Source: a virus. Taken from it: a DNA stretch of 19,093 bases. Below the pieces are notes generated by a model. The model was not told where the DNA came from, ran no database searches, and saw only the letters and a program-made list of their open reading frames with translations. This document shows, in pieces, positions 1-19,093 of this stretch (positions within the stretch are counted from its first letter, which is position 1; every line of letters starts with the position of its first letter). Both the position numbers and the translations under genes were made by a program. The DNA lies in UHGV virus genome UHGV-0806601; one strand, written 5' to 3'.

Positions 1-1
1 C

Positions 2-1180
2 CTGGGCGAATCCGACGCTCCTGGCTCCGTGAACGCCTCTGTGGGCAAATGGCAGCCAGTCCTGATCGACATGGCCAAACGTCTGGCTCCGGTCAACATC
101 GCGATGGACTTCTTCGGCGTTCAGCCGCTGTCTGGTCCTGACGGTCAGATCTTCGCACTGCGTGCTCGCCAAGGTGTTGCAGACGGTTCCAACACTGCAC
201 AGTCCCGTAAAGAACTGTTCATGCAGGAAGCTGATTCTGGCTATTCTGGTGACGGCACTGCTCAGGCTGGCGACCCATCTGGCTTTACCCAGACTGAGAT
301 CGAAGGTTCCGGCGCTGCTACCACCACCATCGGTAAAGGCATGCCATCTACCGACGCTGAACTGCTGGGCACCACCACCAACCCATGGGCACGTGTCGGT
401 ATCACCGTTCAGAAAGCAACCGTGACTGCGAAGTCTCGCGGCCTGTACGCTGACTACAGCCACGAACTGCGCCAGGACATGATGGCGATCCACGGCGAAG
501 ACGTTGACAGCATCCTGTCCGACGTGATGGTAACTGAAATTCAGGCAGAGATGAACCGTGAGTTTATCCGCACCATGAACTTCAGCGCAGTACGATTCAA
601 AAAATTCGGCACCAACGGTATCGTAGACATCTCCACTGACATCTCCGGTCGTTGGGCGCTGGAAAAATGGAAGTACATGACTTTCATGCTGGAAGTTGAA
701 GCGAACGGCATCGGTGTTGACACCCGTCGTGGTAAAGGCAACCGTGTTCTGTGCTCTCCGAACGTAGCATCCGCTCTGGCGATGTCCGGCATGCTGGATT
801 ATGCTCCGGCGCTGCAGGAAAACACCAAGCTGGCGATTGATCCGACTGGCCAAACCTTCGCTGGTGTGCTGTCTAACGGTATGCGTGTCTACATCGACCC
901 GTATGCAGTAGCAGAATACATCACCCTGGCATACAAAGGCGCAACCGCACTGGACGCTGGTATCTTCTTCGCACCGTATGTACCGCTGGAAATGTACCGC
1001 ACCCAGGGTGAAACCACCTTCGCGCCACGTATGGCGTTCAAGACCCGCTACGGGATTTGTGCTAACCCATTCGTTCAGATCCCAGCGAACCAGGATCCAC
1101 AGGTCTATGTGACTGCGGACGGTATCGCCCAGGACAGCAACGTGTACTTCCGTAAAGGGTTAATAAAAGGTTTGTTTTAA
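2..1180 (+). CDS. 23: major capsid protein, gp23-like, 5'-partial (continues upstream of the window)
   Basis: The frame is open from nt 2 with no stop before the first Met at 29. The translation matches remembered T4 gp23 blocks, e.g. FGVQPLSGPDGQIFALRA vs T4 CGVQPMNSPTGQVFALRA, and the C-terminal AGIFFAPYV...FKTRYGI..NPF region. A terminator follows. Confidence 0.9.
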   Translation: MGESDAPGSVNASVGKWQPVLIDMAKRLAPVNIAMDFFGVQPLSGPDGQIFALRARQGVADGSNTAQSRKELFMQEADSGYSGDGTAQAGDPSGFTQTEIEGSGAATTTIGKGMPSTDAELLGTTTNPWARVGITVQKATVTAKSRGLYADYSHELRQDMMAIHGEDVDSILSDVMVTEIQAEMNREFIRTMNFSAVRFKKFGTNGIVDISTDISGRWALEKWKYMTFMLEVEANGIGVDTRRGKGNRVLCSPNVASALAMSGMLDYAPALQENTKLAIDPTGQTFAGVLSNGMRVYIDPYAVAEYITLAYKGATALDAGIFFAPYVPLEMYRTQGETTFAPRMAFKTRYGICANPFVQIPANQDPQVYVTADGIAQDSNVYFRKGLIKGLF

Positions 1181-1210
1181 TAATTAAAACAATACCTTAC
1201 ACCCTAAACA

Positions 1211-1238
1211 AACCCCGCTTCGGCGGGGTTTTCTTTTG
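1211..1238 (+). terminator. rho-independent terminator after the capsid gene
   Basis: Stem CCCCGC (1213-1218), loop TTCG, stem GCGGGG (1223-1228), followed by TTTTCTTTT. Confidence 0.6.
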
Positions 1239-1284
1239 AGTCTTCTTATGTTATACTTCTGGTAAGTCAAACAGGAGAATTAAC

Positions 1285-2133
1285 ATGACGCCATATGTGT
1301 ACAGAATCAAGTCCAAGCAGGGGCATTTCTATTATGGGTGTCGATACGCCCAAGGGTGCCACCCATCCGATTTCTGGACAACCTACTTCACGTCTTCCAC
1401 GCCCGTCAAATTGCTTATCGAGGAGCACGGGGAAGACTTCTTTGAGCCAAAGATCATAAGGGTATGCCAAACTCAAGAGGAAGCCCTGAGGATAGAGAGA
1501 ACGCTTATCTCACGGTCACACAAATTGCTCGGTTGCCTCAATCAGTTTCTGTGTCGTAAAGATGGAACTCCAGTACATTTTGGAACCTTTGGTCCGCCAA
1601 GTGAAGAAACTAGGGAGAAGATAAGACAAGCTCTTCTTGGGCATAAAAACTCGGAAGAGGCAAAGGAACTCATGAGACAGAAGAAGCTGGGCACAAAGTG
1701 GGGTCAATCGCATAGAGAAGGGATCGAAAGGTACAAAGAAACCCCCAAGTATGCCGAAGTGAGGGAGAAGATCAAAATAGCCACCCAAACCCGAAAGAAA
1801 ACTCCCGAAGAATTAGCAGCAATATCTGCCAAGCTGACTGGTATAAAACGCAGTGATGAAACTCGGAGGCGTATAGCCGATGGTGTTCGCTCCGCACAAC
1901 GAGCGATACCTCTTTACATGAGGCCGCGCGCATTGTCTCTAAAAGACAAATGGGCCATGGCTGGTATGTGTTATGCATTCTGGTTGGAAAAGAAAGGTTC
2001 ATACTACACGTTTTGCACAAACCACAATAATGGCGAAAACATATCCGTATTCCGCTCTATGTACAAAATGTTTGAAGATGGATGGGTTCCTTCAATGGAC
2101 AAAGATTTTGAATCTTATATCAAGTCTGATTGA
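1285..2133 (+). mobile_element. free-standing GIY-YIG homing endonuclease (Seg-like) with C-terminal NUMOD3-type repeats
   Basis: N-terminal YVYRIKSKQGHFYYG is a GIY-(10)-YIG variant. The C-terminal half has repeated S-EE-T-R-x-K-I units (SEETREKIRQALLG, SEEAKELMRQKKLG, TPEELAAISAKLTG, SDETRRRIADGV). An AGGAGA ribosome-binding site sits 7 nt upstream of the ATG. Confidence 0.7.
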
Positions 2134-2217
2134 TTCCCCGACGCCTCTGGCTGGTTAAAGAGTTTCAAAGATTGCATGAGGGTATCATTACCCTCTCTAT
2201 TAATCGAGGAAATCGCA

Positions 2218-2418
2218 ATGAGCCTGAAAGAAGATTCTGTAAACACCACAGTCGCCAACTCCACCTTCCGTGAGTGGCACGACGTATTGTGTAAAGTCGC
2301 GAAAAGCCAGGGTGGTTCGGCCGCCGACGCCGACGCCTGGCGCGATGACTACGAAGCGGGCAAGACCCCGCGCCAGTCTTGGGAAGATGAATGGGGTTGG
2401 GAAGAACAAGAAGGATAA
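2218..2418 (+). CDS. hypothetical small acidic protein (66 aa)
   Basis: ATG at 2218 is preceded by GAGGAA. The ORF is Trp- and acidic-rich at the C-terminus (WEDEWGWEEQEG). No recognisable homology. Confidence 0.4.
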   Translation: MSLKEDSVNTTVANSTFREWHDVLCKVAKSQGGSAADADAWRDDYEAGKTPRQSWEDEWGWEEQEG

Positions 2419-2430
2419 CAGTTTTCAATA

Positions 2431-2457
2431 ACGGGGCGAGAGGTATTATTGCCCCGT
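2431..2457 (+). promoter_or_regulatory. intergenic stem-loop (ACGGGGC ... GCCCCGT)
   Basis: A 7-bp GC-rich inverted repeat with a 13-nt loop lies just upstream of the 2479 start codon. It could be a terminator or an RNA processing or regulatory hairpin. Confidence 0.35.
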
Positions 2458-2478
2458 CTACTATCCGAGGGTTGTACC

Positions 2479-2703
2479 ATGTACTTGAAAAAGATCGTGA
2501 AGAAGCCGAAAGCCGGTGTTGCCGAGGTGTGCCTCATCGAGGTTTACGTTGATTCTTGTAACAATGAGCAGTGTTACTTCATGGTCGACACGATGGTGTA
2601 TGTGCCAGCCTCTCACCTGAACCGTGATTTCGTCACAACCGAAAATGTCGTCCGCTGGGAGATTGCAACGCAGTCCGATATCGACGAACACAACATTCTT
2701 TGA
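2479..2703 (+). CDS. hypothetical protein (74 aa)
   Basis: ATG at 2479 with GAGGG upstream; compact spacing with its neighbours. Confidence 0.4.
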   Translation: MYLKKIVKKPKAGVAEVCLIEVYVDSCNNEQCYFMVDTMVYVPASHLNRDFVTTENVVRWEIATQSDIDEHNIL

Positions 2704-2720
2704 AAGGAAGGATCTATATC

Positions 2721-3164
2721 ATGTGTGACAAGAATTTCATTTTCATTAGTCCCGCCAAGAAACAGTTCTTCCGTAGCTCCGTTGGGGACAAGGCGGAAGG
2801 TTTCCGTAAATTCAAAGATTATCGCCTGGCATGCGGTGATGTTGATTTTCAGAGTTTCGACAATGATCGCCAGGATTTGAACGATGAGGGTTGGACAGAA
2901 GTTCCATCCCCACAGTTTATCGATGTCAAGCTGTACTACATGAAGGACAATGGGAAGTATTATTCAGAGGGTGTGATCAAAATCAACCGTGGGGAGGCCG
3001 AGGCCGAACCTGCTAAGTCCTGGATGGAGACTATGGATAAAATCCGCTATCTGCTTGACTCAGGCAATTTGCCTGGTTTGGTTAAAGGTGCCCAGTACGA
3101 GGTCTTCGTGACCGGAGAAGGGCATCCAGGTGGGTATCCGGCGGCATTCCGCATTAACAACTGA
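2721..3164 (+). CDS. hypothetical protein (147 aa)
   Basis: ATG at 2721 preceded by GGAAGG. The ORF track places an alternative TTG start at 2700. No homology recognised. Confidence 0.5.
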   Translation: MCDKNFIFISPAKKQFFRSSVGDKAEGFRKFKDYRLACGDVDFQSFDNDRQDLNDEGWTEVPSPQFIDVKLYYMKDNGKYYSEGVIKINRGEAEAEPAKSWMETMDKIRYLLDSGNLPGLVKGAQYEVFVTGEGHPGGYPAAFRINN

Positions 3165-3172
3165 GGTCAAAC

Positions 3173-3409
3173 ATGATTATCAAAAAGATCGGCGCAAGTC
3201 CTCTCACTGGTACTATATTCCAGGGCAGGTTGAACACCAAAACCAGCATGTGGGTTGGTGAGAAGACTGACGTGACAGATGACTGCGTGGCAGCTGTGGC
3301 TGAACATTTGCGTCACATCAAGAAAGACTATTGCTTCCCAACGACGGATGGTAAGTTTCTGGTGCTGAGCGCCGAGGTTCACGACACCCTTCCTGATCGC
3401 TTCAAATAA
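3173..3409 (+). CDS. hypothetical protein (78 aa)
   Basis: ATG preceded by GAGG; tightly packed 8 nt after the upstream stop. Confidence 0.45.
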   Translation: MIIKKIGASPLTGTIFQGRLNTKTSMWVGEKTDVTDDCVAAVAEHLRHIKKDYCFPTTDGKFLVLSAEVHDTLPDRFK

Positions 3410-3429
3410 ATTTTAAATTTATTCAATAA

Positions 3430-3458
3430 ACGGGGTTTACTTCTTCAATAAACCCCGT
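3430..3458 (+). promoter_or_regulatory. intergenic stem-loop (ACGGGGTTTA ... TAAACCCCGT)
   Basis: A perfect 10-bp inverted repeat with a 9-nt loop. The flanks are AT-rich, but there is no clean T-tract on the plus strand. Confidence 0.4.
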
Positions 3459-3512
3459 ATACTTCATTCCATAAGCAGCACAACACTGACTCTGAAATGA
3501 AGGAACTACACC

Positions 3513-3794
3513 ATGAAAACTAAAGCGCAATTGACTGAAGCCCTGAACGCTGGTACTATCACCCACTCTCGTTACAAAGTAACATTGCAGCAATTTGTTG
3601 GTATGGCCGTCAGAAATGCCAAATTCACCCCAATCTCTTCCCCTGAAAAATTTCCAGTTAAGGCCAGCCAGCCGAAGTTTTCGGTAGTTTGCCAGGGTGA
3701 AGAAATCACCGCTCTGTGGGAATATGATAACATGTATTTTGAATGTTCTGACGGCGTGTTAGCATACCATGTGGAAGGTGAGCATTTGTTCTAA
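3513..3794 (+). CDS. hypothetical protein (93 aa)
   Basis: ATG preceded by AGGAA; no homology recognised. Confidence 0.45.
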   Translation: MKTKAQLTEALNAGTITHSRYKVTLQQFVGMAVRNAKFTPISSPEKFPVKASQPKFSVVCQGEEITALWEYDNMYFECSDGVLAYHVEGEHLF

Positions 3795-3853
3795 ACCTTT
3801 GAACAGGGTATGTTAACCGCATACCCTATCCCCTACAAATAGAGGACTTTATC

Positions 3854-4174
3854 ATGGCTAACAGCATCCCGATTTTAGAAGCGGTCGTAAAGGAGAACCC
3901 TCGTGCGCGCAAATCACGTCGCTGCCTGACCACCAAACTGGATATTCTGAAACAGAAGTTCGGCGACCACAGCGTGTTCACTCGCATTCGCAATGCATTA
4001 AAGGAAGGGCGAACTGAGCTGGAACTATATCGACCGAACGGTTCGACACGCGCGTATCAGACCACTGACGGCTTACTGGAACTGATCCGCCTGAGCGGGA
4101 TGACGATCGAACCTCGTTCGTCAGGCACTCCTCTGTGCTCCCTGTACGTAATCGGCAATCTTGGGGCGCTGTGA
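3854..4174 (+). CDS. hypothetical basic protein (106 aa)
   Basis: ATG preceded by GAGGA. The N-terminus is Arg/Lys-rich (PRARKSRR). Confidence 0.45.
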   Translation: MANSIPILEAVVKENPRARKSRRCLTTKLDILKQKFGDHSVFTRIRNALKEGRTELELYRPNGSTRAYQTTDGLLELIRLSGMTIEPRSSGTPLCSLYVIGNLGAL

Positions 4175-4178
4175 TTCT

Positions 4179-4601
4179 ATGAAGAAGTATATCGTTCTCA
4201 TTACGGGTTCCCGCTCAATCACCGAGCGGGATAAGGTATTCGCCAAGCTGGACGAACTCCTCGATCCTCATGAAGTCTATACGTTGATCGAGGGTGAGGC
4301 CACGGGTGTCGACACGATTTGCCGTGATTGGGCTGAAATCAATTATGTTCATATCACTCCTATGCCAATACCTCCGAGCTATTATGAAAAGTATGGGAAA
4401 GGGATGGGTAACAAACGCAATCAGGATATGTTAGACAAGGCATTGGATCTCGTCAGGCAGACCAAGCTGGAAGTGTATCCGATTGCGATGTGGGATGGTT
4501 CGTCCACTGGCACCCTGGACATGATCAACCGTTGCAAGAAAGCTGGCCTCCCTGTGGATATCACTCTAATGGGTAAGCCGAAGACCAAGCGCCTTTTGTA
4601 A
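4179..4601 (+). CDS. Rossmann-like protein with DprA/Smf-LOG (SLOG)-type motifs
   Basis: IVLITGSRS followed by LIEGEATGVDTICRDWA resembles the DprA/Smf pattern remembered as ..VGSR.. then ..SGLA.GID..AH.. This is motif-level resemblance only. Confidence 0.4.
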   Translation: MKKYIVLITGSRSITERDKVFAKLDELLDPHEVYTLIEGEATGVDTICRDWAEINYVHITPMPIPPSYYEKYGKGMGNKRNQDMLDKALDLVRQTKLEVYPIAMWDGSSTGTLDMINRCKKAGLPVDITLMGKPKTKRLL

Positions 4602-4642
4602 CATACCATAAATAATTTGAGTATACACAGCGGAGATACATC

Positions 4643-4813
4643 ATGTTTGTCGTCATCAATCTGTTCTGCTATATCTTCACGGCGTACTTCTTGGGTGCGG
4701 TAGGGATCGAGACCTACAATGACCTGAAGGATGGGGAATACGCCAACCGAATGGTTTATGTTAAGAAGTTTGTTCGTAAGTTCTGGTCCAACTTCGTTTA
4801 CAAACTACCATGA
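4643..4813 (+). CDS. small predicted membrane protein (56 aa; below the ORF-track length cutoff)
   Basis: ATG at 4643 with GGAGA 6 nt upstream. The N-terminal hydrophobic stretch FVVINLFCYIFTAYFLGAVGI is consistent with one transmembrane helix. Translated by hand. Confidence 0.4.
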   Translation: MFVVINLFCYIFTAYFLGAVGIETYNDLKDGEYANRMVYVKKFVRKFWSNFVYKLP

Positions 4814-4818
4814 TCCCT

Positions 4819-4850
4819 AAATACCCCCATCATCCATGGGGGTATTTTCT
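4819..4850 (+). terminator. strong rho-independent terminator
   Basis: A perfect 12-bp inverted repeat, AAATACCCCCAT (4819-4830) and ATGGGGGTATTT (4836-4847), with loop CATCC, followed by TTCTT. Confidence 0.6.
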
Positions 4851-4851
4851 T

Positions 4852-5580
4852 ATGAACGCACAGATCTATGACGCCCTATCGCAGGGCAACGCCTTTACCA
4901 ATCCTCTCCCGTCCCTCAGCAGCGCCTCACAGGGGTTAATCACCAGTGGTAAGGCGACTACAGCGTCACTGGCTAACACCGGAAATGCGCAGATTCAGGA
5001 AGCGCTGACGGCAGGTGGGTTAACTACAGCCAAACTCAACGAATCTACAGCAATGTTCAACTCAGCCAACGACAGCATCACTACTTTGAACAACTATGGC
5101 TACCAGTCAGTGAACGAGGCATATTCCCGCATCGGTACATCTGTGTCGTATAAGTCCGCCCTGAAGTCTATAGGTCGAGAACCGAACAACTGTGATCTGA
5201 TCAATAATGCATTTGGGGTTATTCAGAACCTCGGCAAACAGTGGATCAACACCATGCAAAGTGTTCTCACAACTATCACAAACAAGATGAATGAGCTGGC
5301 TGAGTTGGTAGCTCAGGGTGTCAGTGCTGGTCTTGATGCTATTCGGGCACTGGCTGCTGAAGTTACTCAAGCCATCGACACTGCTGTCGCATCAGTAGCC
5401 TCTATTGCTCAGGACATCACGAACGGTATTGCAGCAGAGTTAGCCCATATCCAAGACATGGTTGGTAAGTGTCTTAACTTCTCTTTCGCCAACGTGATCT
5501 CAGAGTGGGCGAAAGATATCTGCGCCGGAGGTGTCATCAACAGCATCGGTTCCGATAATCTGAAGAACGCGCTGAAGTAA
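4852..5580 (+). CDS. Ala/Ser/Thr-rich hypothetical protein (242 aa)
   Basis: The ORF-track start at 4810 would place the terminator hairpin inside the coding sequence, so the ATG at 4852 (MNAQIYD...) is preferred. Low-complexity A/S/T/N/G-rich sequence. Confidence 0.5.
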   Translation: MNAQIYDALSQGNAFTNPLPSLSSASQGLITSGKATTASLANTGNAQIQEALTAGGLTTAKLNESTAMFNSANDSITTLNNYGYQSVNEAYSRIGTSVSYKSALKSIGREPNNCDLINNAFGVIQNLGKQWINTMQSVLTTITNKMNELAELVAQGVSAGLDAIRALAAEVTQAIDTAVASVASIAQDITNGIAAELAHIQDMVGKCLNFSFANVISEWAKDICAGGVINSIGSDNLKNALK

Positions 5581-5583
5581 TCA

Positions 5584-6060
5584 GTGCTCCCGCGCCGGAA
5601 GAACTCCCACTGGTTCGATGCCATCCAACAGCAGGGAGTTCACACCCACATTACTCAGTCTGATCAAGATCGTTCCTCCTGGGTTAACTTCAAAGATACT
5701 CATCCCATTTCCAACCGCGTCGTTGTTAACGAACACACCCTGAGTTGCGATTCGTACTGGTTTATCTGAGTCATTCATGATCTTGAACGTCACGATTATA
5801 TCTGATGTTGTATCCAGTCGCCCAACCATGTGTTGCTTCAGCTTGGCATGGAATGATGGATTAAAGGTGATAATGATGCTATTGTTCTGAGAGTAATAAA
5901 TACTTGCTGATAGGTATGGAATCTTCCCTTCATCACCACGCCGCAGGAGAGGAATTGTGGTCTTCCAGTATGGCTTGAGGGTGCTCATGTTCTCATCAAA
6001 GCAACCTAAAGGTACGAGCTTCTGGAAGGGCTGGAACTCTTGCACGATGATGTCCAGCAT
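5584..6060 (-). CDS. hypothetical protein (about 159 aa; alternative start at 5988 gives 135 aa)
   Basis: This is the only sizeable ORF covering 5584-5956. The N-terminal part of the 271-aa track ORF is antisense to the plus-strand gene starting at 6260 and looks non-protein-like, so the start is trimmed. Ribosome-binding sites are weak at both candidate starts. Confidence 0.4.
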
Positions 6061-6259
6061 ACCCTTGTTACAAGTGGGAACGCTGGCCGACAACGTAACA
6101 GGTACAGTGCGCACTTCTGGGTTCCAGAGTTCGGAAACAGAAATTATTGGCGTGACAAAGATGCGACAGCTCGTAAACAAGAGCATCGAGCATGCCAACA
6201 ACAATCTACTGATCCCGCGCATCAGGGTCACAACATATCTCCACAGTAAAGGTGCTATT

Positions 6260-6760
6260 ATGTCCAACGTACAATTTAAGAACGAAAACCCTAATTTCGC
6301 GGCGTCCGATAAGTGGCGTCTGACCATCGGAGACCTTGTACTCCTAACCCGTAACATCCACGACTTCAGTATACCAGGAGTGTACTCTGAAGGCATCGAT
6401 GGTCCGTCTCCTGGCGACGTACTGGTTTCTATCCCTTCAGAGCGTTTAACCTATGACCCCGTCGTATTTACTTTCGTTATAGACGAGGACTGGAAATCAT
6501 GGTTACAGATCCACCAATGGATTACCAGCAACGTCGGCAAGGATTTGCCTGTCAGCAAGGACATTACCATTGAATTGCTGGATAACCTCAACCGACCGAT
6601 TGGCCTCACTCTCGTGCTGGAGGAAGCCCGTCCGACTGCTCTGGACAACGTACTGGTGGATGTGGACGCGGCTGTACCTCAGCTGGTGACGACAGTGACG
6701 TTCAAGTTCCAACAGCTGGTTCCACTATCTGGTGGGAAGGTGATTGATTCTAATCCATGA
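6260..6760 (+). CDS. hypothetical protein (167 aa)
   Basis: ATG at 6260 preceded by AGGTG. The upstream part of track ORF 5957..6760 overlaps the divergent region and looks non-coding. Confidence 0.5.
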   Translation: MSNVQFKNENPNFAASDKWRLTIGDLVLLTRNIHDFSIPGVYSEGIDGPSPGDVLVSIPSERLTYDPVVFTFVIDEDWKSWLQIHQWITSNVGKDLPVSKDITIELLDNLNRPIGLTLVLEEARPTALDNVLVDVDAAVPQLVTTVTFKFQQLVPLSGGKVIDSNP

Positions 6761-6773
6761 AATACGGTATAAT
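6744..6773 (+). promoter_or_regulatory. candidate sigma70-type promoter upstream of uvsY
   Basis: TTGATT (6744-6749), an 18-nt spacer, then TATAAT (6768-6773), about 30 nt upstream of the uvsY ATG. Confidence 0.3.
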
Positions 6774-6802
6774 TCTATGACATTGACAAGCTGGGATATT
6801 TT

Positions 6803-7255
6803 ATGAAAGAACAACTACAGACAATGGCAACCGAGGACATCATGAACGAACTGGAGCCGCTGATCACAGTGGACCCAGAAGACATGAACCTTGACCAGAT
6901 CTCGCTGAAAATCGGGCGCTCTTGGATGGCTGTGCAGCGGCATTATCTGCGCGAGGGACGTTATCTTGAATTTCTCAACGGGCGCTTCCGCCAGATCGAT
7001 CTCTATCTGCGCCGCTACTATGCAGGGGAGTTACCCCCTAACATCTACGCAGAGCGCCCCCTGAAGGTTCGCCCCCTGAAGTCTGACCTGGATACATGGG
7101 TCAAAGCAGACGATGACTATGTGGAGTTGTCTGTTCTGTTACAAGAACAAAAAGCAAAAGTCAAGTTCATAGAGACTTGTTTGGATCGCCTGAACAAACT
7201 GGGATACGAAGTGAAAAATGCTATTGAGTGGAGAAAATATATTGATGGTGTATAA
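6803..7255 (+). CDS. uvsY: UvsY-like recombination mediator
   Basis: 150 aa, with size and architecture similar to T4 UvsY as remembered (YYAGE... region vs T4 YYSGR...). Lies next to uvsW as in T4. Confidence 0.6.
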   Translation: MKEQLQTMATEDIMNELEPLITVDPEDMNLDQISLKIGRSWMAVQRHYLREGRYLEFLNGRFRQIDLYLRRYYAGELPPNIYAERPLKVRPLKSDLDTWVKADDDYVELSVLLQEQKAKVKFIETCLDRLNKLGYEVKNAIEWRKYIDGV

Positions 7256-7270
7256 CGAGGATCACACATA

Positions 7271-8017
7271 ATGGCATCTCTCCAGGATCTACGCAAGCTG
7301 AATGACTTCGAAAACCGTCATTACACATTCCAGCAATACGAACTTCCTCATAAGGAACTGGAGTGTGTTACGACGGAGAACGGTCGTCATTACGTTTCAC
7401 CGTCTGGTGTTAAACTGACATCCGTCACGACTATGCTGGGACGCACTGGAGATCATGAATGGCTTGAGTCTTGGAGGAAGAAGCTGGGCGCAGAGGCTGC
7501 TGATCTTGAGACTATGCGCTGTGCTGACCGAGGGGAGAAGCTGCACCTTGCGTGTGAACTGTATCTAAAGAACCGCCCAATGAAAGAAGTGTTGGAAGCG
7601 GCTGGCGAATACATGTTCATGTTCAAGCAGCTGTTCCCTTACCTGAACAAGATGACAAAGATCTATGCTCAGGAGATCCCATTATATAGCGAGGTGCTTG
7701 GTCTTGCAGGCCGTGTAGACCTTATCGGGGTTTATGAGGGTAAACCTGCTGTCATCGACTTCAAGACATCGAACACCATGAAGACGCGGGGCATGATCGA
7801 GGATTACAGTATCCAGCTATGCTTATATTCGGTCATGTTCCAGCAGATGTTCGGCGTCAAGATCACCCGCCTCATCAACGTGATCGCCAACGAGTCTTCC
7901 CCTCTACCAACCGTCATTGAGTTCAACCGTGATGACATTCTGACAAAGATGTTTGAGCGTGTTCGTCTGTATCATCGCATGGATAAAGAACAAAACGGAG
8001 TCTGGCCGAATCACTAA
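7271..8017 (+). CDS. PD-(D/E)xK nuclease (RecB/Cas4-like)
   Basis: Motifs in order: GRVDLIG (motif II Asp), VIDFKTS (D/E-x-K) and QLCLY (Q-x-x-x-Y), the classic RecB-family nuclease core. Confidence 0.55.
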   Translation: MASLQDLRKLNDFENRHYTFQQYELPHKELECVTTENGRHYVSPSGVKLTSVTTMLGRTGDHEWLESWRKKLGAEAADLETMRCADRGEKLHLACELYLKNRPMKEVLEAAGEYMFMFKQLFPYLNKMTKIYAQEIPLYSEVLGLAGRVDLIGVYEGKPAVIDFKTSNTMKTRGMIEDYSIQLCLYSVMFQQMFGVKITRLINVIANESSPLPTVIEFNRDDILTKMFERVRLYHRMDKEQNGVWPNH

Positions 8018-8045
8018 ATACCCCATAATCCTTGGGAGATTTTGT

Positions 8046-9554
8046 ATGGCAGACATTCAGATTGTTAAGGTTAACGAAGTCCGCATGCGTTGCATCGCAG
8101 ATCTTTCTATCAGGGAAGAACTTAATGACTACTTCAAATTCGAAGACCCGAACTTCGTTCCCAACCCCTTTTCTAAATGGGACGGGGTTGTCCGCCTATT
8201 TACCAAGTCATCTGGTCTAATCGATATCGGTCTGCTGTTTGAGGTATTTAAGTTCTGTAAGAACAACGGATACACCATTGAACTGGATCCGGCACTGAAG
8301 TACATTCAGGACATCCCAGATGAAGAAATCCGTGACTTCATCGACAGTCTGCATCCAAAGATCCGCACCGAAAATCACGAATATATCGATGCCGAGACTC
8401 GTGACTACCAGTACGACACCATCGCCAAGGCTATGCGTCAAACCAGATGCGTCTGTGAACTGGCTACGAGTGCCGGTAAGTCCTTTATTCTGTATGTCAT
8501 GGCGCGGTACTACAGGCGGCGCAGAGAAGCTCTCGAAAGTCCTCTGAAGACGCTTATCGTGGTGCCGTCAATCCACCTAGTCACTCAGCTGTACGACAAC
8601 TTCGAAGAGTATGCGCATGGCAGTGATTGGAAGCCCGTTGTTAACACCCAGCTGATTTTTGAGGGCGCGACAAAGGATATCAGCAAACCAATCGTCATCA
8701 GTACATGGCAAGGCATTCAAGACCAGCCGAAGGAATGGTTCCACCAGTTCGGTGATATCGTGGTGGATGAAGTGCACACCTCCAAGTCTGAGAAACTGTC
8801 TTACATCCTAAACAACTGCATCTATGCCGACCAGCGCCTGGGGGTTACAGGTACGCTGGCGAATACCAAAGTTGCCGGGCTTCAGGTGGTGGCTCACTTC
8901 GGGGCGTACCATAAGATCATCACGGCTCGCGATCTTATCAATCTCGGGTACGCCACTGACATCAAAGTGAAGATGATTCAGCTGAAGCACACTCCGGCGG
9001 ATGCTGTTGGTCTGGACGGGGATTATTCCAAGGAAATAGAATACCTTATCACACACCAGTCCCGCAACGAACTGATCGCCAAGATGGCACTGAATCTGAA
9101 AGGAAACGTGGCCATCATGTTCGAACGTATTGATGGTCACATGATGGTCGTGTATGATATGCTGAGCGCAGTCAAGCCCAACGTGTTTGTCATCAACGGG
9201 GAAGTGAAGATCGAAGACCGCCGCCGCATACAGAAAGCGATGGAGGATGGAGAGGACATCACCCTGTTGGCATCATACGGGACAATGCAGCAGGGAGTGT
9301 CGATCAAGAAGCTACACCACCTTGTACTGGCACACCCGAGCAAGTCATATATCCGCGTCATACAGACGTTGGGTCGTCTGATGCGTCAGCACTCCTCTAA
9401 GGACGTCGCGTGGATATGGGACTTAGTGGATGATGCATCGTACAACGCCAGCACGAACCACGCTCTTAGGCACTCTCACGAGCGTTACAAGTTTTACCTG
9501 GCAGAGCGCCACCCTGTGGAATTCATGAAGGTGGCGCTGGGTGATCACGATTAA
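8046..9554 (+). CDS. uvsW: UvsW-like SF2 DNA helicase
   Basis: Walker A TSAGKSF, DEVH box VVDEVHTS, and long collinear similarity to remembered T4 UvsW (e.g. KNLHHVVLAHG.KS.I..LQT.GR vs here KKLHHLVLAHPSKSYIRVIQTLGR). Start placed at the ATG at 8046 with GGAGA upstream. Confidence 0.85.
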   Translation: MADIQIVKVNEVRMRCIADLSIREELNDYFKFEDPNFVPNPFSKWDGVVRLFTKSSGLIDIGLLFEVFKFCKNNGYTIELDPALKYIQDIPDEEIRDFIDSLHPKIRTENHEYIDAETRDYQYDTIAKAMRQTRCVCELATSAGKSFILYVMARYYRRRREALESPLKTLIVVPSIHLVTQLYDNFEEYAHGSDWKPVVNTQLIFEGATKDISKPIVISTWQGIQDQPKEWFHQFGDIVVDEVHTSKSEKLSYILNNCIYADQRLGVTGTLANTKVAGLQVVAHFGAYHKIITARDLINLGYATDIKVKMIQLKHTPADAVGLDGDYSKEIEYLITHQSRNELIAKMALNLKGNVAIMFERIDGHMMVVYDMLSAVKPNVFVINGEVKIEDRRRIQKAMEDGEDITLLASYGTMQQGVSIKKLHHLVLAHPSKSYIRVIQTLGRLMRQHSSKDVAWIWDLVDDASYNASTNHALRHSHERYKFYLAERHPVEFMKVALGDHD

Positions 9555-9922
9555 TCTTGATTCACATAGGCGGGGGTGGCCTCGCCTTCATCAGTTACTA
9601 CACCGAACAATTTATCCAGAGAAGCCAGACATTGTGCGTTCAGGTGTTCACTGATCGTATCCTTCAGCATTTCTTCGCTGCCCAATTTGAATGGCAGAAC
9701 TTTCGCTTCGACGCCATTTTCAAACGTCACCACACCGACATACAGACCAACTTTCAGACCTGTCATCAACCCCATAGGGACAAATCGCGGCTCCGATGGT
9801 AAGTTCTTGTCTGACGCCAGTTGTGTCAGATAAACTGGGGTGCCTGTGGTAAATTGATCTGTGGTGAGGTTGGCGTCTGGCTTACTACACCCGACTGCGT
9901 ATAATCCTACGAACTGTTTCAT
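9551..9922 (-). CDS. hypothetical protein, possibly a lipoprotein (123 aa)
   Basis: Minus-strand ORF with a GAGAG ribosome-binding site. The N-terminus MKQFVGLYAVGC has a lipobox-like AVGC, but the signal peptide is unusually short. Its stop overlaps the uvsW stop by 2 nt (convergent). Confidence 0.4.
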   Translation of the reverse strand: MKQFVGLYAVGCSKPDANLTTDQFTTGTPVYLTQLASDKNLPSEPRFVPMGLMTGLKVGLYVGVVTFENGVEAKVLPFKLGSEEMLKDTISEHLNAQCLASLDKLFGVVTDEGEATPAYVNQD

Positions 9923-10104
9923 ATATTACTCTCGTGTGTTGGTTAACATGACATACATATTATTTCGCGTGCATGTTTAGACCAAATAAATTATTTTTGC
10001 TGTTGAATAAAAACTGCTTTCTTGTTGAACAATGGCGTGGTATTATACGAGTTGTGAGCGTTAGCGAACAACGAGTATTTGTTTTATGAGCGAAGCGAAT
10101 AGGA

Positions 10105-10151
10105 TTAATAAAGATTATTATCTTTAATAAAGGTTATTATCTTTAATAAAG
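10105..10151. repeat. tandem direct repeats with 19-nt period
   Basis: TTAATAAAG occurs at 10105, 10124 and 10143. Two near-identical units of about 19 nt, (A/G)TTATTATCTTTAATAAAG, sit at 10114-10132 and 10133-10151. Confidence 0.6.
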
Positions 10152-10154
10152 TCC

Positions 10155-10175
10155 ATAAATGCCGAAGGCATTTAT
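10155..10175. promoter_or_regulatory. perfect 9-bp inverted repeat (ATAAATGCC gaa GGCATTTAT)
   Basis: Hairpin or palindromic protein-binding site immediately after the tandem repeats, in the AT-rich region between the divergent 9922 gene and gp45. Confidence 0.45.
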
Positions 10176-10283
10176 TAATAACGCGTAGCGCAATTTGCCA
10201 CTTGTTCTATAAGCAAAACACAGCGATACTAGATTGCGTCAAACATGACTTGAACCCCCACTATATTTTGAGGATACATACAA

Positions 10284-10953
10284 ATGCAAGAGATCACTCT
10301 CTCCGAACGTACACTTCAGTTGCTGGCCAACTTTGAGACCATCAACCCATCTATCGTTCTGACACCGGGCAAGATGCTGCGCAGTATTAATGATTCTTCT
10401 ACTGTGATCGCCGTGGCGCAGATCGAAGAAGACTTCCCGTTTGAGTTCCCGATTCTGGACCTGACCAAACTTCTGGCCATCCAGCGCCTACCTTCCTTCA
10501 AAGGTGCCAAAGCCGAATTCCATCAGGACTACATCCTGTTGAAAGGCGAAAGTTCTCAGCTGCAATTCTGGCGTTCTGCTAAAGAACTCACGGTTGTCCC
10601 GGCTGATACTATTTGAACTGCCGTCTGTCGACTTTGAAGCGATCATCACTCCAGAGAAGATGAAAGAACTGACCCGCGCCTGCTCTACCCTAGGACATAA
10701 GACTGTGCGTCTGGTTGCTCAGGGTGGCAAAACACGCCTGGTTGCAACCACCACTACCCTGGACAACTCCAACAACTACACTGTTGAGCTGGGCGAAACC
10801 GCGCTGCCGGACTTCGTAATGCCACTGGATGTTGCCAACCTGAAAATGATCGAAGGCAACTACACTCTGCGTGCATGTGCTGATCTACAAATGGTGAACT
10901 TCCAATCATCCGACGCGACGATCAATTACTTCGTCGGCGCACAGATTGAGTAA
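10284..10953 (+). CDS. 45: sliding clamp (gp45 homolog), reading frame interrupted by a one-base frameshift near 10611-10616
   Basis: Two adjacent ORFs (10284-10616 and 10594-10953) together align collinearly with remembered T4 gp45 (FWRSAKELTVVPADTI / ELPSVDFEAIIT vs T4 FWPAADPSTVVAPNKPIPFPVASAVTEI). The second has no ATG (the track uses TTG). The shift maps to the T-run ACTATTTGAACTG. Confidence 0.7.
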
Positions 10954-10969
10954 TCAATCTCCAGCCTGA

Positions 10970-11002
10970 TGCTATAATGTGTGGGCGGGGGAGTTCCCCG
11001 CC
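10970..11002 (+). promoter_or_regulatory. extended -10 element (TGCTATAAT) followed by a GC-rich hairpin between gp45 and gp44
   Basis: TGcTATAAT at 10970-10978; hairpin GGCGGGG (10984-10990), loop GAGTT, CCCCGCC (10996-11002). Function (promoter, attenuator or RNA processing) is not resolved. Confidence 0.3.
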
Positions 11003-11034
11003 TATTTGAAATGATTCTTCTACACGAGGCTGAA

Positions 11035-12024
11035 ATGTCTAATATCACTATCGTTTCCGACCAGTACGCATGGGAAAACAAGTACCGCCCTGACAACCTG
11101 GACGAGATTATCATCCCTCAAGACGTCCGCGCTAAAATCCATGGCTACATCACCAGCGGCAACGGCAACATCCCGTCTATGCTGTTCTACTCTCCTCAGC
11201 CTGGTACTGGCAAGACTACCTCCGCCCTGGCCGTGTGTAATGAAATCGGTTGTAAGCAACCACTGATGATCAACGCATCCCTGGACAACAGCATCGACGT
11301 TATCCGTGACCGCGTGATTCAGTACTCTACTGGTGTGAGTGTATTCGGTGGCCGCAAAGTCGTTATCCTCGACGAAGTAGAGCGTCTGTCTATGGCGGCA
11401 CAGGAGTCGCTGAAGGGTATTGTGGAGAAGGTCTCCAAGAACTGTTCATTCATCTTGACCACCAACGCCAAGCAACGTGTGAACGAACCTCTGCGCTCTC
11501 GTTGCCGTGAAATCGACTTTATCTGGAATGAGACCGAGGCTGATGAGGTCAAACTTCAGTTCATGCGCCGCTGTGCTGAAATCCTTCGCTGCGAAGGTGT
11601 TGAGTATGACCCTCCTGTGTTGGCTGCTATTGTCAAGCGCCATTTCCCTGATAACCGCCGCATCATGGGTGTTCTACAGGATAACGTCACCACTTACGGC
11701 AAGATCGACGAACGTGCACTGGCTGTGTTAAAATCGGCCGATATGGGCATGTTGGTGAATATGTTGAAGGATAATGACTGGGCTGGGATGAAGCAGTGGG
11801 TGACCGACAACCAGAACTATATCACTGAAGACTTCTATTCCCGCTTCTTCCAGTTCTGTGTACCACAGGATAAAGAGAAGCAAATGTTGGTTCAGAATGA
11901 GTCTATCCCTGATCTGGTATGCGTATGTGGTCAGTCTCAGATTGAACACCGTCAAGTCGGCGATGTCTGGCTGCATGCTGTGTTTTTCCTGACCAATGTC
12001 ATGCTCAACATCAAGTGGAAGTGA
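11035..12024 (+). CDS. 44: clamp loader large subunit (gp44 homolog, AAA+ ATPase)
   Basis: KYRP..LDE...P motif and Walker A PQPGTGKTT, matching remembered T4 gp44 (EQKYRPSTIDECILP...SPSPGTGKTT), plus DEVER and SRC motifs. Start placed at the ATG at 11035 with GAGG upstream. Confidence 0.85.
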   Translation: MSNITIVSDQYAWENKYRPDNLDEIIIPQDVRAKIHGYITSGNGNIPSMLFYSPQPGTGKTTSALAVCNEIGCKQPLMINASLDNSIDVIRDRVIQYSTGVSVFGGRKVVILDEVERLSMAAQESLKGIVEKVSKNCSFILTTNAKQRVNEPLRSRCREIDFIWNETEADEVKLQFMRRCAEILRCEGVEYDPPVLAAIVKRHFPDNRRIMGVLQDNVTTYGKIDERALAVLKSADMGMLVNMLKDNDWAGMKQWVTDNQNYITEDFYSRFFQFCVPQDKEKQMLVQNESIPDLVCVCGQSQIEHRQVGDVWLHAVFFLTNVMLNIKWK

Positions 12025-12028
12025 TATT

Positions 12029-12451
12029 ATGGCCGCTCTTGGATTGTTCGATTACCTGGCTGCTCTGAACAGCAGCAAAGAAAACCTTTTGCGGTCTGAT
12101 GACCCAGAAGTGTTGAAAGGATTCGACCCGTTTATGACGCGGCGTGGTTTAGCTCAGAGCAAAGACACTCTAGTGGCTGCGCAACAGATGAATAAGCTAC
12201 ATGCTATCACTCCATGGATGCAATGGTCATATGCCTTTTACACCATTCCGGCTCGGAAACGCTACGACAAATGGTCTAAGAAAGGTCCGATTGATCCTGA
12301 CGTGAAGTTACTCTCCGAGTACTTCTACATCAGCATGGAGAAGGCATCGGAGTACGTCCGTTTCTTGCCGAAGGAAGTCCTGGCCGAGATACGCGAGAAG
12401 ATGAGACGCACTGAGCTGAACGCCAAAGCGAAACCGCGCAAGGCTAAATAG
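12029..12451 (+). CDS. 62: clamp loader small subunit (gp62 homolog)
   Basis: Position immediately after gp44 as in T4. PARKRYDKWSKK resembles remembered T4 gp62 PRGKRYGKWAK. The start is ambiguous between 11996 and 12029. Confidence 0.6.
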   Translation: MAALGLFDYLAALNSSKENLLRSDDPEVLKGFDPFMTRRGLAQSKDTLVAAQQMNKLHAITPWMQWSYAFYTIPARKRYDKWSKKGPIDPDVKLLSEYFYISMEKASEYVRFLPKEVLAEIREKMRRTELNAKAKPRKAK

Positions 12452-12480
12452 TTCAAACTATTGTAAAAGGGGAATGAGTC

Positions 12481-12945
12481 ATGGCGCGTAATACGCTAGA
12501 CATATTGAATATTTCAGCAGTCAACGATGAGGCCAGCATCGTTGATTGTATGGTTGAAGTTCAATTGAACCAAGATCGGCCAGGTATATTCCTGGGGATC
12601 AAGGAAACACTGAGTCGAATTGGGGTAAACACGCGCCAAGAGCCGAATACTCTGTATCAGACTTGCCATATTCTTCATAAGTGTGGTAAGTATTATATCG
12701 TCCACTTTAAGCATCTATTTATGCTGGACGGGCATTACAACGGATTTAACCGCGAAGATGTCCTGAGGATGAACCGAATCATCAAGCTGCTGGAGCAGTG
12801 GAACATGGTGAAGGTCATTCATCCTGAGCAGGTCACCGAAGCAGCCGATATGTCTCGCATTAAAGTGGTTAAACACGATCAGGTTCCTGAATGGAAGCTG
12901 GTTCCAAAATACATCATCCGGCCTACGAAGGCAAAAAGCGAATAA
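12481..12945 (+). CDS. regA: RegA translational repressor homolog
   Basis: KETLSRIGVNT...LYQTCHILHKCGKYYIVHFK and EWKLVPKYII match remembered T4 RegA (KETLTRMGIAN...LYQSCHILQKKGLYYIVHFK; EWKLVPKYTI). An alternative start at 12550 would match T4 length better. Confidence 0.75.
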   Translation: MARNTLDILNISAVNDEASIVDCMVEVQLNQDRPGIFLGIKETLSRIGVNTRQEPNTLYQTCHILHKCGKYYIVHFKHLFMLDGHYNGFNREDVLRMNRIIKLLEQWNMVKVIHPEQVTEAADMSRIKVVKHDQVPEWKLVPKYIIRPTKAKSE

Positions 12946-12961
12946 CTGGAGTCGCTATATT

Positions 12962-13834
12962 ATGACAACTACATTTTCTAAGAACGTGAATCTGAATCTG
13001 GCTTTCGGTAATGCAAAGGGCGACGTCACATCGCCTGACTTTGGTAAGATCCGCAATCAGGCGAAACTGGTGCTGGAAGAGACCCGCGAACTGCTGGAAG
13101 CGGCGTTCTTTGACCATGATGTGAAGGTGGAATTCACTGCAACTCCACGAGTCCTGAAAGAACCCGTTGTTGTCGACATCAAAGACATTATGCGCCAGAT
13201 CATGGATGCCCAGGGCGACATCACCACTGTCAACGACGGTTTGGCTCATATTGCTGGTTTCGACGGTGACGAATGCTTACAGCGCGTGTATGCCTCTAAC
13301 ATGAGCAAGTTCATCCGTAATGAAGACGAAGTTGTGCCTGCACTGGATTACTACTACAACAAAGGCTTCCCACGCGAAAGTCTGCGCATCGAAGGGGAAT
13401 TCCCTCAGGCGTGCATCAAAGTGGTGAACACCATCACCGTCGACGGCAAAGAGTACCCGGCTGGCAAGTTCCTGAAGAACATGGCAACCTTCAAAGAGCC
13501 TGACTTCTCTGATATGTTGACCACCGAGCCTAAGCGCCAGATCACCGAAATCATTCTGACGGGTACGGCCATTCCAGGCCAGCTCGGTTCTAACGAACAC
13601 GCTGGTGTTGCCTTCGCTCCTTTCGATTTTATTGACGAGATCATGGGATACACCAAGATGGGCTTCCAGGCGTTCTCTGGCGAAACAGTCGAGAGCTACA
13701 TTCCCGTGTTTGTTTTCAATGAAGACAACTTCCCAACTCTACCGTTGATCTGGGGTGAATGGAAAGCCAACGTCCGTATCTATGTGGCCAGCCCAGTGCA
13801 ATCATCTATCACCCAACTGACCCGTATCGATTAA
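12962..13834 (+). CDS. hypothetical protein (290 aa) with a possible MazG/HisE-like NTP pyrophosphohydrolase N-terminal domain
   Basis: An EExxExxE helix (LVLEETRELLEAA) followed by an Asp-rich helix (DAQGDITTVNDGLAHIAGF) is reminiscent of all-alpha NTP pyrophosphatases. The C-terminal 150 aa is unassigned. GGAG ribosome-binding site. Confidence 0.45.
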   Translation: MTTTFSKNVNLNLAFGNAKGDVTSPDFGKIRNQAKLVLEETRELLEAAFFDHDVKVEFTATPRVLKEPVVVDIKDIMRQIMDAQGDITTVNDGLAHIAGFDGDECLQRVYASNMSKFIRNEDEVVPALDYYYNKGFPRESLRIEGEFPQACIKVVNTITVDGKEYPAGKFLKNMATFKEPDFSDMLTTEPKRQITEIILTGTAIPGQLGSNEHAGVAFAPFDFIDEIMGYTKMGFQAFSGETVESYIPVFVFNEDNFPTLPLIWGEWKANVRIYVASPVQSSITQLTRID

Positions 13835-13857
13835 GATATACAGTTATTCACTAAACA

Positions 13858-13886
13858 ACAGAGGCTATAATGGCCTCTGTTTTCGT
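13858..13886 (+). terminator. rho-independent terminator
   Basis: Stem ACAGAGGC / GCCTCTGT with a 7-nt loop, followed by TTTTCG. Confidence 0.5.
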
Positions 13887-13902
13887 ATTCTAAGAGGATA
13901 CC

Positions 13903-15126
13903 ATGAAAGATAAAGCCCTAGACGTCCCGTACTGCGGTGTCCGTGAAGAAAAGATAAAGTCGGCCAAACCGGTTCTCAGTCCGACCCATACCCGCCTGTC
14001 TTACGAATGGATGAGCGAGCGCTATAAGATCCACGTCAAGAAGGATGTCCAGCGCCTTCCTGCTCCTTGGACTGATAATCCCATATTACGGCAGGTCAAG
14101 TTCTGTAATGTCCGGAGAGAGCACGACAGGCAGTCTCTCAACCTGATCAACAACATCGTCAACAACGATGCTCTGGGTATGGCCGACAAGATGTTCAACT
14201 GCGTGTTGTTCCGCATGTTCAACCTCTGGGATCCAATCCAGGCTATTGGCGGCGCGATGACGATCAAAGAATTCGCCAAGATCAACCTCGATACAACCCG
14301 CGAACGACTTCAGAAGTTCGAGGCCGACGGTGGTAAGGTATTCACCAATGCCTTCAACACGGGCGGCCTGAAGCAATGCCTGGCTTTCCCTGAGCTGGTT
14401 GTCAACCACAAAGAGCAGCGCTTCGGTGGGATGATGGTGAAAGTGTATCGCGTTGGCCAGGGTATTGTGGACGAGATGGACTACAAGGTCGCCAAGAAGC
14501 TGGTCGAAGAGAATCCTGGTGAATATACCATCGAGGGATGGGAACCGTACATGCCAATGCGTGTCATCCGCTCCCTGAAGGCATTCGTCAACAAGTATCC
14601 AAATTATTTCCATGACCTGCTGCGCCTTGGTACTCCTTTGGAAGTATACCAGCGCATGTACGACGACATCGAAGGGCTTGGTCCATTCTTGGCCTATCAG
14701 ATATGGGTTGACTTCACGTACATGCCGGGTTATCCGTTTAGTGAGAACCACTTCACGGTTGCTGGACCAGGCTGTCGCGCAGGTATTGATCTGCTGTTCC
14801 TGAACAAAGACGGTATGACTCACGAAGAATGCATCTTCTGGCTACGGGATAATCAGGACGCAGTGTACTCCCAATATGGGTATGTTCGCGAGCAATTCTG
14901 GTCGGCCGAAGAGCCTGTAGATCAGTGCATGAACGTTATGCAGCTGGAGAACATGTTCTGTGAACTGAGCAAGTACACCCGCTGTGTTGAGGCTGTACAG
15001 CAAGGTAAAAAACCGCGCGGGAAGGTCAGCTATGACGGCGGTGGGGAATACAAAAAGCGCTGTGATGAAGTCGTGCTCAAACGCGGTTCCGTCAATTTGC
15101 TGGACCGTTTGAAGAAACCTGAATAA
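13903..15126 (+). CDS. hypothetical protein (407 aa) with a helix-hairpin-helix-like motif
   Basis: YDDIEGLGPFLAYQIW fits the HhH signature h-x-x-h-x-G-h-G-x-x-x-A. Strong AGAGGA ribosome-binding site. No T4 homolog recognised. Confidence 0.5.
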   Translation: MKDKALDVPYCGVREEKIKSAKPVLSPTHTRLSYEWMSERYKIHVKKDVQRLPAPWTDNPILRQVKFCNVRREHDRQSLNLINNIVNNDALGMADKMFNCVLFRMFNLWDPIQAIGGAMTIKEFAKINLDTTRERLQKFEADGGKVFTNAFNTGGLKQCLAFPELVVNHKEQRFGGMMVKVYRVGQGIVDEMDYKVAKKLVEENPGEYTIEGWEPYMPMRVIRSLKAFVNKYPNYFHDLLRLGTPLEVYQRMYDDIEGLGPFLAYQIWVDFTYMPGYPFSENHFTVAGPGCRAGIDLLFLNKDGMTHEECIFWLRDNQDAVYSQYGYVREQFWSAEEPVDQCMNVMQLENMFCELSKYTRCVEAVQQGKKPRGKVSYDGGGEYKKRCDEVVLKRGSVNLLDRLKKPE

Positions 15127-15241
15127 AGATTCCCTTTACTTCGTTCTTCAATAACTCTTTTCAACGTATTATTGACCTCACTTAAACGAAGCGCCCTGGC
15201 AAACGGGGCGCACATTTGAACTGAAACAGGAAGATTACATC

Positions 15242-17260
15242 ATGTCAGATTTTAAGCCCTTCGCAGTAGCTGTCAACAATAACGTGCTGGCCATGTCAGC
15301 AACTGGTCTGTTCATGACCAACATCGATAAAGATGCTCTGTGGGATCTGTATCTGTCTTCTTTCCCTGCTGGCACTAACCCGCTCTACCGTGAGCGTACC
15401 GAGCACGACTGCACCTGCTGTAAACAATTCATCCGTAACATCGGCGGTGTGGTCACCATCGACGCCGACCTGAACGTGATCTCTATCTGGGATAACATTC
15501 AGCTGGGTAACGAATACGACGTTGTCGCTGCGGCGCTGTCAGCGTATGTTAAGCAACACGCAATCGTCGACGTGTACTTCAACGACACCAAGAAAATTGG
15601 TGTTGAGTCGAATCACGAAATGAAAGACGGTATTGTCCGCACCTACAACCACTTCCACACCGACCTGCTGGGCAGCTATGTTCTGCGGGCAGATGCCATC
15701 GCTTCTAAGAAGGGTGAAATCCGCCAGGCGATTGAAGTGTTTGAGCGCGGCCTGCGTGAACTGTCTCTGGAATCGGCTGAAATCGTTCTGGAATTGATCG
15801 ACCAGAATTCTCTGTATCGCGGTGAAGAGCACAAAGCGGCAGTGCAGGCGTTCGTGGTGAACAAGACCATGTACGAACAAACTGCAGAAGAGAAACGCGC
15901 TCTGTGGGCTTGGCGCACTGGCTACCGTGCAAACGGTCATATCCCTCACGGCATTCGTAATACCGTGATTGGCTCTCTGCTGGTAGACCTCAATGAAGGC
16001 CGGGATTTGGAAACCGCCGTGAAGTCCTTTGAAGCCAAAGTCGCCCCGACGAACTACAAGCGCCCAACCGCGCTGGTCACGAAGTCTATGATTGAAAACG
16101 CGCAGAAAGAAGTCGAAGCGCTGGGTCTGACTGATTCACTGGGTCGCCGTTATGCCGTGTATGACGATCTGACCATCAACAACGTTCTGTTTGCCGACCT
16201 GGCAGCACAGAAGAAGATGGACCCGTTTGCTCAGCTGGCGTCTGAAGTGAAGACTCCGACCAAGTCCCTGGACAAGGTTGAAGAGATCACGATCGACGAT
16301 TTCCTGACCAACGTGTTGCCAAAGGCGCATTCCCTGGAAGTGCTGGTCGAAAACTCTCACATTGGCAACCTGATGTCCCTGATCGCTCCGGCTACCGCAG
16401 GCGCTCCTAACCTGTTCAAGTGGAACAACGGCTTCAGCTGGTCGTACAATGGCGAAGTGGCCGACTCTATCAAAGAGCGCGTGAAGACCGCAGGCGGCAA
16501 CGTCGACAGCTTCCTCCGTGTGTCGCTGGCGTGGCATAACAACGACGACCTGGATCTGAGCATGAACGATCCTCTTCACAACCACGTGTATTATCACAAC
16601 CGTCGTTCGGCAACTGGCGCAACCCTGGATATCGACATGAACGGTATGGACGGCATTGATCCCAACCGCCGCCCGGTGGAGAACATCTTCTTCAGCGATG
16701 AACGCAAGCTACGTGATGGTCTGTACGAGTTCTATGTCACTAACTTCAGCCAGCGTGAAACCTGTGATATGGGCTTCGAAATCGAAGTTGAATACAAAGG
16801 CCAGACCAAGCGTTTTTCGCATCCTGGTCTGAAGCACAAAGATCGCACTCTGGCTGTTGTGATTGATGTCCGCGCTGGTCAGGTGGTCAACATCAGTTCT
16901 ACCCTGAAGGACGACGCTCGCTCTCAGGAAATCTGGGGCATCAAGACCTCGGTCTTCCAGAAGGTACAGCTGGTTCTGAACTCACCAAACCATTGGGACG
17001 GTGAGCAGACTGGCAACAAGCACGTGTTCTTCATCCTGGAAGGTTGTGCTAACCCTGTCGGCACCCGTGGCTTCTATAACGAATATCTGAAGCCGGAACT
17101 TGATAAACACCGCAAGGTTTTTGAAATGTTAGGTGGTAAGATTAAAGTACAGCCAAGCACTGAGCAGCTGTCCGGTCTGGGCTTCTCTACCACCCAACGC
17201 AACCACGTGTTCGTGAAGGTGAGCGGTTCGTTCAACCGCACTGTGAAAGTTGTGTTCTAA
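15242..17260 (+). CDS. large hypothetical protein (672 aa)
   Basis: A long ORF with an AGGAAG ribosome-binding site and protein-like composition. Contains an H-D-C-T-C-C cluster near residue 55. No Walker A and no polymerase motifs seen. Confidence 0.6.
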   Translation: MSDFKPFAVAVNNNVLAMSATGLFMTNIDKDALWDLYLSSFPAGTNPLYRERTEHDCTCCKQFIRNIGGVVTIDADLNVISIWDNIQLGNEYDVVAAALSAYVKQHAIVDVYFNDTKKIGVESNHEMKDGIVRTYNHFHTDLLGSYVLRADAIASKKGEIRQAIEVFERGLRELSLESAEIVLELIDQNSLYRGEEHKAAVQAFVVNKTMYEQTAEEKRALWAWRTGYRANGHIPHGIRNTVIGSLLVDLNEGRDLETAVKSFEAKVAPTNYKRPTALVTKSMIENAQKEVEALGLTDSLGRRYAVYDDLTINNVLFADLAAQKKMDPFAQLASEVKTPTKSLDKVEEITIDDFLTNVLPKAHSLEVLVENSHIGNLMSLIAPATAGAPNLFKWNNGFSWSYNGEVADSIKERVKTAGGNVDSFLRVSLAWHNNDDLDLSMNDPLHNHVYYHNRRSATGATLDIDMNGMDGIDPNRRPVENIFFSDERKLRDGLYEFYVTNFSQRETCDMGFEIEVEYKGQTKRFSHPGLKHKDRTLAVVIDVRAGQVVNISSTLKDDARSQEIWGIKTSVFQKVQLVLNSPNHWDGEQTGNKHVFFILEGCANPVGTRGFYNEYLKPELDKHRKVFEMLGGKIKVQPSTEQLSGLGFSTTQRNHVFVKVSGSFNRTVKVVF

Positions 17261-17304
17261 ACCTGATTTGAAATTGTAACCCATTCATCATTGAGGATAG
17301 TAAA

Positions 17305-17677
17305 ATGTTTGATAAAGCAACCCGTCTGAAACTGCGCTTCGAGTCTAACAAAGGTCTGCTGTCTGTTGAGCAGGTTTGGGACCTGAGCCTGACCGCCCTG
17401 AACGAAATGGCGAAAGGTCTGAGCCGTCAGGTGAAAAGCAGCAGAAACCGATGAAGAAGATTTCATTGGCACCAAAAGCAACGTTGACTCCGAACTGCAG
17501 CTGCGCTTCGACGTTGTCAAGCACATCATCGGCGTTAAGCTGAAAGAACGTGACGACAGCAGAGACGCGGCAGAGCGTAAGGCGAACAACCAGATTATCC
17601 TGGAGCTGATCCAGCGTAAGAAACAGCAAGAGCTGGAAAGCAAATCTGTTGAAGAACTGGAAGCACTCCTGAAATAA
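17305..17677 (+). CDS. hypothetical protein (about 123 aa if joined), interrupted by a one-base frameshift at the A-run 17434-17437
   Basis: Frame 1 runs ATG 17305 to a stop at 17452-17454 (49 codons). The next frame is open from 17435 to the stop at 17675-17677 with no start codon of its own and protein-like sequence (..FIGTKSNVDSELQLRFDVVKHIIGVKLKERDD..). GAGGA ribosome-binding site. Translated by hand. Confidence 0.45.
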
Positions 17678-17701
17678 TCTGTCTGACCTCAGCCTGAGCA
17701 A

Positions 17702-17727
17702 CCCCGCCATGTGCGGGGTTTTCTTTT
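17702..17727 (+). terminator. rho-independent terminator
   Basis: CCCCGC (17702-17707), loop, GCGGGG (17713-17718), then TTTTCTTTT; nearly the same module as at 1211-1238. Confidence 0.6.
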
Positions 17728-17738
17728 GGACAAAGAAT

Positions 17739-18149
17739 ATGAAACCTGTTATATGTGATTACTGTGGCCTCCCAGCCGAATTCGTCGGTGGTGATGTTCT
17801 CTACCCTCATCGCCCTGACCTCCGCAATCTGAAGTTCTGGGTGTGCACTCCATGTGATGCCCGTGTCGGTTGCCATGCCCATGGCGACGGCAGACAACCT
17901 CTGGGAAGGATGGCGAATGCCGCTCTCCGTGCTGCTAAGCAGGAAGCCCATAGATCGTTTGACCCATTGTGGAAAAGCGGAGAGAGGAGCAGGAGCGACG
18001 CTTACAGTTGGCTGGCGCATAAGCTGGGGATAAAGAAGCGTGAGTGTCATATTGGCTTGTTCGATATCGACATGTGCCGTAAAGTAGTTGTTGTCTGTCA
18101 ACAATACGAGGCACATATCAATGTCAAAGGAAATACAAGAAGCGTTTGA
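17739..18149 (+). CDS. zinc-ribbon protein of unknown function
   Basis: CxxC (C6, C9) and CxxC (C36, C39) pairs in the N-terminal 40 aa. The track start at 17709 lies inside the terminator loop, so the ATG at 17739 is preferred. Confidence 0.5.
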   Translation: MKPVICDYCGLPAEFVGGDVLYPHRPDLRNLKFWVCTPCDARVGCHAHGDGRQPLGRMANAALRAAKQEAHRSFDPLWKSGERSRSDAYSWLAHKLGIKKRECHIGLFDIDMCRKVVVVCQQYEAHINVKGNTRSV

Positions 18150-18366
18150 GAATCTAACTCAGGCGCTCACCAACTGCAACCGTCTCAACTATTGCAACGA
18201 CCCATTGCAAAAGCTGAAGTCCCTGGTAGAATCAGAACTGGCTAAACTGGCCGAATACAACGCCATCCAAGAAGACGTGGCGTTCATGTCGGACACGGTC
18301 GTAGACACCCTTCCGCGCGAAGTGTTACAATGTCTTGGACCGCATCGCAAAGGTGGGTTTCCGTGA
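18121..18366 (+). CDS. hypothetical protein (81 aa)
   Basis: ATG at 18121 with GAGG upstream; overlaps the previous gene's 3' end by 29 nt. Confidence 0.35.
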   Translation: MSKEIQEAFENLTQALTNCNRLNYCNDPLQKLKSLVESELAKLAEYNAIQEDVAFMSDTVVDTLPREVLQCLGPHRKGGFP

Positions 18367-18434
18367 ACCACAAGACGCCAAACCCACCCCCGAAATTCTT
18401 ACATCCATCGTTGACTCGTTTAAGTGAGACCGCC

Positions 18435-18668
18435 ATGTCTAAAGAGATTATCTTTACCGGGGCGGCGCTTGACACCATGTATGCCCTGTACAATCGTGGT
18501 CCACTGAGCATTGGCGATATCCCGTCTAAGTCAGGTCTGGACTTCCTGTTGCGACATAAGCTGGTTGTGGCTGTGGTAGTCAGGGGTGAAACGCAATACG
18601 CCGGGTCGATGGCCATGGCTTCCCACTACAAACGTCAGACATGGAAGGGTGCTTCCTCCAAATCCTGA
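18435..18668 (+). CDS. hypothetical protein (77 aa)
   Basis: ATG at 18435; the upstream part of the track ORF has no ribosome-binding site and is Pro-rich and non-protein-like. Confidence 0.35.
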   Translation: MSKEIIFTGAALDTMYALYNRGPLSIGDIPSKSGLDFLLRHKLVVAVVVRGETQYAGSMAMASHYKRQTWKGASSKS

Positions 18669-18775
18669 TTTGTCAAAACCTTTTCAATATCAATAACGTC
18701 CAGTGAATTTGCTGGGCGTTTCAATTTGTGCATCACAGTATAATACGGCTGTACAATACACCATGAGGCTACATT

Positions 18776-19066
18776 ATGTTTCGTTTGAAATTGAACGACC
18801 AAGATGTGTTCTACAAACACTTCACCTTCCCAGGTGGTGAGGAACATATCAAGATCCAAAAGTCTGGTATCCCTATCGGCCACGTTCAGAACGTGGTGAT
18901 TGATGCTCACATCAAATCATCAGCCGACTTCATTGAGCTGGCGCTTCTGGTTAATGCCGTTCGTGGTCTGGGTAACGTGGACCGCCTGACGACATTCCAT
19001 GCATATATCCCGTACTTTCCATCTGCGCCAGCAGTTCTCGGTTACAGTACCAGCCATATTCGATGA
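18776..19066 (+). CDS. ORF resembling the N-terminal domain of ribose-phosphate pyrophosphokinase (PRPP synthetase-like), apparently truncated
   Basis: F.GGE..I.I...(30 aa)..ELALLVNAVRG....RLTTF.AYIPYF parallels the remembered Prs N-domain pattern F.DGE..V.I....ELL.M.DALRRASA.RITAVIPYFGYARQDR. The ORF stops after 96 codons, just before the window end. GAGG ribosome-binding site. Confidence 0.35.
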   Translation: MFRLKLNDQDVFYKHFTFPGGEEHIKIQKSGIPIGHVQNVVIDAHIKSSADFIELALLVNAVRGLGNVDRLTTFHAYIPYFPSAPAVLGYSTSHIR

Positions 19067-19093
19067 AAGTAATGTTATCGAAAGCAAATGGCA

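What the first reader, a model, noticed from the sequence alone, without database searches (positions are those of the whole stretch)
2134..4813. Island of eight short same-strand ORFs between the homing endonuclease and the downstream genes
Short, tightly packed ORFs with individual ribosome-binding sites, interspersed GC-rich hairpins and no recognisable homologs are typical of the hyperplastic accessory regions of T4-like genomes, where host-takeover and anti-defence genes accumulate. Each ORF is a candidate for an undescribed function.
Basis: inference. Interest (0 to 1): 0.55.

Follow-up and report, generated by a model that had tools for sequence, protein, structure and literature searches.

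The report
Small-gene block of a ViI-like phage
The eight small genes are real, but they lie in a ViI-like (Ackermannviridae) phage rather than a true T4 phage: five are kept by essentially every member of that family and only three sit in swappable slots, so this is a largely ordinary, already-annotated block of unknown-function genes with a few interesting details.

Summary
Eight same-strand ORFs (O1–O8, 2218–4813) are real genes. They fill 86% of the interval, all match PHROG families, and dN/dS is mostly 0.03–0.3. The window is an Ackermannviridae (Aglimvirinae) phage, about 97% identical to E. coli phages ZQ1, RPN242 and AV101.

"No recognisable homologs" is wrong. O7 is a YAcAr/DUF2493 SLOG domain protein and O4 is DUF7446.

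"Hyperplastic" is only partly right. O3, O4, O6, O7 and O8 occur in about 270 Ackermannviridae records, essentially all of them. O1 (190 records), O2 (61) and O5 (55) are patchy.

Homology to relatives breaks within about 35 nt of conserved stem-loops or promoters. This defines three exchangeable slots: the homing endonuclease, O1, and O5.

The O4–O5 spacer is a sigma70-type promoter plus leader. It is 100% identical to phage ViI and present in four related copies in the ZQ1 genome. It resembles the PeSL cassettes of T4-type phages. It probably makes O5–O8 an early unit that ends at the 4819–4847 terminator.

O3 and O6 gave confident models with no informative fold match. No function is demonstrated; anti-defence remains possible but untested.

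Interest is low to moderate. I file it as a new member of a known kind.

The parts
1210..1257 (+). Intrinsic terminator of the major capsid gene (stem 1210-1231 plus T-run), immediately followed by a promoter-like TTTTCT-N17-TATACT (1229-1257). This is the left border of variable slot A.
   Evidence: Terminator scan and fold z-score -3.5. Homology to seven relatives ends at 1232-1238. Most alternative cassettes carry their own -10-like hexamer at a similar distance.
1285..2133 (+). Free-standing homing endonuclease (GIY-YIG/NUMOD3) occupying variable slot A. It lies outside the finding but forms its left flank.
   Evidence: phrog_314 E 5e-33, with weak SegE_GIY-YIG and NUMOD3 matches. The same gene is present only in SW16-7 (90%) and RC-2014 (68%). 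Other relatives have a 1473-nt Hef-like endonuclease or small ORFs here.
2218..2418 (+). O1, 66 aa, acidic (pI 4.3). It is the occupant of variable slot B.
   Evidence: phrog_519 E 5e-22. Found in 190 phage records, only 73 with at least 80% coverage. Absent from AV101, ZQ1, RC-2014, L011 and L013. Hairpins lie upstream (2178-2195) and downstream (2431-2457).
2423..2470 (+). Conserved stem-loop element (stem 2431-2457) at the O1|O2 junction. It marks the right border of slot B.
   Evidence: Fold z-score -3.6. Homology to AV101, L011, L013 and RC-2014 starts at 2408-2423. RPN242 carries two copies flanking O1. It shares TTCAATAA(A)CGGGG...CCCCGTNTACT with the 3422-3463 element (sequence).
2479..2703 (+). 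O2, 74 aa, patchy distribution.
   Evidence: phrog_7113 E 8e-27. Found in 61 records, mostly Aglimvirinae. dN/dS 0.13-0.40.
2721..3164 (+). O3, 147 aa, a family-core gene with deep allelic diversity. It has a variable N-terminal half and a conserved C-terminal domain (motifs LYYMK-SGKYYSEG, LPGL-KG, HPGGYP).
3173..3409 (+). O4, 78 aa, DUF7446, a family-core gene.
   Evidence: PF24233 E 4.6e-30 and phrog_1578. Found in 288 records, 92% identical in Kuttervirus. dN/dS 0.04-0.09.
3415..3512 (+). Ultraconserved non-coding module. It comprises a stem-loop (3430-3458), a sigma70-type promoter TTTACT-N17-TATACT (3436-3463), and a ~45-nt A/C-rich leader with RBS GAAGGAA. It is the left border of slot C and the probable early promoter for O5-O8.
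   Evidence: Nearly invariant in 17 loci. 281 records match, 132 at 99% or more, and it is 100% identical to ViI. ZQ1 has four related copies, each directly upstream of a ~100-118 aa ORF. The LIMEstone1 record annotates it as a putative early promoter (PMC3296691). No Rfam match.
3513..3794 (+). O5, 93 aa, a dispensable and mobile cassette gene occupying slot C.
   Evidence: phrog_10263. Only 55 records, all at 90% identity or more, and spanning both subfamilies. Reduced to remnants in RPN242 and replaced by unrelated ORFs elsewhere. Breakpoints lie at 3513-3521 and 3784.
3805..3827 (+). Conserved stem-loop at the right border of slot C.
   Evidence: Fold z-score -4.4. The stem is invariant and the loop variable across loci. 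Homology resumes at 3784.
3854..4174 (+). O6, 106 aa, pI 9.9. It has a variable, disordered Arg/Lys-rich N-terminus (1-24) and a highly conserved alpha/beta domain (28-101).
4179..4601 (+). O7, 140 aa, a YAcAr (DUF2493) SLOG-superfamily protein. It starts 4 nt after the O6 stop.
   Evidence: PF10686 at 43.6 bits against a cut-off of 28.2. All 19 orthologues tested match it, and the only other SLOG family seen is DprA, in 3 of 19 at E 0.004 or weaker. Invariant motifs TGSR, EGEAxGVD, GNxRN and WDGSSTGTxDM, plus the tail GKPKTKRLL. About 270 Ackermannviridae records and 938 phage records overall. The O6-O7 junction is conserved in Aglimvirinae and Kuttervirus loci but differs in Klebsiella and phiEa2809 loci.
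4607..4614 (+). CATAAATA, a 7/8 match to the T4-type late promoter TATAAATA, located upstream of O8.
   Evidence: Pattern search. The homologous site is annotated as a putative late promoter in LIMEstone1.
4643..4813 (+). O8, 56 aa, a small membrane protein with an N-terminal hydrophobic helix and a basic C-terminus. It is family-core but fast-diverging.
   Evidence: phrog_4845. Kyte-Doolittle 19-residue maximum 2.07 at residues 2-20. Found in 268 records, 33-41% identical in Kuttervirus.
4819..4847 (+). Terminator hairpin followed by TTTTCTT, which ends the block. Its 5' arm carries a late-promoter-like TAAATA for the downstream DUF7217 virion-protein gene.
   Evidence: Fold -17.2 kcal/mol, z-score -4.8. 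Conserved in all loci, with a different but still paired stem in phiEa2809 and a full TATAAATA in Mutine. Annotated as a terminator in Mutine and LIMEstone1.

Best explanation
This is the small-gene block that every enterobacterial Ackermannviridae (ViI-like) phage carries between the major capsid gene (gp23) and the DUF7217 virion protein / gp3 tail-completion genes. It is a conserved scaffold with exchangeable inserts, not a free-for-all accessory island.

Shown:
- O3, O4, O6, O7 and O8 are family-core protein-coding genes under purifying selection.
- The homing-endonuclease slot, O1 and the body of O5 are cassettes that are present, absent or replaced among close relatives. O2 is also patchy, although no exchange breakpoints were mapped for it.
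- Homology breakpoints lie within about 35 nt of conserved stem-loop or promoter elements.

Inferred:
- Exchange happens by homologous recombination across these conserved non-coding elements, as described for promoter-early stem-loop (PeSL) cassettes of T4-type phages.
- The 3436-3463 element is a host sigma70 (early) promoter with a standard leader. O5, O6, O7 and O8 would then form an early transcription unit ending at the 4819-4847 terminator. O8 and the downstream DUF7217 gene additionally have late-promoter-like sites.

Inferred at the protein level:
- O7 is a small Rossmannoid SLOG protein that binds a phosphate-containing ligand, either a nucleotide derivative or single-stranded DNA.
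- O7 probably works together with O6, a basic-tailed small alpha/beta protein that is translationally coupled to it.
- I lean towards a role in phage DNA replication or recombination rather than immune-signal handling.
- O8 is a small inner-membrane protein.
- O3, O4 and the cassette genes O1, O2 and O5 have no inferable biochemical activity. The cassette genes are dispensable, strain-specific early functions.
For: Family placement and synteny:
-.

Presence and absence:
- Locus matrix.
- Whole-database tblastn counts: O1 190, O2 61, O3 268, O4 288, O5 55, O6 271, O7 about 270 at 60% identity or more, O8 268.

Real genes:
- dN/dS mostly 0.03-0.3 where dS is not saturated.
- All eight match PHROG families.

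Breakpoints:
- They lie at 1232-1238, 2145/2181, 2408-2423, 3513-3521 and 3784.
- They sit next to the hairpins at 1210-1231, 2178-2195, 2431-2457, 3430-3458 and 3805-3827.

Slot C:
- Its occupants are O5, phrog_6516 variants, phrog_17538, phrog_16902 or a deletion remnant.

Promoter module:
- TTTACT-N17-TATACT plus a conserved leader, in four related copies in ZQ1, each abutting an ATG.
- 100% identical to ViI.
- Fits the T4/PST-type PeSL promoter consensus TTTACW-N17-TAYWAT except at one -10 position. One ZQ1 copy, with TATAAT, fits exactly (PMC4122927).
- Annotated as a putative early promoter by the LIMEstone1 authors (PMC3296691).

Non-structural status:
- LIMEstone1 virion mass spectrometry flags gp23, DUF7217 and gp3 as confirmed structural proteins, but none of ORF130-136 (PMC3296691).

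O7:
- Pfam YAcAr above threshold, with conserved motifs.
- Homologues in other phages sit beside or are fused to replication and recombination genes. Examples are DNA polymerase in BUCT791, DnaB/primase/endonuclease VII in D29, primase/methylase/ParB in PDP46, and a fusion to the SF1B helicase HelB in ICP1 (bioRxiv 10.1101/671271).
- In this window UvsY, an exonuclease, UvsW, gp45 and gp44/62 follow within 2-8 kb.
Against: - No transcript data exist for any Ackermannviridae phage in the searchable literature, so 'early' rests on promoter resemblance only.
- The promoter scan as a whole is not enriched over shuffles: 8 sites found against 6.5 expected.
- No promoter could be assigned to O1-O4 beyond the weak TTTTCT-N17-TATACT upstream of the homing endonuclease.
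- O7's nearest characterised relatives by published analysis are YpsA-clade SLOG domains. Those are predicted to bind or process NAD+/ADP-ribose-derived signals (PMC9503650, PMC7824862), which favours the rival function.
- DprA similarity is sub-threshold and no PDB sequence match was found.
- Recombination at the conserved elements is inferred from breakpoints in a dozen loci, not observed.
Confidence: 0.6

Rival explanations
1. One reading: the whole interval is a hyperplastic accessory island in which all eight ORFs are strain-variable host-takeover or anti-defence genes.
For: O1, O2 and O5 are patchy, and slot C holds at least four unrelated gene families or is empty. A homing endonuclease is adjacent. 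There is an early-type promoter. O3 shows deep allelic diversity that crosses subfamily borders.
Against: Five of eight ORFs are present in essentially all ~270 Ackermannviridae records, in fixed order. O4, O6 and O7 are strongly conserved (dN/dS 0.03-0.13 in most comparisons). No ORF matches a defence-related profile, and no known anti-defence fold was found for O3 or O6.
Confidence: 0.12
2. O7, alone or with O6, is a counter-defence protein. As a viral YpsA-clade SLOG domain it would sequester or cleave NAD+/ADP-ribose-derived immune signals, such as Thoeris cADPR isomers, early in infection.
For: Published comparative genomics predicts this role for most viral SLOG domains. It also names YAcAr SLOG domains in jumbo phages as NAD+-utilising (PMC9503650; PMC7824862). 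O7 lies downstream of an early-type promoter. The glycine-rich, phosphate-binding-type motifs are intact. Ackermannviridae variably carry NAD+ salvage genes, which a review interprets as anti-depletion functions (PMC11721090).
Against: No Macro, NADAR or Nudix partner is encoded in the block. Universal, strongly purifying conservation across hosts is atypical of arms-race genes. In other phages the gene neighbourhoods and fusions are with polymerase, primase and helicase genes. The only secondary Pfam signal is DprA. No experimental report of a phage SLOG anti-Thoeris protein was found.
Confidence: 0.25
3. The block encodes late morphogenetic helpers or minor virion components, because it lies between head (gp23) and tail (gp3, DUF7217) genes on the same strand.
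For: The position is inside a late structural region. Late-promoter-like sites lie upstream of O8 and DUF7217. O8 is a membrane protein immediately upstream of a virion protein.
Against: LIMEstone1 virion mass spectrometry confirmed gp23, DUF7217 and gp3 but none of the seven block homologues (PMC3296691). A strong terminator follows gp23 and another closes the block. A sigma70-type promoter sits inside the block. O7 belongs to a nucleotide/DNA-binding superfamily.
Confidence: 0.08
4. The ORFs, or some of them, are chance reading frames and not genes.
For: They are short (56-147 aa) and antisense ORFs of 60-87 aa also exist in the interval.
Against: There are PHROG and Pfam matches. Hundreds of conserved homologues exist with synonymous-biased divergence. 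Ribosome-binding sites are present. O3 and O6 give confident AlphaFold2 models.
Confidence: 0.01

Closest known systems
PeSL (promoter-early stem-loop) cassettes and hyperplastic regions of T4-type phages (Arbiol et al. 2010, PMC2839356; Comeau et al. 2014, PMC4122927)
   Same: A stem-loop or terminator sits next to a sigma70-like promoter (TTTACT-N17-TATACT against the T4/PST-type TTTACW-N17-TAYWAT). There are several copies per genome. The elements are positioned at the borders of ORFs that differ between close relatives.
   Different: It is found in Ackermannviridae, which those studies did not cover. Here the conserved unit also includes a ~45-nt leader and RBS, and it is identical across subfamilies. 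In the 3430-3463 copy the stem overlaps the -35 and spacer instead of preceding the promoter. Most genes of the surrounding block are conserved rather than variable.
YAcAr / DUF2493 (Pfam PF10686), the YspA/cpYpsA-related family of the SLOG superfamily
   Same: O7 scores above the Pfam gathering threshold and keeps the family's glycine-rich motifs. Like many members it is a stand-alone ~140-aa phage protein.
   Different: The Pfam model covers only residues 5-58 of O7. The Ackermannviridae orthologues add an invariant basic C-terminal tail (GKPKTKRLL) and a fixed upstream partner gene (O6). No family member has a demonstrated biochemical activity.
DprA/Smf recombination-mediator protein (Pfam PF02481), the ssDNA-binding branch of SLOG
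   Same: The motif pattern is similar by eye (GSR after strand 1, GxD after strand 2, RN, SxGT; the DprA motifs are recalled from memory). It gave the only secondary Pfam signal. Phage homologues of O7 are annotated 'DprA-like' and lie among replication and recombination genes.
   Different: Only 3 of 19 orthologues match, at E 0.004 or weaker and below threshold. There are no SAM or winged-helix DprA accessory domains. No evidence exists for RecA/UvsX loading.
ThsA-type and YpsA SLOG sensors of cADPR/ADP-ribose (Thoeris; B. subtilis YpsA)
   Same: They share the same superfamily. Published predictions say viral YpsA-clade SLOG domains handle ADP-ribose-derived signals.
   Different: There was no sequence match to any solved SLOG structure. 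O7 has no effector domain and no NAD-related neighbours.
Free-standing Seg/Mob/Hef homing endonucleases of T4-related phages
   Same: The flanking 282-aa GIY-YIG/NUMOD3 gene sits in an intergenic slot right after a terminator. It is present, absent or replaced among relatives, as in LIMEstone1, which has 14 homing endonuclease genes (PMC3296691).
   Different: It is not part of the eight ORFs. The O3 allele type does not track the endonuclease type: SW16-7 has the same endonuclease but a 67%-identical O3, while RPN242 has a different endonuclease but a 98%-identical O3.

Membership tests
YAcAr / DUF2493 SLOG family (PF10686), for O7 | Profile-HMM score above the curated Pfam gathering threshold | tested here: met
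   43.6 bits against a cut-off of 28.2, E 2.7e-11. All 19 orthologues tested match, best E 4e-13.
YAcAr / DUF2493 SLOG family (PF10686), for O7 | Conserved glycine-rich or polar loops after the Rossmannoid strands that contact the ligand phosphate | tested here: met
   Invariant TGSR, EGEAxGVD, GNxRN and WDGSSTGTxDM in alignment A3. Their assignment to particular strands is inferred, not modelled.
YAcAr / DUF2493 SLOG family (PF10686), for O7 | Three-layer alpha/beta Rossmannoid fold | not tested
There is no PDB sequence match.
YAcAr / DUF2493 SLOG family (PF10686), for O7 | Binding or processing of a nucleotide-derived ligand or ssDNA | not testable with these tools
   This needs purified protein.
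DprA/Smf (PF02481), for O7 | Profile-HMM match at family level | tested here: not met
   Only 3 of 19 orthologues match, with a best E of 0.0042. The window protein itself does not match.
PeSL regulatory cassette of T4-type phages, for 3430-3463 and 1210-1257 | Stem-loop structure adjoining a sigma70-like early promoter with 17-nt spacing | tested here: met
   Stem 3430-3458 (z-score -5.3) with TTTACT-N17-TATACT at 3436-3463. Terminator 1210-1231 with TTTTCT-N17-TATACT at 1229-1257. Consensus from PMC4122927.
PeSL regulatory cassette of T4-type phages, for 3430-3463 and 1210-1257 | Repeated at several places in the genome | tested here: met
   ZQ1 has four related promoter-plus-leader copies. 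There are 742 matching places in 281 records.
PeSL regulatory cassette of T4-type phages, for 3430-3463 and 1210-1257 | Located at junctions of ORFs that differ between close relatives | tested here: met
   Breakpoints at 1232-1238, 2408-2423, 3513-3521 and 3784 adjoin the elements. Slot C occupants differ between relatives.
PeSL regulatory cassette of T4-type phages, for 3430-3463 and 1210-1257 | Demonstrated promoter and terminator activity | not testable with these tools
   No transcriptome was found for this family.
Hyperplastic region (HPR) of T4-like genomes, for the whole interval | Most genes are phylogenetically variable or non-conserved among related phages | tested here: not met
   Five of eight ORFs occur in about 268-288 records, essentially all Ackermannviridae in the collection, and in conserved order.
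Hyperplastic region (HPR) of T4-like genomes, for the whole interval | Insertions, deletions or replacements between closely related phages | tested here: met
   The homing-endonuclease slot, O1 and O5 differ among phages that are 95-98% identical in the flanks.
DUF7446 (PF24233), for O4 | Profile-HMM score above the gathering threshold | tested here: met
   103.7 bits against a cut-off of 24.1.
Known anti-phage defence or anti-defence proteins, for all eight ORFs | Sequence or fold match to a described family | tested here: inconclusive
   There were no significant PADLOC hits. O3 and O6 gave no informative fold matches. No dedicated anti-defence library was available, and O1, O2, O4, O5 and O8 were not modelled.

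The most novel reading that the evidence does not exclude
The universally conserved, translationally coupled O6-O7 pair is a previously undescribed two-protein early module. O6 has a basic disordered tail and a small alpha/beta domain, and O7 is a YAcAr SLOG protein with the invariant KPKTKRLL tail. The module would either load or protect ssDNA for UvsX/UvsY-type recombination-dependent replication (a phage DprA analogue), or capture nucleotide-derived immune signals. In the same reading, the ultraconserved promoter-leader module would be a family-wide 'expression socket' into which immediate-early counter-defence cassettes (O5, phrog_6516, phrog_17538) are swapped by recombination.
Probability: 0.15. 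Interest if true: 0.6.

Novelty: new member of a known kind. Interest (0 to 1): 0.3.

Why it matters
Ackermannviridae phages are widely used and engineered against Salmonella, E. coli O157, Klebsiella and Dickeya. Yet about half of their genes, including all eight here, are annotated only as hypothetical.

- Knowing which small genes are family-core (O3, O4, O6, O7, O8) and which are dispensable cassettes (O1, O2, O5) tells engineers where payloads can be inserted. It also tells geneticists which genes deserve knock-outs.
- The invariant promoter-leader module marks a natural, recombination-tolerant expression site.
- O7 offers a tractable case for deciding what the large phage DUF2493/YAcAr SLOG family (more than 900 phage records) actually binds.

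None of this overturns current understanding. It extends to the ViI-like phages the known T4-type picture of conserved modules separated by promoter/stem-loop-bounded variable genes.

Tried and rejected
Searches that returned nothing informative:
- NCBIfam and PADLOC scans of all eight ORFs gave nothing significant.
- PDB sequence searches with O7 alone and with its profile gave no SLOG or DprA hit.
- The afdb50 fold library was unavailable.
- Rfam at a permissive E-value matched nothing in the conserved spacers.

Ideas considered and dropped:
- The 'GTP-binding domain' label that RefSeq puts on O7 and DUF7217 traces to phrog_289. That is a 500-position profile matched at positions 20-146 by O7 and at 250-500 by DUF7217. 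I saw no P-loop in the O7 sequence, so I rejected the label.
- A second hairpin (3462-3502) appears to sequester the RBS. Its 5' arm lies upstream of the expected transcription start, and the pairing is not kept in two of the four ZQ1 copies.
- I considered that the promoter-leader is a T4-style origin (promoter plus unwinding element). I have no supporting evidence, and the transcript would be A/C-rich, which is unfavourable for R-loops.
- O3 allele type does not track homing-endonuclease type.
- O6-like partners next to YAcAr genes were not seen outside Ackermannviridae.

Other dead ends:
- Viral-contig scanning with DUF7217 returned only 9 loci, so the GenBank phage collection was used for the counts.
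- Literature searches found no transcriptome or functional study of these genes.
- The Burroughs et al. 2015 SLOG paper is not held.

Full report
**1. What the window is**

A megablast of 1200-5600 finds 266 phage records. All the best ones are Ackermannviridae: Kuttervirus, Agtrevirus, Limestonevirus and Taipeivirus. The closest are E. coli Aglimvirinae phages RPN242, A221, YX22, ZQ1 and AV101, at 95-98% nucleotide identity.

The gene order is as follows:
- gp23 major capsid protein, 29-1180
- terminator
- GIY-YIG/NUMOD3 homing endonuclease, 1285-2133
- eight small ORFs
- DUF7217 virion protein, 4852-5580
- a minus-strand ORF
- gp3, UvsY, an exonuclease, UvsW, gp45, gp44/62 and RegA

The genome is T4-related only in the broad sense used by the LIMEstone1 authors (PMC3296691). 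It is not a T4-type (Straboviridae) phage.

**2. The observation**

The eight + strand ORFs exist at the stated coordinates. Using relatives' annotations and Shine-Dalgarno sequences, I place them as follows:

| ORF | Coordinates | Length (aa) |
|---|---|---|
| O1 | 2218-2418 | 66 |
| O2 | 2479-2703 | 74 |
| O3 | 2721-3164 | 147 |
| O4 | 3173-3409 | 78 |
| O5 | 3513-3794 | 93 |
| O6 | 3854-4174 | 106 |
| O7 | 4179-4601 | 140 |
| O8 | 4643-4813 | 56 |

They occupy 86% of the interval. Pairwise dN/dS against up to eight relatives is mostly 0.03-0.3, so they are genuine protein-coding genes.

Five hairpins fold much better than shuffled controls, with z-scores of -3.6 to -5.3. They lie at 2178-2195, 2431-2457, 3430-3458, 3805-3827 and 4819-4847.

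The statement 'no recognisable homologs' is wrong:
- Every ORF matches a PHROG family.
- O4 is Pfam DUF7446.
- O7 is Pfam YAcAr (formerly DUF2493), a SLOG-superfamily family.

**3. Presence and absence**

I ran tblastn of each ORF against 50,697 GenBank phage records.

| ORF | Records with a match | Note |
|---|---|---|
| O1 | 190 | only 73 near full length |
| O2 | 61 | mostly Aglimvirinae |
| O3 | 268 | |
| O4 | 288 | |
| O5 | 55 | all at 90% identity or more |
| O6 | 271 | |
| O7 | 938 | about 270 at 60% identity or more |
| O8 | 268 | |

About 270 records carry the syntenic region. O3, O4, O6, O7 and O8 are therefore near-universal in the enterobacterial Ackermannviridae.

A locus-by-locus matrix shows the same pattern and adds two points:
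- O3 and O7 are recognisable at 45-49% identity in Erwinia phage phiEa2809 (Nezavisimistyvirus).
- The ORF upstream of that phage's O7 is a probable O6 homologue (hhalign probability 71%, E 4e-5).

In LIMEstone1, virion mass spectrometry confirmed gp23, DUF7217 and gp3 as structural. None of the seven homologues of the block was confirmed (PMC3296691).

**4. Variable slots and their borders**

A blastn of the window against ten related loci shows that homology stops and restarts at a few fixed points:
- 1232-1238, just after the gp23 terminator at 1210-1231
- 2145 or 2181
- 2408-2423, just before the 2431-2457 stem-loop
- 3513-3521, at the O5 start codon
- 3784, which is 10 nt before the O5 stop and 20 nt before the 3805-3827 stem-loop

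These points define three slots.

- **Slot A (1239-2144).** It holds this 282-aa GIY-YIG endonuclease in SW16-7 and RC-2014. RPN242, AV101, ZQ1 and LIMEstone1 have a 490-aa Hef-like endonuclease here. Ag3, Mutine and Klebsiella phages have small ORFs.
- **Slot B (O1).** It is absent from AV101, ZQ1, RC-2014, L011 and L013. In RPN242 it is flanked by two copies of the 2423-2470 element.
- **Slot C (the O5 body).** It is reduced to a 37-nt remnant in RPN242. Elsewhere it holds phrog_6516 variants of 105-154 aa (AV101, L011, Mutine, Klebsiella phages), phrog_17538 (99 aa), or an additional phrog_16902 ORF. None of these has a Pfam or functional assignment.

O5 is 95-100% identical in Agtrevirus, Limestonevirus and some Kuttervirus phages such as dinky. 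Its neighbours are only about 90% identical there, which indicates recent cassette transfer.

O3 behaves differently. It is always present, but its alleles are deeply diverged:
- Identity is 98% to RPN242/ZQ1, 82% to Kuttervirus PhiSH19, 73% to AV101, 67% to Ag3 and ViI, and 55% to CBA120.
- Synonymous divergence is saturated (dS 1.5-3.5), while adjacent genes in the same genome pairs show dS 0.1-0.4.
- dN/dS stays at 0.07-0.24.

This pattern points to allele replacement by recombination rather than to positive selection.

**5. The conserved promoter-leader module**

The 100-nt O4-O5 spacer is almost invariant in 17 loci from three subfamilies or genera. A blastn search finds it in 281 records, 132 of them at 99% identity or more. 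It is 100% identical to ViI. By comparison, the capsid gene is only 86-88% identical to Kuttervirus and Taipeivirus.

The module contains the following elements:
- an A/T-rich upstream stretch
- the 3430-3458 stem-loop
- TTTACT-N17-TATACT at 3436-3463
- a ~45-nt A/C-rich leader ending in GAAGGAACTAYAYC-ATG

The complete ZQ1 genome has four related copies. All share TTTACTTCTTCAATAA-N6-G-TATACT (or TATAAT) and much of the leader. Each sits directly in front of a 100-118 aa gene of unknown function (phrog_10263, 9866, 24635, 13016).

The LIMEstone1 authors annotated this site as one of five putative early promoters (PMC3296691). The hexamers fit the T4/PST-type PeSL promoter consensus TTTACW-N17-TAYWAT except at one -10 position. 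One ZQ1 copy fits exactly (PMC4122927).

The gp23 terminator is likewise followed at once by TTTTCT-N17-TATACT. Most alternative slot-A cassettes bring their own -10-like hexamer at a similar distance.

I therefore read these elements as PeSL-like terminator/promoter cassettes. This element class has been described for T4-type phages but, as far as I could find, not for ViI-like phages. Rfam has no matching family.

A transcription start near 3470, and hence early expression of O5-O8, is inferred. No transcriptome of this family was found.

**6. The end of the block**

The 4819-4847 hairpin has 12 perfect pairs and is followed by TTTTCTT. It is conserved in all loci, and in phiEa2809 the stem has a different sequence but still pairs.

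Its 5' arm carries TAAATA. The equivalent is TATAAATA in Mutine and AATAAATA in phiEa2809, a T4-type late promoter motif. Late transcripts for DUF7217 would then start inside the hairpin and escape termination.

A second late-like motif, CATAAATA, precedes O8 at 4607. The homologous site is annotated as a late promoter in LIMEstone1.

**7. The proteins**

**O7**
- It matches Pfam YAcAr above threshold.
- All 19 orthologues tested match YAcAr. DprA is the only other SLOG family detected, in 3 of 19 orthologues and below threshold.
- The invariant motifs are TGSR, EGEAxGVD, GNxRN and WDGSSTGTxDM. There is also an invariant C-terminal tail, GKPKTKRLL.
- The 'GTP-binding domain' label in RefSeq comes from the chimeric phrog_289, and nothing I found supports it.

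Two published views bear on function.
- Comparative-genomic papers predict that viral YpsA-clade SLOG domains bind or cleave ADP-ribose-derived immune signals (PMC9503650). They also predict that YAcAr domains in jumbo phages use NAD+ (PMC7824862).
- DUF2493 is fused to the SF1B helicase HelB in ICP1 (bioRxiv 10.1101/671271). Homologues lie beside DNA polymerase in BUCT791, between DnaB/RDF and endonuclease VII/primase in D29, and between primase/methylase and ParB in PDP46. Here the gene lies a few kb from UvsY, an exonuclease, UvsW and the clamp genes.

I weigh a DNA-metabolism role slightly above signal handling, but neither is tested.

**O6**
- It has a variable Arg/Lys-rich disordered N-terminus and a nearly invariant 75-residue alpha/beta domain.
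- Its stop lies 4-5 nt from the O7 start in the Aglimvirinae and Kuttervirus loci examined.

**O3**
- It gives a confident model (pLDDT 90).
- A profile search of 1.84 billion representative proteins finds only three or four full-length relatives. About 200 stand-alone 70-100 aa proteins match its C-terminal half. They have no Pfam family.
- The two examined lie on ~50-kb phage contigs, among arrays of small genes next to AAA ATPase, dCTP deaminase and PolA genes.

**O8** has one N-terminal hydrophobic helix and a basic C-terminus.

**O1, O2, O4 and O5** have no informative matches beyond their PHROG or DUF families.

**8. Verdict**

This is a conserved, family-wide block of non-structural small genes. 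It contains three recombination-prone cassette slots bounded by PeSL-like stem-loop and promoter elements. It is not a wholly hyperplastic island.

Anti-defence roles remain plausible for the cassette genes and possible for O7, but nothing here demonstrates them. All eight genes are already present as 'hypothetical protein' in hundreds of GenBank records.

The modestly new points are these:
- the split into core and cassette genes
- the ultraconserved promoter-leader module and its PeSL-like character in Ackermannviridae
- the O6-O7 coupling
- the two-domain nature of O3, whose C-terminal domain is widespread and unnamed

I rate interest at 0.3 and classify the finding as a new member of a known kind.

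Noticed in passing
window 3415-3512: This ~98-nt non-coding promoter-plus-leader module is 100% identical to phage ViI, which belongs to a different subfamily. It is more conserved than any coding sequence in the window, the capsid gene being ~86-88% identical. ZQ1 has four related copies. There is no Rfam family, and the reason for base-perfect conservation is unexplained.
   Followed up: partly
window ~10605-10620 (gp45 sliding clamp, ORFs 10284-10616 and 10594-10953): The essential sliding-clamp gene is split into two overlapping ORFs by a 1-nt insertion (ACTATTTGAA against ACTATTGAA in ZQ1). The most likely cause is a homopolymer sequencing or assembly error. A real frameshift would be remarkable.
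   Followed up: partly
window 4816-4851: The terminator hairpin closing the block carries a T4-type late-promoter-like motif in its 5' arm (TAAATA here, TATAAATA in Mutine). It could therefore serve both as a terminator for early transcripts and as a late promoter for the DUF7217 virion gene. The stem sequence differs but still pairs in phiEa2809.
   Followed up: partly
window 4575-4598 (O7 C-terminus): The tail GKPKTKRLL is invariant at the extreme C-terminus of all Ackermannviridae O7 orthologues, down to 44% overall identity. It may be a protein- or nucleic-acid-interaction peptide. I recognised no known motif.
   Followed up: no
window 2919-3161 (O3 residues 67-147); proteins P0079-P0224: The C-terminal half of O3 defines an unnamed ~75-aa domain (L-YFK-SGKYYSEG ... 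LPGL-G ... HP-GYP). About 200 representative stand-alone small proteins carry it. The two examined lie on phage contigs, in early or replication gene arrays. There is no Pfam family.
   Followed up: partly
window 4179-5580; RefSeq annotations of relatives: The product name 'GTP-binding domain' on both O7 and DUF7217 homologues stems from phrog_289. That 500-position profile joins two unrelated proteins. I saw no P-loop in the O7 sequence, so this looks like an annotation artefact.
   Followed up: yes
window 4852-5580: DUF7217, a confirmed virion protein in LIMEstone1, has homologues at 25-31% identity in Felixounavirus and Erwinia phiEa21-4-like phages. This links a minor structural gene across otherwise distinct myovirus groups.
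   Followed up: no
L025-L027 (ZQ1 MW650886) 91603-91992, 15891-16277, 135415-135847: Three further ~100-118 aa genes of unknown function (phrog_9866, 24635, 13016) sit directly behind copies of the same promoter-leader module. They are candidates for co-regulated immediate-early functions.
   Followed up: partly

What the first reader, a model, noticed from the sequence alone, without database searches (positions are those of the whole stretch)
9923..10283. AT-rich 360-bp divergent intergenic region with 19-nt tandem repeats and a perfect palindrome
This is the largest non-coding gap in the window, lying between a minus-strand gene and the gp45 operon. The phased TTAATAAAG repeats (19-nt period) followed by ATAAATGCC-gaa-GGCATTTAT look like iterated protein-binding sites plus a hairpin. 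That fits a regulatory hub or a replication origin (T4 origins lie in promoter regions near recombination genes), not just a simple promoter.
Basis: partly seen in the sequence, partly recalled or inferred. Interest (0 to 1): 0.5.

Follow-up and report, generated by a model that had tools for sequence, protein, structure and literature searches.

The report
Conserved three-copy structured control module
The repeats and palindrome are real, but they are only the variable tail of an undescribed non-coding module with conserved promoters and hairpins that occurs three times in every genome of this phage family, and whose function (small RNA, read-through control or replication start) is still open.

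Summary
The window comes from an Ackermannviridae (ViI-like) phage. There is a 361-nt AT-rich gap (9923-10283), a 19-nt tandem repeat (10105-10151) and a perfect 9+9 palindrome (10155-10175).

The 19-nt repeat is not a conserved iteron array. Phages more than 96% identical carry 2, 3 or 4 TTAATAAAG boxes, and other genera have unrelated AT-rich sequence at that position.

The conserved features are these:
- a promoter for the leftward 123-aa gene;
- a rightward promoter-like element, P1 (A-tract, -35, 17 nt, -10);
- two hairpins clamped by tandem G·A pairs (HP1 10046-10077, HP2 10083-10103), supported by compensatory changes across five genera plus the unclassified CRW-SP2;
- a second promoter, P2, and a conserved leader for gp45.

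The unit P1 + hairpins + AT-rich tail + GC hairpin occurs three times per genome. The copies lie upstream of gp45, gp5 and gp6 in both whole genomes examined. The gp5 and gp6 copies add a pseudoknot that is supported by covariation. Rfam has no matching family.

A transcription-primed replication origin is not excluded. No transcript or replication data exist.

The parts
9957..9985 (-). Promoter-like element for the leftward 123-aa gene: -35 TTGGTC (9985-9980), 17-nt spacer, -10 TAATAT (9962-9957). Predicted start near 9950.
   Evidence: Both hexamers fall on invariant columns of the 12-phage alignment: TTTAGACCAA at 9976-9985 and ATA.TA at 9957-9962. The hexamers match the consensus weakly (7 of 12) and were not flagged by the consensus scan. 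The assignment is inferred from conservation and spacing.
10008..10046 (+). P1, a rightward promoter-like element: A-tract TAAAAAC (10008-10014), -35 TTTCTT (10018-10023), 17-nt spacer containing the palindrome TTGTTGAACAA (10022-10032), -10 TATTAT (10041-10046). Predicted start near 10053/10054.
   Evidence: The same geometry (A-tract, 3 nt, hexamer, 17 nt, TAnnnT) holds in 12 of 12 copies from four genera and three loci. The script printed 11 directly. In the Taipeivirus gp6 copy it picked an earlier TAnnnT, and I assigned the correct hexamer (TTTTCT, 17 nt, TATGCT) by reading the sequence. Invariant columns. No transcript data exist.
10046..10077 (+). HP1: TAC-GA-GTTGT-GA-GC [GTTA] GC-GA-ACAAC-GA-GTA. 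Ten Watson-Crick or G·U pairs interrupted by two tandem G·A/A·G 2x2 loops. The tip GCGTTAGC is at 10058-10065.
   Evidence: Present in the minimum-free-energy RNA and DNA folds. 100% paired in 13 distinct sequences. Three pairs show changes on both sides. Miltonvirus has a coordinated 3+3 nt insertion and CRW-SP2 a stem extension. Loops vary among GTTA, TTT, GGA and GAA. U·G pairs favour the + strand.
10083..10103 (+). HP2: UUUAU-GA-GC [GAA] GC-GA-AUAGG. The core GAGC-loop-GCGA is at 10088-10098 and the tip GCGAAGC at 10090-10096.
   Evidence: The pair flanking the G·A clamp covaries (U-A in 4 sequences, C-G in 9). The clamp is kept in the gp5 and gp6 paralogues with loops GAA, GTA, AAA, ATA, AAC and TTCA, or with an 18-nt inserted helix. 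Model R1 scores window 10044-10105 at 81.9 bits.
10105..10151 (.). AT-rich 19-nt tandem repeat, 2.5 units. Its units form AT hairpins. The copy number is polymorphic.
   Evidence: TRF. 2, 3 or 4 boxes in near-identical phages. Absent from other genera. GC 0.225, among the ten most AT-rich 200-nt bins of the LHE287 genome.
10155..10175 (.). Perfect 9-bp palindrome with a 3-nt loop. It is the 3' stem-loop of the module. It can be extended by GTTATTA (10133-10139) pairing with TAATAAC (10176-10182).
   Evidence: The stem is kept in Aglimvirinae and Kuttervirus with loop GAA or GTCA. CRW-SP2 has a symmetric 1-nt insertion in both arms. The consensus scan calls it terminator-like only on the minus strand. 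The equivalent hairpin in the gp5 copies covaries, GGAAGC/GCTTCC against GGATGC/GCATCC.
10202..10230 (+). P2, a promoter-like element for gp45: -35 TTGTTC (10202-10207), 17 nt, -10 GATACT (10225-10230). Predicted start near 10237.
   Evidence: CTTGTTCTATA and GCGATACTA are invariant or nearly so. Miltonvirus has a strong TTGCAT-N17-TGgTATAAT at the matching place. Inferred only.
10238..10283 (+). Conserved gp45 leader: small hairpin GTCA-AACA-TGAC (10238-10249), TTGAACCCC, and Shine-Dalgarno GAGGA (10270-10274) before the ATG at 10284.
   Evidence: Invariant columns. A RegA translational repressor homologue is encoded in the same operon at 12481-12945 (PF01818, E 2e-34). A link to RegA is inference from T4 biology.

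Best explanation
The gap is a compound control region conserved across the enterobacterial Ackermannviridae.

Layout, left to right:
- a promoter for the leftward 123-aa gene;
- back to back with it, a rightward sigma-70-type promoter, P1, with an upstream A-tract;
- a transcribed element of about 55 nt made of two hairpins, each clamped by tandem G·A pairs (HP1, HP2);
- an AT-rich hairpin stretch and a GC-cored palindrome, which together form the 3' stem-loop domain where the P1 transcript ends or is attenuated;
- a second promoter, P2, and a conserved leader that serve gp45.

The unit P1 + hairpins + AT-rich tail + GC hairpin is one of three paralogous copies per genome. The others lie upstream of the baseplate genes gp5 and gp6.

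I take the unit to be a short, early, structured non-coding RNA gene of about 110-130 nt here. Its G·A-clamped hairpins would be a recognition motif for a protein. The 19-nt repeat is a slippage-generated, copy-number-variable expansion of the tail. The palindrome is the terminal stem-loop of the unit.

Shown: conservation, covariation, three copies per genome, constant promoter geometry, repeat polymorphism.

Inferred: promoter activity, start site, termination, RNA rather than single-stranded DNA as the folded molecule, and the function.
For: Conservation: 273 phage records match the gap at 70-99% identity.

Repeat: it is an insertion in the window's lineage only, with 2, 3 or 4 boxes in close relatives.

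HP1 and HP2: 95.9% of cells are paired, four pairs change on both sides, 0 of 500 shuffles reach the observed score, and slid controls fall to 20-47% paired. Insertions on the two arms are coordinated and loops vary freely.

Copies per genome: model R1 finds three copies in Serratia phage 3M and three in Escherichia phage LHE287. They sit at the same syntenic sites, each co-oriented with the gene downstream. The gp6 and gp5 upstream regions are conserved in 271 and 270 records.

Paralogues: they add a stem, a pseudoknot and a hairpin. All 195 cells are paired and five pairs change on both sides, including a pseudoknot pair.

P1: the geometry is kept in 12 of 12 copies, 11 as printed by the script and one (Taipeivirus gp6) assigned by eye.

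Folding: the + strand RNA folds at -36.9 kcal/mol (z = -4.2) against -26.2 for the minus strand. Each copy ends in a GC hairpin that is kept by covariation or by symmetric insertions.
Against: - No transcript data exist for any member of the family in the searched literature.
- All three promoter assignments match the consensus weakly (7 of 12), and the consensus scan flagged none of them.
- The predicted P1 start (about 10053/10054) lies inside the 5' arm of HP1. The outer stem, which does covary, would then be missing from this copy's own transcript.
- The palindrome has only three G-C pairs and no U-run on the + strand. The scan calls it terminator-like only on the minus strand.
- The hairpin tips GCGTTAGC and GCGAAGC are exactly the DNA mini-hairpin sequences, which are much more stable as DNA than as RNA and occur at phage priming sites (PMC13037366). 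A DNA-level role is therefore possible.
- No binding protein is identified.
Confidence: 0.4

Rival explanations
1. Transcription-primed replication origin of the T4 oriF/oriG/oriE or T7 primary-origin type. P1 makes a primer RNA that stays hybridised in the AT-rich segment, which acts as an unwinding element. HP1 and HP2 fold in the displaced + strand DNA or in the primer. The three modules are the genome's origins.
For: - The layout, promoter followed by an AT-rich stretch, matches T4 oriF/oriG. T4 oriE uses an early promoter and lies near repEA.
- There are three copies per genome, spaced roughly a third of a genome apart: 61, 106 and 147 kb of 149 kb, and 23, 72 and 115 kb of 159 kb.
- In the gp45 and gp6 copies the AT-rich parts are among the lowest-GC spots genome-wide.
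- The sequence of the AT-rich part is free to vary while its composition is kept.
- The hairpin tips equal the DNA mini-hairpins found at the G4, St-1 and alpha3 priming sites.
- The folding strand is the non-template strand of P1.
- The outer stem of HP1 overlaps the -10, which suits DNA better than this promoter's own RNA.
Against: - The AT-rich stretch is only 19-25 nt in the gp6 and gp5 copies of LHE287, short for an unwinding element.
- A pseudoknot with covariation is more typical of RNA.
- Cumulative GC skew is almost flat and uninformative.
- No initiator gene is adjacent.
- No replication data exist.
Confidence: 0.2
2. Cis-acting read-through control, like HK022 put or lambda nut. The two hairpins in the nascent P1 transcript modify RNA polymerase, alone or with a phage factor. 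Polymerase then passes the downstream stem-loops and expresses gp45-44-62-regA (and gp5, gp6) in a timed manner.
For: - The order promoter, two conserved hairpins, stem-loop, genes is the same as for put and nut (my own knowledge of those systems).
- Every copy is co-oriented with the genes downstream.
- The hairpin sequence motif is conserved, as expected for a recognition site.
Against: - The downstream genes have their own promoters: P2 for gp45, and CTAAATA or CATAAATA late-type boxes for gp6 and gp5.
- The stem-loops are weak terminators.
- gp5 and gp6 are late structural genes, with no obvious need for early read-through.
- There is no sequence or structure similarity to put or nut, and Rfam gives no hit.
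Confidence: 0.15
3. Ordinary divergent promoter region. The hairpins only stabilise 5' ends or insulate transcription units. The AT-rich stretch is an upstream promoter element or spacer. The three copies reflect duplication of a promoter-terminator cassette with no function of its own.
For: - Perfect hairpins are common in this genome's intergenic regions.
- Mobile promoter/stem-loop cassettes are known in T4-type phages (my own knowledge).
- Module copies appear to be exchanged between lineages.
Against: - The G·A clamps are invariant, and stems, including a pseudoknot, are maintained by compensatory changes across five genera (plus the unclassified CRW-SP2) and three paralogues. That implies selection on a specific fold, not on generic stability.
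- The nearest-neighbour energy of HP1-HP2 alone is unremarkable (z = -1.2 as DNA). They are therefore not simply strong hairpins.
Confidence: 0.17
4. One reading: the 19-nt repeats are iterons (iterated protein-binding sites) of an origin or regulatory hub.
For: The boxes are exact and evenly spaced at 19 nt. T4 oriE has 12-nt iterons.
Against: - The copy number varies from 2 to 4 boxes among phages more than 96% identical.
- The repeat is absent from Kuttervirus, Taipeivirus, Miltonvirus and CRW-SP2.
- The motif occurs nowhere else in the window.
Confidence: 0.03

Closest known systems
T4 replication origins oriF/oriG (promoter + unwinding element, R-loop primer) and oriE (early promoter, iterons, near repEA); T7 primary origin (promoters followed by a 61-bp AT-rich region, my own knowledge)
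   Same: A promoter is followed by an AT-rich stretch whose sequence is free but whose composition is kept. There are several copies per genome. One copy sits next to uvsW, one upstream of the gp5 homologue and one upstream of the gp6 homologue (T4 oriE lies near repEA).
   Different: There is no MotA-type box at the right spacing. A conserved structured element of 55-110 nt lies between promoter and AT-rich part. The AT-rich part is very short in two of the three copies. The repeats are not conserved. No replication data exist.
HK022 put / lambda nut promoter-proximal antitermination RNAs (my own knowledge)
   Same: Two conserved hairpins lie just downstream of an early-type promoter and upstream of stem-loops and genes. 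There are a few copies per genome.
   Different: There is no sequence or structure similarity. The tandem G·A clamps and the pseudoknot are not features of put or nut. The downstream genes have their own promoters. The family is not in Rfam.
DNA mini-hairpins GCGNAGC / GCGNNAGC at single-strand priming sites (G4, St-1, alpha3, ssiA; PMC13037366)
   Same: The window tips are exactly GCGTTAGC (10058-10065) and GCGAAGC (10090-10096). GNA or GNNA loops are frequent in relatives (GAA, GGA, GTA, GTTA, GTCA).
   Different: Relatives also use TTT, AAA, ATA, AAC and TTCA loops, or an inserted helix. So the tip is not constrained to the mini-hairpin family. The conserved part is the G·A clamp below it.
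Bacterial and phage small RNA genes (promoter, structured body, terminal stem-loop)
   Same: The unit has an own promoter-like element, a covariation-supported body and a terminal hairpin, with paralogous copies.
   Different: The terminal hairpin lacks a canonical U-run. No target or partner is known. No expression data exist. Rfam release 15 has no matching family.

Membership tests
Iteron-type origin / iterated binding-site array | Three or more evenly spaced direct repeats conserved in number and sequence among relatives | tested here: not met
   2, 3 or 4 boxes in phages more than 96% identical. No such repeat in four other lineages.
Iteron-type origin / iterated binding-site array | Adjacent initiator (Rep) gene | tested here: inconclusive
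   The neighbours are UvsW, a 123-aa protein with no Pfam hit (phrog_4255, function unknown) and gp45. No recognisable initiator was found, but small unknown proteins are present.
T4 oriF/oriG-type R-loop origin | Promoter directing transcription into the origin | tested here: inconclusive
   P1 geometry is conserved in 12 of 12 copies (11 printed by the script, one assigned by eye), but the hexamers are weak and activity is untested. The TGCTTTC box lies 19 nt from the -10, not 11-13 nt as for MotA boxes (read; MotA spacing from my own knowledge).
T4 oriF/oriG-type R-loop origin | AT-rich DNA unwinding element of about 50 bp downstream of the promoter | tested here: inconclusive
   The window has about 75 nt at GC 0.23-0.31. 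The paralogues have 19-42 nt. Unwinding was not tested.
T4 oriF/oriG-type R-loop origin | Persistent RNA-DNA hybrid and replication initiation at the site | not testable with these tools
   Needs 2D gels, marker frequency or a plasmid replication assay.
Intrinsic (Rho-independent) terminator | G+C-rich stem followed by a run of U on the transcribed strand | tested here: inconclusive
   The scan flags 10175-10155 on the minus strand only. On the + strand the tail is TAATAACG. The stem has three G-C pairs.
T4-type late promoter | TATAAATA, or the family's CTAAATA / CATAAATA box, about 20-40 nt before the ribosome-binding site and start codon | tested here: not met
   The palindrome arm reads CATAAATG. 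The five [CT]ATAAATG sites in LHE287 lack an adjacent ribosome-binding site and start codon (one has a match 66 nt away), whereas the 30 sites matching [CT]ATAAATA or CTAAATA often have one 18-37 nt downstream. The window has no TATAAATA.
Any Rfam family | Covariance-model match at or near the gathering score | tested here: not met
   The only hit is a chance-level MIR2617 match (17.9 bits against 46.5) in the window region. Nothing lies on the elements in the gp5 and gp6 copies. No tRNA or tmRNA.
DNA mini-hairpin (GCGNAGC / GCGNNAGC) | Exact motif sequence | tested here: met
   GCGTTAGC at 10058-10065 and GCGAAGC at 10090-10096. Motif definition from PMC13037366. Not all relatives keep a GNA or GNNA loop.
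DNA mini-hairpin (GCGNAGC / GCGNNAGC) | Forms in single-stranded DNA in vivo and is used as a priming or recognition signal | not testable with these tools
   No tool here distinguishes RNA from single-stranded DNA folding.
Structured RNA element (general) | Base pairs maintained by compensatory substitutions on one strand | tested here: met
   A4: four pairs with changes on both sides, 95.9% paired, 0 of 500 shuffles. A5: five pairs, 100% paired, including a pseudoknot pair. G·U pairs occur on the + strand only. The same evidence would also fit single-stranded DNA.

The most novel reading that the evidence does not exclude
The three modules are the replication origins of Ackermannviridae, or R-loop sites that also load the gp45 clamp next to late promoters. 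An early host-polymerase transcript from P1 folds into G·A-clamped hairpins and, at gp5 and gp6, a pseudoknot. It stays hybridised in the AT-rich stretch and primes leading-strand synthesis. The displaced strand forms mini-hairpin DNA that recruits the primosome. This would be the first origin with a defined conserved sequence and structure in a T4-related lineage, where T4's own origins share no motif.
Probability: 0.2. Interest if true: 0.8.

Novelty: new variant of a known kind. Interest (0 to 1): 0.6.

Why it matters
Ackermannviridae (ViI, CBA120, LIMEstone, Ag3 and relatives) are widely used biocontrol and therapy phages. I found no transcript or replication-origin mapping for them in the searched literature, so their transcription and replication control appear to rest on in-silico guesses.

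A non-coding module that is conserved in about 270 genomes, present three times per genome, and held together by compensatory changes and a pseudoknot is a concrete, testable handle. It is either a new family of phage small RNAs or leaders with a distinctive G·A-clamped hairpin motif, or the long-sought sequence-defined origins of a T4-related lineage.

The result also warns that eye-catching repeats can be recent slippage products sitting next to the real conserved signal.

Tried and rejected
- Rfam scans of the window region and of the paralogous copies gave nothing above noise. There is no tRNA or tmRNA.
- Small ORFs: five ORFs of 22-44 aa overlap the gap. Two records annotate small CDSs there. 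Indels that are not multiples of three in the multi-genus alignment argue against coding.
- Late promoter in the palindrome arm: rejected. CATAAATG does not fit the family's CTAAATA / CATAAATA boxes.
- MotA-type middle promoter: the TGCTTTC box is 19 nt from the -10, which is the wrong spacing (read; MotA spacing from my own knowledge).
- A minus-strand TATAAT (reverse of 10043-10048) with TTGTTC 18 nt upstream was considered as a second leftward promoter. The 6-nt hairpin insertion in Miltonvirus destroys that spacing while keeping the hairpin, so the hairpin reading is preferred.
- GC skew of two whole genomes is nearly flat and uninformative.
- The proteins next to the modules are unrelated to each other and have no Pfam domains.
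- Distant relatives: Vibrio K476 and Pseudomonas Cygsa01 have no module. L117 has only a lone G·A-clamped tip on the other strand.
- Literature searches for transcriptomes, promoters or small RNAs of this family found only in-silico promoter predictions for LIMEstone1.
- Thermodynamics alone do not support HP1-HP2 (z = -1.2 as DNA). The support comes from covariation.

Full report
**Identity of the window.** The region 9500-10700 matches Ackermannviridae phages. The best hits are Escherichia phages vB_EcoM-ZQ1 and LHE287 at 98-99.8%, followed by Ag3, SKML-39 and the Dickeya LIMEstone group at 90-93%. In all of them the order is UvsW helicase, a small minus-strand hypothetical gene, a gap, then gp45 sliding clamp, gp44, gp62 and a RegA homologue.

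- The gap 9923-10283 (361 nt) is the largest in the window.
- GC falls to 0.23-0.41, against about 0.5 in the flanks.
- TRF finds a 19-nt repeat at 10105-10151 (2.5 copies, 96% matches, score 87). The repeat finder lists three exact TTAATAAAG boxes and the perfect 9+9 palindrome at 10155-10175.
- No comparable tandem repeat arose in Markov simulations. Perfect 9-bp palindromes are about 14 times more frequent in the window than simulated (six against 0.44). Most of the others look like terminators.

**The repeat is young and variable.** A distant BLAST of the gap finds 273 phage records, nearly all covering the whole gap at 70-99% identity.

In a 12-phage alignment covering Agtrevirus-like phages, Limestonevirus, Kuttervirus, Taipeivirus and the unclassified CRW-SP2, one 19-nt unit is an insertion present only in the window. 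Direct comparison shows:
- 2 boxes in AV101, fGh-Ecl02, Ag3 and LIMEstone1;
- 3 boxes in the window and the IMG/VR contig L019 (LHE287 also has 3);
- 4 boxes in A221.

The two-box form is simply an AT hairpin (TTAATAAAGAT-tatt-ATCTTTAATAA). Kuttervirus, Taipeivirus and Miltonvirus have different AT-rich sequences at this place. This is the signature of replication slippage in an AT hairpin, not of iterons.

**The palindrome.** The stem is kept in Aglimvirinae and Kuttervirus with loops GAA or GTCA. In CRW-SP2 it has one extra A·T pair on both arms. That favours a stem-loop over a protein operator.

**What is conserved.** Four blocks are invariant or nearly so.

1. TTTAGACCAA and ATA.TA read, on the minus strand, as TTGGTC-N17-TAATAT. 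This is a promoter-like element placed correctly for the 123-aa gene.
2. TAAAAAC, 3 nt, TTTCTT, 17 nt, TATTAT (10008-10046) is a rightward promoter-like element, P1.
3. 10046-10103 forms two hairpins.
   - HP1 is TAC-GA-GTTGT-GA-GC [GTTA] GC-GA-ACAAC-GA-GTA. It is a 14-step helix in which two steps are tandem G·A/A·G pairs.
   - HP2 is UUUAU-GA-GC [GAA] GC-GA-AUAGG.
4. TTGTTC-N17-GATACT (10202-10230) and the leader up to the gp45 start. Miltonvirus has a near-consensus TTGCAT-N17-TGgTATAAT at the same place.

The promoter hexamers match the consensus weakly and the consensus scan flagged none of them. Their assignment rests on conservation and spacing, so it is inference.

**The hairpins are real.** On 13 distinct sequences from Agtrevirus-like phages, Limestonevirus, Kuttervirus, Taipeivirus, Miltonvirus and CRW-SP2:
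- all ten standard pairs of HP1 are paired in every sequence;
- three HP1 pairs and one HP2 pair show changes on both sides (C-G to U-A; U-A, U·G and A-U; A-U to U-A; U-A to C-G);
- 0 of 500 shuffles reach the observed covariation;
- sliding the partner by 1-3 columns drops pairing from 96% to 20-47%.

Miltonvirus has three extra nucleotides on each arm of HP1 that keep the helix continuous, and CRW-SP2 lengthens the tip by two pairs. Loops change freely. The G·A steps never change. U·G pairs would be C·A on the other strand, so the + strand is the one that folds.

The + strand RNA of 10044-10185 folds at -36.9 kcal/mol (z = -4.2) and the minimum-free-energy fold contains HP1. Nearest-neighbour energy alone does not single out HP1-HP2 (z = -1.2 as DNA). 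The evidence is therefore evolutionary, not thermodynamic.

**The module occurs three times per genome.** A covariance model of HP1-HP2 (R1) finds three hits in the complete genome of Serratia phage 3M, a Miltonvirus whose gp45 is 54% identical. They lie upstream of gp45, upstream of the baseplate wedge gene and upstream of the baseplate hub/lysozyme gene.

The same three syntenic sites are hit in LHE287, the window's nearest relative: 105571-105632, 146897-146957 and 61106-61172. Every copy is co-oriented with the gene downstream. The gp6- and gp5-upstream regions are themselves conserved in 271 and 270 phage records.

**Comparison of 12 copies (four genera, three loci).** The comparison shows one architecture:
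- an A-tract, a -35-like hexamer (TTTTCA, TTTTCT, TTTCTT or TTGGAC), exactly 17 nt, and TAnnnT (the Taipeivirus gp6 hexamers were assigned by eye);
- then hairpins;
- then the G·A-clamped HP2;
- then 19-76 nt of AT-rich sequence;
- then a GC hairpin or a CGCGCGAG block;
- then the promoter of the downstream gene.

For gp5 and gp6 that downstream promoter is a late-type box (CATAAATACC or GGCTAAATATC). These boxes match the family's apparent late consensus CTAAATA.

**The gp5 and gp6 copies carry additional structure.** Except in Miltonvirus, they carry a stem (CAGCC/GGCUG or AUGCC/GGCAU). Its loop CCAU pairs with a downstream AUGG to make a pseudoknot, which becomes CCCU:AGGG in Taipeivirus. 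A further hairpin follows (GCCY-loop-RGGC). On 13 distinct sequences collected from IMG/VR, all 195 cells are paired. Five pairs change on both sides, including the pseudoknot pair.

No Rfam family matches any copy. R1 finds no module in the more distant Vibrio and Pseudomonas relatives.

The 19-nt repeat and the palindrome are the 3' part of the gp45 copy of this module. They form an AT-rich, hairpin-prone tail that tolerates expansion, closed by a GC-cored stem-loop. GTTATTA (10133-10139) can also pair with TAATAAC (10176-10182) around the palindrome.

The palindrome arm CATAAATG is not a convincing late promoter. It is a weak terminator by the usual criteria. The scan flags it on the minus strand only.

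**Mechanism.** My preferred reading is that P1 drives a short early transcript. That transcript folds into the G·A-clamped hairpins and ends, or is attenuated, in the AT-rich and palindrome domain. This makes it a small non-coding RNA unit, one of three paralogues, whose clamp motif is a protein recognition site.

The main difficulties are these:
- There are no transcript data.
- The promoter hexamers are weak.
- There is no U-run after the palindrome on the + strand.
- The predicted P1 start (about 10053/10054) falls inside the 5' arm of HP1 in the gp45 copy, although that outer stem covaries. In the gp6 copies the whole of HP1 lies downstream of the predicted start.

The last point keeps a DNA-level role open. 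So does the fact that the tips GCGTTAGC and GCGAAGC are exactly the very stable DNA mini-hairpins found at the priming sites of phages G4, St-1 and alpha3 (PMC13037366).

**The origin rival.** The strongest rival is a transcription-primed origin. T4 oriF and oriG are a promoter followed by an unwinding element. T4 oriE uses an early promoter and lies near repEA. T4's origins share no motif (PMC3016281).

For this reading: the promoter plus AT-rich layout, three copies spaced about a third of a genome apart, and folding of the non-template strand.

Against it: the very short AT-rich stretch in two copies, the pseudoknot, and an uninformative GC skew.

**Other rivals.** A put/nut-like read-through element and a generic promoter-terminator cassette are the remaining rivals. 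The iteron reading is contradicted by the comparative data.

**Novelty.** Searches of the held literature found only in-silico promoter predictions for LIMEstone1 and no description of this element. I therefore treat it as an undescribed family of a known general kind: a promoter-proximal structured non-coding element. There is a minority chance that it marks replication origins.

Noticed in passing
window 10612-10614: gp45 carries one extra T (ACTATTTGAAC against ACTATTGAAC in Ag3, AV101 and L019). This splits the 669-nt gene into ORFs 10284-10616 and 10594-10953. LHE287 has the intact gene. It is probably a homopolymer sequencing error, or a real frameshift in an essential gene.
   Followed up: partly
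window 3421-3474: A second tandem repeat lies in another intergenic gap (22 nt x 2.4, ATTCAATAAACCCCGTATACTTC). It contains the inverted repeat AAACGGGGTTTA / TAAACCCCGT followed by TATACT.
   Followed up: no
window ~12443-12455; LHE287 genome-wide: The family's late-promoter box appears to be CTAAATA(C/T)C, not T4's TATAAATA. LHE287 has 18 copies, many 18-37 nt before the ribosome-binding site and start codon of structural genes, and also before uvsW and regA. In the window, GGCTAAATAGTTC precedes the RegA homologue at 12481-12945.
   Followed up: partly
L131 46745-47125 (LHE287 146745-147125): The gp6-upstream module of LHE287 is about 94% identical to Kuttervirus Salmonella phages but about 79% to Ag3 and the Dickeya phages. 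The gp45-upstream gap shows the opposite pattern. This suggests exchange of module copies between lineages.
   Followed up: no
L117 2230-2310: A distant relative (148-kb IMG/VR contig, gp45 34% identical) has a 21-bp perfect palindrome whose tip is a G·A-clamped hairpin, TAG-GAGC-GGA-GCGA-CTA. It lies on the strand opposite to gp45 and is co-oriented with the divergent 249-aa gene. A similar GGAGCGAAGCGG lies about 90 nt away.
   Followed up: partly
window 10022-10032: The 11-nt palindrome TTGTTGAACAA lies in the spacer of P1. Its core TTGAAC is invariant across the 12 aligned phages and the flanks TG and A are nearly so. It is present only in the gp45 copy of the module. It could be an operator specific to this copy.
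   Followed up: no
window 13857-13881: A terminator-like perfect hairpin (CAGAGGC...GCCTCTG followed by TTTTCG) has TATAAT in its loop. It lies between the 290-aa gene and the 5-hmdU DNA kinase gene at 13903-15126.
   Followed up: no
L119 1285-1640 (Serratia phage 3M): The homologue of the 123-aa minus-strand gene is annotated as only 35 aa in phage 3M, which gives an apparent 611-nt gap. The sequence suggests that the gene continues to a start near 1640.
   Followed up: no

What the first reader, a model, noticed from the sequence alone, without database searches (positions are those of the whole stretch)
10590..10625. Sliding-clamp gene split by a one-base frameshift in a T-run
The two ORF halves both align to gp45, and the junction falls at ACTATTTGAACTG. 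Removing one T gives a continuous ...ADTIELPSVDF... The clamp is essential for T4-type replication and late transcription, so a genuine pseudogene would be surprising. A homopolymer sequencing error is the most likely explanation, and a real biological frameshift is less likely.
Basis: seen in the sequence. Interest (0 to 1): 0.5.

Follow-up and report, generated by a model that had tools for sequence, protein, structure and literature searches.

The report
Clamp gene split by one-base artefact
The phage sliding-clamp gene here is broken by one extra T that no relative has; because two other conserved genes in the same window are broken in the same way, it is almost certainly a sequencing or assembly error and not biology.

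Summary
The window comes from an Ackermannviridae (Aglimvirinae, Agtrevirus-like) phage about 97% identical to E. coli phages LHE287, YX22, AV101 and A221. Its gp45 clamp gene is split into ORF 10284-10616 (110 codons plus TGA) and a +1-frame continuation at 10615-10953. The cause is a TTT run at 10612-10614 where every relative examined has TT. Deleting one T gives a 222-aa protein that matches RB69/T4 gp45 end to end. That protein is 100% identical to the clamp of six relatives and two environmental contigs. All 5-25 nucleotide differences per comparison are synonymous, in both halves.

The same window carries two more private single-base insertions that split conserved genes (17434, AAA to AAAA; 18325, T to TT). 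A fourth lies in a spacer (17719, TTT to TTTT). Each insertion duplicates the neighbouring base. The window's private substitutions look normally selected (78 synonymous, 22 non-synonymous).

The site lacks the defining features of prfB-type +1 recoding: no SD-like element, AUU instead of CUU, fourth base A, no conservation and no RNA structure.

Side note: the 360-nt spacer upstream of gp45 is conserved and structured across the whole family.

The parts
10284..10616 (+). N-terminal half of the gp45 sliding-clamp gene (110 codons), ending at a TGA created by the frameshift
   Evidence: 100% aa identity to LHE287 gp45 residues 1-110; PHROG 223 positions 1-105, E = 1e-31.
10612..10614 (+). TTT run containing the one extra T; relatives have TT (ACTATTGAA)
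   Evidence: a single-column gap at this run in all six closely aligned relatives; 59 of 59 sampled records that span the site are one base shorter.
10615..10953 (+). C-terminal half of gp45 in the +1 frame (112 codons plus TAA)
   Evidence: 100% aa identity to LHE287 gp45 residues 111-222; PHROG 223 positions 109-217; Pfam gp45-slide_C, 20.9 bits.
11035..12451 (+). Intact gp44 and gp62 clamp-loader genes immediately downstream (synteny context)
   Evidence: 99.7% and 100% aa identity, each in a single frame; annotations.
17434..17437 (+). Second private one-base insertion (AAA to AAAA). It splits a conserved 123-aa hypothetical gene (17305-17677).
   Evidence: relatives read GTG AAA GCA. Downstream, 80 aa are 100% identical to LHE287 in the +1 frame.
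18324..18325 (+). Third private one-base insertion (T to TT). It splits a conserved 101-aa hypothetical gene (18121-18427).
   Evidence: relatives read GTG TAC AAT. Downstream, 33 aa are 97% identical in the +1 frame.
17719..17722 (+). Fourth private one-base insertion (TTT to TTTT), in an intergenic spacer

Best explanation
The gp45 gene is an ordinary, intact single-polypeptide sliding clamp. It appears split only because the deposited or assembled sequence has one spurious extra T in a short T-run (TT read as TTT at 10612-10614). The true phage most likely encodes the 222-aa clamp ...VVPADTIELPSVDF..., identical to that of its closest relatives. This clamp would work with the adjacent gp44/gp62 loader as in T4-type replication. 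The same base-duplication error occurs at least three more times in this window (17434, 17719, 18325). That marks it as a property of the sequence record (over-called short homopolymers or poor consensus polishing), not of the gene.

Shown: the private insertion, the perfect conservation of both halves, the multiple similar insertions, and the absence of recoding signals.
Inferred: that the cause is technical rather than a real recent mutation.
For: 1. The insertion is private. There is a single gap at this run against AV101, A221, vB_CECAV_050, fGh-Ecl02, LHE287 and YX22. 59 of 59 evenly sampled GenBank relatives that span the site (out of 272) are one base shorter. The TTT variant, with synonymous degeneracy allowed, has 0 hits in IMG/VR, JGI metagenomes and GTDB genomes. 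Uninterrupted versions occur in 4 IMG/VR contigs and 1 metagenome contig.
2. After removal of one T the protein is 100% identical to six relatives. All 5-25 nucleotide differences per comparison are synonymous, in both halves. It is also 100% identical to the proteins of L012 and L021.
3. Of the LHE287 proteins that find a counterpart in the window, three are split, each by a private +1-base insertion that duplicates the adjacent base. All the others are intact.
4. Private short indels of the relatives are all intergenic, although the region is 91% coding. The window alone has coding ones.
5. The window's private substitutions are normal, at 78 synonymous to 22 non-synonymous. The relatives range from 44:12 to 46:28. 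So the lineage is under selection and only the indels are aberrant.
Against: No reads or quality values are available, so the error is inferred and not seen. The runs involved are very short (1-3 bases). That is atypical for Illumina assemblies and not the classic long-homopolymer deletion pattern of nanopore data. The sequencing platform and the source record are unknown: there is no match of 99.3% or better in the phage collection and none among E. coli genomes.
Confidence: 0.8

Rival explanations
1. The extra T is a real, very recent frameshift mutation, and the clamp gene is inactivated in the sequenced molecule. This could be a defective variant in a mixed population, a lab-stock mutant kept alive by co-infecting wild type, or a chimeric metagenome consensus.
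For: Slippage at short runs is a real mutational mechanism. The sequence as given does carry the stop. Some deposited relatives also show oddly short annotated genes (the A221 regA CDS is 177 nt against 465 nt elsewhere), so damaged genes do appear in this group's records.
Against: There is no decay of any kind in either half: 0 non-synonymous changes against six relatives. It would require three independent inactivating frameshifts in conserved genes within 8 kb of one lineage whose substitutions show normal purifying selection. By established knowledge of T4, gene 45 is essential for replication and late transcription, so a clonal viable phage could not carry it. This last point is an inference for Ackermannviridae.
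Confidence: 0.13
2. Programmed +1 ribosomal frameshifting at a 'shifty stop', AUU UGA A. The peptidyl-tRNA-Ile would slip from AUU to UUU when the UGA is slowly decoded, and GAA would be read next. The product would be the normal ...ADTIELPS... clamp, in the manner of prfB (RF2).
For: The zero-frame stop immediately follows a U-ending codon (XXU UGA), the geometry of the prfB site. A +1 shift exactly there restores the conserved protein with no residue lost or added.
Against: The defining prfB elements are listed in bioRxiv 10.64898/2026.01.08.698412, and they are absent.
- There is no SD-like AGGGGG upstream; the sequence is GUCCCGGCUGAUACU.
- The spacer codon is ACU, not UAU or UCU.
- The P-site codon is AUU, not CUU. 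On my own reasoning about anticodon pairing, tRNA-Ile would have a first-position mismatch on UUU.
- The fourth base is A, not C.

There is also no stable local RNA structure (z = +1.7 and +0.6). The arrangement is conserved in no relative, whereas real recoding sites are conserved. The other two split genes have different, non-slippery contexts, e.g. GUG UUA C. The clamp is needed in large amounts, which does not fit a low-efficiency shift.
Confidence: 0.03
3. A genuinely split, two-piece clamp. The N and C domains would be made as separate polypeptides, with the second started by re-initiation near the stop (TTG at 10594 or another codon), and would assemble into the ring.
For: The break falls at the boundary between the two halves of the PHROG 223 profile (positions 105 and 109). 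It aligns with T4 gp45 residues about 107-108, which by my own knowledge of the T4 structure lie near the inter-domain connector. A TTG in the right frame lies 20 nt upstream of the stop.
Against: No Shine-Dalgarno sequence precedes TTG 10594. No relative or environmental contig has a split gene. The two 110-aa 'products' found in public assemblies are only contigs that end at ...ATTG with the normal sequence. This reading does not explain the other two frameshifts.
Confidence: 0.02

Closest known systems
T4/RB69 gp45 sliding clamp (PDB 1czd, 1b77; Pfam PF09116; PHROG 223) and its Ackermannviridae orthologues (e.g. ViI Vi01_135c; LHE287 XAN60283.1)
   Same: The repaired protein shows full-length homology. 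It has the same length as the family's 222-aa orthologues, with 100% aa identity to several of them. The gene order UvsW, small ORF, gp45, gp44, gp62, regA is the same.
   Different: As written, the window's gene has one extra T and reads as two ORFs.
prfB (RF2) programmed +1 frameshift at CUU UGA C
   Same: An in-frame UGA directly follows a codon ending in U, and a +1 shift restores the conserved protein.
   Different: There is no SD-like stimulator, the P-site codon is AUU, the spacer codon and fourth base differ, and the arrangement is not conserved in any orthologue.
Homopolymer-length indel errors in assembled phage genomes (pyrosequencing, Ion Torrent or unpolished long-read consensus)
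   Same: These are single-base length changes of a run. Several occur per record, they break otherwise perfectly conserved genes, and the substitutions look normal.
   Different: The runs here are unusually short (1-3 bases) and all four events are insertions of T/A. The platform is unknown.

Membership tests
T4-type gp45 sliding clamp | Sequence homology over both domains to solved gp45 clamps or to the family profile | tested here: met
   residues 6-216 align with residues 3-217 of RB69 gp45 (E = 1.5e-13), and T4 gp45 matches at E = 1.2e-11. PHROG 223 positions 1-217 of 222, E = 1e-64.
T4-type gp45 sliding clamp | Pfam gp45-slide_C above the gathering score | tested here: not met
   20.9 and 18.6 bits against a cut-off of 25. 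The Pfam model is built on closer T4 relatives; the PHROG and PDB matches are decisive.
T4-type gp45 sliding clamp | A single polypeptide of about 220-230 aa | tested here: inconclusive
   Not met by the sequence as written (110 aa plus a +1-frame remainder). Met after removal of one T (222 aa).
T4-type gp45 sliding clamp | Adjacent to gp44/gp62 clamp-loader genes | tested here: met
   gp44 at 11035-12021 and gp62 at 12029-12448, both intact. Annotations.
prfB-type programmed +1 frameshift | Shifty-stop CUU UGA whose P-site tRNA can re-pair in the +1 frame | tested here: not met
   The site is AUU UGA.
prfB-type programmed +1 frameshift | SD-like element (AGGGGG) one spacer codon upstream | tested here: not met
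   The upstream sequence is GTTGTCCCGGCTGATACT, with no GGAG or GGGG.
prfB-type programmed +1 frameshift | C immediately after UGA (a weak stop context) | tested here: not met
   The context is UGA A.
prfB-type programmed +1 frameshift | The frameshift arrangement is conserved among orthologues | tested here: not met
   None of the aligned or sampled relatives has it. The TTT variant has 0 hits in three collections.
Transcriptional slippage recoding | A long A or T run (about 7 or more) at the junction | tested here: not met
   The run is 3 T. The threshold is from my own knowledge.
Sequencing/assembly homopolymer indel artefact | A one-base run-length change private to the record, inside a gene that is otherwise under purifying selection | tested here: met
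Sequencing/assembly homopolymer indel artefact | Several events of the same kind in the same record | tested here: met
   10612, 17434, 17719 and 18325, each a duplication of the adjacent base.
Sequencing/assembly homopolymer indel artefact | Read-level evidence (pile-up disagrees with the consensus, or quality is low) | not testable with these tools
   No reads are available and the source record was not identified.

The most novel reading that the evidence does not exclude
The extra T is genuine in a viable phage. A functional clamp would still be made, either by inefficient SD-independent +1 frameshifting at AUU UGA A or as a two-piece clamp split at the inter-domain connector. The two other split genes would then be decoded in a similar way, which would imply unusually frequent +1 recoding in this phage.
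Probability: 0.04. Interest if true: 0.6.

Novelty: not a real feature. Interest (0 to 1): 0.06.

Why it matters
The value is mainly annotation hygiene. This gp45 should not be called a pseudogene or a recoding case. The record should be corrected, or flagged as low quality at three or more sites (10612, 17434, 18325), before it is used for comparative or recoding surveys. If the insertion were real, an essential replication clamp expressed through an unconventional +1 shift or as two pieces would be notable, but nothing here supports that.

Tried and rejected
1. Looked for the same frameshift elsewhere. An exact 34-mer and a degenerate 24-mer carrying TTT were run against IMG/VR, JGI metagenomes and GTDB genomes, with 0 hits. 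E. coli genomes gave no match.
2. Looked up the exact 110-aa product. Two short contigs turned up, but both simply end at ...ATTG with the wild-type sequence. They are a by-product of searching by exact length and are not evidence.
3. Ran a wild-type pattern control. Of 12 hits, only 5 are real gp45 loci; the other 7 metagenome hits are chance matches to a degenerate 23-mer.
4. Looked for recoding signals. There is no SD-like element. The local RNA folds are weaker than shuffled sequence. A small 'terminator-like' hairpin at 10591-10605 is within the chance expectation.
5. Rfam finds nothing in the whole window.
6. No paper in the searched library holds all three terms 'Ackermannviridae', 'sliding clamp' and 'frameshift'.
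7. Considered whether thymidine hypermodification contributed. This is a trait of ViI-type Ackermannviridae (bioRxiv 10.64898/2026.05.19.726188, citing Lee et al. 2018). All four insertions are T, or A which is T on the other strand, so the modification might bias T-linked errors. This is plausible but untestable here, and it stays speculation.

Full report
**What is there.** The window comes from an Ackermannviridae phage of the Aglimvirinae/Agtrevirus group. Over about 90% of its length it is 96-97.5% identical to Escherichia phages LHE287, YX22, AV101 and A221. Gene order around the finding is UvsW helicase (8046-9554), a 123-aa ORF on the minus strand (9551-9922), a 361-nt spacer, gp45 (10284-10953), gp44 (11035-12024), gp62 (12029-12451) and regA (12481-12945).

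The clamp gene reads as ORF 10284-10616 (110 codons, then TGA). Its remainder lies in the +1 frame, from GAA at 10615 to TAA at 10951-10953. The junction string ACTATTTGAACTG is at 10608-10620 and the T-run is at 10612-10614.

**Checking the observation.**
- Both halves belong to the clamp family. PHROG 223 'DNA polymerase processivity factor' matches profile positions 1-105 (E = 1e-31) and 109-217 (E = 4e-26).
- The Pfam gp45-slide_C match to the C half is below the cut-off, at 20.9 against 25 bits.
- Deleting one T yields a 669-nt ORF and a 222-aa protein reading ...VVPADTIELPSVDFEAI....
- That protein aligns over residues 6-216 with RB69 gp45 (1b77, E = 1.5e-13) and with T4 gp45 (1czd, E = 1.2e-11).

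**Is the extra base shared with anything?** It is not.
- Direct alignments with AV101, A221, vB_CECAV_050 and fGh-Ecl02 place a single gap in the relative at this run (ACTA-TTGAA). Whole-window comparisons with LHE287, YX22, AV101 and A221 do the same.
- A sensitive search with 151 nt around the site found 272 GenBank phage records. In an even sample of 60, all 59 that span the site are exactly one base shorter than the window.
- A degenerate pattern for the TTT version, with synonymous variation allowed, has no match in IMG/VR, JGI metagenomes or GTDB genomes.
- The wild-type pattern finds five genuine gp45 loci with an uninterrupted gene. Two of them (L012, L021) encode a protein 100% identical to the repaired window protein. 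The other seven metagenome hits to that pattern are chance matches.
- An exact-sequence look-up of the 110-aa product found two short contigs. Both simply end at ...ATTG with the normal sequence.

**Selection on the two halves.** Against six relatives, the repaired gene differs at 5 to 25 nucleotides. Every difference is synonymous, in the N half and in the C half alike, and all six proteins are identical to the repaired one. The gene is therefore not a decaying pseudogene. Either the insertion is not real or it is extremely recent.

**The decisive context: more of the same in this window.**
- I ran tblastn of LHE287 proteins (and, for the left end, SW16-7 proteins) against the window. All the genes that match are intact except three.
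- The three are gp45, a conserved 123-aa hypothetical gene and a conserved 101-aa hypothetical gene.
- The 123-aa gene is split at 17434, where the window has GTGAAAAGC and the relatives have GTGAAAGC.
- The 101-aa gene is split at 18325, where the window has GTGTTACAA and the relatives have GTGTACAA.
- A five-way MAFFT alignment of 15 kb shows four private one-base insertions in the window: 10612 T, 17434 A, 17719 T (intergenic) and 18325 T. Each duplicates the neighbouring base.
- The private short indels of the relatives all fall in spacers, although 91% of the region is coding.
- The window's private substitutions look like those of any selected lineage, at 78 synonymous to 22 non-synonymous. 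The relatives range from 44:12 to 46:28.
- In summary, the substitutions are normal and there are three coding frameshifts of one mechanical type. That is the signature of run-length mis-calls in the record, not of evolution.

**Recoding considered.**
- The geometry XXU UGA resembles the prfB shifty stop, and a +1 shift there would give exactly the conserved protein.
- The defining prfB elements are an SD-like AGGGGG, a UAU/UCU spacer codon, CUU UGA and a following C (bioRxiv 10.64898/2026.01.08.698412). They are absent here: the sequence is GUC CCG GCU GAU ACU AUU UGA A.
- The local RNA is no more structured than shuffled sequence, with z = +1.7 downstream and +0.6 across the site.
- A weak hairpin flagged at 10591-10605 is within the chance expectation.
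- The arrangement is not conserved in any orthologue.
- The other two split genes have unrelated contexts. One of them, GUG UUA C, offers no re-pairing.
- A T3 run is too short for transcriptional slippage (my own knowledge).

**Split clamp considered.** The break coincides with the boundary between the two profile halves, and so with the inter-domain region of gp45. However, no ribosome-binding site precedes the in-frame TTG at 10594. No relative is split. The idea also does not account for the other frameshifts.

**Verdict.**
- A real but very recent inactivating mutation, for example a defective molecule in a mixed population, cannot be excluded without reads (about 0.13).
- Recoding or a two-piece clamp together rate about 0.05.
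- One speculative contributor is that ViI-type Ackermannviridae carry hypermodified thymidines (citing Lee et al. 2018). All four insertions are T, or A which is T on the other strand. This could not be tested.

**Seen in passing: a conserved spacer upstream of gp45.**
- The 361-nt spacer (9923-10283) is nearly invariant among the close relatives.
- It is recognisable in 273 Ackermannviridae records at 70-79% identity, even in Kuttervirus and Taipeivirus. That is as conserved as the clamp coding sequence, yet it is unannotated in almost all records.
- An alignment of eight phages from across the family (Agtrevirus, Limestonevirus, Kuttervirus, Taipeivirus) shows long invariant blocks and two hairpins that share the core xGAGC-loop-GCGAy, at 10044-10078 and 10086-10100.
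- Compensatory changes occur at flanking pairs, CG to UA and UA to CG. A third hairpin (10155-10175) is replaced by a different palindrome in Taipeivirus.
- The 10040-10190 stretch folds far better than shuffled sequence (z = -3.75, 0 of 200 shuffles). No Rfam family matches it.
- This may be a structured leader or small RNA, plus divergent promoters. It is more interesting than the frameshift itself, but I followed it only partly.

Noticed in passing
window 17305-17677 (site 17434-17437) and 18121-18427 (site 18324-18325): Two further conserved hypothetical genes (123 aa and 101 aa in relatives) are each split by a private one-base insertion that duplicates the adjacent base (AAA to AAAA; T to TT). 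A fourth such insertion lies in the spacer at 17719 (TTT to TTTT).
   Followed up: yes
window 9923-10283: The 361-nt spacer between the minus-strand 123-aa ORF and gp45 is nearly invariant in close relatives and recognisable in 273 Ackermannviridae records (70-79% identity in other genera). It is as conserved as coding DNA and almost never annotated. It holds invariant blocks, two hairpins with a shared GAGC-loop-GCGA core and compensatory changes (10044-10078, 10086-10100), and a third hairpin (10155-10175) that is replaced by another palindrome in Taipeivirus. The RNA fold of 10040-10190 has z = -3.75, and there is no Rfam match. It may be a structured leader or small RNA plus divergent promoters.
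   Followed up: partly
window 10105-10151: The 19-bp tandem repeat TTAATAAAGATTATTATCT is present in 2.5 copies here. Copy number varies among close relatives: one unit fewer in AV101 and SW16-7, one more in A221.
   Followed up: partly
window 1285-2133 (and up to about 2420): The gene after the major capsid protein is a variable cassette. The window has a 282-aa ORF 90% identical to that of Salmonella phage SW16-7. LHE287, YX22 and AV101 carry an unrelated 490-aa gene there, and A221 carries a 662-aa one.
   Followed up: partly
between window 10953 and 11035 (L006 11920-12576; L023 12287-12943): YX22 and SW16-7 carry an extra 657-nt ORF inserted between gp45 and gp44. It is absent from the window and from LHE287, AV101 and A221, and may be a mobile (homing-endonuclease-like) insertion. 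It was not examined.
   Followed up: no
L009 (1155 nt) and L010 (610 nt): Two unrelated public short contigs end exactly at the codon where the window is frameshifted (...ATTG), so they give 110-aa partial products identical to ORF1. They carry the normal sequence. The coincidence follows from looking up by exact product sequence.
   Followed up: yes
window 18668 and 4175: Two single-G deletions occur in the same context (TGAGTT to TGATT), each directly after a stop codon in a spacer. The one at 18668 is private to the window. The one at 4175 is shared with A221, so it is probably a real polymorphism.
   Followed up: partly
L008 (A221) 14163-14339: A221's regA is annotated as a 177-nt CDS against 465 nt in the other phages, and its small minus-strand ORF upstream of gp45 is also shortened. 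This suggests errors or mis-annotation in that record too.
   Followed up: no

What the first reader, a model, noticed from the sequence alone, without database searches (positions are those of the whole stretch)
12962..17260. Three-gene cluster of non-T4 proteins where T4 carries DNA polymerase after regA
The 45-44-62-regA operon is conserved here, but instead of gene 43 it is followed by three large same-strand genes (290, 407 and 672 aa) with their own ribosome-binding sites and terminators and no recognisable T4 counterpart. In T4 the neighbourhood beyond regA and gene 43 holds the base-modification genes (gene 42 dCMP hydroxymethylase, beta-glucosyltransferase), as I recall. Taken together with the MazG-like and HhH-like motifs, a nucleotide-pool or DNA-modification module is a plausible hypothesis. 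I cannot confirm any specific family from sequence alone.
Basis: partly seen in the sequence, partly recalled or inferred. Interest (0 to 1): 0.7.

Follow-up and report, generated by a model that had tools for sequence, protein, structure and literature searches.

The report
Known ViI-type phage thymidine-hypermodification neighbourhood
The three genes after regA are real, but they are the standard genes of ViI-like (Ackermannviridae) phages: a MazG-type nucleotide pyrophosphatase, the published hypermodification-associated protein gp160 (aGPT-Pplase1), and an unrelated, widespread protein of unknown function (DUF8224).

Summary
ORFs 12962-13834 (290 aa), 13903-15126 (407 aa) and 15242-17260 (672 aa) are intact and follow 45-44-62-regA, with no DNA polymerase in the window. 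The window is an Ackermannviridae (Agtrevirus-like) E. coli phage, 96% identical to phages LHE287 and AV101. The same gene order occurs in more than 200 deposited genomes, including Salmonella phage ViI.

- **Gene 2** is 87% identical to ViI gp160 (aGPT-Pplase clade 1, Pfam PF18723, E = 6e-82). It has a helix-hairpin-helix DNA-glycosylase fold and a family-wide invariant Cys353-Glu354. It belongs to the published gene set for 5-(2-aminoethoxy)methyl-dU synthesis, but its own reaction is unassigned.
- **Gene 1** is a MazG/PRA-PH-superfamily NTP pyrophosphohydrolase with a lineage-specific C-terminal domain.
- **Gene 3** is DUF8224, with a TerD-like domain. With the ~123-aa gene after it (17305-17677, frameshifted here) it forms a separate two-gene module found in many unrelated phages.

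Nothing here is new. The one open lead is that Pplase1 may be the unidentified enzyme that converts 5-hydroxymethyl-dU to thymine in DNA.

The parts
12481..12945 (+). regA translational repressor (context; last gene of the T4-like 45-44-62-regA block)
   Evidence: Pfam Translat_reg 2.1e-34; phrog_242
12962..13834 (+). MazG/PRA-PH-superfamily NTP pyrophosphohydrolase, 290 aa. The catalytic all-alpha domain spans aa 1-190 and carries an invariant E39-E40-x-x-E43 and D82/D86. The C-terminal domain (aa ~191-290) is specific to Ackermannviridae. Ortholog of ViI Vi01_131c (orf00161).
   Evidence: phrog_2144 'MazG-like pyrophosphatase' 1e-131 and phrog_671 6e-20. No direct Pfam hit. hhalign to Pseudomonas phage SM1_0125 gives prob 99.3%, E = 1.7e-20, and that protein hits Pfam PRA-PH (2e-7) and MazG (2e-4). 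The N-domain-only ortholog in Cygsa01 gives prob 99.9%. Alignment A4.
13857..13881 (+). 11-bp hairpin followed by TTTTCGTATT: terminator or attenuator-like element between genes 1 and 2
   Evidence: -20.5 kcal/mol, z = -4.4
13903..15126 (+). aGPT-Pplase clade 1 (Pfam PF18723, now named HMUDK_hel), 407 aa. Ortholog of ViI gp160. HhH DNA-glycosylase fold; HhH hairpin G288-P-G290 (nt 14764-14772); invariant C353-E354 (nt 14959-14964).
15191..15211 (+). GC-rich hairpin without a T-run in the gene 2-gene 3 spacer. In relatives this spacer holds homing-endonuclease insertions.
15242..17260 (+). DUF8224 (PF26675) protein, 672 aa. N-terminal alpha/beta domain with invariant E51, D56, C57, C60 and H137; helical middle region; TerD-like beta-sandwich at aa ~420-555 (nt ~16499-16906) with invariant D435-D436-x-D438, D463-x-D465-x-N467 and E480-N481; C-terminal domain. 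Ortholog of ViI orf00158.
17305..17677 (+). Conserved ~123-aa helical partner gene of DUF8224. In this window it is interrupted by a +1 frameshift (extra A at 17434).
   Evidence: A homologous gene directly follows DUF8224 in AV101, ViI, CR8, Pokken, TsarBomba, phiRSL1 and a metagenome contig. The frameshift was located by alignment to AV101.
17700..17720 (+). Intrinsic-terminator-like hairpin with a T-run that closes the DUF8224-partner unit

Best explanation
The window comes from a ViI-like (Ackermannviridae, Agtrevirus-type) phage. In that family the T4-like block 45-44-62-regA is followed not by the DNA polymerase but by three conserved early or middle genes that belong to at least two unrelated functional units.

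Unit 1 is genes 1 and 2, linked with different degrees of certainty to this family's thymidine hypermodification. Established for ViI: the phage replaces dTTP with 5-hydroxymethyl-dUTP, polymerises 5-hmdU DNA, phosphorylates the hydroxymethyl group with the 5-hmdU DNA kinases, transfers serine with gp247 (Pplase2) and decarboxylates with gp226. The product is 5-(2-aminoethoxy)methyl-dU on about 40% of T positions, and the remaining positions end up as thymine.

Gene 2 is the gp160 ortholog (Pplase1). I infer that it flips the 5-substituted uracil out of DNA with its HhH fold. The invariant Cys353, helped by Glu354, would then attack C6 and expel the phosphate to form the exocyclic-methylene intermediate, as shown for Pplase2. 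Which nucleophile or reductant resolves that intermediate is unknown. My preferred guess is formation of thymine at sites that do not receive serine.

Gene 1 is inferred to hydrolyse a (d)NTP to (d)NMP and PPi and so shape the nucleotide pool. The substrate is unknown; dTTP or dUTP is the guess that fits the pathway.

Unit 2 is gene 3 (DUF8224, with a TerD-like Ca-binding domain) plus the ~123-aa gene after it. This two-gene module is widespread, its function is unknown, and it is independent of base modification.
For: - **Identity and synteny:**. The gene order in ViI is regA (orf162), MazG-like (orf161), gp160 (orf160), orf158.
- **Gene 2:** PF18723 at 6e-82; 87% identity to gp160; HhH-glycosylase fold including the solved Pplase2 structure 8z2m. 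Cys353-Glu354 are invariant from Ackermannviridae to SP10 gp186C and Microbacterium phages.
[quoted passage not shown] The Cys-C6 mechanism and the E-T-x-x-C active site are established for Pplase2 (PMC8989533; PMC11472151; PMC13458397).
- **Gene 2, context:** in Vibrio phage D528 and Pseudomonas phage Cygsa01, Pplase1 lies two small genes downstream of kinase2-Pplase2. In D528 it also lies about 2 kb upstream of dUMP hydroxymethylase, dNMP kinase and dUTPase_2.
- **Gene 1:** PHROG assignment and transitive profile links to PRA-PH/MazG. An all-alpha dTTPase/dUTPase is documented in a thymine-hypermodifying phage (PMC13458397).
- **Gene 3:** the distribution is independent of hypermodification genes. 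The partner gene is conserved in six distant lineages. TerD fold. A terminator comes only after the partner gene.
Against: - No activity is known for any Pplase1. The published in-vitro route to 5-NeOmdU uses kinase, gp247 and gp226; gp160 is not among the proteins to which that paper assigns a function (PMC8989533).
- Sequence methods do not link Pplase1 to Pplase2: blastp finds nothing, and hhalign gives prob 0.5%, E = 0.11. The mechanistic analogy therefore rests on fold similarity plus a conserved Cys.
- Gene 1 has no direct Pfam or PDB sequence hit.
- ViI has a better-placed dTTPase candidate: a dUTPase_2 protein next to dUMP hydroxymethylase.
- Gene 1 homologs occur in N4-like phages and SM1-like Pseudomonas phages; no hypermodification genes were noticed in the 3.5-5.5-kb stretches fetched around them, and their genomes were not screened.
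- For gene 3 there is no functional evidence at all beyond fold and context.
Confidence: 0.8

Rival explanations
1. One reading: the three genes form one co-operating nucleotide-pool and DNA-modification operon that occupies the gene 43 slot.
For: All three are on the same strand and tightly spaced, and the order is conserved across enterobacterial Ackermannviridae. Genes 1 and 2 plausibly touch the same pathway.
Against: DUF8224 and its partner gene occur in Vequintavirinae, Schitoviridae, Bastillevirinae, phiRSL1 and phiCbK-like phages; neither hypermodification genes nor the MazG-like gene appear in the four 14-kb neighbourhoods examined (CR8, Pokken, TsarBomba, phiRSL1). In Cygsa01 Pplase1 sits with Pplase2 while the MazG-like gene stays after regA. 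A hairpin with a T-run separates genes 1 and 2. In relatives, homing-endonuclease genes are inserted between genes 2 and 3.
Confidence: 0.07
2. Pplase1 is a second group transferase, a functional paralog of gp247. It would add serine or another nucleophile to 5-PmdU in other sequence contexts, or act as the main transferase where Pplase2 is absent, rather than form thymine.
For: SP10 makes alpha-glutamylthymidine but has only a Pplase1 domain, fused to its kinase, and no detected Pplase2 (PMC5889632 Table 3). It shares the fold and the conserved Cys with Pplase2. Iyer and Aravind predicted this activity for both clades (cited in PMC8989533).
Against: In M6 the reaction that forms the glycine adduct works with kinase gp54 and gp51 alone, with the second paralog gp55 left out. 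In ViI, gp247 was necessary in the lysate reconstitution, and the paper assigns no function to gp160 (PMC8989533). No second hypermodified base has been reported in ViI DNA (PMC5889632; PMC11721090).
Confidence: 0.3
3. The MazG-like protein is a general house-cleaning or host-manipulating NTP pyrophosphohydrolase (for example acting on non-canonical dNTPs or alarmones) and has no specific role in hypermodification. Its position next to Pplase1 is a historical accident.
For: Homologs of the N-terminal domain occur in N4-like Cbunavirus, Klebsiella and Erwinia Schitoviridae and in Pseudomonas phage SM1, next to portal or structural genes. ViI-type genomes carry a separate dUTPase_2 enzyme inside the dUMP-hydroxymethylase cluster.
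Against: The gene is conserved in all Ackermannviridae examined, and in Cygsa01 too. dTTP exclusion is required for the pathway, and a related all-alpha enzyme performs it in phage 15599.
Confidence: 0.45
4. DUF8224 and its partner act in nucleic-acid end repair, or as an anti-defence function, that responds to Ca2+ or another metal through the TerD-like domain.
For: Copies lie near ligases or end-healing enzymes in Xp12 (PNKP and DNA ligase), phiRSL1 (NAD-dependent ligase 3 kb away) and a metagenome contig (LigD_N/ligase-like and RNA_ligase genes). The acidic TerD-type motifs are conserved.
Confidence: 0.15

Closest known systems
Salmonella phage ViI (Vi01) orf00161-orf00160-orf00158, i.e. 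Vi01_131c, Vi01_130c (gp160), Vi01_129c/128c
   Same: Same gene order after regA. Gene 2 is 87% identical over 407 aa. Gene 1 is about 61% and gene 3 about 81% identical in Kuttervirus phages.
   Different: The C-terminal domain of the MazG-like protein has diverged. ViI's orf00158 is annotated as two CDS. The window's phage belongs to the Aglimvirinae/Agtrevirus lineage.
aGPT-Pplase clade 2 / amino-acid:DNA transferase (ViI gp247, M6 gp51, PaMx11 gp46 PDB 8z2m, YuA and 15599 Pplase2; Pfam PF18724)
   Different: There is no detectable sequence homology and the Pfam family differs. The motif is E/x-N-x-x-C-E rather than E-T-x-x-C. No donor substrate or product is known.
SP10 gp186 (5-hmdU DNA kinase fused to a C-terminal PF18723 domain)
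   Same: Same Pfam family and the same invariant residues: R72, D75, R76, G-P-G, C353-E354, K357.
   Different: 23% identity. It is fused to the kinase. SP10 lacks a Pplase2 and makes alpha-glutamylthymidine.
All-alpha NTP pyrophosphohydrolases that exclude a canonical dNTP in modified-DNA phages: T4 gp56 dCTPase/dUTPase (own knowledge) and phage 15599 gp18 dTTPase/dUTPase (PMC13458397)
   Same: MazG/dimeric-dUTPase superfamily chemistry and a plausible pool-shaping role.
   Different: No substrate has been tested. The extra 100-aa C-terminal domain has no match in Pfam, PHROGs beyond its own family, or PDB sequences, and no structure was predicted for this protein. The genome has another candidate of dUTPase_2 type.
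TerD tellurite-resistance proteins (PDB 2qz7, 2kxt)
   Different: No Pfam TerD hit. The domain is embedded in a 672-aa multidomain phage protein, and there is no ter operon context.

Membership tests
aGPT-Pplase clade 1 (Pfam PF18723, HMUDK_hel) | Profile HMM score above the curated gathering threshold | tested here: met
   275.6 bits against a cut-off of 25, E = 6e-82, covering profile positions 4-280 of 281
aGPT-Pplase clade 1 (Pfam PF18723, HMUDK_hel) | Helix-hairpin-helix DNA-glycosylase-type fold | tested here: met
aGPT-Pplase clade 1 (Pfam PF18723, HMUDK_hel) | Conserved cysteine with neighbouring glutamate (putative active site) | tested here: met
   C353-E354 are invariant in 32 close homologs and 6 distant ones, including SP10 gp186C
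aGPT-Pplase clade 1 (Pfam PF18723, HMUDK_hel) | Co-occurrence in the genome with a 5-hmdU DNA kinase and a dUMP hydroxymethylase | not testable with these tools
   The window is only 19 kb and holds neither gene. The feature is met in relatives: ViI, D528 and Cygsa01, and Agtrevirus SW16-7 (PMC10458263).
aGPT-Pplase clade 1 (Pfam PF18723, HMUDK_hel) | Enzymatic activity on 5-hmdU or 5-PmdU DNA | not testable with these tools
   No activity is assigned to any clade 1 member in the papers read
Amino-acid:DNA transferase, aGPT-Pplase clade 2 (PF18724) | Profile HMM match or detectable homology to gp247 | tested here: not met
   No PF18724 hit for gene 2. blastp to gp247 finds nothing. hhalign prob 0.5%. 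gp247 itself hits PF18724 at 3e-58.
MazG / all-alpha NTP pyrophosphohydrolase superfamily (gene 1) | Profile match to MazG, PRA-PH or dUTPase_2 | tested here: inconclusive
   No direct Pfam, NCBIfam or PDB sequence hit. phrog_2144 'MazG-like' at 1e-131. The link is transitive: hhalign 99.3% to SM1_0125, which hits PRA-PH at 2e-7 (above its cut-off) and MazG at 22.0 bits (equal to its cut-off).
MazG / all-alpha NTP pyrophosphohydrolase superfamily (gene 1) | Acidic metal-binding motifs (EExxE, then a second acidic pair on a later helix) | tested here: met
   E39-E40-T-R-E43 and D82...D86 are invariant in alignment A4. That these are the family's motifs is my own knowledge.
TerD domain (in gene 3) | TerD beta-sandwich fold | tested here: met
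TerD domain (in gene 3) | Pfam TerD profile match | tested here: not met
   No TerD hit at E <= 0.1
DUF8224 (PF26675) (gene 3) | Profile match | tested here: inconclusive
   The model is absent from the local Pfam copy. Precomputed PF26675 is carried by all listed full-length homologs, including 99%-identical ones, and is named DUF8224.
T4 gene 43 family-B DNA polymerase | Any polymerase domain in the three ORFs | tested here: not met
   No polymerase family hit in Pfam, PHROGs or NCBIfam

The most novel reading that the evidence does not exclude
Pplase1 (this 407-aa protein, the ViI gp160 ortholog) is the long-sought enzyme that converts phosphorylated 5-hydroxymethyl-dU in newly replicated phage DNA back to canonical thymine at positions that do not receive the hypermodification. 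It would use Cys353 to generate the exocyclic methylene, as Pplase2 does, and then a reductant in place of an amino acid.

This is not excluded by my evidence. The fold and the Cys are conserved. Every Pplase1 neighbourhood examined here has a thymidylate-synthase-type gene nearby, that is, the pre-replicative 5-hmdU route. Pplase1 was detected in at most a few mycobacteriophages, which pair a thymidine hydroxylase with Pplase2 (27 Mycobacterium phage records hit gp247; Mycobacterium is not among the top organisms for Pplase1). Pplase2 plus borohydride already yields thymidine (PMC8989533).
Probability: 0.2. Interest if true: 0.75.

Novelty: already known. Interest (0 to 1): 0.27.

Why it matters
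As a finding it mainly confirms that the window is a ViI-type phage, whose DNA very probably carries 5-(2-aminoethoxy)methyl-dU. That matters for restriction digestion, sequencing and phage-therapy work with such phages. Two loose ends remain. First, Pplase1 is conserved across the thymidine-hypermodifying phages compared here, yet has no assigned reaction, while the conversion of 5-hmdU to thymine in DNA has had no assigned enzyme since the 1980s. Second, DUF8224 and its small partner form one of the more widespread uncharacterised two-gene modules of large phages (about 4800 clusters at 50% identity).

Tried and rejected
- **Sequence searches of solved structures** with each protein and with family profiles found nothing usable.
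- **hhalign of Pplase1 against gp247**, alone or as a 4-sequence Pplase2 alignment, was not significant. The best alignment did place E349/C353 on gp247 E282/C287, which I treat as suggestive only.
- **NCBIfam and PADLOC** gave no hits for any of the three proteins.
- **Literature searches** for PF26675 and for TerD with phage anti-defence found nothing. Iyer et al. 2013 and the EcoSal review were not available, and no supplementary files of PMC8989533 are held as text. I therefore could not check whether a reaction omitting gp160 was reported.
- **T4-type late promoter TATAAATA:** no occurrence in the window. Sigma-70-like sites are no more frequent than in shuffles.
- **Horizontal island replacing gene 43:** considered and rejected. 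There is no composition shift, and the arrangement is shared by the enterobacterial Ackermannviridae genomes matched, including ViI.
- **Small genes after the short DUF8224 homologs** (Xp12, PaBG, D69) are not clearly homologous to the ~125-aa partner.

Full report
**What is there**

The window holds three intact same-strand ORFs at exactly the stated coordinates: 12962-13834 (290 aa), 13903-15126 (407 aa) and 15242-17260 (672 aa). They follow a T4-like replication block:
- clamp at 10284-10953;
- gp44 at 10981-12024;
- gp62 at 11996-12451;
- regA at 12481-12945 (Pfam and PHROG).

No DNA polymerase gene is present. Composition is unremarkable.

**Origin**

Megablast places the segment in Ackermannviridae. 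It is 96% identical over 5 kb to Escherichia phages LHE287, YX22 and AV101. Of 283 matching records, 218 cover at least 80% of the query. In Salmonella phage ViI the order is the same: regA (orf00162), MazG-like (orf00161), orf00160, orf00158. The ViI DNA polymerase sits about 55 kb away.

**Gene 2 (407 aa)**

- It matches Pfam PF18723 at E = 6e-82. This family was formerly called aGPT-Pplase clade 1 and is now named "5-hmdU DNA kinase, helical domain".
- It is 87% identical to ViI Vi01_130c, which is gp160.
- Lee et al. [quoted passage not shown] It was one of five lysates that together reconstituted 5-(2-aminoethoxy)methyl-dU (PMC5889632).
- Lee et al. 2021 assigned reactions to the kinases gp67 and gp243, the serine:DNA transferase gp247 (clade 2) and the PLP decarboxylase gp226. 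They gave no function for gp160 (PMC8989533).
- One GenBank record (phage Guerrero) already annotates the ortholog as Pplase1.

Across family members as distant as SP10 gp186C and Microbacterium phage proteins, the invariant residues include the G-P-G hairpin and Cys353-Glu354-x-x-Lys357. In clade 2 a cysteine in an E-T-x-x-C motif attacks C6 of 5-phosphomethyl-dU and generates an exocyclic methylene (PMC8989533; PMC11472151; PMC13458397). I infer the same first half-reaction for Pplase1.

Gene context supports pathway membership. In Vibrio phage D528 the order is kinase2, Pplase2, two small genes, Pplase1, about 2 kb of uncharacterised ORFs, then dUMP hydroxymethylase, dNMP kinase and dUTPase_2. 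In Pseudomonas phage Cygsa01 the order is kinase2, Pplase2, two small genes, Pplase1.

**Gene 1 (290 aa)**

- It has no direct Pfam, NCBIfam or PDB sequence hit.
- It belongs to phrog_2144, labelled "MazG-like pyrophosphatase".
- Its first 190 residues align by hhalign (99.3%, E = 1.7e-20) to Pseudomonas phage SM1_0125, which reaches Pfam PRA-PH and MazG.
- E39-E40-x-x-E43 and D82/D86 are invariant.
- The last ~100 residues are specific to Ackermannviridae and more variable.
- N-domain-only orthologs occur in Cygsa01, again after regA but away from Pplase1, and in N4-like phages.
- ViI-type genomes also carry a dUTPase_2 enzyme inside the dUMP-hydroxymethylase cluster.

A pool-shaping dTTPase/dUTPase role is plausible by analogy with phage 15599 gp18, but it is not established. 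A general house-cleaning role is about equally likely.

**Gene 3 (672 aa)**

- This is DUF8224 (PF26675).
- The family is very large: 4772 clusters at 50% identity, with full-length members still 40-50% identical.
- It occurs in 557 phage records. These include Vequintavirinae, Klebsiella KB57-like phages, phiCbK-like Caulobacter phages, phiRSL1, N4-like Zuri and Pokken, Bastille-like Bacillus phages, SP-15 and Microcystis phage MaMV-DC. Most of these are not among the records that carry Pplase1 or Pplase2.
- In AV101, ViI, CR8, Pokken, TsarBomba, phiRSL1 and a 210-kb metagenome contig, the gene is immediately followed by a homologous ~125-137-aa helical protein (35-46% identity to the AV101 copy).
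- In the window that partner is 17305-17677, broken by an extra A at 17434. The first good terminator comes after it, at 17700-17720.

Gene 3 therefore belongs to a separate two-gene module of unknown function.

**Verdict**

Its interpretation is right for genes 1-2, including the families it proposed to test, and wrong for gene 3 and for the idea of a single module. The arrangement is already known.

The most interesting reading still open is that Pplase1 is the unidentified enzyme that converts 5-hmdU to thymine in DNA. Lee et al. 2018 state that this conversion "is still unknown". Three points favour the idea:
- The fold and the cysteine are conserved.
- In every neighbourhood examined here, Pplase1 sits near a thymidylate-synthase-type gene, which marks the pre-replicative 5-hmdU route.
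- M6 gp51 with borohydride yields thymidine from 5-PmdU.

One point counts against it: SP10 makes its adduct without any Pplase2. I put this reading at about 0.2.

Noticed in passing
window 10284-10953 (frameshift at 10612): The gene 45 sliding-clamp gene is split into two ORFs (10284-10616 and 10594-10953) by one extra T in a T-run, relative to phage AV101 (99.1% identity otherwise). This is probably a sequencing or assembly error, but it could be a real mutation.
   Followed up: partly
window 17305-17677 (frameshift at 17434): The conserved ~123-aa gene downstream of DUF8224 is interrupted by one extra A in an A-run, relative to AV101. Two homopolymer frameshifts within 7 kb suggest an error-prone assembly.
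   Followed up: partly
window 18776-19066: This is the N-terminus of a ribose-phosphate pyrophosphokinase/NAMPT-like gene (phrog_12872, phrog_619), and the ORF stops early. AV101 has an RPPK and NAMPT pair at this position. Such pairs have been linked to NAD+ restoration against NAD-depleting defences (own knowledge, not tested).
   Followed up: no
window 29-1180 and 1285-2133: A major head protein gene fragment is followed directly by a homing-endonuclease gene (phrog_314).
   Followed up: no
window 15127-15241: The spacer between Pplase1 and DUF8224 is a hotspot for insertions in relatives. AV101 carries two extra ORFs here, and Marshall, Maynard and Kamild carry an HNH homing endonuclease.
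   Followed up: partly
L017 (Vibrio phage D528) 3148-11341; L018 (Pseudomonas phage Cygsa01) 3051-7185: In these distant relatives the hypermodification genes are clustered: kinase2, Pplase2, two small ORFs, Pplase1, and in D528 also dUMP hydroxymethylase, dNMP kinase and dUTPase_2. In enterobacterial Ackermannviridae they are scattered. The small ORFs between Pplase2 and Pplase1 are uncharacterised.
   Followed up: partly
L022 (Microbacterium phage Carostasia) 2387-3259: A short (290-aa) PF18723-like 'pyrophosphorylase' that keeps the Cys-Glu motif lies near thymidylate synthase, a glycosyltransferase and thymidylate kinase, with no Pplase2 or 5-hmdU kinase annotated within 8 kb. This may be a different 5-hmdU-derived modification.
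   Followed up: no
L019 (Xp12) 2339-3988; L020 (PaBG) 2327-3943; L021 (Vibrio phage D69) 2432-4030: Shorter (530-550-aa) proteins match only the N-terminal ~400 residues of DUF8224. The Xp12 copy lies between ribonucleotide reductase and PNKP plus DNA ligase.
   Followed up: partly
window 17700-17720 and 17709-18149: The terminator hairpin overlaps the first ATG of the listed DUF3268 zinc-finger ORF (146 aa; the AV101 homolog is annotated as 136 aa). The true start is probably further downstream.
   Followed up: no

What the first reader, a model, noticed from the sequence alone, without database searches (positions are those of the whole stretch)
13903..15126. 407-aa protein with a canonical helix-hairpin-helix signature
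YDDIEGLGPFLAYQIW matches the HhH signature h-x-x-h-x-G-h-G-x-x-x-A used by base-flipping DNA glycosylase-fold enzymes. A DNA-base-acting enzyme in this position would fit a base-modification role. This rests on one motif.
Basis: inference. Interest (0 to 1): 0.6.

Follow-up and report, generated by a model that had tools for sequence, protein, structure and literature searches.

The report
Known phage thymidine-hypermodification protein, Pplase1
This gene encodes the counterpart of Salmonella phage ViI gp160, a protein with a DNA-glycosylase-like fold from the phage's thymidine hypermodification gene set; the family and fold prediction are already published, but its actual reaction is still unknown.

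Summary
ORF 13903-15126 (+) encodes 407 aa, and YDDIEGLGPFLAYQIW sits at residues 253-268. It is the only strict HhH-pattern match in the window, and the AlphaFold2 model shows helix-hairpin-helix there.

The protein matches Pfam PF18723 (HMUDK_hel, "aGPT-Pplase clade 1") at E 6e-82. It is 87% identical and syntenic to ViI gp160, one of five ViI genes cloned by Lee et al. 2018 to reconstitute 5-NeOmdU. That paper and Iyer 2013 had already predicted an HhH glycosylase fold.

My best reading is a catalytic paralogue acting on kinase-activated 5-hydroxymethyl-dU in DNA, with an unknown product. In vitro, 5-NeOmdU synthesis does not need gp160.

One new point: the C-terminal tail (SVNLLDRLKK) matches the DNA polymerase tail and the tails of two other hypermodification enzymes. 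This suggests tethering to the sliding clamp.

Novelty: already known. Interest is moderate, because the function is still an orphan.

The parts
13903..15126 (+). Complete gene for a 407-aa protein. It is a member of Pfam PF18723 (HMUDK_hel, aGPT-Pplase clade 1) and the orthologue of Salmonella phage ViI gp160 (Vi01_130c).
   Evidence: Pfam E 6e-82 over residues 30-366 = profile 4-280/281; PHROG 2396 E 6e-159; 87% identity over 407/407 aa to ViI orf00160; 97.5% aa identity to Shigella phage ChubbyThor.
13857..13881 (+). Stem-loop of 11 bp followed by a T-rich tract, between the MazG-like gene and the target. The loop reads TATAAT. It looks like a terminator.
   Evidence: pattern scan only; sequence.
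13892..13898 (+). Shine-Dalgarno-like AAGAGGA, 4 nt upstream of the ATG.
   Evidence: Read directly from the sequence.
14065..14130 (+). N-terminal conserved block, residues 55-76 (PWT...KFxNVRREHDR). P55, T57, N69 and D75 are nearly invariant and R72 invariant across the wide family.
14344..14373 (+). Loop TNAFNTGGLK, residues 148-157. It is invariant within the Ackermannviridae-type clade; A150 is nearly invariant family-wide. It is a candidate DNA-intercalating or active-site loop (inferred).
14395..14547 (+). Clade-specific insertion, about residues 165-215 (beta-hairpin 178-193, helix 194-203). Most family members of 300-350 aa lack it.
   Evidence: secondary structure; most hits match as two stretches, roughly profile 1-160 and 213-390; alignment gap.
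14635..14715 (+). Helix-hairpin-helix, residues 245-271: helix 245-255, hairpin I256-E-G-L-G260, helix 261-271.
   Evidence: In hhalign it aligns to the HhH of PaMx11 gp46 (R141-L142-F143-G144-P145-W146), which contacts the DNA backbone in the 8Z2N crystal structure.
14764..14775 (+). Gly/Pro loop G288-P289-G290-C291. GPG is nearly invariant family-wide. C291 is invariant in the close clade and is Ala or Ser in some distant members. It aligns to D175-P176 of gp46.
14947..14964 (+). Putative catalytic motif E349-N350-M-F-C353-E354. It aligns to gp46 E243-T244-I-L-C247-K248, which are the metal ligands and the C6-attacking cysteine.
   Evidence: N350, C353, E354 nearly invariant across 28 diverse members. 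(hhalign)., and PMC13458397, for the roles of the gp46/Pplase2 residues.
15046..15093 (+). Low-confidence, variable linker (residues 382-397) between the catalytic domain and the tail.
   Evidence: pLDDT below 50. (unalignable, variable length).
15088..15117 (+). C-terminal tail S396-VNLLDRLK-K405. It resembles the DNA-polymerase C-terminus and the tails of the ADDT and HMUD2 enzymes in related phages. It is a putative sliding-clamp-binding peptide (inferred).
12962..13834 (+). Upstream neighbour, a MazG-like nucleotide pyrophosphatase (ViI orf00161). It is a conserved neighbour in ViI-type phages and may help shape the dNTP pool (inferred).
   Evidence: PHROG 2144, E 1e-131; synteny. No Pfam hit.

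Best explanation
The gene encodes the 'clade 1 aGPT-Pplase' (Pfam HMUDK_hel) of an Agtrevirus-like Ackermannviridae phage. It is the orthologue of ViI gp160.

Shown:
- It belongs to this family.
- It has an all-alpha, HhH-containing, DNA-glycosylase-like fold.
- The family occurs fused to or next to 5-hydroxymethyl-dU DNA kinases.

Inferred:
- It is a catalytically active paralogue of the amino-acid:DNA transferases (ADDT/Pplase2; ViI gp247, PaMx11 gp46).
- It binds newly replicated phage DNA through the HhH and flips out a kinase-activated 5-(phospho)hydroxymethyl-dU.
- With a divalent metal held by E349/N350, Cys353 attacks C6 to expel phosphate and form the exocyclic C5-methylene intermediate.
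- That intermediate is resolved with an acceptor other than an amino-acid carboxylate, because the lysines at PUGT positions 150 and 248 (K150 binds the glycine amino group in the PUGT structure) are Gln266 and Glu354 here.
- My favoured product is thymidine (or another fate for sites not given the aminoethoxy group), but this is unproven.
- The disordered linker and the C-terminal SVNLLDRLKK peptide, which copies the polymerase tail, probably tether the enzyme to the gp45-type sliding clamp. It would then act at or just behind the replication fork.
For: Family and orthology:
- Pfam PF18723 at 275.6 bits against a cut-off of 25.
- 87% identity and identical gene order (regA, MazG-like, gp160, orf00158) with ViI.
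- The gpN = orf000N mapping was checked with three accessions from the Lee 2021 table.
- gp160 is listed as aG/PT-PPlase1 and was one of five lysates sufficient for 5-NeOmdU.

Fold:
- AF2 pLDDT 87.3.
- BFVD Foldseek finds SP10 kinase-fusion and 'Pplase1' proteins, then ADDT-domain proteins at E 1e-2 with probability 0.99.

Catalytic residues:
- hhalign of HMUDK_hel against ADDT profiles (E 7.8e-4) aligns G260-P261-F262 with G144-P145-W146, E349-N350 with E243-T244, and C353 with C247.
- These residues are nearly invariant across members at 20-47% identity.
- Their roles in Pplase2 are experimentally established.

Coupling to the kinase:
- PaMx11 gp50 sits directly after kinase gp49.
- P0123 is an HMUDK_hel + HMUD1 fusion.
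- SP10 gp186 is a fusion.
- HMUD2-ADDT-HMUDK_hel clusters occur in K469, phiA8-29 and L008.

Tail:
- In ViI, only pol, gp160, gp247, gp243 and one 70-aa protein carry the C-terminal V[NS]L[LM]xx[LM], plus one spurious ORF, out of 1794 ORFs.
- ChubbyThor shows the same pattern.
- In Vibrio phage K469 all four switch together to (K/R)(K/R)LW.
- The T4-type pol tail is ASLDFLFG, and a T4-like contig has HMUDK_hel ending SDLFDMFT.
Against: - No biochemical activity has been reported for any family member in the papers I could read. 5-NeOmdU is made in vitro from 5-hmdU DNA with kinase, gp247 and gp226 alone, so gp160 is dispensable there.
- The link to ADDT is fold-level only. BLASTP, phmmer and the Pfam ADDT model find nothing. 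The hhalign probability is only 24.8%.
- I could not superpose coordinates to confirm that C353, E349 and N350 line a pocket.
- C291 and the second hairpin Gly are not universally conserved.
- The clamp interaction is inferred from sequence only. In phiA8-29 the three enzymes share TK(K/R)LW while the polymerase ends KKVNVLKFFK, so the match to the polymerase is not universal.
- The window itself contains no kinase, ADDT or polymerase.
Confidence: 0.6

Rival explanations
1. It is a non-catalytic DNA-binding or base-flipping accessory (specificity) subunit of the 5-hmdU DNA kinase, as the Pfam name 'kinase helical domain' implies. It would present 5-hmdU in particular sequence contexts to the kinase or to ADDT.
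For: - The family is fused to kinases in SP10 gp186 and P0123, and lies adjacent to the kinase in PaMx11 and M6.
- Hypermodification is sequence-specific (TG/TC sites).
- gp160 is not needed for the chemistry in vitro.
Against: - Near-invariance of N350, C353, E354, K357, GPG and R72/D75 across 20-47% identity is typical of an active site rather than a scaffold.
- These residues align with the proven catalytic residues of Pplase2.
- The kinases, including the SP10 kinase domain alone, phosphorylate DNA without it.
- It occurs in Microbacterium phage Clock, where no recognisable 5-HMUDK or ADDT was found.
Confidence: 0.15
2. It is a second X:DNA transferase that installs a different, possibly minor or context-specific, group on 5-PmdU. 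The donor would be something other than serine.
For: - It has the same fold and the same Cys/metal motif as ADDT.
- No second aG/PT-PPlase paralogue was detected in SP10 besides the fused gp186C domain (Lee 2018 Table 3), yet SP10 makes glutamyl-thymidine.
- Donor specificity in Pplase2 is set by a few pocket residues.
Against: - Only one hypermodified base (5-NeOmdU) is described for ViI-type phages in the papers read.
- The lysine positions of PUGT (K150, K248) are Gln and Glu here.
- The family also occurs with glycosyltransferase (TAGT) systems that lack ADDT.
Confidence: 0.15
3. It is a true HhH DNA glycosylase that excises a base, for example uracil, unmodified 5-hmU or a host-type base, from phage or host DNA.
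For: - An acidic residue (E281) lies about 21 residues after the hairpin.
Against: - There is no hit to HhH-GPD or any glycosylase model in Pfam at E up to 1 or to PDB sequences.
- The Gly/Pro loop is followed by Cys, not the catalytic Asp.
- The closest functionally characterised fold neighbours (gp46 and QNG1) are not DNA base-excision glycosylases (gp46 is a transferase, QNG1 a queuosine-salvage enzyme).
- Excising 5-hmU from a genome built from 5-hmdU would be self-destructive.
Confidence: 0.05

Closest known systems
Salmonella phage ViI gp160 (Vi01_130c, YP_004327501), aGPT-Pplase clade 1, Pfam PF18723 HMUDK_hel
   Same: - 87% identical over the full 407 aa.
- Same neighbours: regA, MazG-like, then gp160.
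- Same Pfam family.
- Same C-terminal tail.
   Different: Nothing of substance. The downstream 672-aa gene is intact here but split in the ViI record. The closest database protein is from Shigella phage ChubbyThor, at 97.5%.
Amino-acid:DNA transferases (ADDT, aGPT-Pplase clade 2, Pfam PF18724): ViI gp247, M6 gp51, PaMx11 gp46/PUGT (PDB 8Z2M/8Z2N)
   Same: - HhH G-P-aromatic motif.
- E-(T/N)-x-x-C motif carrying the metal ligands and cysteine nucleophile.
- Genomic association with 5-hmdU DNA kinases.
- Same type of C-terminal tail in Ackermannviridae.
   Different: - No detectable pairwise or Pfam sequence similarity.
- PUGT K150 and K248 are replaced by Q266 and E354, and D175 by G288.
- Extra invariant N-terminal motifs (PWT, NxRRExDR, FRxxN) and a 50-residue insertion.
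- Not required for 5-NeOmdU synthesis in vitro.
HhH-GPD DNA glycosylase superfamily (EndoIII/NTHL1, AlkA, Ogg, Mag1, MutY)
   Different: Not matched by the family's sequence models. It lacks the Gly/Pro-Asp signature (it reads GPGC). It has a conserved Cys/Glu/Asn motif absent from glycosylases.
QNG1 / DUF2419 queuosine-salvage hydrolase (PDB 7UGK, 7U07)
   Different: 9% identity. QNG1 is a queuosine/queuine salvage enzyme by its PDB name and (from my knowledge) acts on a free nucleotide, not on DNA. There is no genomic or motif link.
C-terminal sliding-clamp-binding tail of T4/RB69-type DNA polymerase gp43
   Same: Extreme C-terminal position after a flexible linker, and a short basic or Ser/Thr stretch followed by Leu/Phe/Met/Trp anchors. 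The sequence equals that of the cognate polymerase tail in ViI, ChubbyThor and K469.
   Different: Binding to the clamp is not shown for any Ackermannviridae protein. In phiA8-29 the enzyme tails differ from the polymerase tail.

Membership tests
Pfam PF18723 HMUDK_hel / aGPT-Pplase clade 1 | Score above the curated Pfam gathering threshold over the whole domain. | tested here: met
   275.6 bits against a cut-off of 25; residues 30-366 cover profile positions 4-280 of 281.
Pfam PF18723 HMUDK_hel / aGPT-Pplase clade 1 | Orthology to a named member (ViI gp160) with conserved gene order. | tested here: met
   87% identity with no gaps. The order regA, MazG-like, target, orf00158 is the same in ViI and in the window.
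Pfam PF18723 HMUDK_hel / aGPT-Pplase clade 1 | The genome also encodes dUMP hydroxymethylase, 5-hmdU DNA kinase(s) and the rest of the hypermodification set. | not testable with these tools
   None of these lie in the 19-kb window. The closest relatives do have them. ViI has the thymidylate-synthase homologue orf00066, gp67, gp243 (HMUD2 by Pfam), gp247 (ADDT by Pfam) and gp226. ChubbyThor has an annotated PLP-dependent enzyme plus gp26 and gp29, which I take to be HMUD2 and ADDT from their position, length and tails (no Pfam scan was run on them).
HhH-GPD DNA glycosylases | Helix-hairpin-helix motif with a Gly-rich hairpin. | tested here: met
   Pattern match at residues 253-264. The model shows helix 245-255, hairpin 256-260 and helix 261-271.
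HhH-GPD DNA glycosylases | Overall glycosylase fold. | tested here: met
   [not shown]
HhH-GPD DNA glycosylases | Match to the family's sequence models (PF00730 and similar). | tested here: not met
   Only PF18723 is reported at E up to 1. There are no PDB sequence hits with a single sequence or a profile.
HhH-GPD DNA glycosylases | Gly/Pro-rich loop followed by the catalytic Asp. | tested here: not met
   The loop reads A-G288-P-G-C291, and the position after it is Cys (Ala or Ser in some members). The aligned residue of gp46 D175 is G288. The conserved acidic residues E281 and D270 lie elsewhere, and their role is unknown.
ADDT / aGPT-Pplase clade 2 (PF18724) | Match to the Pfam ADDT model. 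| tested here: not met
   There is no hit, while ViI gp247 scores 197.6 bits and gp46 scores 97.1 bits. An ADDT HMM built here finds nothing in the window.
ADDT / aGPT-Pplase clade 2 (PF18724) | Invariant catalytic Cys, with metal-binding Glu and Thr four and three residues upstream. | tested here: inconclusive
   E349-N350-x-x-C353 aligns to E243-T244-x-x-C247, with Thr replaced by Asn. N350 and C353 are nearly invariant in the wide alignment; E349 is invariant only in the close clade. The hhalign probability is only 24.8% (E 7.8e-4) and no 3-D superposition was possible.
ADDT / aGPT-Pplase clade 2 (PF18724) | Lys residues at PUGT positions 150 and 248. K150 binds the glycine amino group in PUGT; the corresponding YuA lysines K159 and K248 bind the donor. 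| tested here: not met
   The aligned residues are Q266 and E354, both (nearly) invariant in the family (roles).
Clamp-binding proteins of T4-like replisomes | Extreme C-terminal peptide after a flexible linker that resembles the cognate polymerase tail. | tested here: met
   pLDDT is below 50 for residues 382-397, followed by a short helix at 399-402. The target ends RGSVNLLDRLKKPE, against ChubbyThor pol RRVNLLAMMQKKKG and ViI pol RRVNLLSMMGKKG. It is the only such tail among 236 window ORFs.
Clamp-binding proteins of T4-like replisomes | Physical binding to the sliding clamp. | not testable with these tools
   This needs a pull-down, ITC or a complex model.

The most novel reading that the evidence does not exclude
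HMUDK_hel/Pplase1 would be the long-sought enzyme that decides the 'other' fate of 5-hydroxymethyl-dU in replicated phage DNA. It would use the same Cys-C6 / exocyclic-methylene chemistry as the amino-acid transferases. It would then resolve the intermediate by reduction to plain thymidine (or by hydrolysis), working on the sliding clamp alongside the kinase and ADDT.

This would explain four things:
- why the protein accompanies 5-hmdU DNA kinases in every hypermodifying phage;
- why it is dispensable for making the hypermodified base;
- why it also occurs in phages that have a TS-like hydroxymethylase and a TAGT glycosyltransferase but no ADDT;
- how ΦW-14- and SP10-type phages turn hmU into T after replication.

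Lee et al. [quoted passage not shown]
Probability: 0.2. Interest if true: 0.8.

Novelty: already known. Interest (0 to 1): 0.35.

Why it matters
As a finding, it confirms a published annotation. The gene is the Pplase1 (gp160) component of the ViI-type thymidine hypermodification gene set, which protects phage DNA from restriction enzymes.

What remains open is the reaction this family catalyses. It is very large: 4,471 cluster representatives at E up to 1e-3.

The conserved Cys/Glu/Asn motif makes one experiment cheap and well defined: incubate 5-PmdU DNA with the purified protein and cofactor pools, then run LC-MS. That experiment could settle how these phages convert 5-hmdU into thymidine after replication, a question that goes back to the ΦW-14 and SP10 work of about 1980.

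The shared polymerase-like tail on three DNA-level modification enzymes suggests how modification is coupled to replication. That would also matter for using these enzymes as DNA-labelling tools.

Tried and rejected
- Sequence searches of the PDB, with the single protein and with a 30-sequence profile, gave only chance hits (lymphotoxin, NIDM).
- BLASTP of the target against ViI gp247 found no similarity except the C-terminal tail. phmmer of gp247 against the PDB found nothing.
- Iyer et al. 2013 and the EcoSal review could not be read, so their statements are cited only as quoted by Lee et al. The supplements of Lee 2021, with the leave-one-out lysate data for gp160, are not held.
- I considered two separate kinase-Pplase modules (HMUD1 + HMUDK_hel and HMUD2 + ADDT). 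I dropped this as unsupported, because in K469, phiA8-29 and L008 HMUDK_hel sits with HMUD2 and ADDT.
- Strict co-variation of the tail with the polymerase tail fails in phiA8-29, so I claim only a shared, lineage-specific tail among the three enzymes that equals the polymerase tail in some lineages.
- The 672-aa downstream protein has no Pfam or PDB sequence hit. The 290-aa upstream protein likewise has no Pfam or PDB sequence hit, but it matches PHROG 2144, MazG-like pyrophosphatase.
- The promoter scan found nothing above chance on the + strand.
Full report
**Observation.** The ORF at 13903-15126 (+) is present as described: ATG start, 407 codons, stop at 15124-15126. An AAGAGGA Shine-Dalgarno lies at 13892-13898. 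A terminator-like hairpin lies at 13857-13881, after the preceding gene. The peptide YDDIEGLGPFLAYQIW is at residues 253-268, nt 14659-14706. It is the only strict match to h-x-x-h-x-G-h-G-x-x-x-A among 124 six-frame ORFs of the window, and it arises in 0.44% of shuffles of this protein. So the motif is real and unlikely to be chance.

**What the protein is.** Pfam gives a single, very strong hit. It is PF18723 HMUDK_hel ('5-hmdU DNA kinase, helical domain'), E 6e-82, covering residues 30-366 and the whole profile. PHROGs gives family 2396, of unknown function.

The window is a T4-like core region of an Ackermannviridae phage. It carries gp23, UvsY, a PD-(D/E)XK exonuclease, UvsW, the gp45 clamp, gp44/62 and RegA. 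At the DNA level it is 92-95% identical to Escherichia phage LHE287 and to Shigella/Salmonella Agtrevirus-type phages such as ChubbyThor, SKML-39 and Ag3. The best protein match is ChubbyThor at 97.5%.

The protein is 87% identical, without gaps, to Salmonella phage ViI Vi01_130c, noted 'orf00160' in the record. The gene order regA, MazG-like, this gene, orf00158 is the same. The 'gpN' numbers of Lee et al. equal the 'orf000N' notes of the ViI record. I checked this with three accessions: gp226 = YP_004327553, gp243 = YP_004327565 and gp247 = YP_004327568 (against the table).

The target is therefore the orthologue of ViI gp160. Lee et al. 2018 list gp160 as 'aG/PT-PPlase1', describe it as predicted to have an HhH DNA-glycosylase fold, and used it as one of five lysates that reconstituted 5-(2-aminoethoxy)methyl-dU (PMC5889632). 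Homologues are already called aGPT-Pplase1 in a genome paper on the related phage SW16-7 and in one GenBank record (H106).

**Fold.** An AlphaFold2 model built from a 30-sequence alignment is confident (pLDDT 87.3, pTM 0.83).
- Foldseek against the PDB gave nothing significant, although its best weak hits were Ogg glycosylases and QNG1.
- In BFVD the model hits the SP10 kinase fusion and several 'Pplase1' proteins. It then hits ADDT-domain proteins at E 1e-2 with probability 0.99.

**Relation to the characterised transferases.** ViI gp247 and PaMx11 gp46 belong to a different Pfam family, PF18724 ADDT. They share no detectable pairwise similarity with the target. A profile-profile comparison of 28 diverse HMUDK_hel sequences against 22 ADDT sequences gives a weak hit: E 7.8e-4, probability 24.8%. 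Even so, it lines up three functional elements of gp46 known from its DNA complex (roles from PMC11472151, and PMC13458397):
- The HhH R141-L142-F-G144-P-W146...K150 aligns with E257-G-L-G260-P-F262...Q266.
- The strand around F173/D175-P176 aligns with V286/G288-P289.
- The metal ligands and nucleophile E243-T244-x-x-C247-K248 align with E349-N350-x-x-C353-E354.

N350, C353, E354, K357, G288-P289-G290, F262, Q266, D270, R72 and D75 are invariant or nearly so across members sharing only 20-47% identity. E349 is invariant only in the close clade. That pattern fits an active enzyme that keeps the Cys/metal apparatus. It has changed the acceptor pocket: the two lysines at PUGT positions 150 and 248 are Gln and Glu here.

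**Family breadth and context.** A full HMMER scan finds 4,471 cluster representatives at E up to 1e-3. Most are 300-350 aa and match in two pieces, which shows that residues of about 165-215 (a beta-hairpin plus a helix) are a clade-specific insertion.

The family is repeatedly coupled to 5-hmdU DNA kinases:
- PaMx11 gp50 lies immediately after kinase gp49.
- A 616-aa protein fuses HMUDK_hel to an HMUD1 kinase.
- SP10 gp186 is the classic fusion.
- In Vibrio phage K469 and a metagenomic relative the order is HMUD2 kinase, then ADDT, then one or two small ORFs, then HMUDK_hel (Pfam-confirmed). Aeromonas phage phiA8-29 has the same layout by annotation, gene length and tails, with no Pfam scan run.

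It also occurs without ADDT. The complete genome of Microbacterium phage Clock has HMUDK_hel, a thymidylate-synthase-like gene, a TET-associated glycosyltransferase (TAGT) and MazG, but no ADDT by an HMM built here. A T4-like contig pairs it with TAGT.

**C-terminal tail (not in the finding, but part of the gene).** After a low-confidence linker (382-397) the protein ends ...RGSVNLLDRLKKPE.
- In ViI the same kind of tail closes the DNA polymerase (...RRVNLLSMMGKKG), gp247/ADDT (...TSVNLMSLLKR) and gp243/HMUD2 (...SSVSLLGLMRKA).
- Among 1,794 stop-to-stop ORFs of the ViI genome, the motif V[NS]L[LM]xx[LM] in the last 16 residues occurs only in those four, in one 70-aa zinc-ribbon-like protein and in one spurious ORF. 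It is absent from gp67, gp226 and the other replication proteins checked.
- ChubbyThor, the closest relative of the window, shows the same pattern. The target is the only one of 236 window ORFs with the motif.
- In Vibrio phage K469 all four proteins instead end in (K/R)(K/R)LW: pol ARKLW, HMUD2 TKKLW, ADDT TRKLW, HMUDK_hel TKRLW.
- A third lineage has SLSGFFGN, NLNAFFS and KSVFDI.
- A T4-like contig has HMUDK_hel ...SDLFDMFT and TAGT ...TSLFDMF, next to a T4-type polymerase tail ...ASLDFLFG.
- In phiA8-29 the three enzymes share TK(K/R)LW but the polymerase ends KKVNVLKFFK, so the match to the polymerase is not universal.

It is established knowledge from T4/RB69 that the C-terminal tail of gp43 is the sliding-clamp-binding element. 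From this I infer that the DNA-level hypermodification enzymes, including this one, are recruited to the clamp. I found no paper in the searchable library that says so.

**Mechanism and rivals.** The best-supported reading is a catalytic paralogue of ADDT. It would flip kinase-activated 5-hydroxymethyl-dU out of freshly replicated DNA and attack C6 with Cys353. What it makes is unknown. In vitro, kinase plus gp247 plus the PLP decarboxylase gp226 suffice for 5-NeOmdU, and M6 gp55 is likewise dispensable.

The most interesting reading that remains possible is that it gives the alternative fate of 5-hmdU, conversion to thymidine. Lee et al. call that conversion 'still unknown'. It is chemically plausible, because M6 gp51 plus borohydride yields thymidine from 5-PmdU.

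The rivals are a non-catalytic specificity subunit of the kinase, a second transferase with another donor, and a true glycosylase. Each is weighed in the report sections. The glycosylase reading is the least likely, because there is no sequence-model match and the Gly/Pro loop is followed by Cys rather than Asp.

**Verdict.** The gene is an already known kind, Pplase1/HMUDK_hel, the ViI gp160 orthologue.

Noticed in passing
window 10284-10953 (extra base in the T run at about 10611-10613): The gp45 sliding-clamp gene is split into two overlapping ORFs (10284-10616 and 10594-10953). One extra T relative to the single 222-aa ViI gene creates an in-frame TGA. This could be a sequencing or homopolymer error, or a real frameshift.
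   Followed up: partly
ViI L003/L002, ChubbyThor L015, Vibrio phage K469 L007, phiA8-29 L013, metagenomic L008: The HMUD2 kinase, ADDT and HMUDK_hel share a lineage-specific C-terminal peptide. In ViI, ChubbyThor and K469 it equals the DNA polymerase C-terminus. The HMUD1 kinase (gp67) and the PLP decarboxylase (gp226) lack it. A 70-aa zinc-ribbon-like ViI protein (Vi01_049c, ...SDKVNLLSLMRK) also carries it.
   Followed up: yes
L010 4437-5306 and 10001-11062; L014 3484-4359 and 6193-7128: HMUDK_hel co-occurs with a TET-associated glycosyltransferase (TAGT, PF20691) in a T4-like metagenomic contig and in Microbacterium phage Clock. The complete Clock genome has no ADDT. In L010 the TAGT protein also ends in a polymerase-like tail (TSLFDMF).
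   Followed up: partly
window 15242-17260: The 672-aa ORF directly downstream (PHROG 1735, no Pfam or PDB hit) is intact here. In the ViI record it is annotated as two genes (Vi01_129c and Vi01_128c, both 'orf00158'). Its function is unknown, and it is conserved next to gp160.
   Followed up: partly
window 12962-13834: The 290-aa upstream neighbour is a MazG-like pyrophosphatase by PHROG 2144 (E 1e-131), but it has no Pfam or PDB sequence hit. It could be a dTTP/dUTP-clearing enzyme, like the dTTPase described for phage 15599. This was not tested.
   Followed up: no
window 13857-13881: An 11-bp hairpin whose 3-nt loop completes the sequence TATAAT, followed by a T-rich tract, lies just upstream of the target's ribosome-binding site.
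   Followed up: no
window 18776-19066: A 96-aa ORF matches only the first 84 positions of a 547-position nicotinamide phosphoribosyltransferase PHROG, then stops close to the window end. It may be a truncated, frameshifted or interrupted gene.
   Followed up: no
window 1285-2133: A 282-aa ORF right after the major capsid gene has a weak GIY-YIG SegE-like hit (E 1.8e-4), suggesting a homing endonuclease. In several Kuttervirus records the gp160 homologue is annotated as two features or is flanked by homing endonucleases.
   Followed up: no

What the first reader, a model, noticed from the sequence alone, without database searches (positions are those of the whole stretch)
15242..17260. 672-aa orphan protein with an H-D-C-T-C-C cluster
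This is the largest gene in the window, well expressed by context (strong ribosome-binding site, same operon direction), with a possible metal-binding cluster near the N-terminus and no recognisable motif of polymerases, ATPases or structural proteins. It is the third member of the post-regA cluster.
Basis: seen in the sequence. Interest (0 to 1): 0.5.

Follow-up and report, generated by a model that had tools for sequence, protein, structure and literature searches.

The report
Widespread DUF8224 protein, not an orphan
The 672-residue gene is real, but it belongs to a very widespread, uncharacterised family (Pfam DUF8224) that almost always sits next to one small partner gene in large phages and some bacteria, and its core fold matches no solved structure.

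Summary
The ORF at 15242-17260 (+), its 672 aa, its AGGAAG ribosome-binding site and the H55-D-C-T-C-C60 motif are all present. "Orphan" is wrong. The protein matches PHROG 1735 end to end. Near-identical proteins carry Pfam PF26675 (DUF8224). A profile search finds 9,267 clusters (at 50% identity), and 557 phage records encode a relative. The window is an Ag3-like Ackermannviridae phage.

The two upstream "cluster" genes are a MazG-like pyrophosphatase and a 5-hmdU DNA kinase, both tied to thymidine hypermodification. That linkage is confined to Ackermannviridae, and published reconstitution of the modification did not include this protein.

The real conserved neighbour is the ~123-aa gene directly downstream (PHROG 2018). 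It is adjacent in 86 of 87 phage loci and 77 of 80 bacterial loci. In this window a single extra A, probably an assembly error, breaks it.

Best reading: a non-virion, two-subunit, metal-dependent enzyme-like factor of nucleic-acid or nucleotide metabolism. Its activity is unknown.

The parts
15228..15233 (+). Shine-Dalgarno-like AGGAAG, 8 nt upstream of the ATG
   Evidence: Read directly from the sequence.
15242..17260 (+). DUF8224 / PHROG 1735 gene, 672 aa plus stop
   Evidence: ORF list and translation. phrog_1735 match over 1-672 with E = 0. Homologues at 96-99% identity carry PF26675. 98.7% identical to Escherichia phage A221.
15404..15421 (+). H55-D56-C57-T58-C59-C60, a candidate metal or redox centre. 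The CxxC sits at the start of predicted helix 58-67.
   Evidence: Translation. C57 and C60 are invariant in 34/34 sequences and at least 95%/90% conserved in 167 long and 42 short forms. Secondary structure from the AF2 model.
15650..15652 (+). Codon of H137, a universally conserved His and possible third ligand
   Evidence: Invariant in A1 and across long and short forms. Its proximity to the CxxC was not tested because no coordinates were available.
16055..16150 (+). Segment carrying universally conserved Y272, R274 (NYKRP loop) and R302, R303 (RRYA strand). With R239, E614 and E628 these form the candidate catalytic or ligand-binding set.
   Evidence: Conservation over 209 sequences. Alignment A1.
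16433..16921 (+). TerD-like beta-sandwich insert (residues ~398-560) with invariant acidic motifs DDLD (435-438), LDxDxN (462-467) and VEN (479-481)
16934..17257 (+). C-terminal alpha/beta part of the core (residues 565-672), conserved in short forms, with E614 and E628
   Evidence: BLASTP to Xp12 QNN97164, residues 565-668. Conservation. Secondary structure.
17305..17677 (+). Partner gene (PHROG 2018, ~123 aa). Here it is split into two frames by one extra A in the run at 17434-17437.
   Evidence: Alignment to ChubbyThor gp165. HMM hits in two frames at 17272-17451 and 17435-17674. phrog_2018 E 1e-39 to 1e-48 for orthologues. The extra A is absent from 12 relatives.
17700..17730 (+). Terminator-like hairpin (8-bp stem, 6 GC pairs) plus T-run, closing the two-gene unit
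   Evidence: Consensus scan and sequence. This is a pattern match only.

Best explanation
SHOWN. The gene encodes a full-length member of the DUF8224 / PHROG 1735 family. It forms a self-contained two-gene module with the ~123-aa gene immediately downstream (PHROG 2018). This module is kept at 40% identity or more in large phages of several bacterial phyla, and also in bacterial chromosomes (Micromonosporaceae and others). No other neighbour is conserved.

The protein has a core of three parts: an N-terminal alpha/beta domain carrying CxxC and His137, a helical domain, and a split alpha/beta domain. A TerD-like beta-sandwich is inserted into that last domain. The core matches no solved structure.

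INFERRED. It is a soluble, non-virion factor made together with the replication and nucleotide-metabolism genes, and it works as a complex with the small partner. The core is probably an enzyme, or at least a specific binder, for a universal phosphorylated substrate such as nucleic acid or a nucleotide. It would use a Cys57/Cys60/His137 metal (Zn) or redox centre and an Arg239/Tyr272/Arg274/Arg302/Arg303/Glu614/Glu628 site. The TerD-like insert, with six invariant acidic or amide residues, would bind divalent cations (Ca2+) or a nucleotide-derived ligand and regulate or target the core. Short forms work without it. The chemical reaction is not known.
For: Family membership.

Partner:
- Homologous ~123-131-aa gene directly downstream in ChubbyThor, CBA120, two metagenomic phages and Bacillus phage BCP78.
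- Adjacent in 86 of 87 phage loci spanning 34 groups at 60% identity: 84 downstream and 2 upstream.
- Adjacent in 77 of 80 genome loci, in 24 of 24 groups, at a median of 15 nt downstream.
- 5,107 partner homologues, none with a Pfam domain.
- A terminator-like hairpin follows the pair.

No other conserved neighbour.

Enzyme-like conservation: phage proteins from Proteobacteria, Bacillus, Microcystis and Cellulophaga hosts are 30-56% identical over the full length. Universal invariants are C57, C60, H137, R239, Y272, R274, R302, R303, E614 and E628.

Context: DNA/RNA-metabolism genes lie around it in many lineages. Examples are clamp loader, regA, MazG and the kinase here; DNA polymerase and primase in Seu621; RNR, PNK and ligase in Xp12; and RtcB, Thg1, topoisomerase, SSB and DnaB elsewhere. 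There is no TATAAATA late promoter in the window.

Non-virion: 3 spectra in Sajous1 virions against 311 for an abundant protein.

TerD domains have been proposed to bind specialised nucleotide derivatives (PMC7159879).
Confidence: 0.35

Rival explanations
1. It is a conflict-system component, either counter-defence in phages or defence in bacteria. On this view a mobile two-gene cassette senses or destroys a nucleotide-derived immune signal, or modifies a host target.
For: It is a stand-alone two-gene cassette found both in virulent phages and at non-syntenic chromosomal sites. No flanking gene family is shared by more than 3 of 38 Micromonosporaceae loci. The bacterial distribution leans towards actinomycetes, myxobacteria and cyanobacteria-like lineages, the lineages in which Kaur et al. 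describe TerD-containing conflict systems (PMC7159879). An Apyc1 gene is a neighbour in one lineage.
Against: There are no PADLOC matches for either protein. Micromonosporaceae flanks are ordinary housekeeping and regulatory genes with hardly any defence hits. Identity of 40% or more across phages of unrelated hosts is unusual for host-specific anti-defence proteins.
Confidence: 0.2
2. It is mainly a non-catalytic Ca2+- or ligand-binding scaffold, a TerD-like stress protein, with the conserved core serving only as an assembly platform.
Against: Short forms lack the whole insert yet keep the core invariants. This makes the core, not the beta-sandwich, the ancestral functional unit. There is no sequence-level TerD relationship.
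Confidence: 0.1
3. It is an accessory enzyme of the Ackermannviridae thymidine hypermodification (5-NeOmdU) pathway, as its position after the MazG-like gene and the 5-hmdU DNA kinase suggests.
For: The 407-aa upstream gene is a 5-hmdU DNA kinase (PF18723, E 6e-82). The 290-aa gene is MazG-like (phrog_2144). The order regA, MazG, kinase, DUF8224 is kept in Agtrevirus and Kuttervirus. A conserved Cys near Glu/Asp recalls the Cys/Glu pair of aGPT-Pplase2 (PMC8989533).
Against: Lysates expressing ViI gp67, gp160, gp226, gp243 and gp247 suffice to make 5-NeOmdU (PMC5889632). This protein is not in the pathway tables. The kinase is a neighbour in only 2 of 34 phage groups. The family occurs in many phages and bacteria with no kinase nearby. 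No aGPT-Pplase Pfam hit occurs in any of 34 members.
Confidence: 0.07
4. It is a virion-packaged or structural protein.
For: Peptides of the Sajous1 orthologue gp179 (3 spectra) and of its partner gp180 (1 spectrum) were seen in CsCl-purified particles.
Against: Those counts are trace level, against 311 and 196 for abundant virion proteins. Replication proteins such as the clamp loader and SSB appear at the same level. The gene sits in the replication module. Chromosomal bacterial homologues lack phage neighbours.
Confidence: 0.04
5. It is a DNA-directed RNA polymerase, as annotated in GenBank for ChubbyThor gp166 and Seu621 gp16.
For: Only the depositors' annotations, plus Asp-rich motifs (DDLD, LDxDxN) that superficially resemble DxDxD.
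Confidence: 0.02

Closest known systems
Pfam PF26675 (DUF8224) / PHROG 1735, an uncharacterised family of phages and bacteria
   Same: Full-length profile match. Same length class (~660-690 aa), the same invariant motifs and the same downstream partner as thousands of members.
   Different: Nothing distinguishes this copy. It is 96-99% identical to proteins of Ag3-like phages. The family itself has no assigned function.
Short-form DUF8224 proteins (~550 aa), e.g. Xanthomonas phage Xp12 QNN97164, Serratia jumbo phage 2050HW_00182 and Burkholderia/Ralstonia prophage proteins
   Same: Homologous over residues 24-400 and 565-668. They keep CxxC, His137, Y272, R274, R302, R303, E614 and E628.
   Different: They lack the TerD-like insert (~398-560) and have no detectable PHROG 2018 partner. 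In a Burkholderia prophage the next gene is a DUF3268 zinc-finger protein.
TerD (tellurite-resistance Ca2+-binding beta-sandwich; PDB 2kxt, 2qz7)
   Different: There is no Pfam TerD hit and no hhalign match to the 2kxt sequence. The GDN(R/L)TGEGDGDDE Ca2+ motif, recalled from my own knowledge of TerD, is not present as such. Here the domain is an insert in a larger protein rather than a stand-alone protein of a ter operon.
5-hmdU DNA kinase / aGPT-Pplase thymidine hypermodification system of phage ViI
   Same: Physical neighbour of the kinase orthologue in Ackermannviridae.
   Different: It is not part of the reconstituted pathway. It has no domain of that system. The linkage is absent outside Ackermannviridae.

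Membership tests
DUF8224 (PF26675) / PHROG 1735 | End-to-end profile match | tested here: met
   phrog_1735 covers residues 1-672 of 673 profile positions, E = 0, 1018 bits. PF26675 is precomputed for homologues at 96-99% identity. That model is missing from the local Pfam copy, so it was not scored directly.
DUF8224 (PF26675) / PHROG 1735 | Family-wide invariant residues (CxxC, H137, Y272/R274, R302/R303, E614, E628) | tested here: met
   All are present in the window protein.
DUF8224 + PHROG 2018 two-gene module | A ~123-131-aa partner gene adjacent on the same strand | tested here: met
   The partner lies at 17305-17677, 44 nt after the stop codon. It is interrupted by one extra A that 12 relatives lack, which is probably an assembly error.
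TerD family (PF02342) | TerD-type beta-sandwich fold | tested here: met
TerD family (PF02342) | Sequence-profile membership | tested here: not met
   No TerD Pfam hit for the query or for any of 34 members at E <= 1. hhalign of A1 against the 2kxt sequence gave probability 0.2%.
TerD family (PF02342) | Ca2+ binding | not testable with these tools
   Invariant D436, D438, D463, D465, E480 and N481 are suggestive only.
Thymidine hypermodification pathway (5-HMUDK, aGPT-Pplase, PLP decarboxylase) | Carries a domain of the pathway, or is required for the reconstituted reaction | tested here: not met
   No such Pfam domain. Five other ViI proteins suffice in lysates (PMC5889632; PMC8989533).
Thymidine hypermodification pathway (5-HMUDK, aGPT-Pplase, PLP decarboxylase) | Conserved linkage to the 5-hmdU DNA kinase across lineages | tested here: not met
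   The kinase is a neighbour in 2 of 34 phage groups and in none of the bacterial loci examined.
DNA-directed RNA polymerase (GenBank label on orthologues) | Polymerase catalytic fold or motifs | tested here: not met
Virion structural protein | Abundant in purified particles and encoded in the morphogenesis module | tested here: not met
   3 spectra against up to 311 in Sajous1. The gene lies between the clamp-loader/regA genes and the NAD-salvage genes.
Zinc-binding or thioredoxin-like CxxC module | A complete ligand set or a matching fold | tested here: inconclusive

The most novel reading that the evidence does not exclude
DUF8224 and its small partner form a previously unrecognised, autonomous two-subunit enzyme with a new fold. 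It would act on nucleic acids or nucleotide-derived molecules, for example in a new repair, modification or signal-degrading reaction. It would be shared by large virulent phages of at least four bacterial phyla and by differentiating bacteria, with a TerD-like metal- or ligand-sensing insert in the long form.
Probability: 0.35. Interest if true: 0.7.

Novelty: new member of a known kind. Interest (0 to 1): 0.4.

Why it matters
This particular gene is an ordinary copy of a catalogued family; nearly identical proteins are in GenBank. It therefore adds nothing new as a sequence.

The family is among the most conserved and widespread functionally blank phage proteins. A profile search finds 9,267 clusters at 50% identity, and phages of unrelated hosts share about 40% identity or more.

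The analysis here turns a 'hypothetical protein' into a well-defined experimental target with four features:
- An almost invariable small partner gene.
- A split architecture, in which a core with no solved structural relative carries an optional TerD-like insert.
- A short list of universally invariant residues.
- Stand-alone chromosomal copies in bacteria such as Micromonospora and Actinoplanes.

It also corrects two misleading labels: 'putative DNA-directed RNA polymerase' in GenBank, and the apparent membership of the thymidine hypermodification cluster.

Tried and rejected
- Sequence searches. Pfam, NCBIfam and PADLOC scans of the protein, its partner and the short forms gave nothing beyond noise. 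PDB sequence searches with the single sequence and with the profile also gave nothing.
- TerD at sequence level. hhalign of the family profile against the TerD sequence found no match.
- RNA-polymerase annotation: rejected (see the rival explanations).
- Hypermodification role: rejected as the main explanation, on the literature and on the lack of conserved linkage.
- Gene-neighbourhood enrichment across 34 phage groups and 24 bacterial groups. Only the partner is conserved. Pfam content of the immediate neighbours is heterogeneous. Micromonosporaceae flanks are housekeeping genes with almost no defence hits.
- DUF3268 zinc-finger gene as a third component. It lies near DUF8224 in only 2 of 34 long-form groups plus two short-form contexts.
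- Literature. Searches for PF26675, DUF8224 and the PHROG numbers found no papers. Two phage essentiality screens do not cover a phage with this gene.
- Frameshift in the partner as a biological feature. Rejected, because the essential sliding-clamp gene carries a similar unique homopolymer insertion.

Full report
**Observation**

The window holds an ATG-initiated ORF at 15242..17260 (+) of 672 codons. It is the longest ORF in the window; the next is 533 aa. AGGAAG lies 8 nt upstream of the ATG. Residues 55-60 read H-D-C-T-C-C. So the coordinates, the size, the ribosome-binding site and the motif are all correct.

**Source of the window**

Megablast of 12900-17300 finds 283 phage records. The best is Escherichia phage LHE287 at 95.8% identity, and all hits are Ackermannviridae such as Agtrevirus/Ag3-like and Kuttervirus. 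In Shigella phage ChubbyThor the gene order is:
- sliding clamp, clamp loader and regA;
- a 'nucleoside triphosphate' pyrophosphohydrolase;
- a hypothetical protein;
- gp166, the orthologue of this ORF;
- gp165;
- a zinc-finger protein;
- ribose-phosphate pyrophosphokinase and nicotinamide phosphoribosyltransferase;
- a vWA protein.

CBA120 and Sajous1 show the same order.

**Not an orphan**

- The protein matches PHROG 1735 from residue 1 to 672 with E = 0.
- The word-indexed search returns more than 5,400 homologues, nearly all 660-690 aa and carrying the precomputed Pfam PF26675. This family is named DUF8224 in the gene tables of related contigs.
- The model is absent from the local Pfam copy, which explains the empty Pfam scan.
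- An exhaustive profile search finds 9,267 representative clusters with E <= 1e-3 and 2,298 with E <= 1e-30.
- tblastn finds relatives in 557 phage records. These include Ackermannviridae, Klebsiella Mydovirus, Caulobacter phiCbK-like phages, Bacillus Tsarbombavirus, Vibrio phages, Xanthomonas RiverRider, Microcystis MaMV-DC and Cellulophaga phi4:1. Identity is 30-56% over the full length.

**The 'post-regA cluster'**

The 407-aa gene is a 5-hmdU DNA kinase (PF18723, E 6e-82). It is the orthologue class of ViI gp67. The 290-aa gene is MazG-like (phrog_2144). Both belong to thymidine hypermodification and nucleotide metabolism.

Lysates with ViI gp67, gp160, gp226, gp243 and gp247 are enough to make 5-NeOmdU (PMC5889632). 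The later pathway paper lists no DUF8224 protein (PMC8989533). Outside Ackermannviridae the kinase is not a neighbour. The cluster is therefore a lineage-specific juxtaposition and not a functional unit.

**The real partner**

The ~123-aa gene directly downstream (ChubbyThor gp165, CBA120 orf151) has 38-85% identical counterparts directly after DUF8224 in two unrelated metagenomic phages. It has a counterpart in Bacillus phage BCP78 as well. All match PHROG 2018.

I fetched 80 viral loci and 80 loci from species-representative genomes, called ORFs and clustered them.
- In 87 phage loci (34 groups at 60% identity) the partner is adjacent on the same strand in 86. It is downstream in 84 and upstream in 2. 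It is missing only beside a short-form protein.
- In bacterial genomes it lies a median of 15 nt downstream in 77 of 80 loci, and in 24 of 24 groups.
- No other gene family is a neighbour in more than 4 phage groups.
- Pfam content of the two nearest larger genes on each side is heterogeneous: topoisomerase, RtcB, Thg1, SSB, DnaB, a PD-(D/E)XK nuclease, Apyc1 and others, each seen once.
- The partner family has 5,107 detectable members and no Pfam domain.
- In the window a terminator-like hairpin at 17700-17720 follows the pair.

**The partner in this window**

The partner (17305-17677) is broken by one extra A in the run at 17434-17437. A similar unique T insertion at ~10612 splits the essential sliding-clamp gene. 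Both insertions are absent from all 12 relatives compared, including one 97.5% identical over the compared 81-nt stretch. I read both as homopolymer assembly errors.

**Bacterial copies**

Full-length homologues at 39-49% identity, each with the partner, occur in 38 Micromonosporaceae genomes: Actinoplanes, Micromonospora, Salinispora, Dactylosporangium and Catellatospora. They also occur in Myxococcota, Bradyrhizobium, Sericytochromatia and Clostridia.

In Micromonosporaceae no flanking family is shared by more than 3 of 38 loci. The flanks are ordinary genes such as MFS transporters, short-chain dehydrogenases, sigma factors, G6PD and Clp protease. No integrase or phage family appears among the top Pfam hits, and there are almost no defence-system hits. 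Many of the metagenome-assembled genome (MAG) hits could still be phage contigs.

**Architecture**

The AF2 model of the window protein has pLDDT 82.9. It shows:
- an N-terminal alpha/beta domain (1-145), with the CxxC at the start of helix 58-67;
- a helical domain (150-295);
- an alpha/beta region (300-405);
- a beta-rich region (425-552);
- a C-terminal alpha/beta region (565-672).

About 550-aa relatives (Xp12, jumbo phage 2050HW, Burkholderia and Ralstonia prophages) align to residues 24-400 and 565-668. They lack ~398-560. The TerD-like sandwich is therefore an insert in a conserved core.

**Conserved residues**

I aligned 167 long and 42 short forms and looked for residues kept in at least 95% of long and 90% of short forms. 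They are C57, C60, H137, R239, Y272, R274, R302, R303, E614 and E628, plus several Trp, Gly and Pro residues.
- E51 and D56 are conserved only in long forms.
- H55 alternates with Tyr.
- C59 is about 90% conserved.
- The insert carries invariant D436, D438, D463, D465, E480 and N481.

It is a real, strongly conserved feature whose chemistry (Zn, redox or structural) remains untested.

**Virion question**

The Sajous1 orthologue gp179 gave 3 spectra and gp180 gave 1 spectrum in CsCl-purified particles. Abundant virion proteins gave 311 and 196, and replication proteins appeared at a similar trace level (PMC10892097). This shows the protein is expressed, but not that it has a structural role. 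The label 'putative DNA-directed RNA polymerase' used there and in GenBank has no support in any search here.

**Interpretation**

High conservation across phages of unrelated hosts points to a universal substrate rather than a host-specific target. So do the set of invariant Cys, His, Arg, Tyr and Glu residues, the recurrent location among DNA/RNA-metabolism genes, and the chromosomal copies.

I therefore favour a soluble two-subunit, metal-dependent enzyme-like factor of nucleic-acid or nucleotide metabolism, with the TerD-like insert as a cation- or ligand-binding regulatory module. TerD domains have been proposed to recognise nucleotide derivatives (PMC7159879).

The reaction itself is unknown, and I give the mechanistic part a confidence of only 0.35. 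A conflict-system role is the main rival at 0.2. The family assignment and the two-gene module are well supported.

**Verdict**

This is a real gene and an ordinary member of a catalogued but functionally blank family. The finding is useful as a pointer to a good experimental target rather than as a discovery in this window.

Noticed in passing
window 17434-17437 and ~10610-10612: Two isolated one-base homopolymer insertions (AAA to AAAA, and TT to TTT) break the DUF8224 partner gene and the gp45 sliding-clamp gene (ORFs 10284..10616 and 10594..10953). Both are absent from 12 related phages. They are probably assembly or sequencing errors, which means frame breaks elsewhere in this window should not be trusted.
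   Followed up: yes
window 12962-13834 and 13903-15126: The 290-aa gene is MazG-like (phrog_2144). The 407-aa gene is a 5-hmdU DNA kinase (PF18723, E 6e-82), the ViI gp67 class. This phage therefore very likely hypermodifies thymidine, with 5-NeOmdU or a relative.
   Followed up: partly
window 17739-18149 (ORF listed from 17709): A DUF3268 zinc-finger protein follows the DUF8224 pair. A DUF3268 gene also lies directly after a short-form DUF8224 gene in a Burkholderia prophage (L170), 5.6 kb downstream in a Ralstonia-type phage (L171), and 2.5-3 kb downstream in one other phage group (L041, L042, L062). The association recurs but is not universal.
   Followed up: partly
genome loci L125-L168 (Micromonosporaceae), L096/L098/L115/L117/L120 (Myxococcota), L090/L101 (Bradyrhizobium): The DUF8224 and partner pair occurs in bacterial chromosomes at non-syntenic positions among ordinary genes, without integrase or phage genes nearby in the Micromonosporaceae sample. 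Whether these copies are domesticated, mobile or ancestral is open.
   Followed up: partly
window 18776-19066 and 18108-18653: The start of a ribose-phosphate pyrophosphokinase gene lies here. In ChubbyThor it is paired with nicotinamide phosphoribosyltransferase, suggesting an NAD-salvage pair. The window ORF stops at 19066, although the orthologue continues. Positions 18108-18653 have no ChubbyThor counterpart and appear to be a variable region.
   Followed up: no
window 15191-15211 and 15276-15249 (- strand): A GC-rich hairpin (GCGCCC...GGGCGC, 9-nt loop) lies between the kinase gene and the DUF8224 start, without a clear T-run. An 11-of-12 sigma-70 consensus match lies on the minus strand inside the 5' end of the ORF. 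Both are pattern matches only.
   Followed up: no
L008 (Xanthomonas phage Xp12) 4839-8369; L002 4873-13397: In some phages DUF8224 lies near end-healing and sealing genes: polynucleotide kinase/phosphatase and DNA ligase in Xp12; a LigD_N-like phosphoesterase and an RNA ligase in a 210-kb metagenomic phage. RtcB and Thg1 are neighbours in other lineages. This hints at nucleic-acid repair, but each case occurs only once.
   Followed up: partly

What the first reader, a model, noticed from the sequence alone, without database searches (positions are those of the whole stretch)
18776..19066. PRPP-synthetase-like N-domain ORF ending after 96 codons
Prs-like enzymes in phages are associated with nucleotide or NAD-precursor metabolism, and Prs-family enzymes have been implicated in phage NAD+ reconstitution pathways that counter bacterial immunity. 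This ORF shows the N-domain pattern but stops early and lacks the RQDR-type region. It may be a truncated gene, a standalone domain or another frameshift. The window ends 27 nt later, so the downstream context cannot be seen.
Basis: inference. Interest (0 to 1): 0.45.

Follow-up and report, generated by a model that had tools for sequence, protein, structure and literature searches.

The report
Chimeric contig end truncating phage adps
The short "PRPP-synthetase-like" ORF is the first 82 codons of a known phage NAD+-rebuilding gene (adps) joined to a backwards piece of a gene about 3 kb away, most likely an amplification or assembly artefact at the end of the contig.

Summary
The ORF 18776-19066 (96 aa) is in the sequence. 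Residues 1-82 are 100% identical to the N-terminus of the 284-aa Prs-like protein of Aglimvirinae (Ackermannviridae) phages. In relatives this gene sits next to a Nampt-like gene. The pair is NARP1 (Adps + Namat), and Ackermannviridae orthologs are in the Prs/Adps homolog table of the paper that described the pathway.

The early stop is not a frameshift and not a domain boundary. From 19019 to the window end (75 nt) the sequence is the reverse complement of an internal part of the vWA-domain gene, about 3.1 kb downstream in full-cassette relatives. The last 14 codons and the stop are antisense vWA sequence.

The junction is inverted, the two sites lie under 10 kb apart, and they share 2 nt ("CC"). 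It was found nowhere else.

The same strain occurs, with zero substitutions, in assemblies labelled "HumMal", which I infer is the Malawian-twin gut virome, made with MDA and 454. The window also carries four homopolymer insertions those assemblies lack.

An MDA chimera at the contig end is the best explanation (about 0.78). Genuine collinear deletion remnants of adps (77 and 112 aa) do circulate in related phages. Interest is low.

The parts
18739..18744 (+). TATAAT (-10-like) element inside the motif CAGTATAAT, just downstream of the point (~18729) where cassette-plus and cassette-minus relatives diverge. Probably the promoter of the adps cassette; this is an inference.
   Evidence: Alignment of 12 loci: each alternative cassette carries its own GTATAAT motif here. 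The sigma-70 consensus scan did not call it.
18765..18768 (+). GAGG ribosome-binding site, 7 nt upstream of the ATG.
   Evidence: Read directly from the sequence. Conserved in L008, L009, L010 and L011.
18776..19020 (+). Genuine 5' part of adps, the Prs-like ADPR-pyrophosphate synthetase gene of NARP1: codons 1-81 plus the first two bases of codon 82.
   Evidence: Collinear with AV101, LHE287, YX22 and L008 at 96-98.5% identity. The protein is 100% identical to L008, L009 and L010 over residues 1-82. phrog_619 E=1.2e-13.
19019..19020 (.). Junction. The dinucleotide CC is shared by both parent sequences (2-nt microhomology). Looser similarity follows: CCGTATGCTCGCCAG in adps against CCATCTGC-GCCAG in antisense vWA.
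   Evidence: Three-way alignments and the junction view.
19019..19093 (-). 75-nt fragment of the vWA-domain protein gene in inverted orientation. Its minus strand encodes PFAFDNITFIEYGWYCNRELLAQM, residues ~160-183 of the 747-aa L008 gene call (~146-169 of the 733-aa protein).
   Evidence: It matches the opposite strand of the vWA gene in A221, PC3, AV101 and others at 89-96%, and L008 13675->13601 on the minus strand. The translation is identical to the vWA protein, and all nucleotide differences are synonymous.
19022..19066 (+). Meaningless tail of the 96-codon ORF (SAPAVLGYSTSHIR + TGA), read from the antisense strand of the vWA fragment.
   Evidence: Frame translations. The protein alignment to Adps ends at residue 82-84.

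Best explanation
The window is a contig from an Aglimvirinae (Ackermannviridae) phage. Its last 75 nt come from a chimeric DNA molecule or read. The sequence runs normally through the promoter, RBS and first 82 codons of adps, the Prs-like first enzyme of NARP1. That enzyme converts ADP-ribose and ATP into ADPR-PP, which Namat then turns into NAD+. At the dinucleotide CC (19019-19020) the sequence jumps to the opposite strand of the vWA-domain gene, about 3.1 kb downstream in full-cassette relatives. The resulting 96-codon ORF is therefore adps codons 1-82 plus 14 nonsense codons and a stop read from antisense vWA sequence.

The most likely origin is a phi29 multiple-displacement-amplification chimera, in which a displaced 3' end re-primes on a nearby displaced strand. 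The assembler used that molecule to extend the contig end in a low-coverage, error-prone 454 data set. A product like this would lack the RQDR loop, the whole C-terminal PRTase domain and the catalytic lysine, so it would be inactive.

Shown here: the anatomy of the junction, its uniqueness, and the errors elsewhere in the window. Inferred: the MDA/454 provenance, and that the phage's real gene is not truncated at this point.
For: 1. Collinearity with about 290 related phage records stops at 19019-19031.
2. Bases 19019-19093 match the opposite strand of the vWA gene in every relative. They translate on the minus strand to a perfect vWA peptide, with synonymous differences only.
3. The junction was not found by exact search in IMG/VR, JGI metagenome contigs or GTDB genome contigs. 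It is absent from all 29 fetched related loci, and the 96-aa product is not in the 153-billion-gene index.
4. The junction lies only 75 nt from the window end.
5. The same strain is in Logan ERR975170 (17,316 nt, 0 substitutions) and NCBI CYGL01 contigs (4.1 kb, 0 substitutions).
6. Against these, and against all relatives where I compared them, the window has four extra bases. All are homopolymer over-calls: 10612, 17434, 17719 and 18325. Three of the four fall in the last 1.8 kb.
7. CYGL01 is labelled 'Assembly HumMal, Ma_F259' (PMC10888812). The Malawian-twin virome study used GenomiPhi V2 MDA and 454 FLX Titanium (PMC5892011, Table S1).
8. In MDA, 85% of chimeras are inverted joins, mostly between sites under 10 kb apart, and 93.5% of the proximal inverted ones have at least 2 nt of complementarity. 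Chimeric reads were 495 of 108,944 (PMC1855051). The window's junction fits all three properties.
9. A true inversion would split the 733-aa vWA gene, which is intact in every relative examined.
Against: No reads could be inspected, so the junction's read support is unknown. The link from the window to the MDA/454 data set is indirect: it rests on sequence identity to assemblies of that data set, and on my reading of 'HumMal' as the Reyes et al. 2015 study, whose paper is not in the library. Neither independent assembly of this strain reaches the junction (they end at window 17316 and 18763), so an intact adps in this strain was not demonstrated. This cassette does decay in nature: real truncated adps alleles exist. 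I do not know whether the window end is a contig end.
Confidence: 0.78

Rival explanations
1. A real inversion of about 3.1 kb in this phage, or in a packaged defective subpopulation, with breakpoints in adps codon 82 and around vWA codon 170. It would invert the adps 3' part, namat, the 71-aa ORF and the vWA 5' part, and would inactivate both NARP1 and the vWA protein.
For: The window sequence as given is exactly what one end of such an inversion would look like. The cassette is demonstrably unstable and dispensable in this phage group. Short imperfect inverted similarity exists at the two sites.
Against: It would break the 733-aa vWA gene, which is intact in all relatives examined. All natural rearrangements seen at this locus are collinear deletions at 8-11-nt direct microhomologies, and none are inversions. 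The junction is unique. It sits 75 nt from the window end, in a stretch with other sequence errors. The probable data source is MDA-amplified.
Confidence: 0.13
2. A natural collinear deletion remnant (pseudogene) of adps, like the 112-aa and 77-aa alleles of related phages.
For: Such remnants are real and widespread. The 112-aa allele (P0121) is on 11 contigs up to 152 kb. The 77-aa allele (P0136) is on 28 contigs, including the cultured phage vB_EcoM-RPN242.
Against: In those alleles adps is joined to downstream DNA in the same orientation. In L010 the join is at the start of the 71-aa ORF. In L011 it is to a namat fragment. In the window the partner is the antisense strand of the inside of the vWA gene.
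Confidence: 0.03
3. A frameshift or indel (sequencing error or programmed) at 19015-19025, with the rest of the Prs-like protein encoded in another frame downstream.
For: The window does contain four single-base insertion errors elsewhere.
Against: None of the three forward frames after 19020 encodes Prs-like sequence. The DNA after 19020 does not align to adps at all, and it aligns at 96% to antisense vWA.
Confidence: 0.01
4. A selected standalone Prs N-domain protein, for example a regulator or a decoy that binds ADPR or host Prs.
For: Three independent truncated alleles in relatives keep the promoter and the N-terminus.
Against: The breakpoints differ (codons 49, 82, 99 and 222) and fall inside the fold, not at a domain boundary; the ICP1 Adps N-domain is residues 1-136 (PMC13586617). 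The C-terminal tails are unrelated out-of-frame or fused sequence. The window's tail is antisense sequence of another gene.
Confidence: 0.03

Closest known systems
Adps (ADPR-pyrophosphate synthetase) of NAD+ reconstitution pathway 1 (NARP1), Osterman et al. 2024 (bioRxiv 10.1101/2024.02.11.579819); ICP1 Adps structure (PMC13586617)
   Same: The first 82 residues are identical to the Aglimvirinae full-length 284-aa protein. That protein is 39% identical (E=2e-38) to Felixounavirus wV8 Adps over residues 80-266. It lies immediately upstream of a Namat/NAPRTase-family gene in relatives. Ackermannviridae orthologs (Ag3, 0507-KN2-1) are in the paper's Prs/Adps homolog table and flagged as having Namat within 10 genes.
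   Different: The window copy stops being Adps at codon 82. The YARQDR loop, the rest of the N-domain, the C-terminal PRTase domain and the catalytic lysine are all absent, and no namat is visible.
Canonical ribose-phosphate pyrophosphokinase (Prs/PRPS; Pfam PF13793 + PF00156/PF14572)
   Same: The fold family is the same. The full-length relative matches solved Prs structures at E=6e-18 to 1e-9 and both Pfam domains.
   Different: The full-length relative scores below every NCBIfam Prs cut-off, for example TIGR01251 at 107.9 bits against 113. By homology to Adps its substrate is ADPR and not ribose-5-phosphate. The window fragment has no Pfam hit.
MDA (phi29) chimeras, Lasken & Stockwell 2007 (PMC1855051)
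   Same: An inverted join, with the two segments about 3.1 kb apart on the same molecule and 2 nt of complementarity at the junction. This is the dominant chimera class described.
   Different: It has not been shown at read level here, and the MDA origin of the window's data is inferred.
Natural adps deletion alleles in Aglimvirinae/Kuttervirus-like phages (112-aa P0121; 77-aa P0136 in vB_EcoM-RPN242; the Ag3 Adps::Namat fusion)
   Same: They keep the same promoter and N-terminus and have lost NARP1 function.
   Different: They are collinear deletions at direct 8-11-nt microhomologies, found on many long contigs. The window's junction is inverted, unique and at the sequence end.

Membership tests
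Prs/PRPP-synthetase superfamily | The N-terminal domain matches a family profile. | tested here: met
   Pfam gives no hit for the 96-aa ORF. PHROG phrog_619 'ribose-phosphate pyrophosphokinase' gives E=1.2e-13 over residues 4-84. The ORF is 100% identical over residues 1-82 to proteins that pass the PF13793 gathering score.
Prs/PRPP-synthetase superfamily | The (Y/N)ARQDR loop and the C-terminal PRTase domain are present. | tested here: not met
   The ORF departs from Adps at codon 83, immediately before YARQDR. No frame downstream encodes them.
Adps (NARP1) | Belongs to the phage Prs-like group that is associated with Namat. | tested here: met
   Near-identical Ackermannviridae orthologs (Ag3, 0507-KN2-1) are listed in Osterman et al. 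Table S1 with 'Namat within 10 genes: Yes'. The full-length relative is 39% identical to wV8 Adps and scores below the canonical Prs cut-offs.
Adps (NARP1) | A namat gene lies immediately adjacent. | tested here: inconclusive
   This is met in the relatives AV101, L008, L009, L028 and L029. In the window the sequence jumps to antisense vWA before any namat, and the window then ends.
Adps (NARP1) | A catalytic lysine is present (Lys162 in SpbetaL1, Lys185 in ICP1, Lys197 in B. subtilis Prs). | tested here: not met
   It is absent from the 96-aa ORF. In the full-length relative, a Lys in GHKNRD aligns with HKTRD of M. tuberculosis Prs.
Adps (NARP1) | Converts ADPR and ATP to ADPR-PP, and counters NAD+-depleting defence. 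| not testable with these tools
   This needs biochemistry or phage genetics. It is inferred for the full-length relatives by homology only.
MDA chimera / chimeric contig end | The second segment is inverted relative to the genome. | tested here: met
   Bases 19019-19093 match the opposite strand of the vWA gene in all relatives.
MDA chimera / chimeric contig end | The two segments are proximal (<10 kb), with at least 2 nt of complementarity at the junction. | tested here: met
   The breakpoints are 3,088 nt apart in L008 coordinates (10587 and 13675). CC is shared at the junction. The criteria come from PMC1855051.
MDA chimera / chimeric contig end | The DNA was MDA-amplified. | tested here: inconclusive
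   The window is identical (0 substitutions) to ERR975170 and CYGL01 'HumMal' assemblies. Reyes 2015 used GenomiPhi V2 and 454. The link between HumMal and that study, and between the window and that data set, is inferred.
MDA chimera / chimeric contig end | The junction is supported only by rare or single reads, while the majority of reads are collinear. | not testable with these tools
   No read data are available. Indirect evidence only: the junction ORF is absent from the gene index, which does hold other Logan and NCBI contigs of this strain.

The most novel reading that the evidence does not exclude
The junction is real, and N-terminal Adps fragments (77, 96 and 112 aa), each kept with the cassette promoter, are recurrently retained. 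The reason would be that a short Prs N-domain fragment has a function of its own, such as poisoning host Prs or Adps hexamers or binding ADPR-derived molecules. Alternatively, the window records a genuine inversion that simultaneously inactivates NARP1 and the conserved vWA protein in a circulating gut phage.
Probability: 0.05. Interest if true: 0.45.

Novelty: not a real feature. Interest (0 to 1): 0.1.

Why it matters
The result matters mostly as a caution. The 96-codon "truncated Prs" should not be counted as a new standalone domain, a frameshifted gene or a NARP1 variant. The real gene underneath is an ordinary member of the known Adps family.

The comparison did show one modest point. The NARP1 cassette is a presence/absence and decay polymorphism in Aglimvirinae and related phages. 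I found full, absent, 77-aa, 112-aa and Adps::Namat-fusion alleles, and the 77-aa allele and the fusion occur in cultured phages. This fits a counter-defence module that is dispensable when hosts lack NAD+-depleting defences. It is also relevant to anyone annotating or counting NARP1 in phage genomes.

Tried and rejected
- Pfam scan of the 96-aa ORF: no hit even at E<=10. The fragment is too short for PF13793, and identity had to be established through full-length homologs and PHROGs.
- Exact searches for the junction (29-37-mers) in IMG/VR, JGI metagenome contigs and GTDB genomes: 0 hits.
- Window-specific adps and vWA patterns: 0 hits in IMG/VR and the metagenome contigs.
- Exact-product look-ups of the 96-aa ORF and of the window's frameshifted 82-aa ORF: not on record. 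The window's own contig is apparently not in the gene index.
- Attempts to find this strain's own adps, namat and vWA contigs through the 77-aa, 136-aa and 502-aa neighbours and through P0122. These recovered the same strain only up to window 17316 and 18763, so an intact gene in this strain could not be shown.
- SNP comparison to guess the strain's true allele. The nearest relative, L029, has the full-length gene, but the remnant alleles are nearly as close, so this is undecided.
- Frameshift hypothesis: rejected.
- Collinear-deletion hypothesis: rejected on orientation.
- A pure de Bruijn-graph mis-join at a shared repeat is unlikely, because the two parent sites share only 2 exact bases. 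This contrasts with the NCBI contig CYGL01000298.1, whose misjoins sit on a ~35-nt terminator repeat and an AT-rich repeat.
- The Reyes et al. 2015 PNAS paper is not held. Its methods were taken from Shkoporov et al. 2018, Table S1.

Full report
**Observation.** A GAGG lies 7 nt upstream of the ATG, and a TATAAT lies at 18739-18744. Pfam gives no hit for the 96-aa product even at E<=10. The Prs-like reading is still correct. The product aligns to the 284-aa 'ribose-phosphate pyrophosphokinase' of Escherichia phage AV101 at 82/84 identity, E=3e-59. It is 100% identical over residues 1-82 to the full-length proteins of contigs L008 and L009. It matches PHROG phrog_619 (ribose-phosphate pyrophosphokinase) at E=1.2e-13 over residues 4-84. 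The full-length homolog passes the Pfam gathering scores for Pribosyltran_N and Pribosyltran and matches solved Prs structures at E down to 6e-18. All profile and pairwise matches of the window ORF end at residue 82-84, immediately before the YARQDR motif.

**What the window is.** The whole 19-kb window is collinear at 91-97% identity with Ackermannviridae (Aglimvirinae) phages AV101, LHE287, YX22, A221 and others. It includes the capsid, UvsW, clamp-loader and 5-hmdU kinase genes. In AV101, L008, L009, L028 and L029 the Prs-like gene (855 nt) is followed, with a 4-nt overlap, by a 554-aa NAPRTase-family gene. A 71-aa ORF and a 733-aa vWA-domain gene come next.

**What ends the ORF.** Collinearity with every relative stops at 19019-19031. 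The last 75 nt of the window (19019-19093) match the opposite strand of the vWA gene. The matches are 96% to A221, PC3 and L008, and 90.5% to AV101; in L008 the segment is 13675->13601 on the minus strand. Read on the minus strand, the tail translates to PFAFDNITFIEYGWYCNRELLAQM. This is identical to the vWA protein of relatives, and every nucleotide difference is synonymous. The tail is therefore authentic vWA coding sequence of this strain, attached backwards. The two parent sequences share only the dinucleotide CC (19019-19020), followed by loose similarity: CCGTATGCTCGCCAG against CCATCTGC-GCCAG. The ORF's last 14 codons (SAPAVLGYSTSHIR) and its stop are antisense vWA sequence. None of the three forward frames continues the Prs sequence, which excludes a frameshift. 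In a full-cassette genome the two breakpoints are 3,088 nt apart.

**Real or artefact.** Several observations point to an artefact.
- The junction was not found by exact search in IMG/VR, JGI metagenome contigs or GTDB genomes. It is absent from all 29 related loci fetched, and its product is not in the gene index.
- The junction is 75 nt from the window end.
- A true inversion would split the vWA gene, which is intact in every relative examined.
- All natural rearrangements I found at this locus are collinear deletions at direct microhomologies. L010 and L023 are joined at TGTCT(G/A)TGAAG, and L011 at ATCATCAG.
- The same strain has been assembled independently. Logan ERR975170_138 matches window 1-17316 with 0 substitutions, and NCBI CYGL01002073.1 matches 14642-18763 with 0 substitutions. 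The next-closest contig is 98.6% identical.
- Against these assemblies the window has four extra bases, all homopolymer extensions: 10612 (TT to TTT), 17434 (AAA to AAAA), 17719 (TTT to TTTT) and 18325 (T to TT). For the last three, the relatives L001, L008 and L009 also lack the extra base. The insertions split the 222-aa, 123-aa and 101-aa genes. Three of the four lie in the last 1.8 kb, with binomial p of about 0.003 by my arithmetic.
- CYGL01 is labelled 'Assembly HumMal, Ma_F259...' (PMC10888812). I read this as the Malawian-twin gut virome of Reyes et al. 2015. According to Shkoporov et al. 2018, Table S1, that study used GenomiPhi V2 MDA and 454 FLX Titanium. Homopolymer over-calls are a well-known error mode of 454 pyrosequencing (from my own knowledge, not checked in a source here).
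- Lasken & Stockwell 2007 found that 85% of MDA chimeras are inverted joins, mostly between sites under 10 kb apart. Of the proximal inverted ones, 93.5% have at least 2 nt of complementarity at the junction. About 1 read in 220 was chimeric. The window's junction matches each property.
- The NCBI assembly of the same sample also contains misjoins at short repeats (contig CYGL01000298.1). These data do not assemble cleanly.

Taking these together, I put about 0.78 on a chimeric contig end and about 0.13 on a genuine inversion, possibly in a defective subpopulation. The rest is spread over the other rivals. The weak points are that no reads could be examined, that provenance is inferred, and that neither independent assembly reaches the junction.

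**What the gene is.** The adjacent Prs-like and Nampt-like pair is NARP1. Adps pyrophosphorylates ADP-ribose with ATP to give ADPR-PP. Namat then joins ADPR-PP to nicotinamide to remake NAD+, which counters NAD+-depleting defences such as SIR2-HerA and type I Thoeris (bioRxiv 10.1101/2024.02.11.579819). That paper's Prs/Adps homolog table (Table S1) lists the Ackermannviridae orthologs Klebsiella phage 0507-KN2-1 and Shigella phage Ag3, with 'Namat within 10 genes: Yes'. The Ag3 N-terminus is nearly identical to the window's. The AV101 protein is 39% identical to Felixounavirus wV8 Adps (E=2e-38). The L008 full-length protein scores below all NCBIfam cut-offs for canonical Prs, as expected for the divergent Adps subfamily. 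The ICP1 Adps structure places the N-domain at residues 1-136 and the C-domain at 137-280, with a catalytic Lys185 (PMC13586617). An 82-residue fragment is therefore less than one domain and cannot be active.

**Context found along the way.** The locus downstream of the 77-aa gene (window 18435-18668) is polymorphic among near-identical phages.
- Full cassette: AV101, L008, L009, L028, L029.
- No cassette, with a different promoter and a 56-aa ORF instead: A221 and at least 11 contigs.
- A 112-aa remnant, adps codons 1-99 fused to the start of the 71-aa ORF: P0121, on 11 contigs.
- A 77-aa remnant, broken at codon 49 and followed by a 145-nt namat fragment: P0136, on 28 contigs, including the cultured phage vB_EcoM-RPN242.
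- An unrelated 120-aa insert: L003.

Phage Ag3 carries an in-frame Adps(1-222)::Namat fusion made by deletion. NARP1 is therefore dispensable and repeatedly lost in this group. The window proves only that its strain has the cassette-type promoter and at least adps codons 1-82. The strain's true allele is undetermined; the nearest relative, L029, has the full-length gene.

**Verdict.** The truncated ORF itself is most likely not a real feature of the phage genome. The underlying gene is an already-known Adps. Interest is low.

Noticed in passing
window 10612, 17434, 17719, 18325: There are four single-base homopolymer insertions relative to independent assemblies of the same strain; the relatives L001, L008 and L009 also lack the last three. 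They split the 222-aa gene (ORFs 10284-10616 and 10594-10953), truncate the 123-aa gene (17305-17454) and split the 101-aa gene (18118-18366 and 18335-18427). The one at 17719 is intergenic. Other 'frameshifts' reported in this window are probably these sequencing errors.
   Followed up: yes
window ~18729 onward; loci L003-L012, L015-L024, L028-L029: The NARP1 (adps-namat) cassette is a presence/absence and decay polymorphism in Aglimvirinae. Alleles seen: full, absent (replaced by another promoter and a 56-aa ORF), a 112-aa remnant, and a 77-aa remnant with a namat fragment. The remnants are on 11 and 28 contigs respectively, including the cultured phage vB_EcoM-RPN242.
   Followed up: partly
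Shigella phage Ag3 FJ373894 (Osterman et al. Tables S1/S2): The Ag3 'Adps' and 'Namat' entries are one ORF, Adps residues 1-222 fused in frame to the middle of Namat (...DDICDGGRTFVE|EYYGADIDEDY...). This is probably a non-functional deletion allele. PHROG phrog_12872 (547 positions, annotated 'nicotinamide phosphoribosyl transferase') matches Adps residues 1-222. It seems to be built on this fusion, which may explain why some phage records label the Prs-like gene as Nampt.
   Followed up: partly
L003:10340-10702: One relative (Logan SRR23493876) has an unrelated 120-aa ORF (MSVKMKGAEFKTYYHDDQYW...) with its own GTATAAT motif at the site where the NARP1 cassette sits in others. The site may be a hotspot for accessory or counter-defence genes. 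The function of the ORF was not examined.
   Followed up: no
L025 (NCBI CYGL01000298.1) against window ~1210 and ~10106: The deposited contig of the same sample joins non-adjacent genome regions: tail spike | window 1210-10112 | gp5/gp25/RNR. The joins fall at a repeated terminator hairpin (AAACCCCGCTTCGGCGGGGTTTT, window ~1212-1234) and at an AT-rich repeat. These are probably misassemblies.
   Followed up: partly
window ~10106-10150: An AT-rich tandem repeat, AATAAAGATTATTATCTTTAATAAAGGTTATTATCTTTAATAAAG, lies in the intergenic region upstream of the 222-aa gene. It could be a promoter or regulatory repeat.
   Followed up: no
window 13903-15126: This gene encodes a 407-aa protein with a PF18723 (HMUDK_hel, 5-hmdU DNA kinase) hit in relatives. 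That fits the thymidine hypermodification known in this phage family. Relatives carry 398-407-aa variants, and some have extra 309-aa and 74-aa ORFs after it.
   Followed up: no
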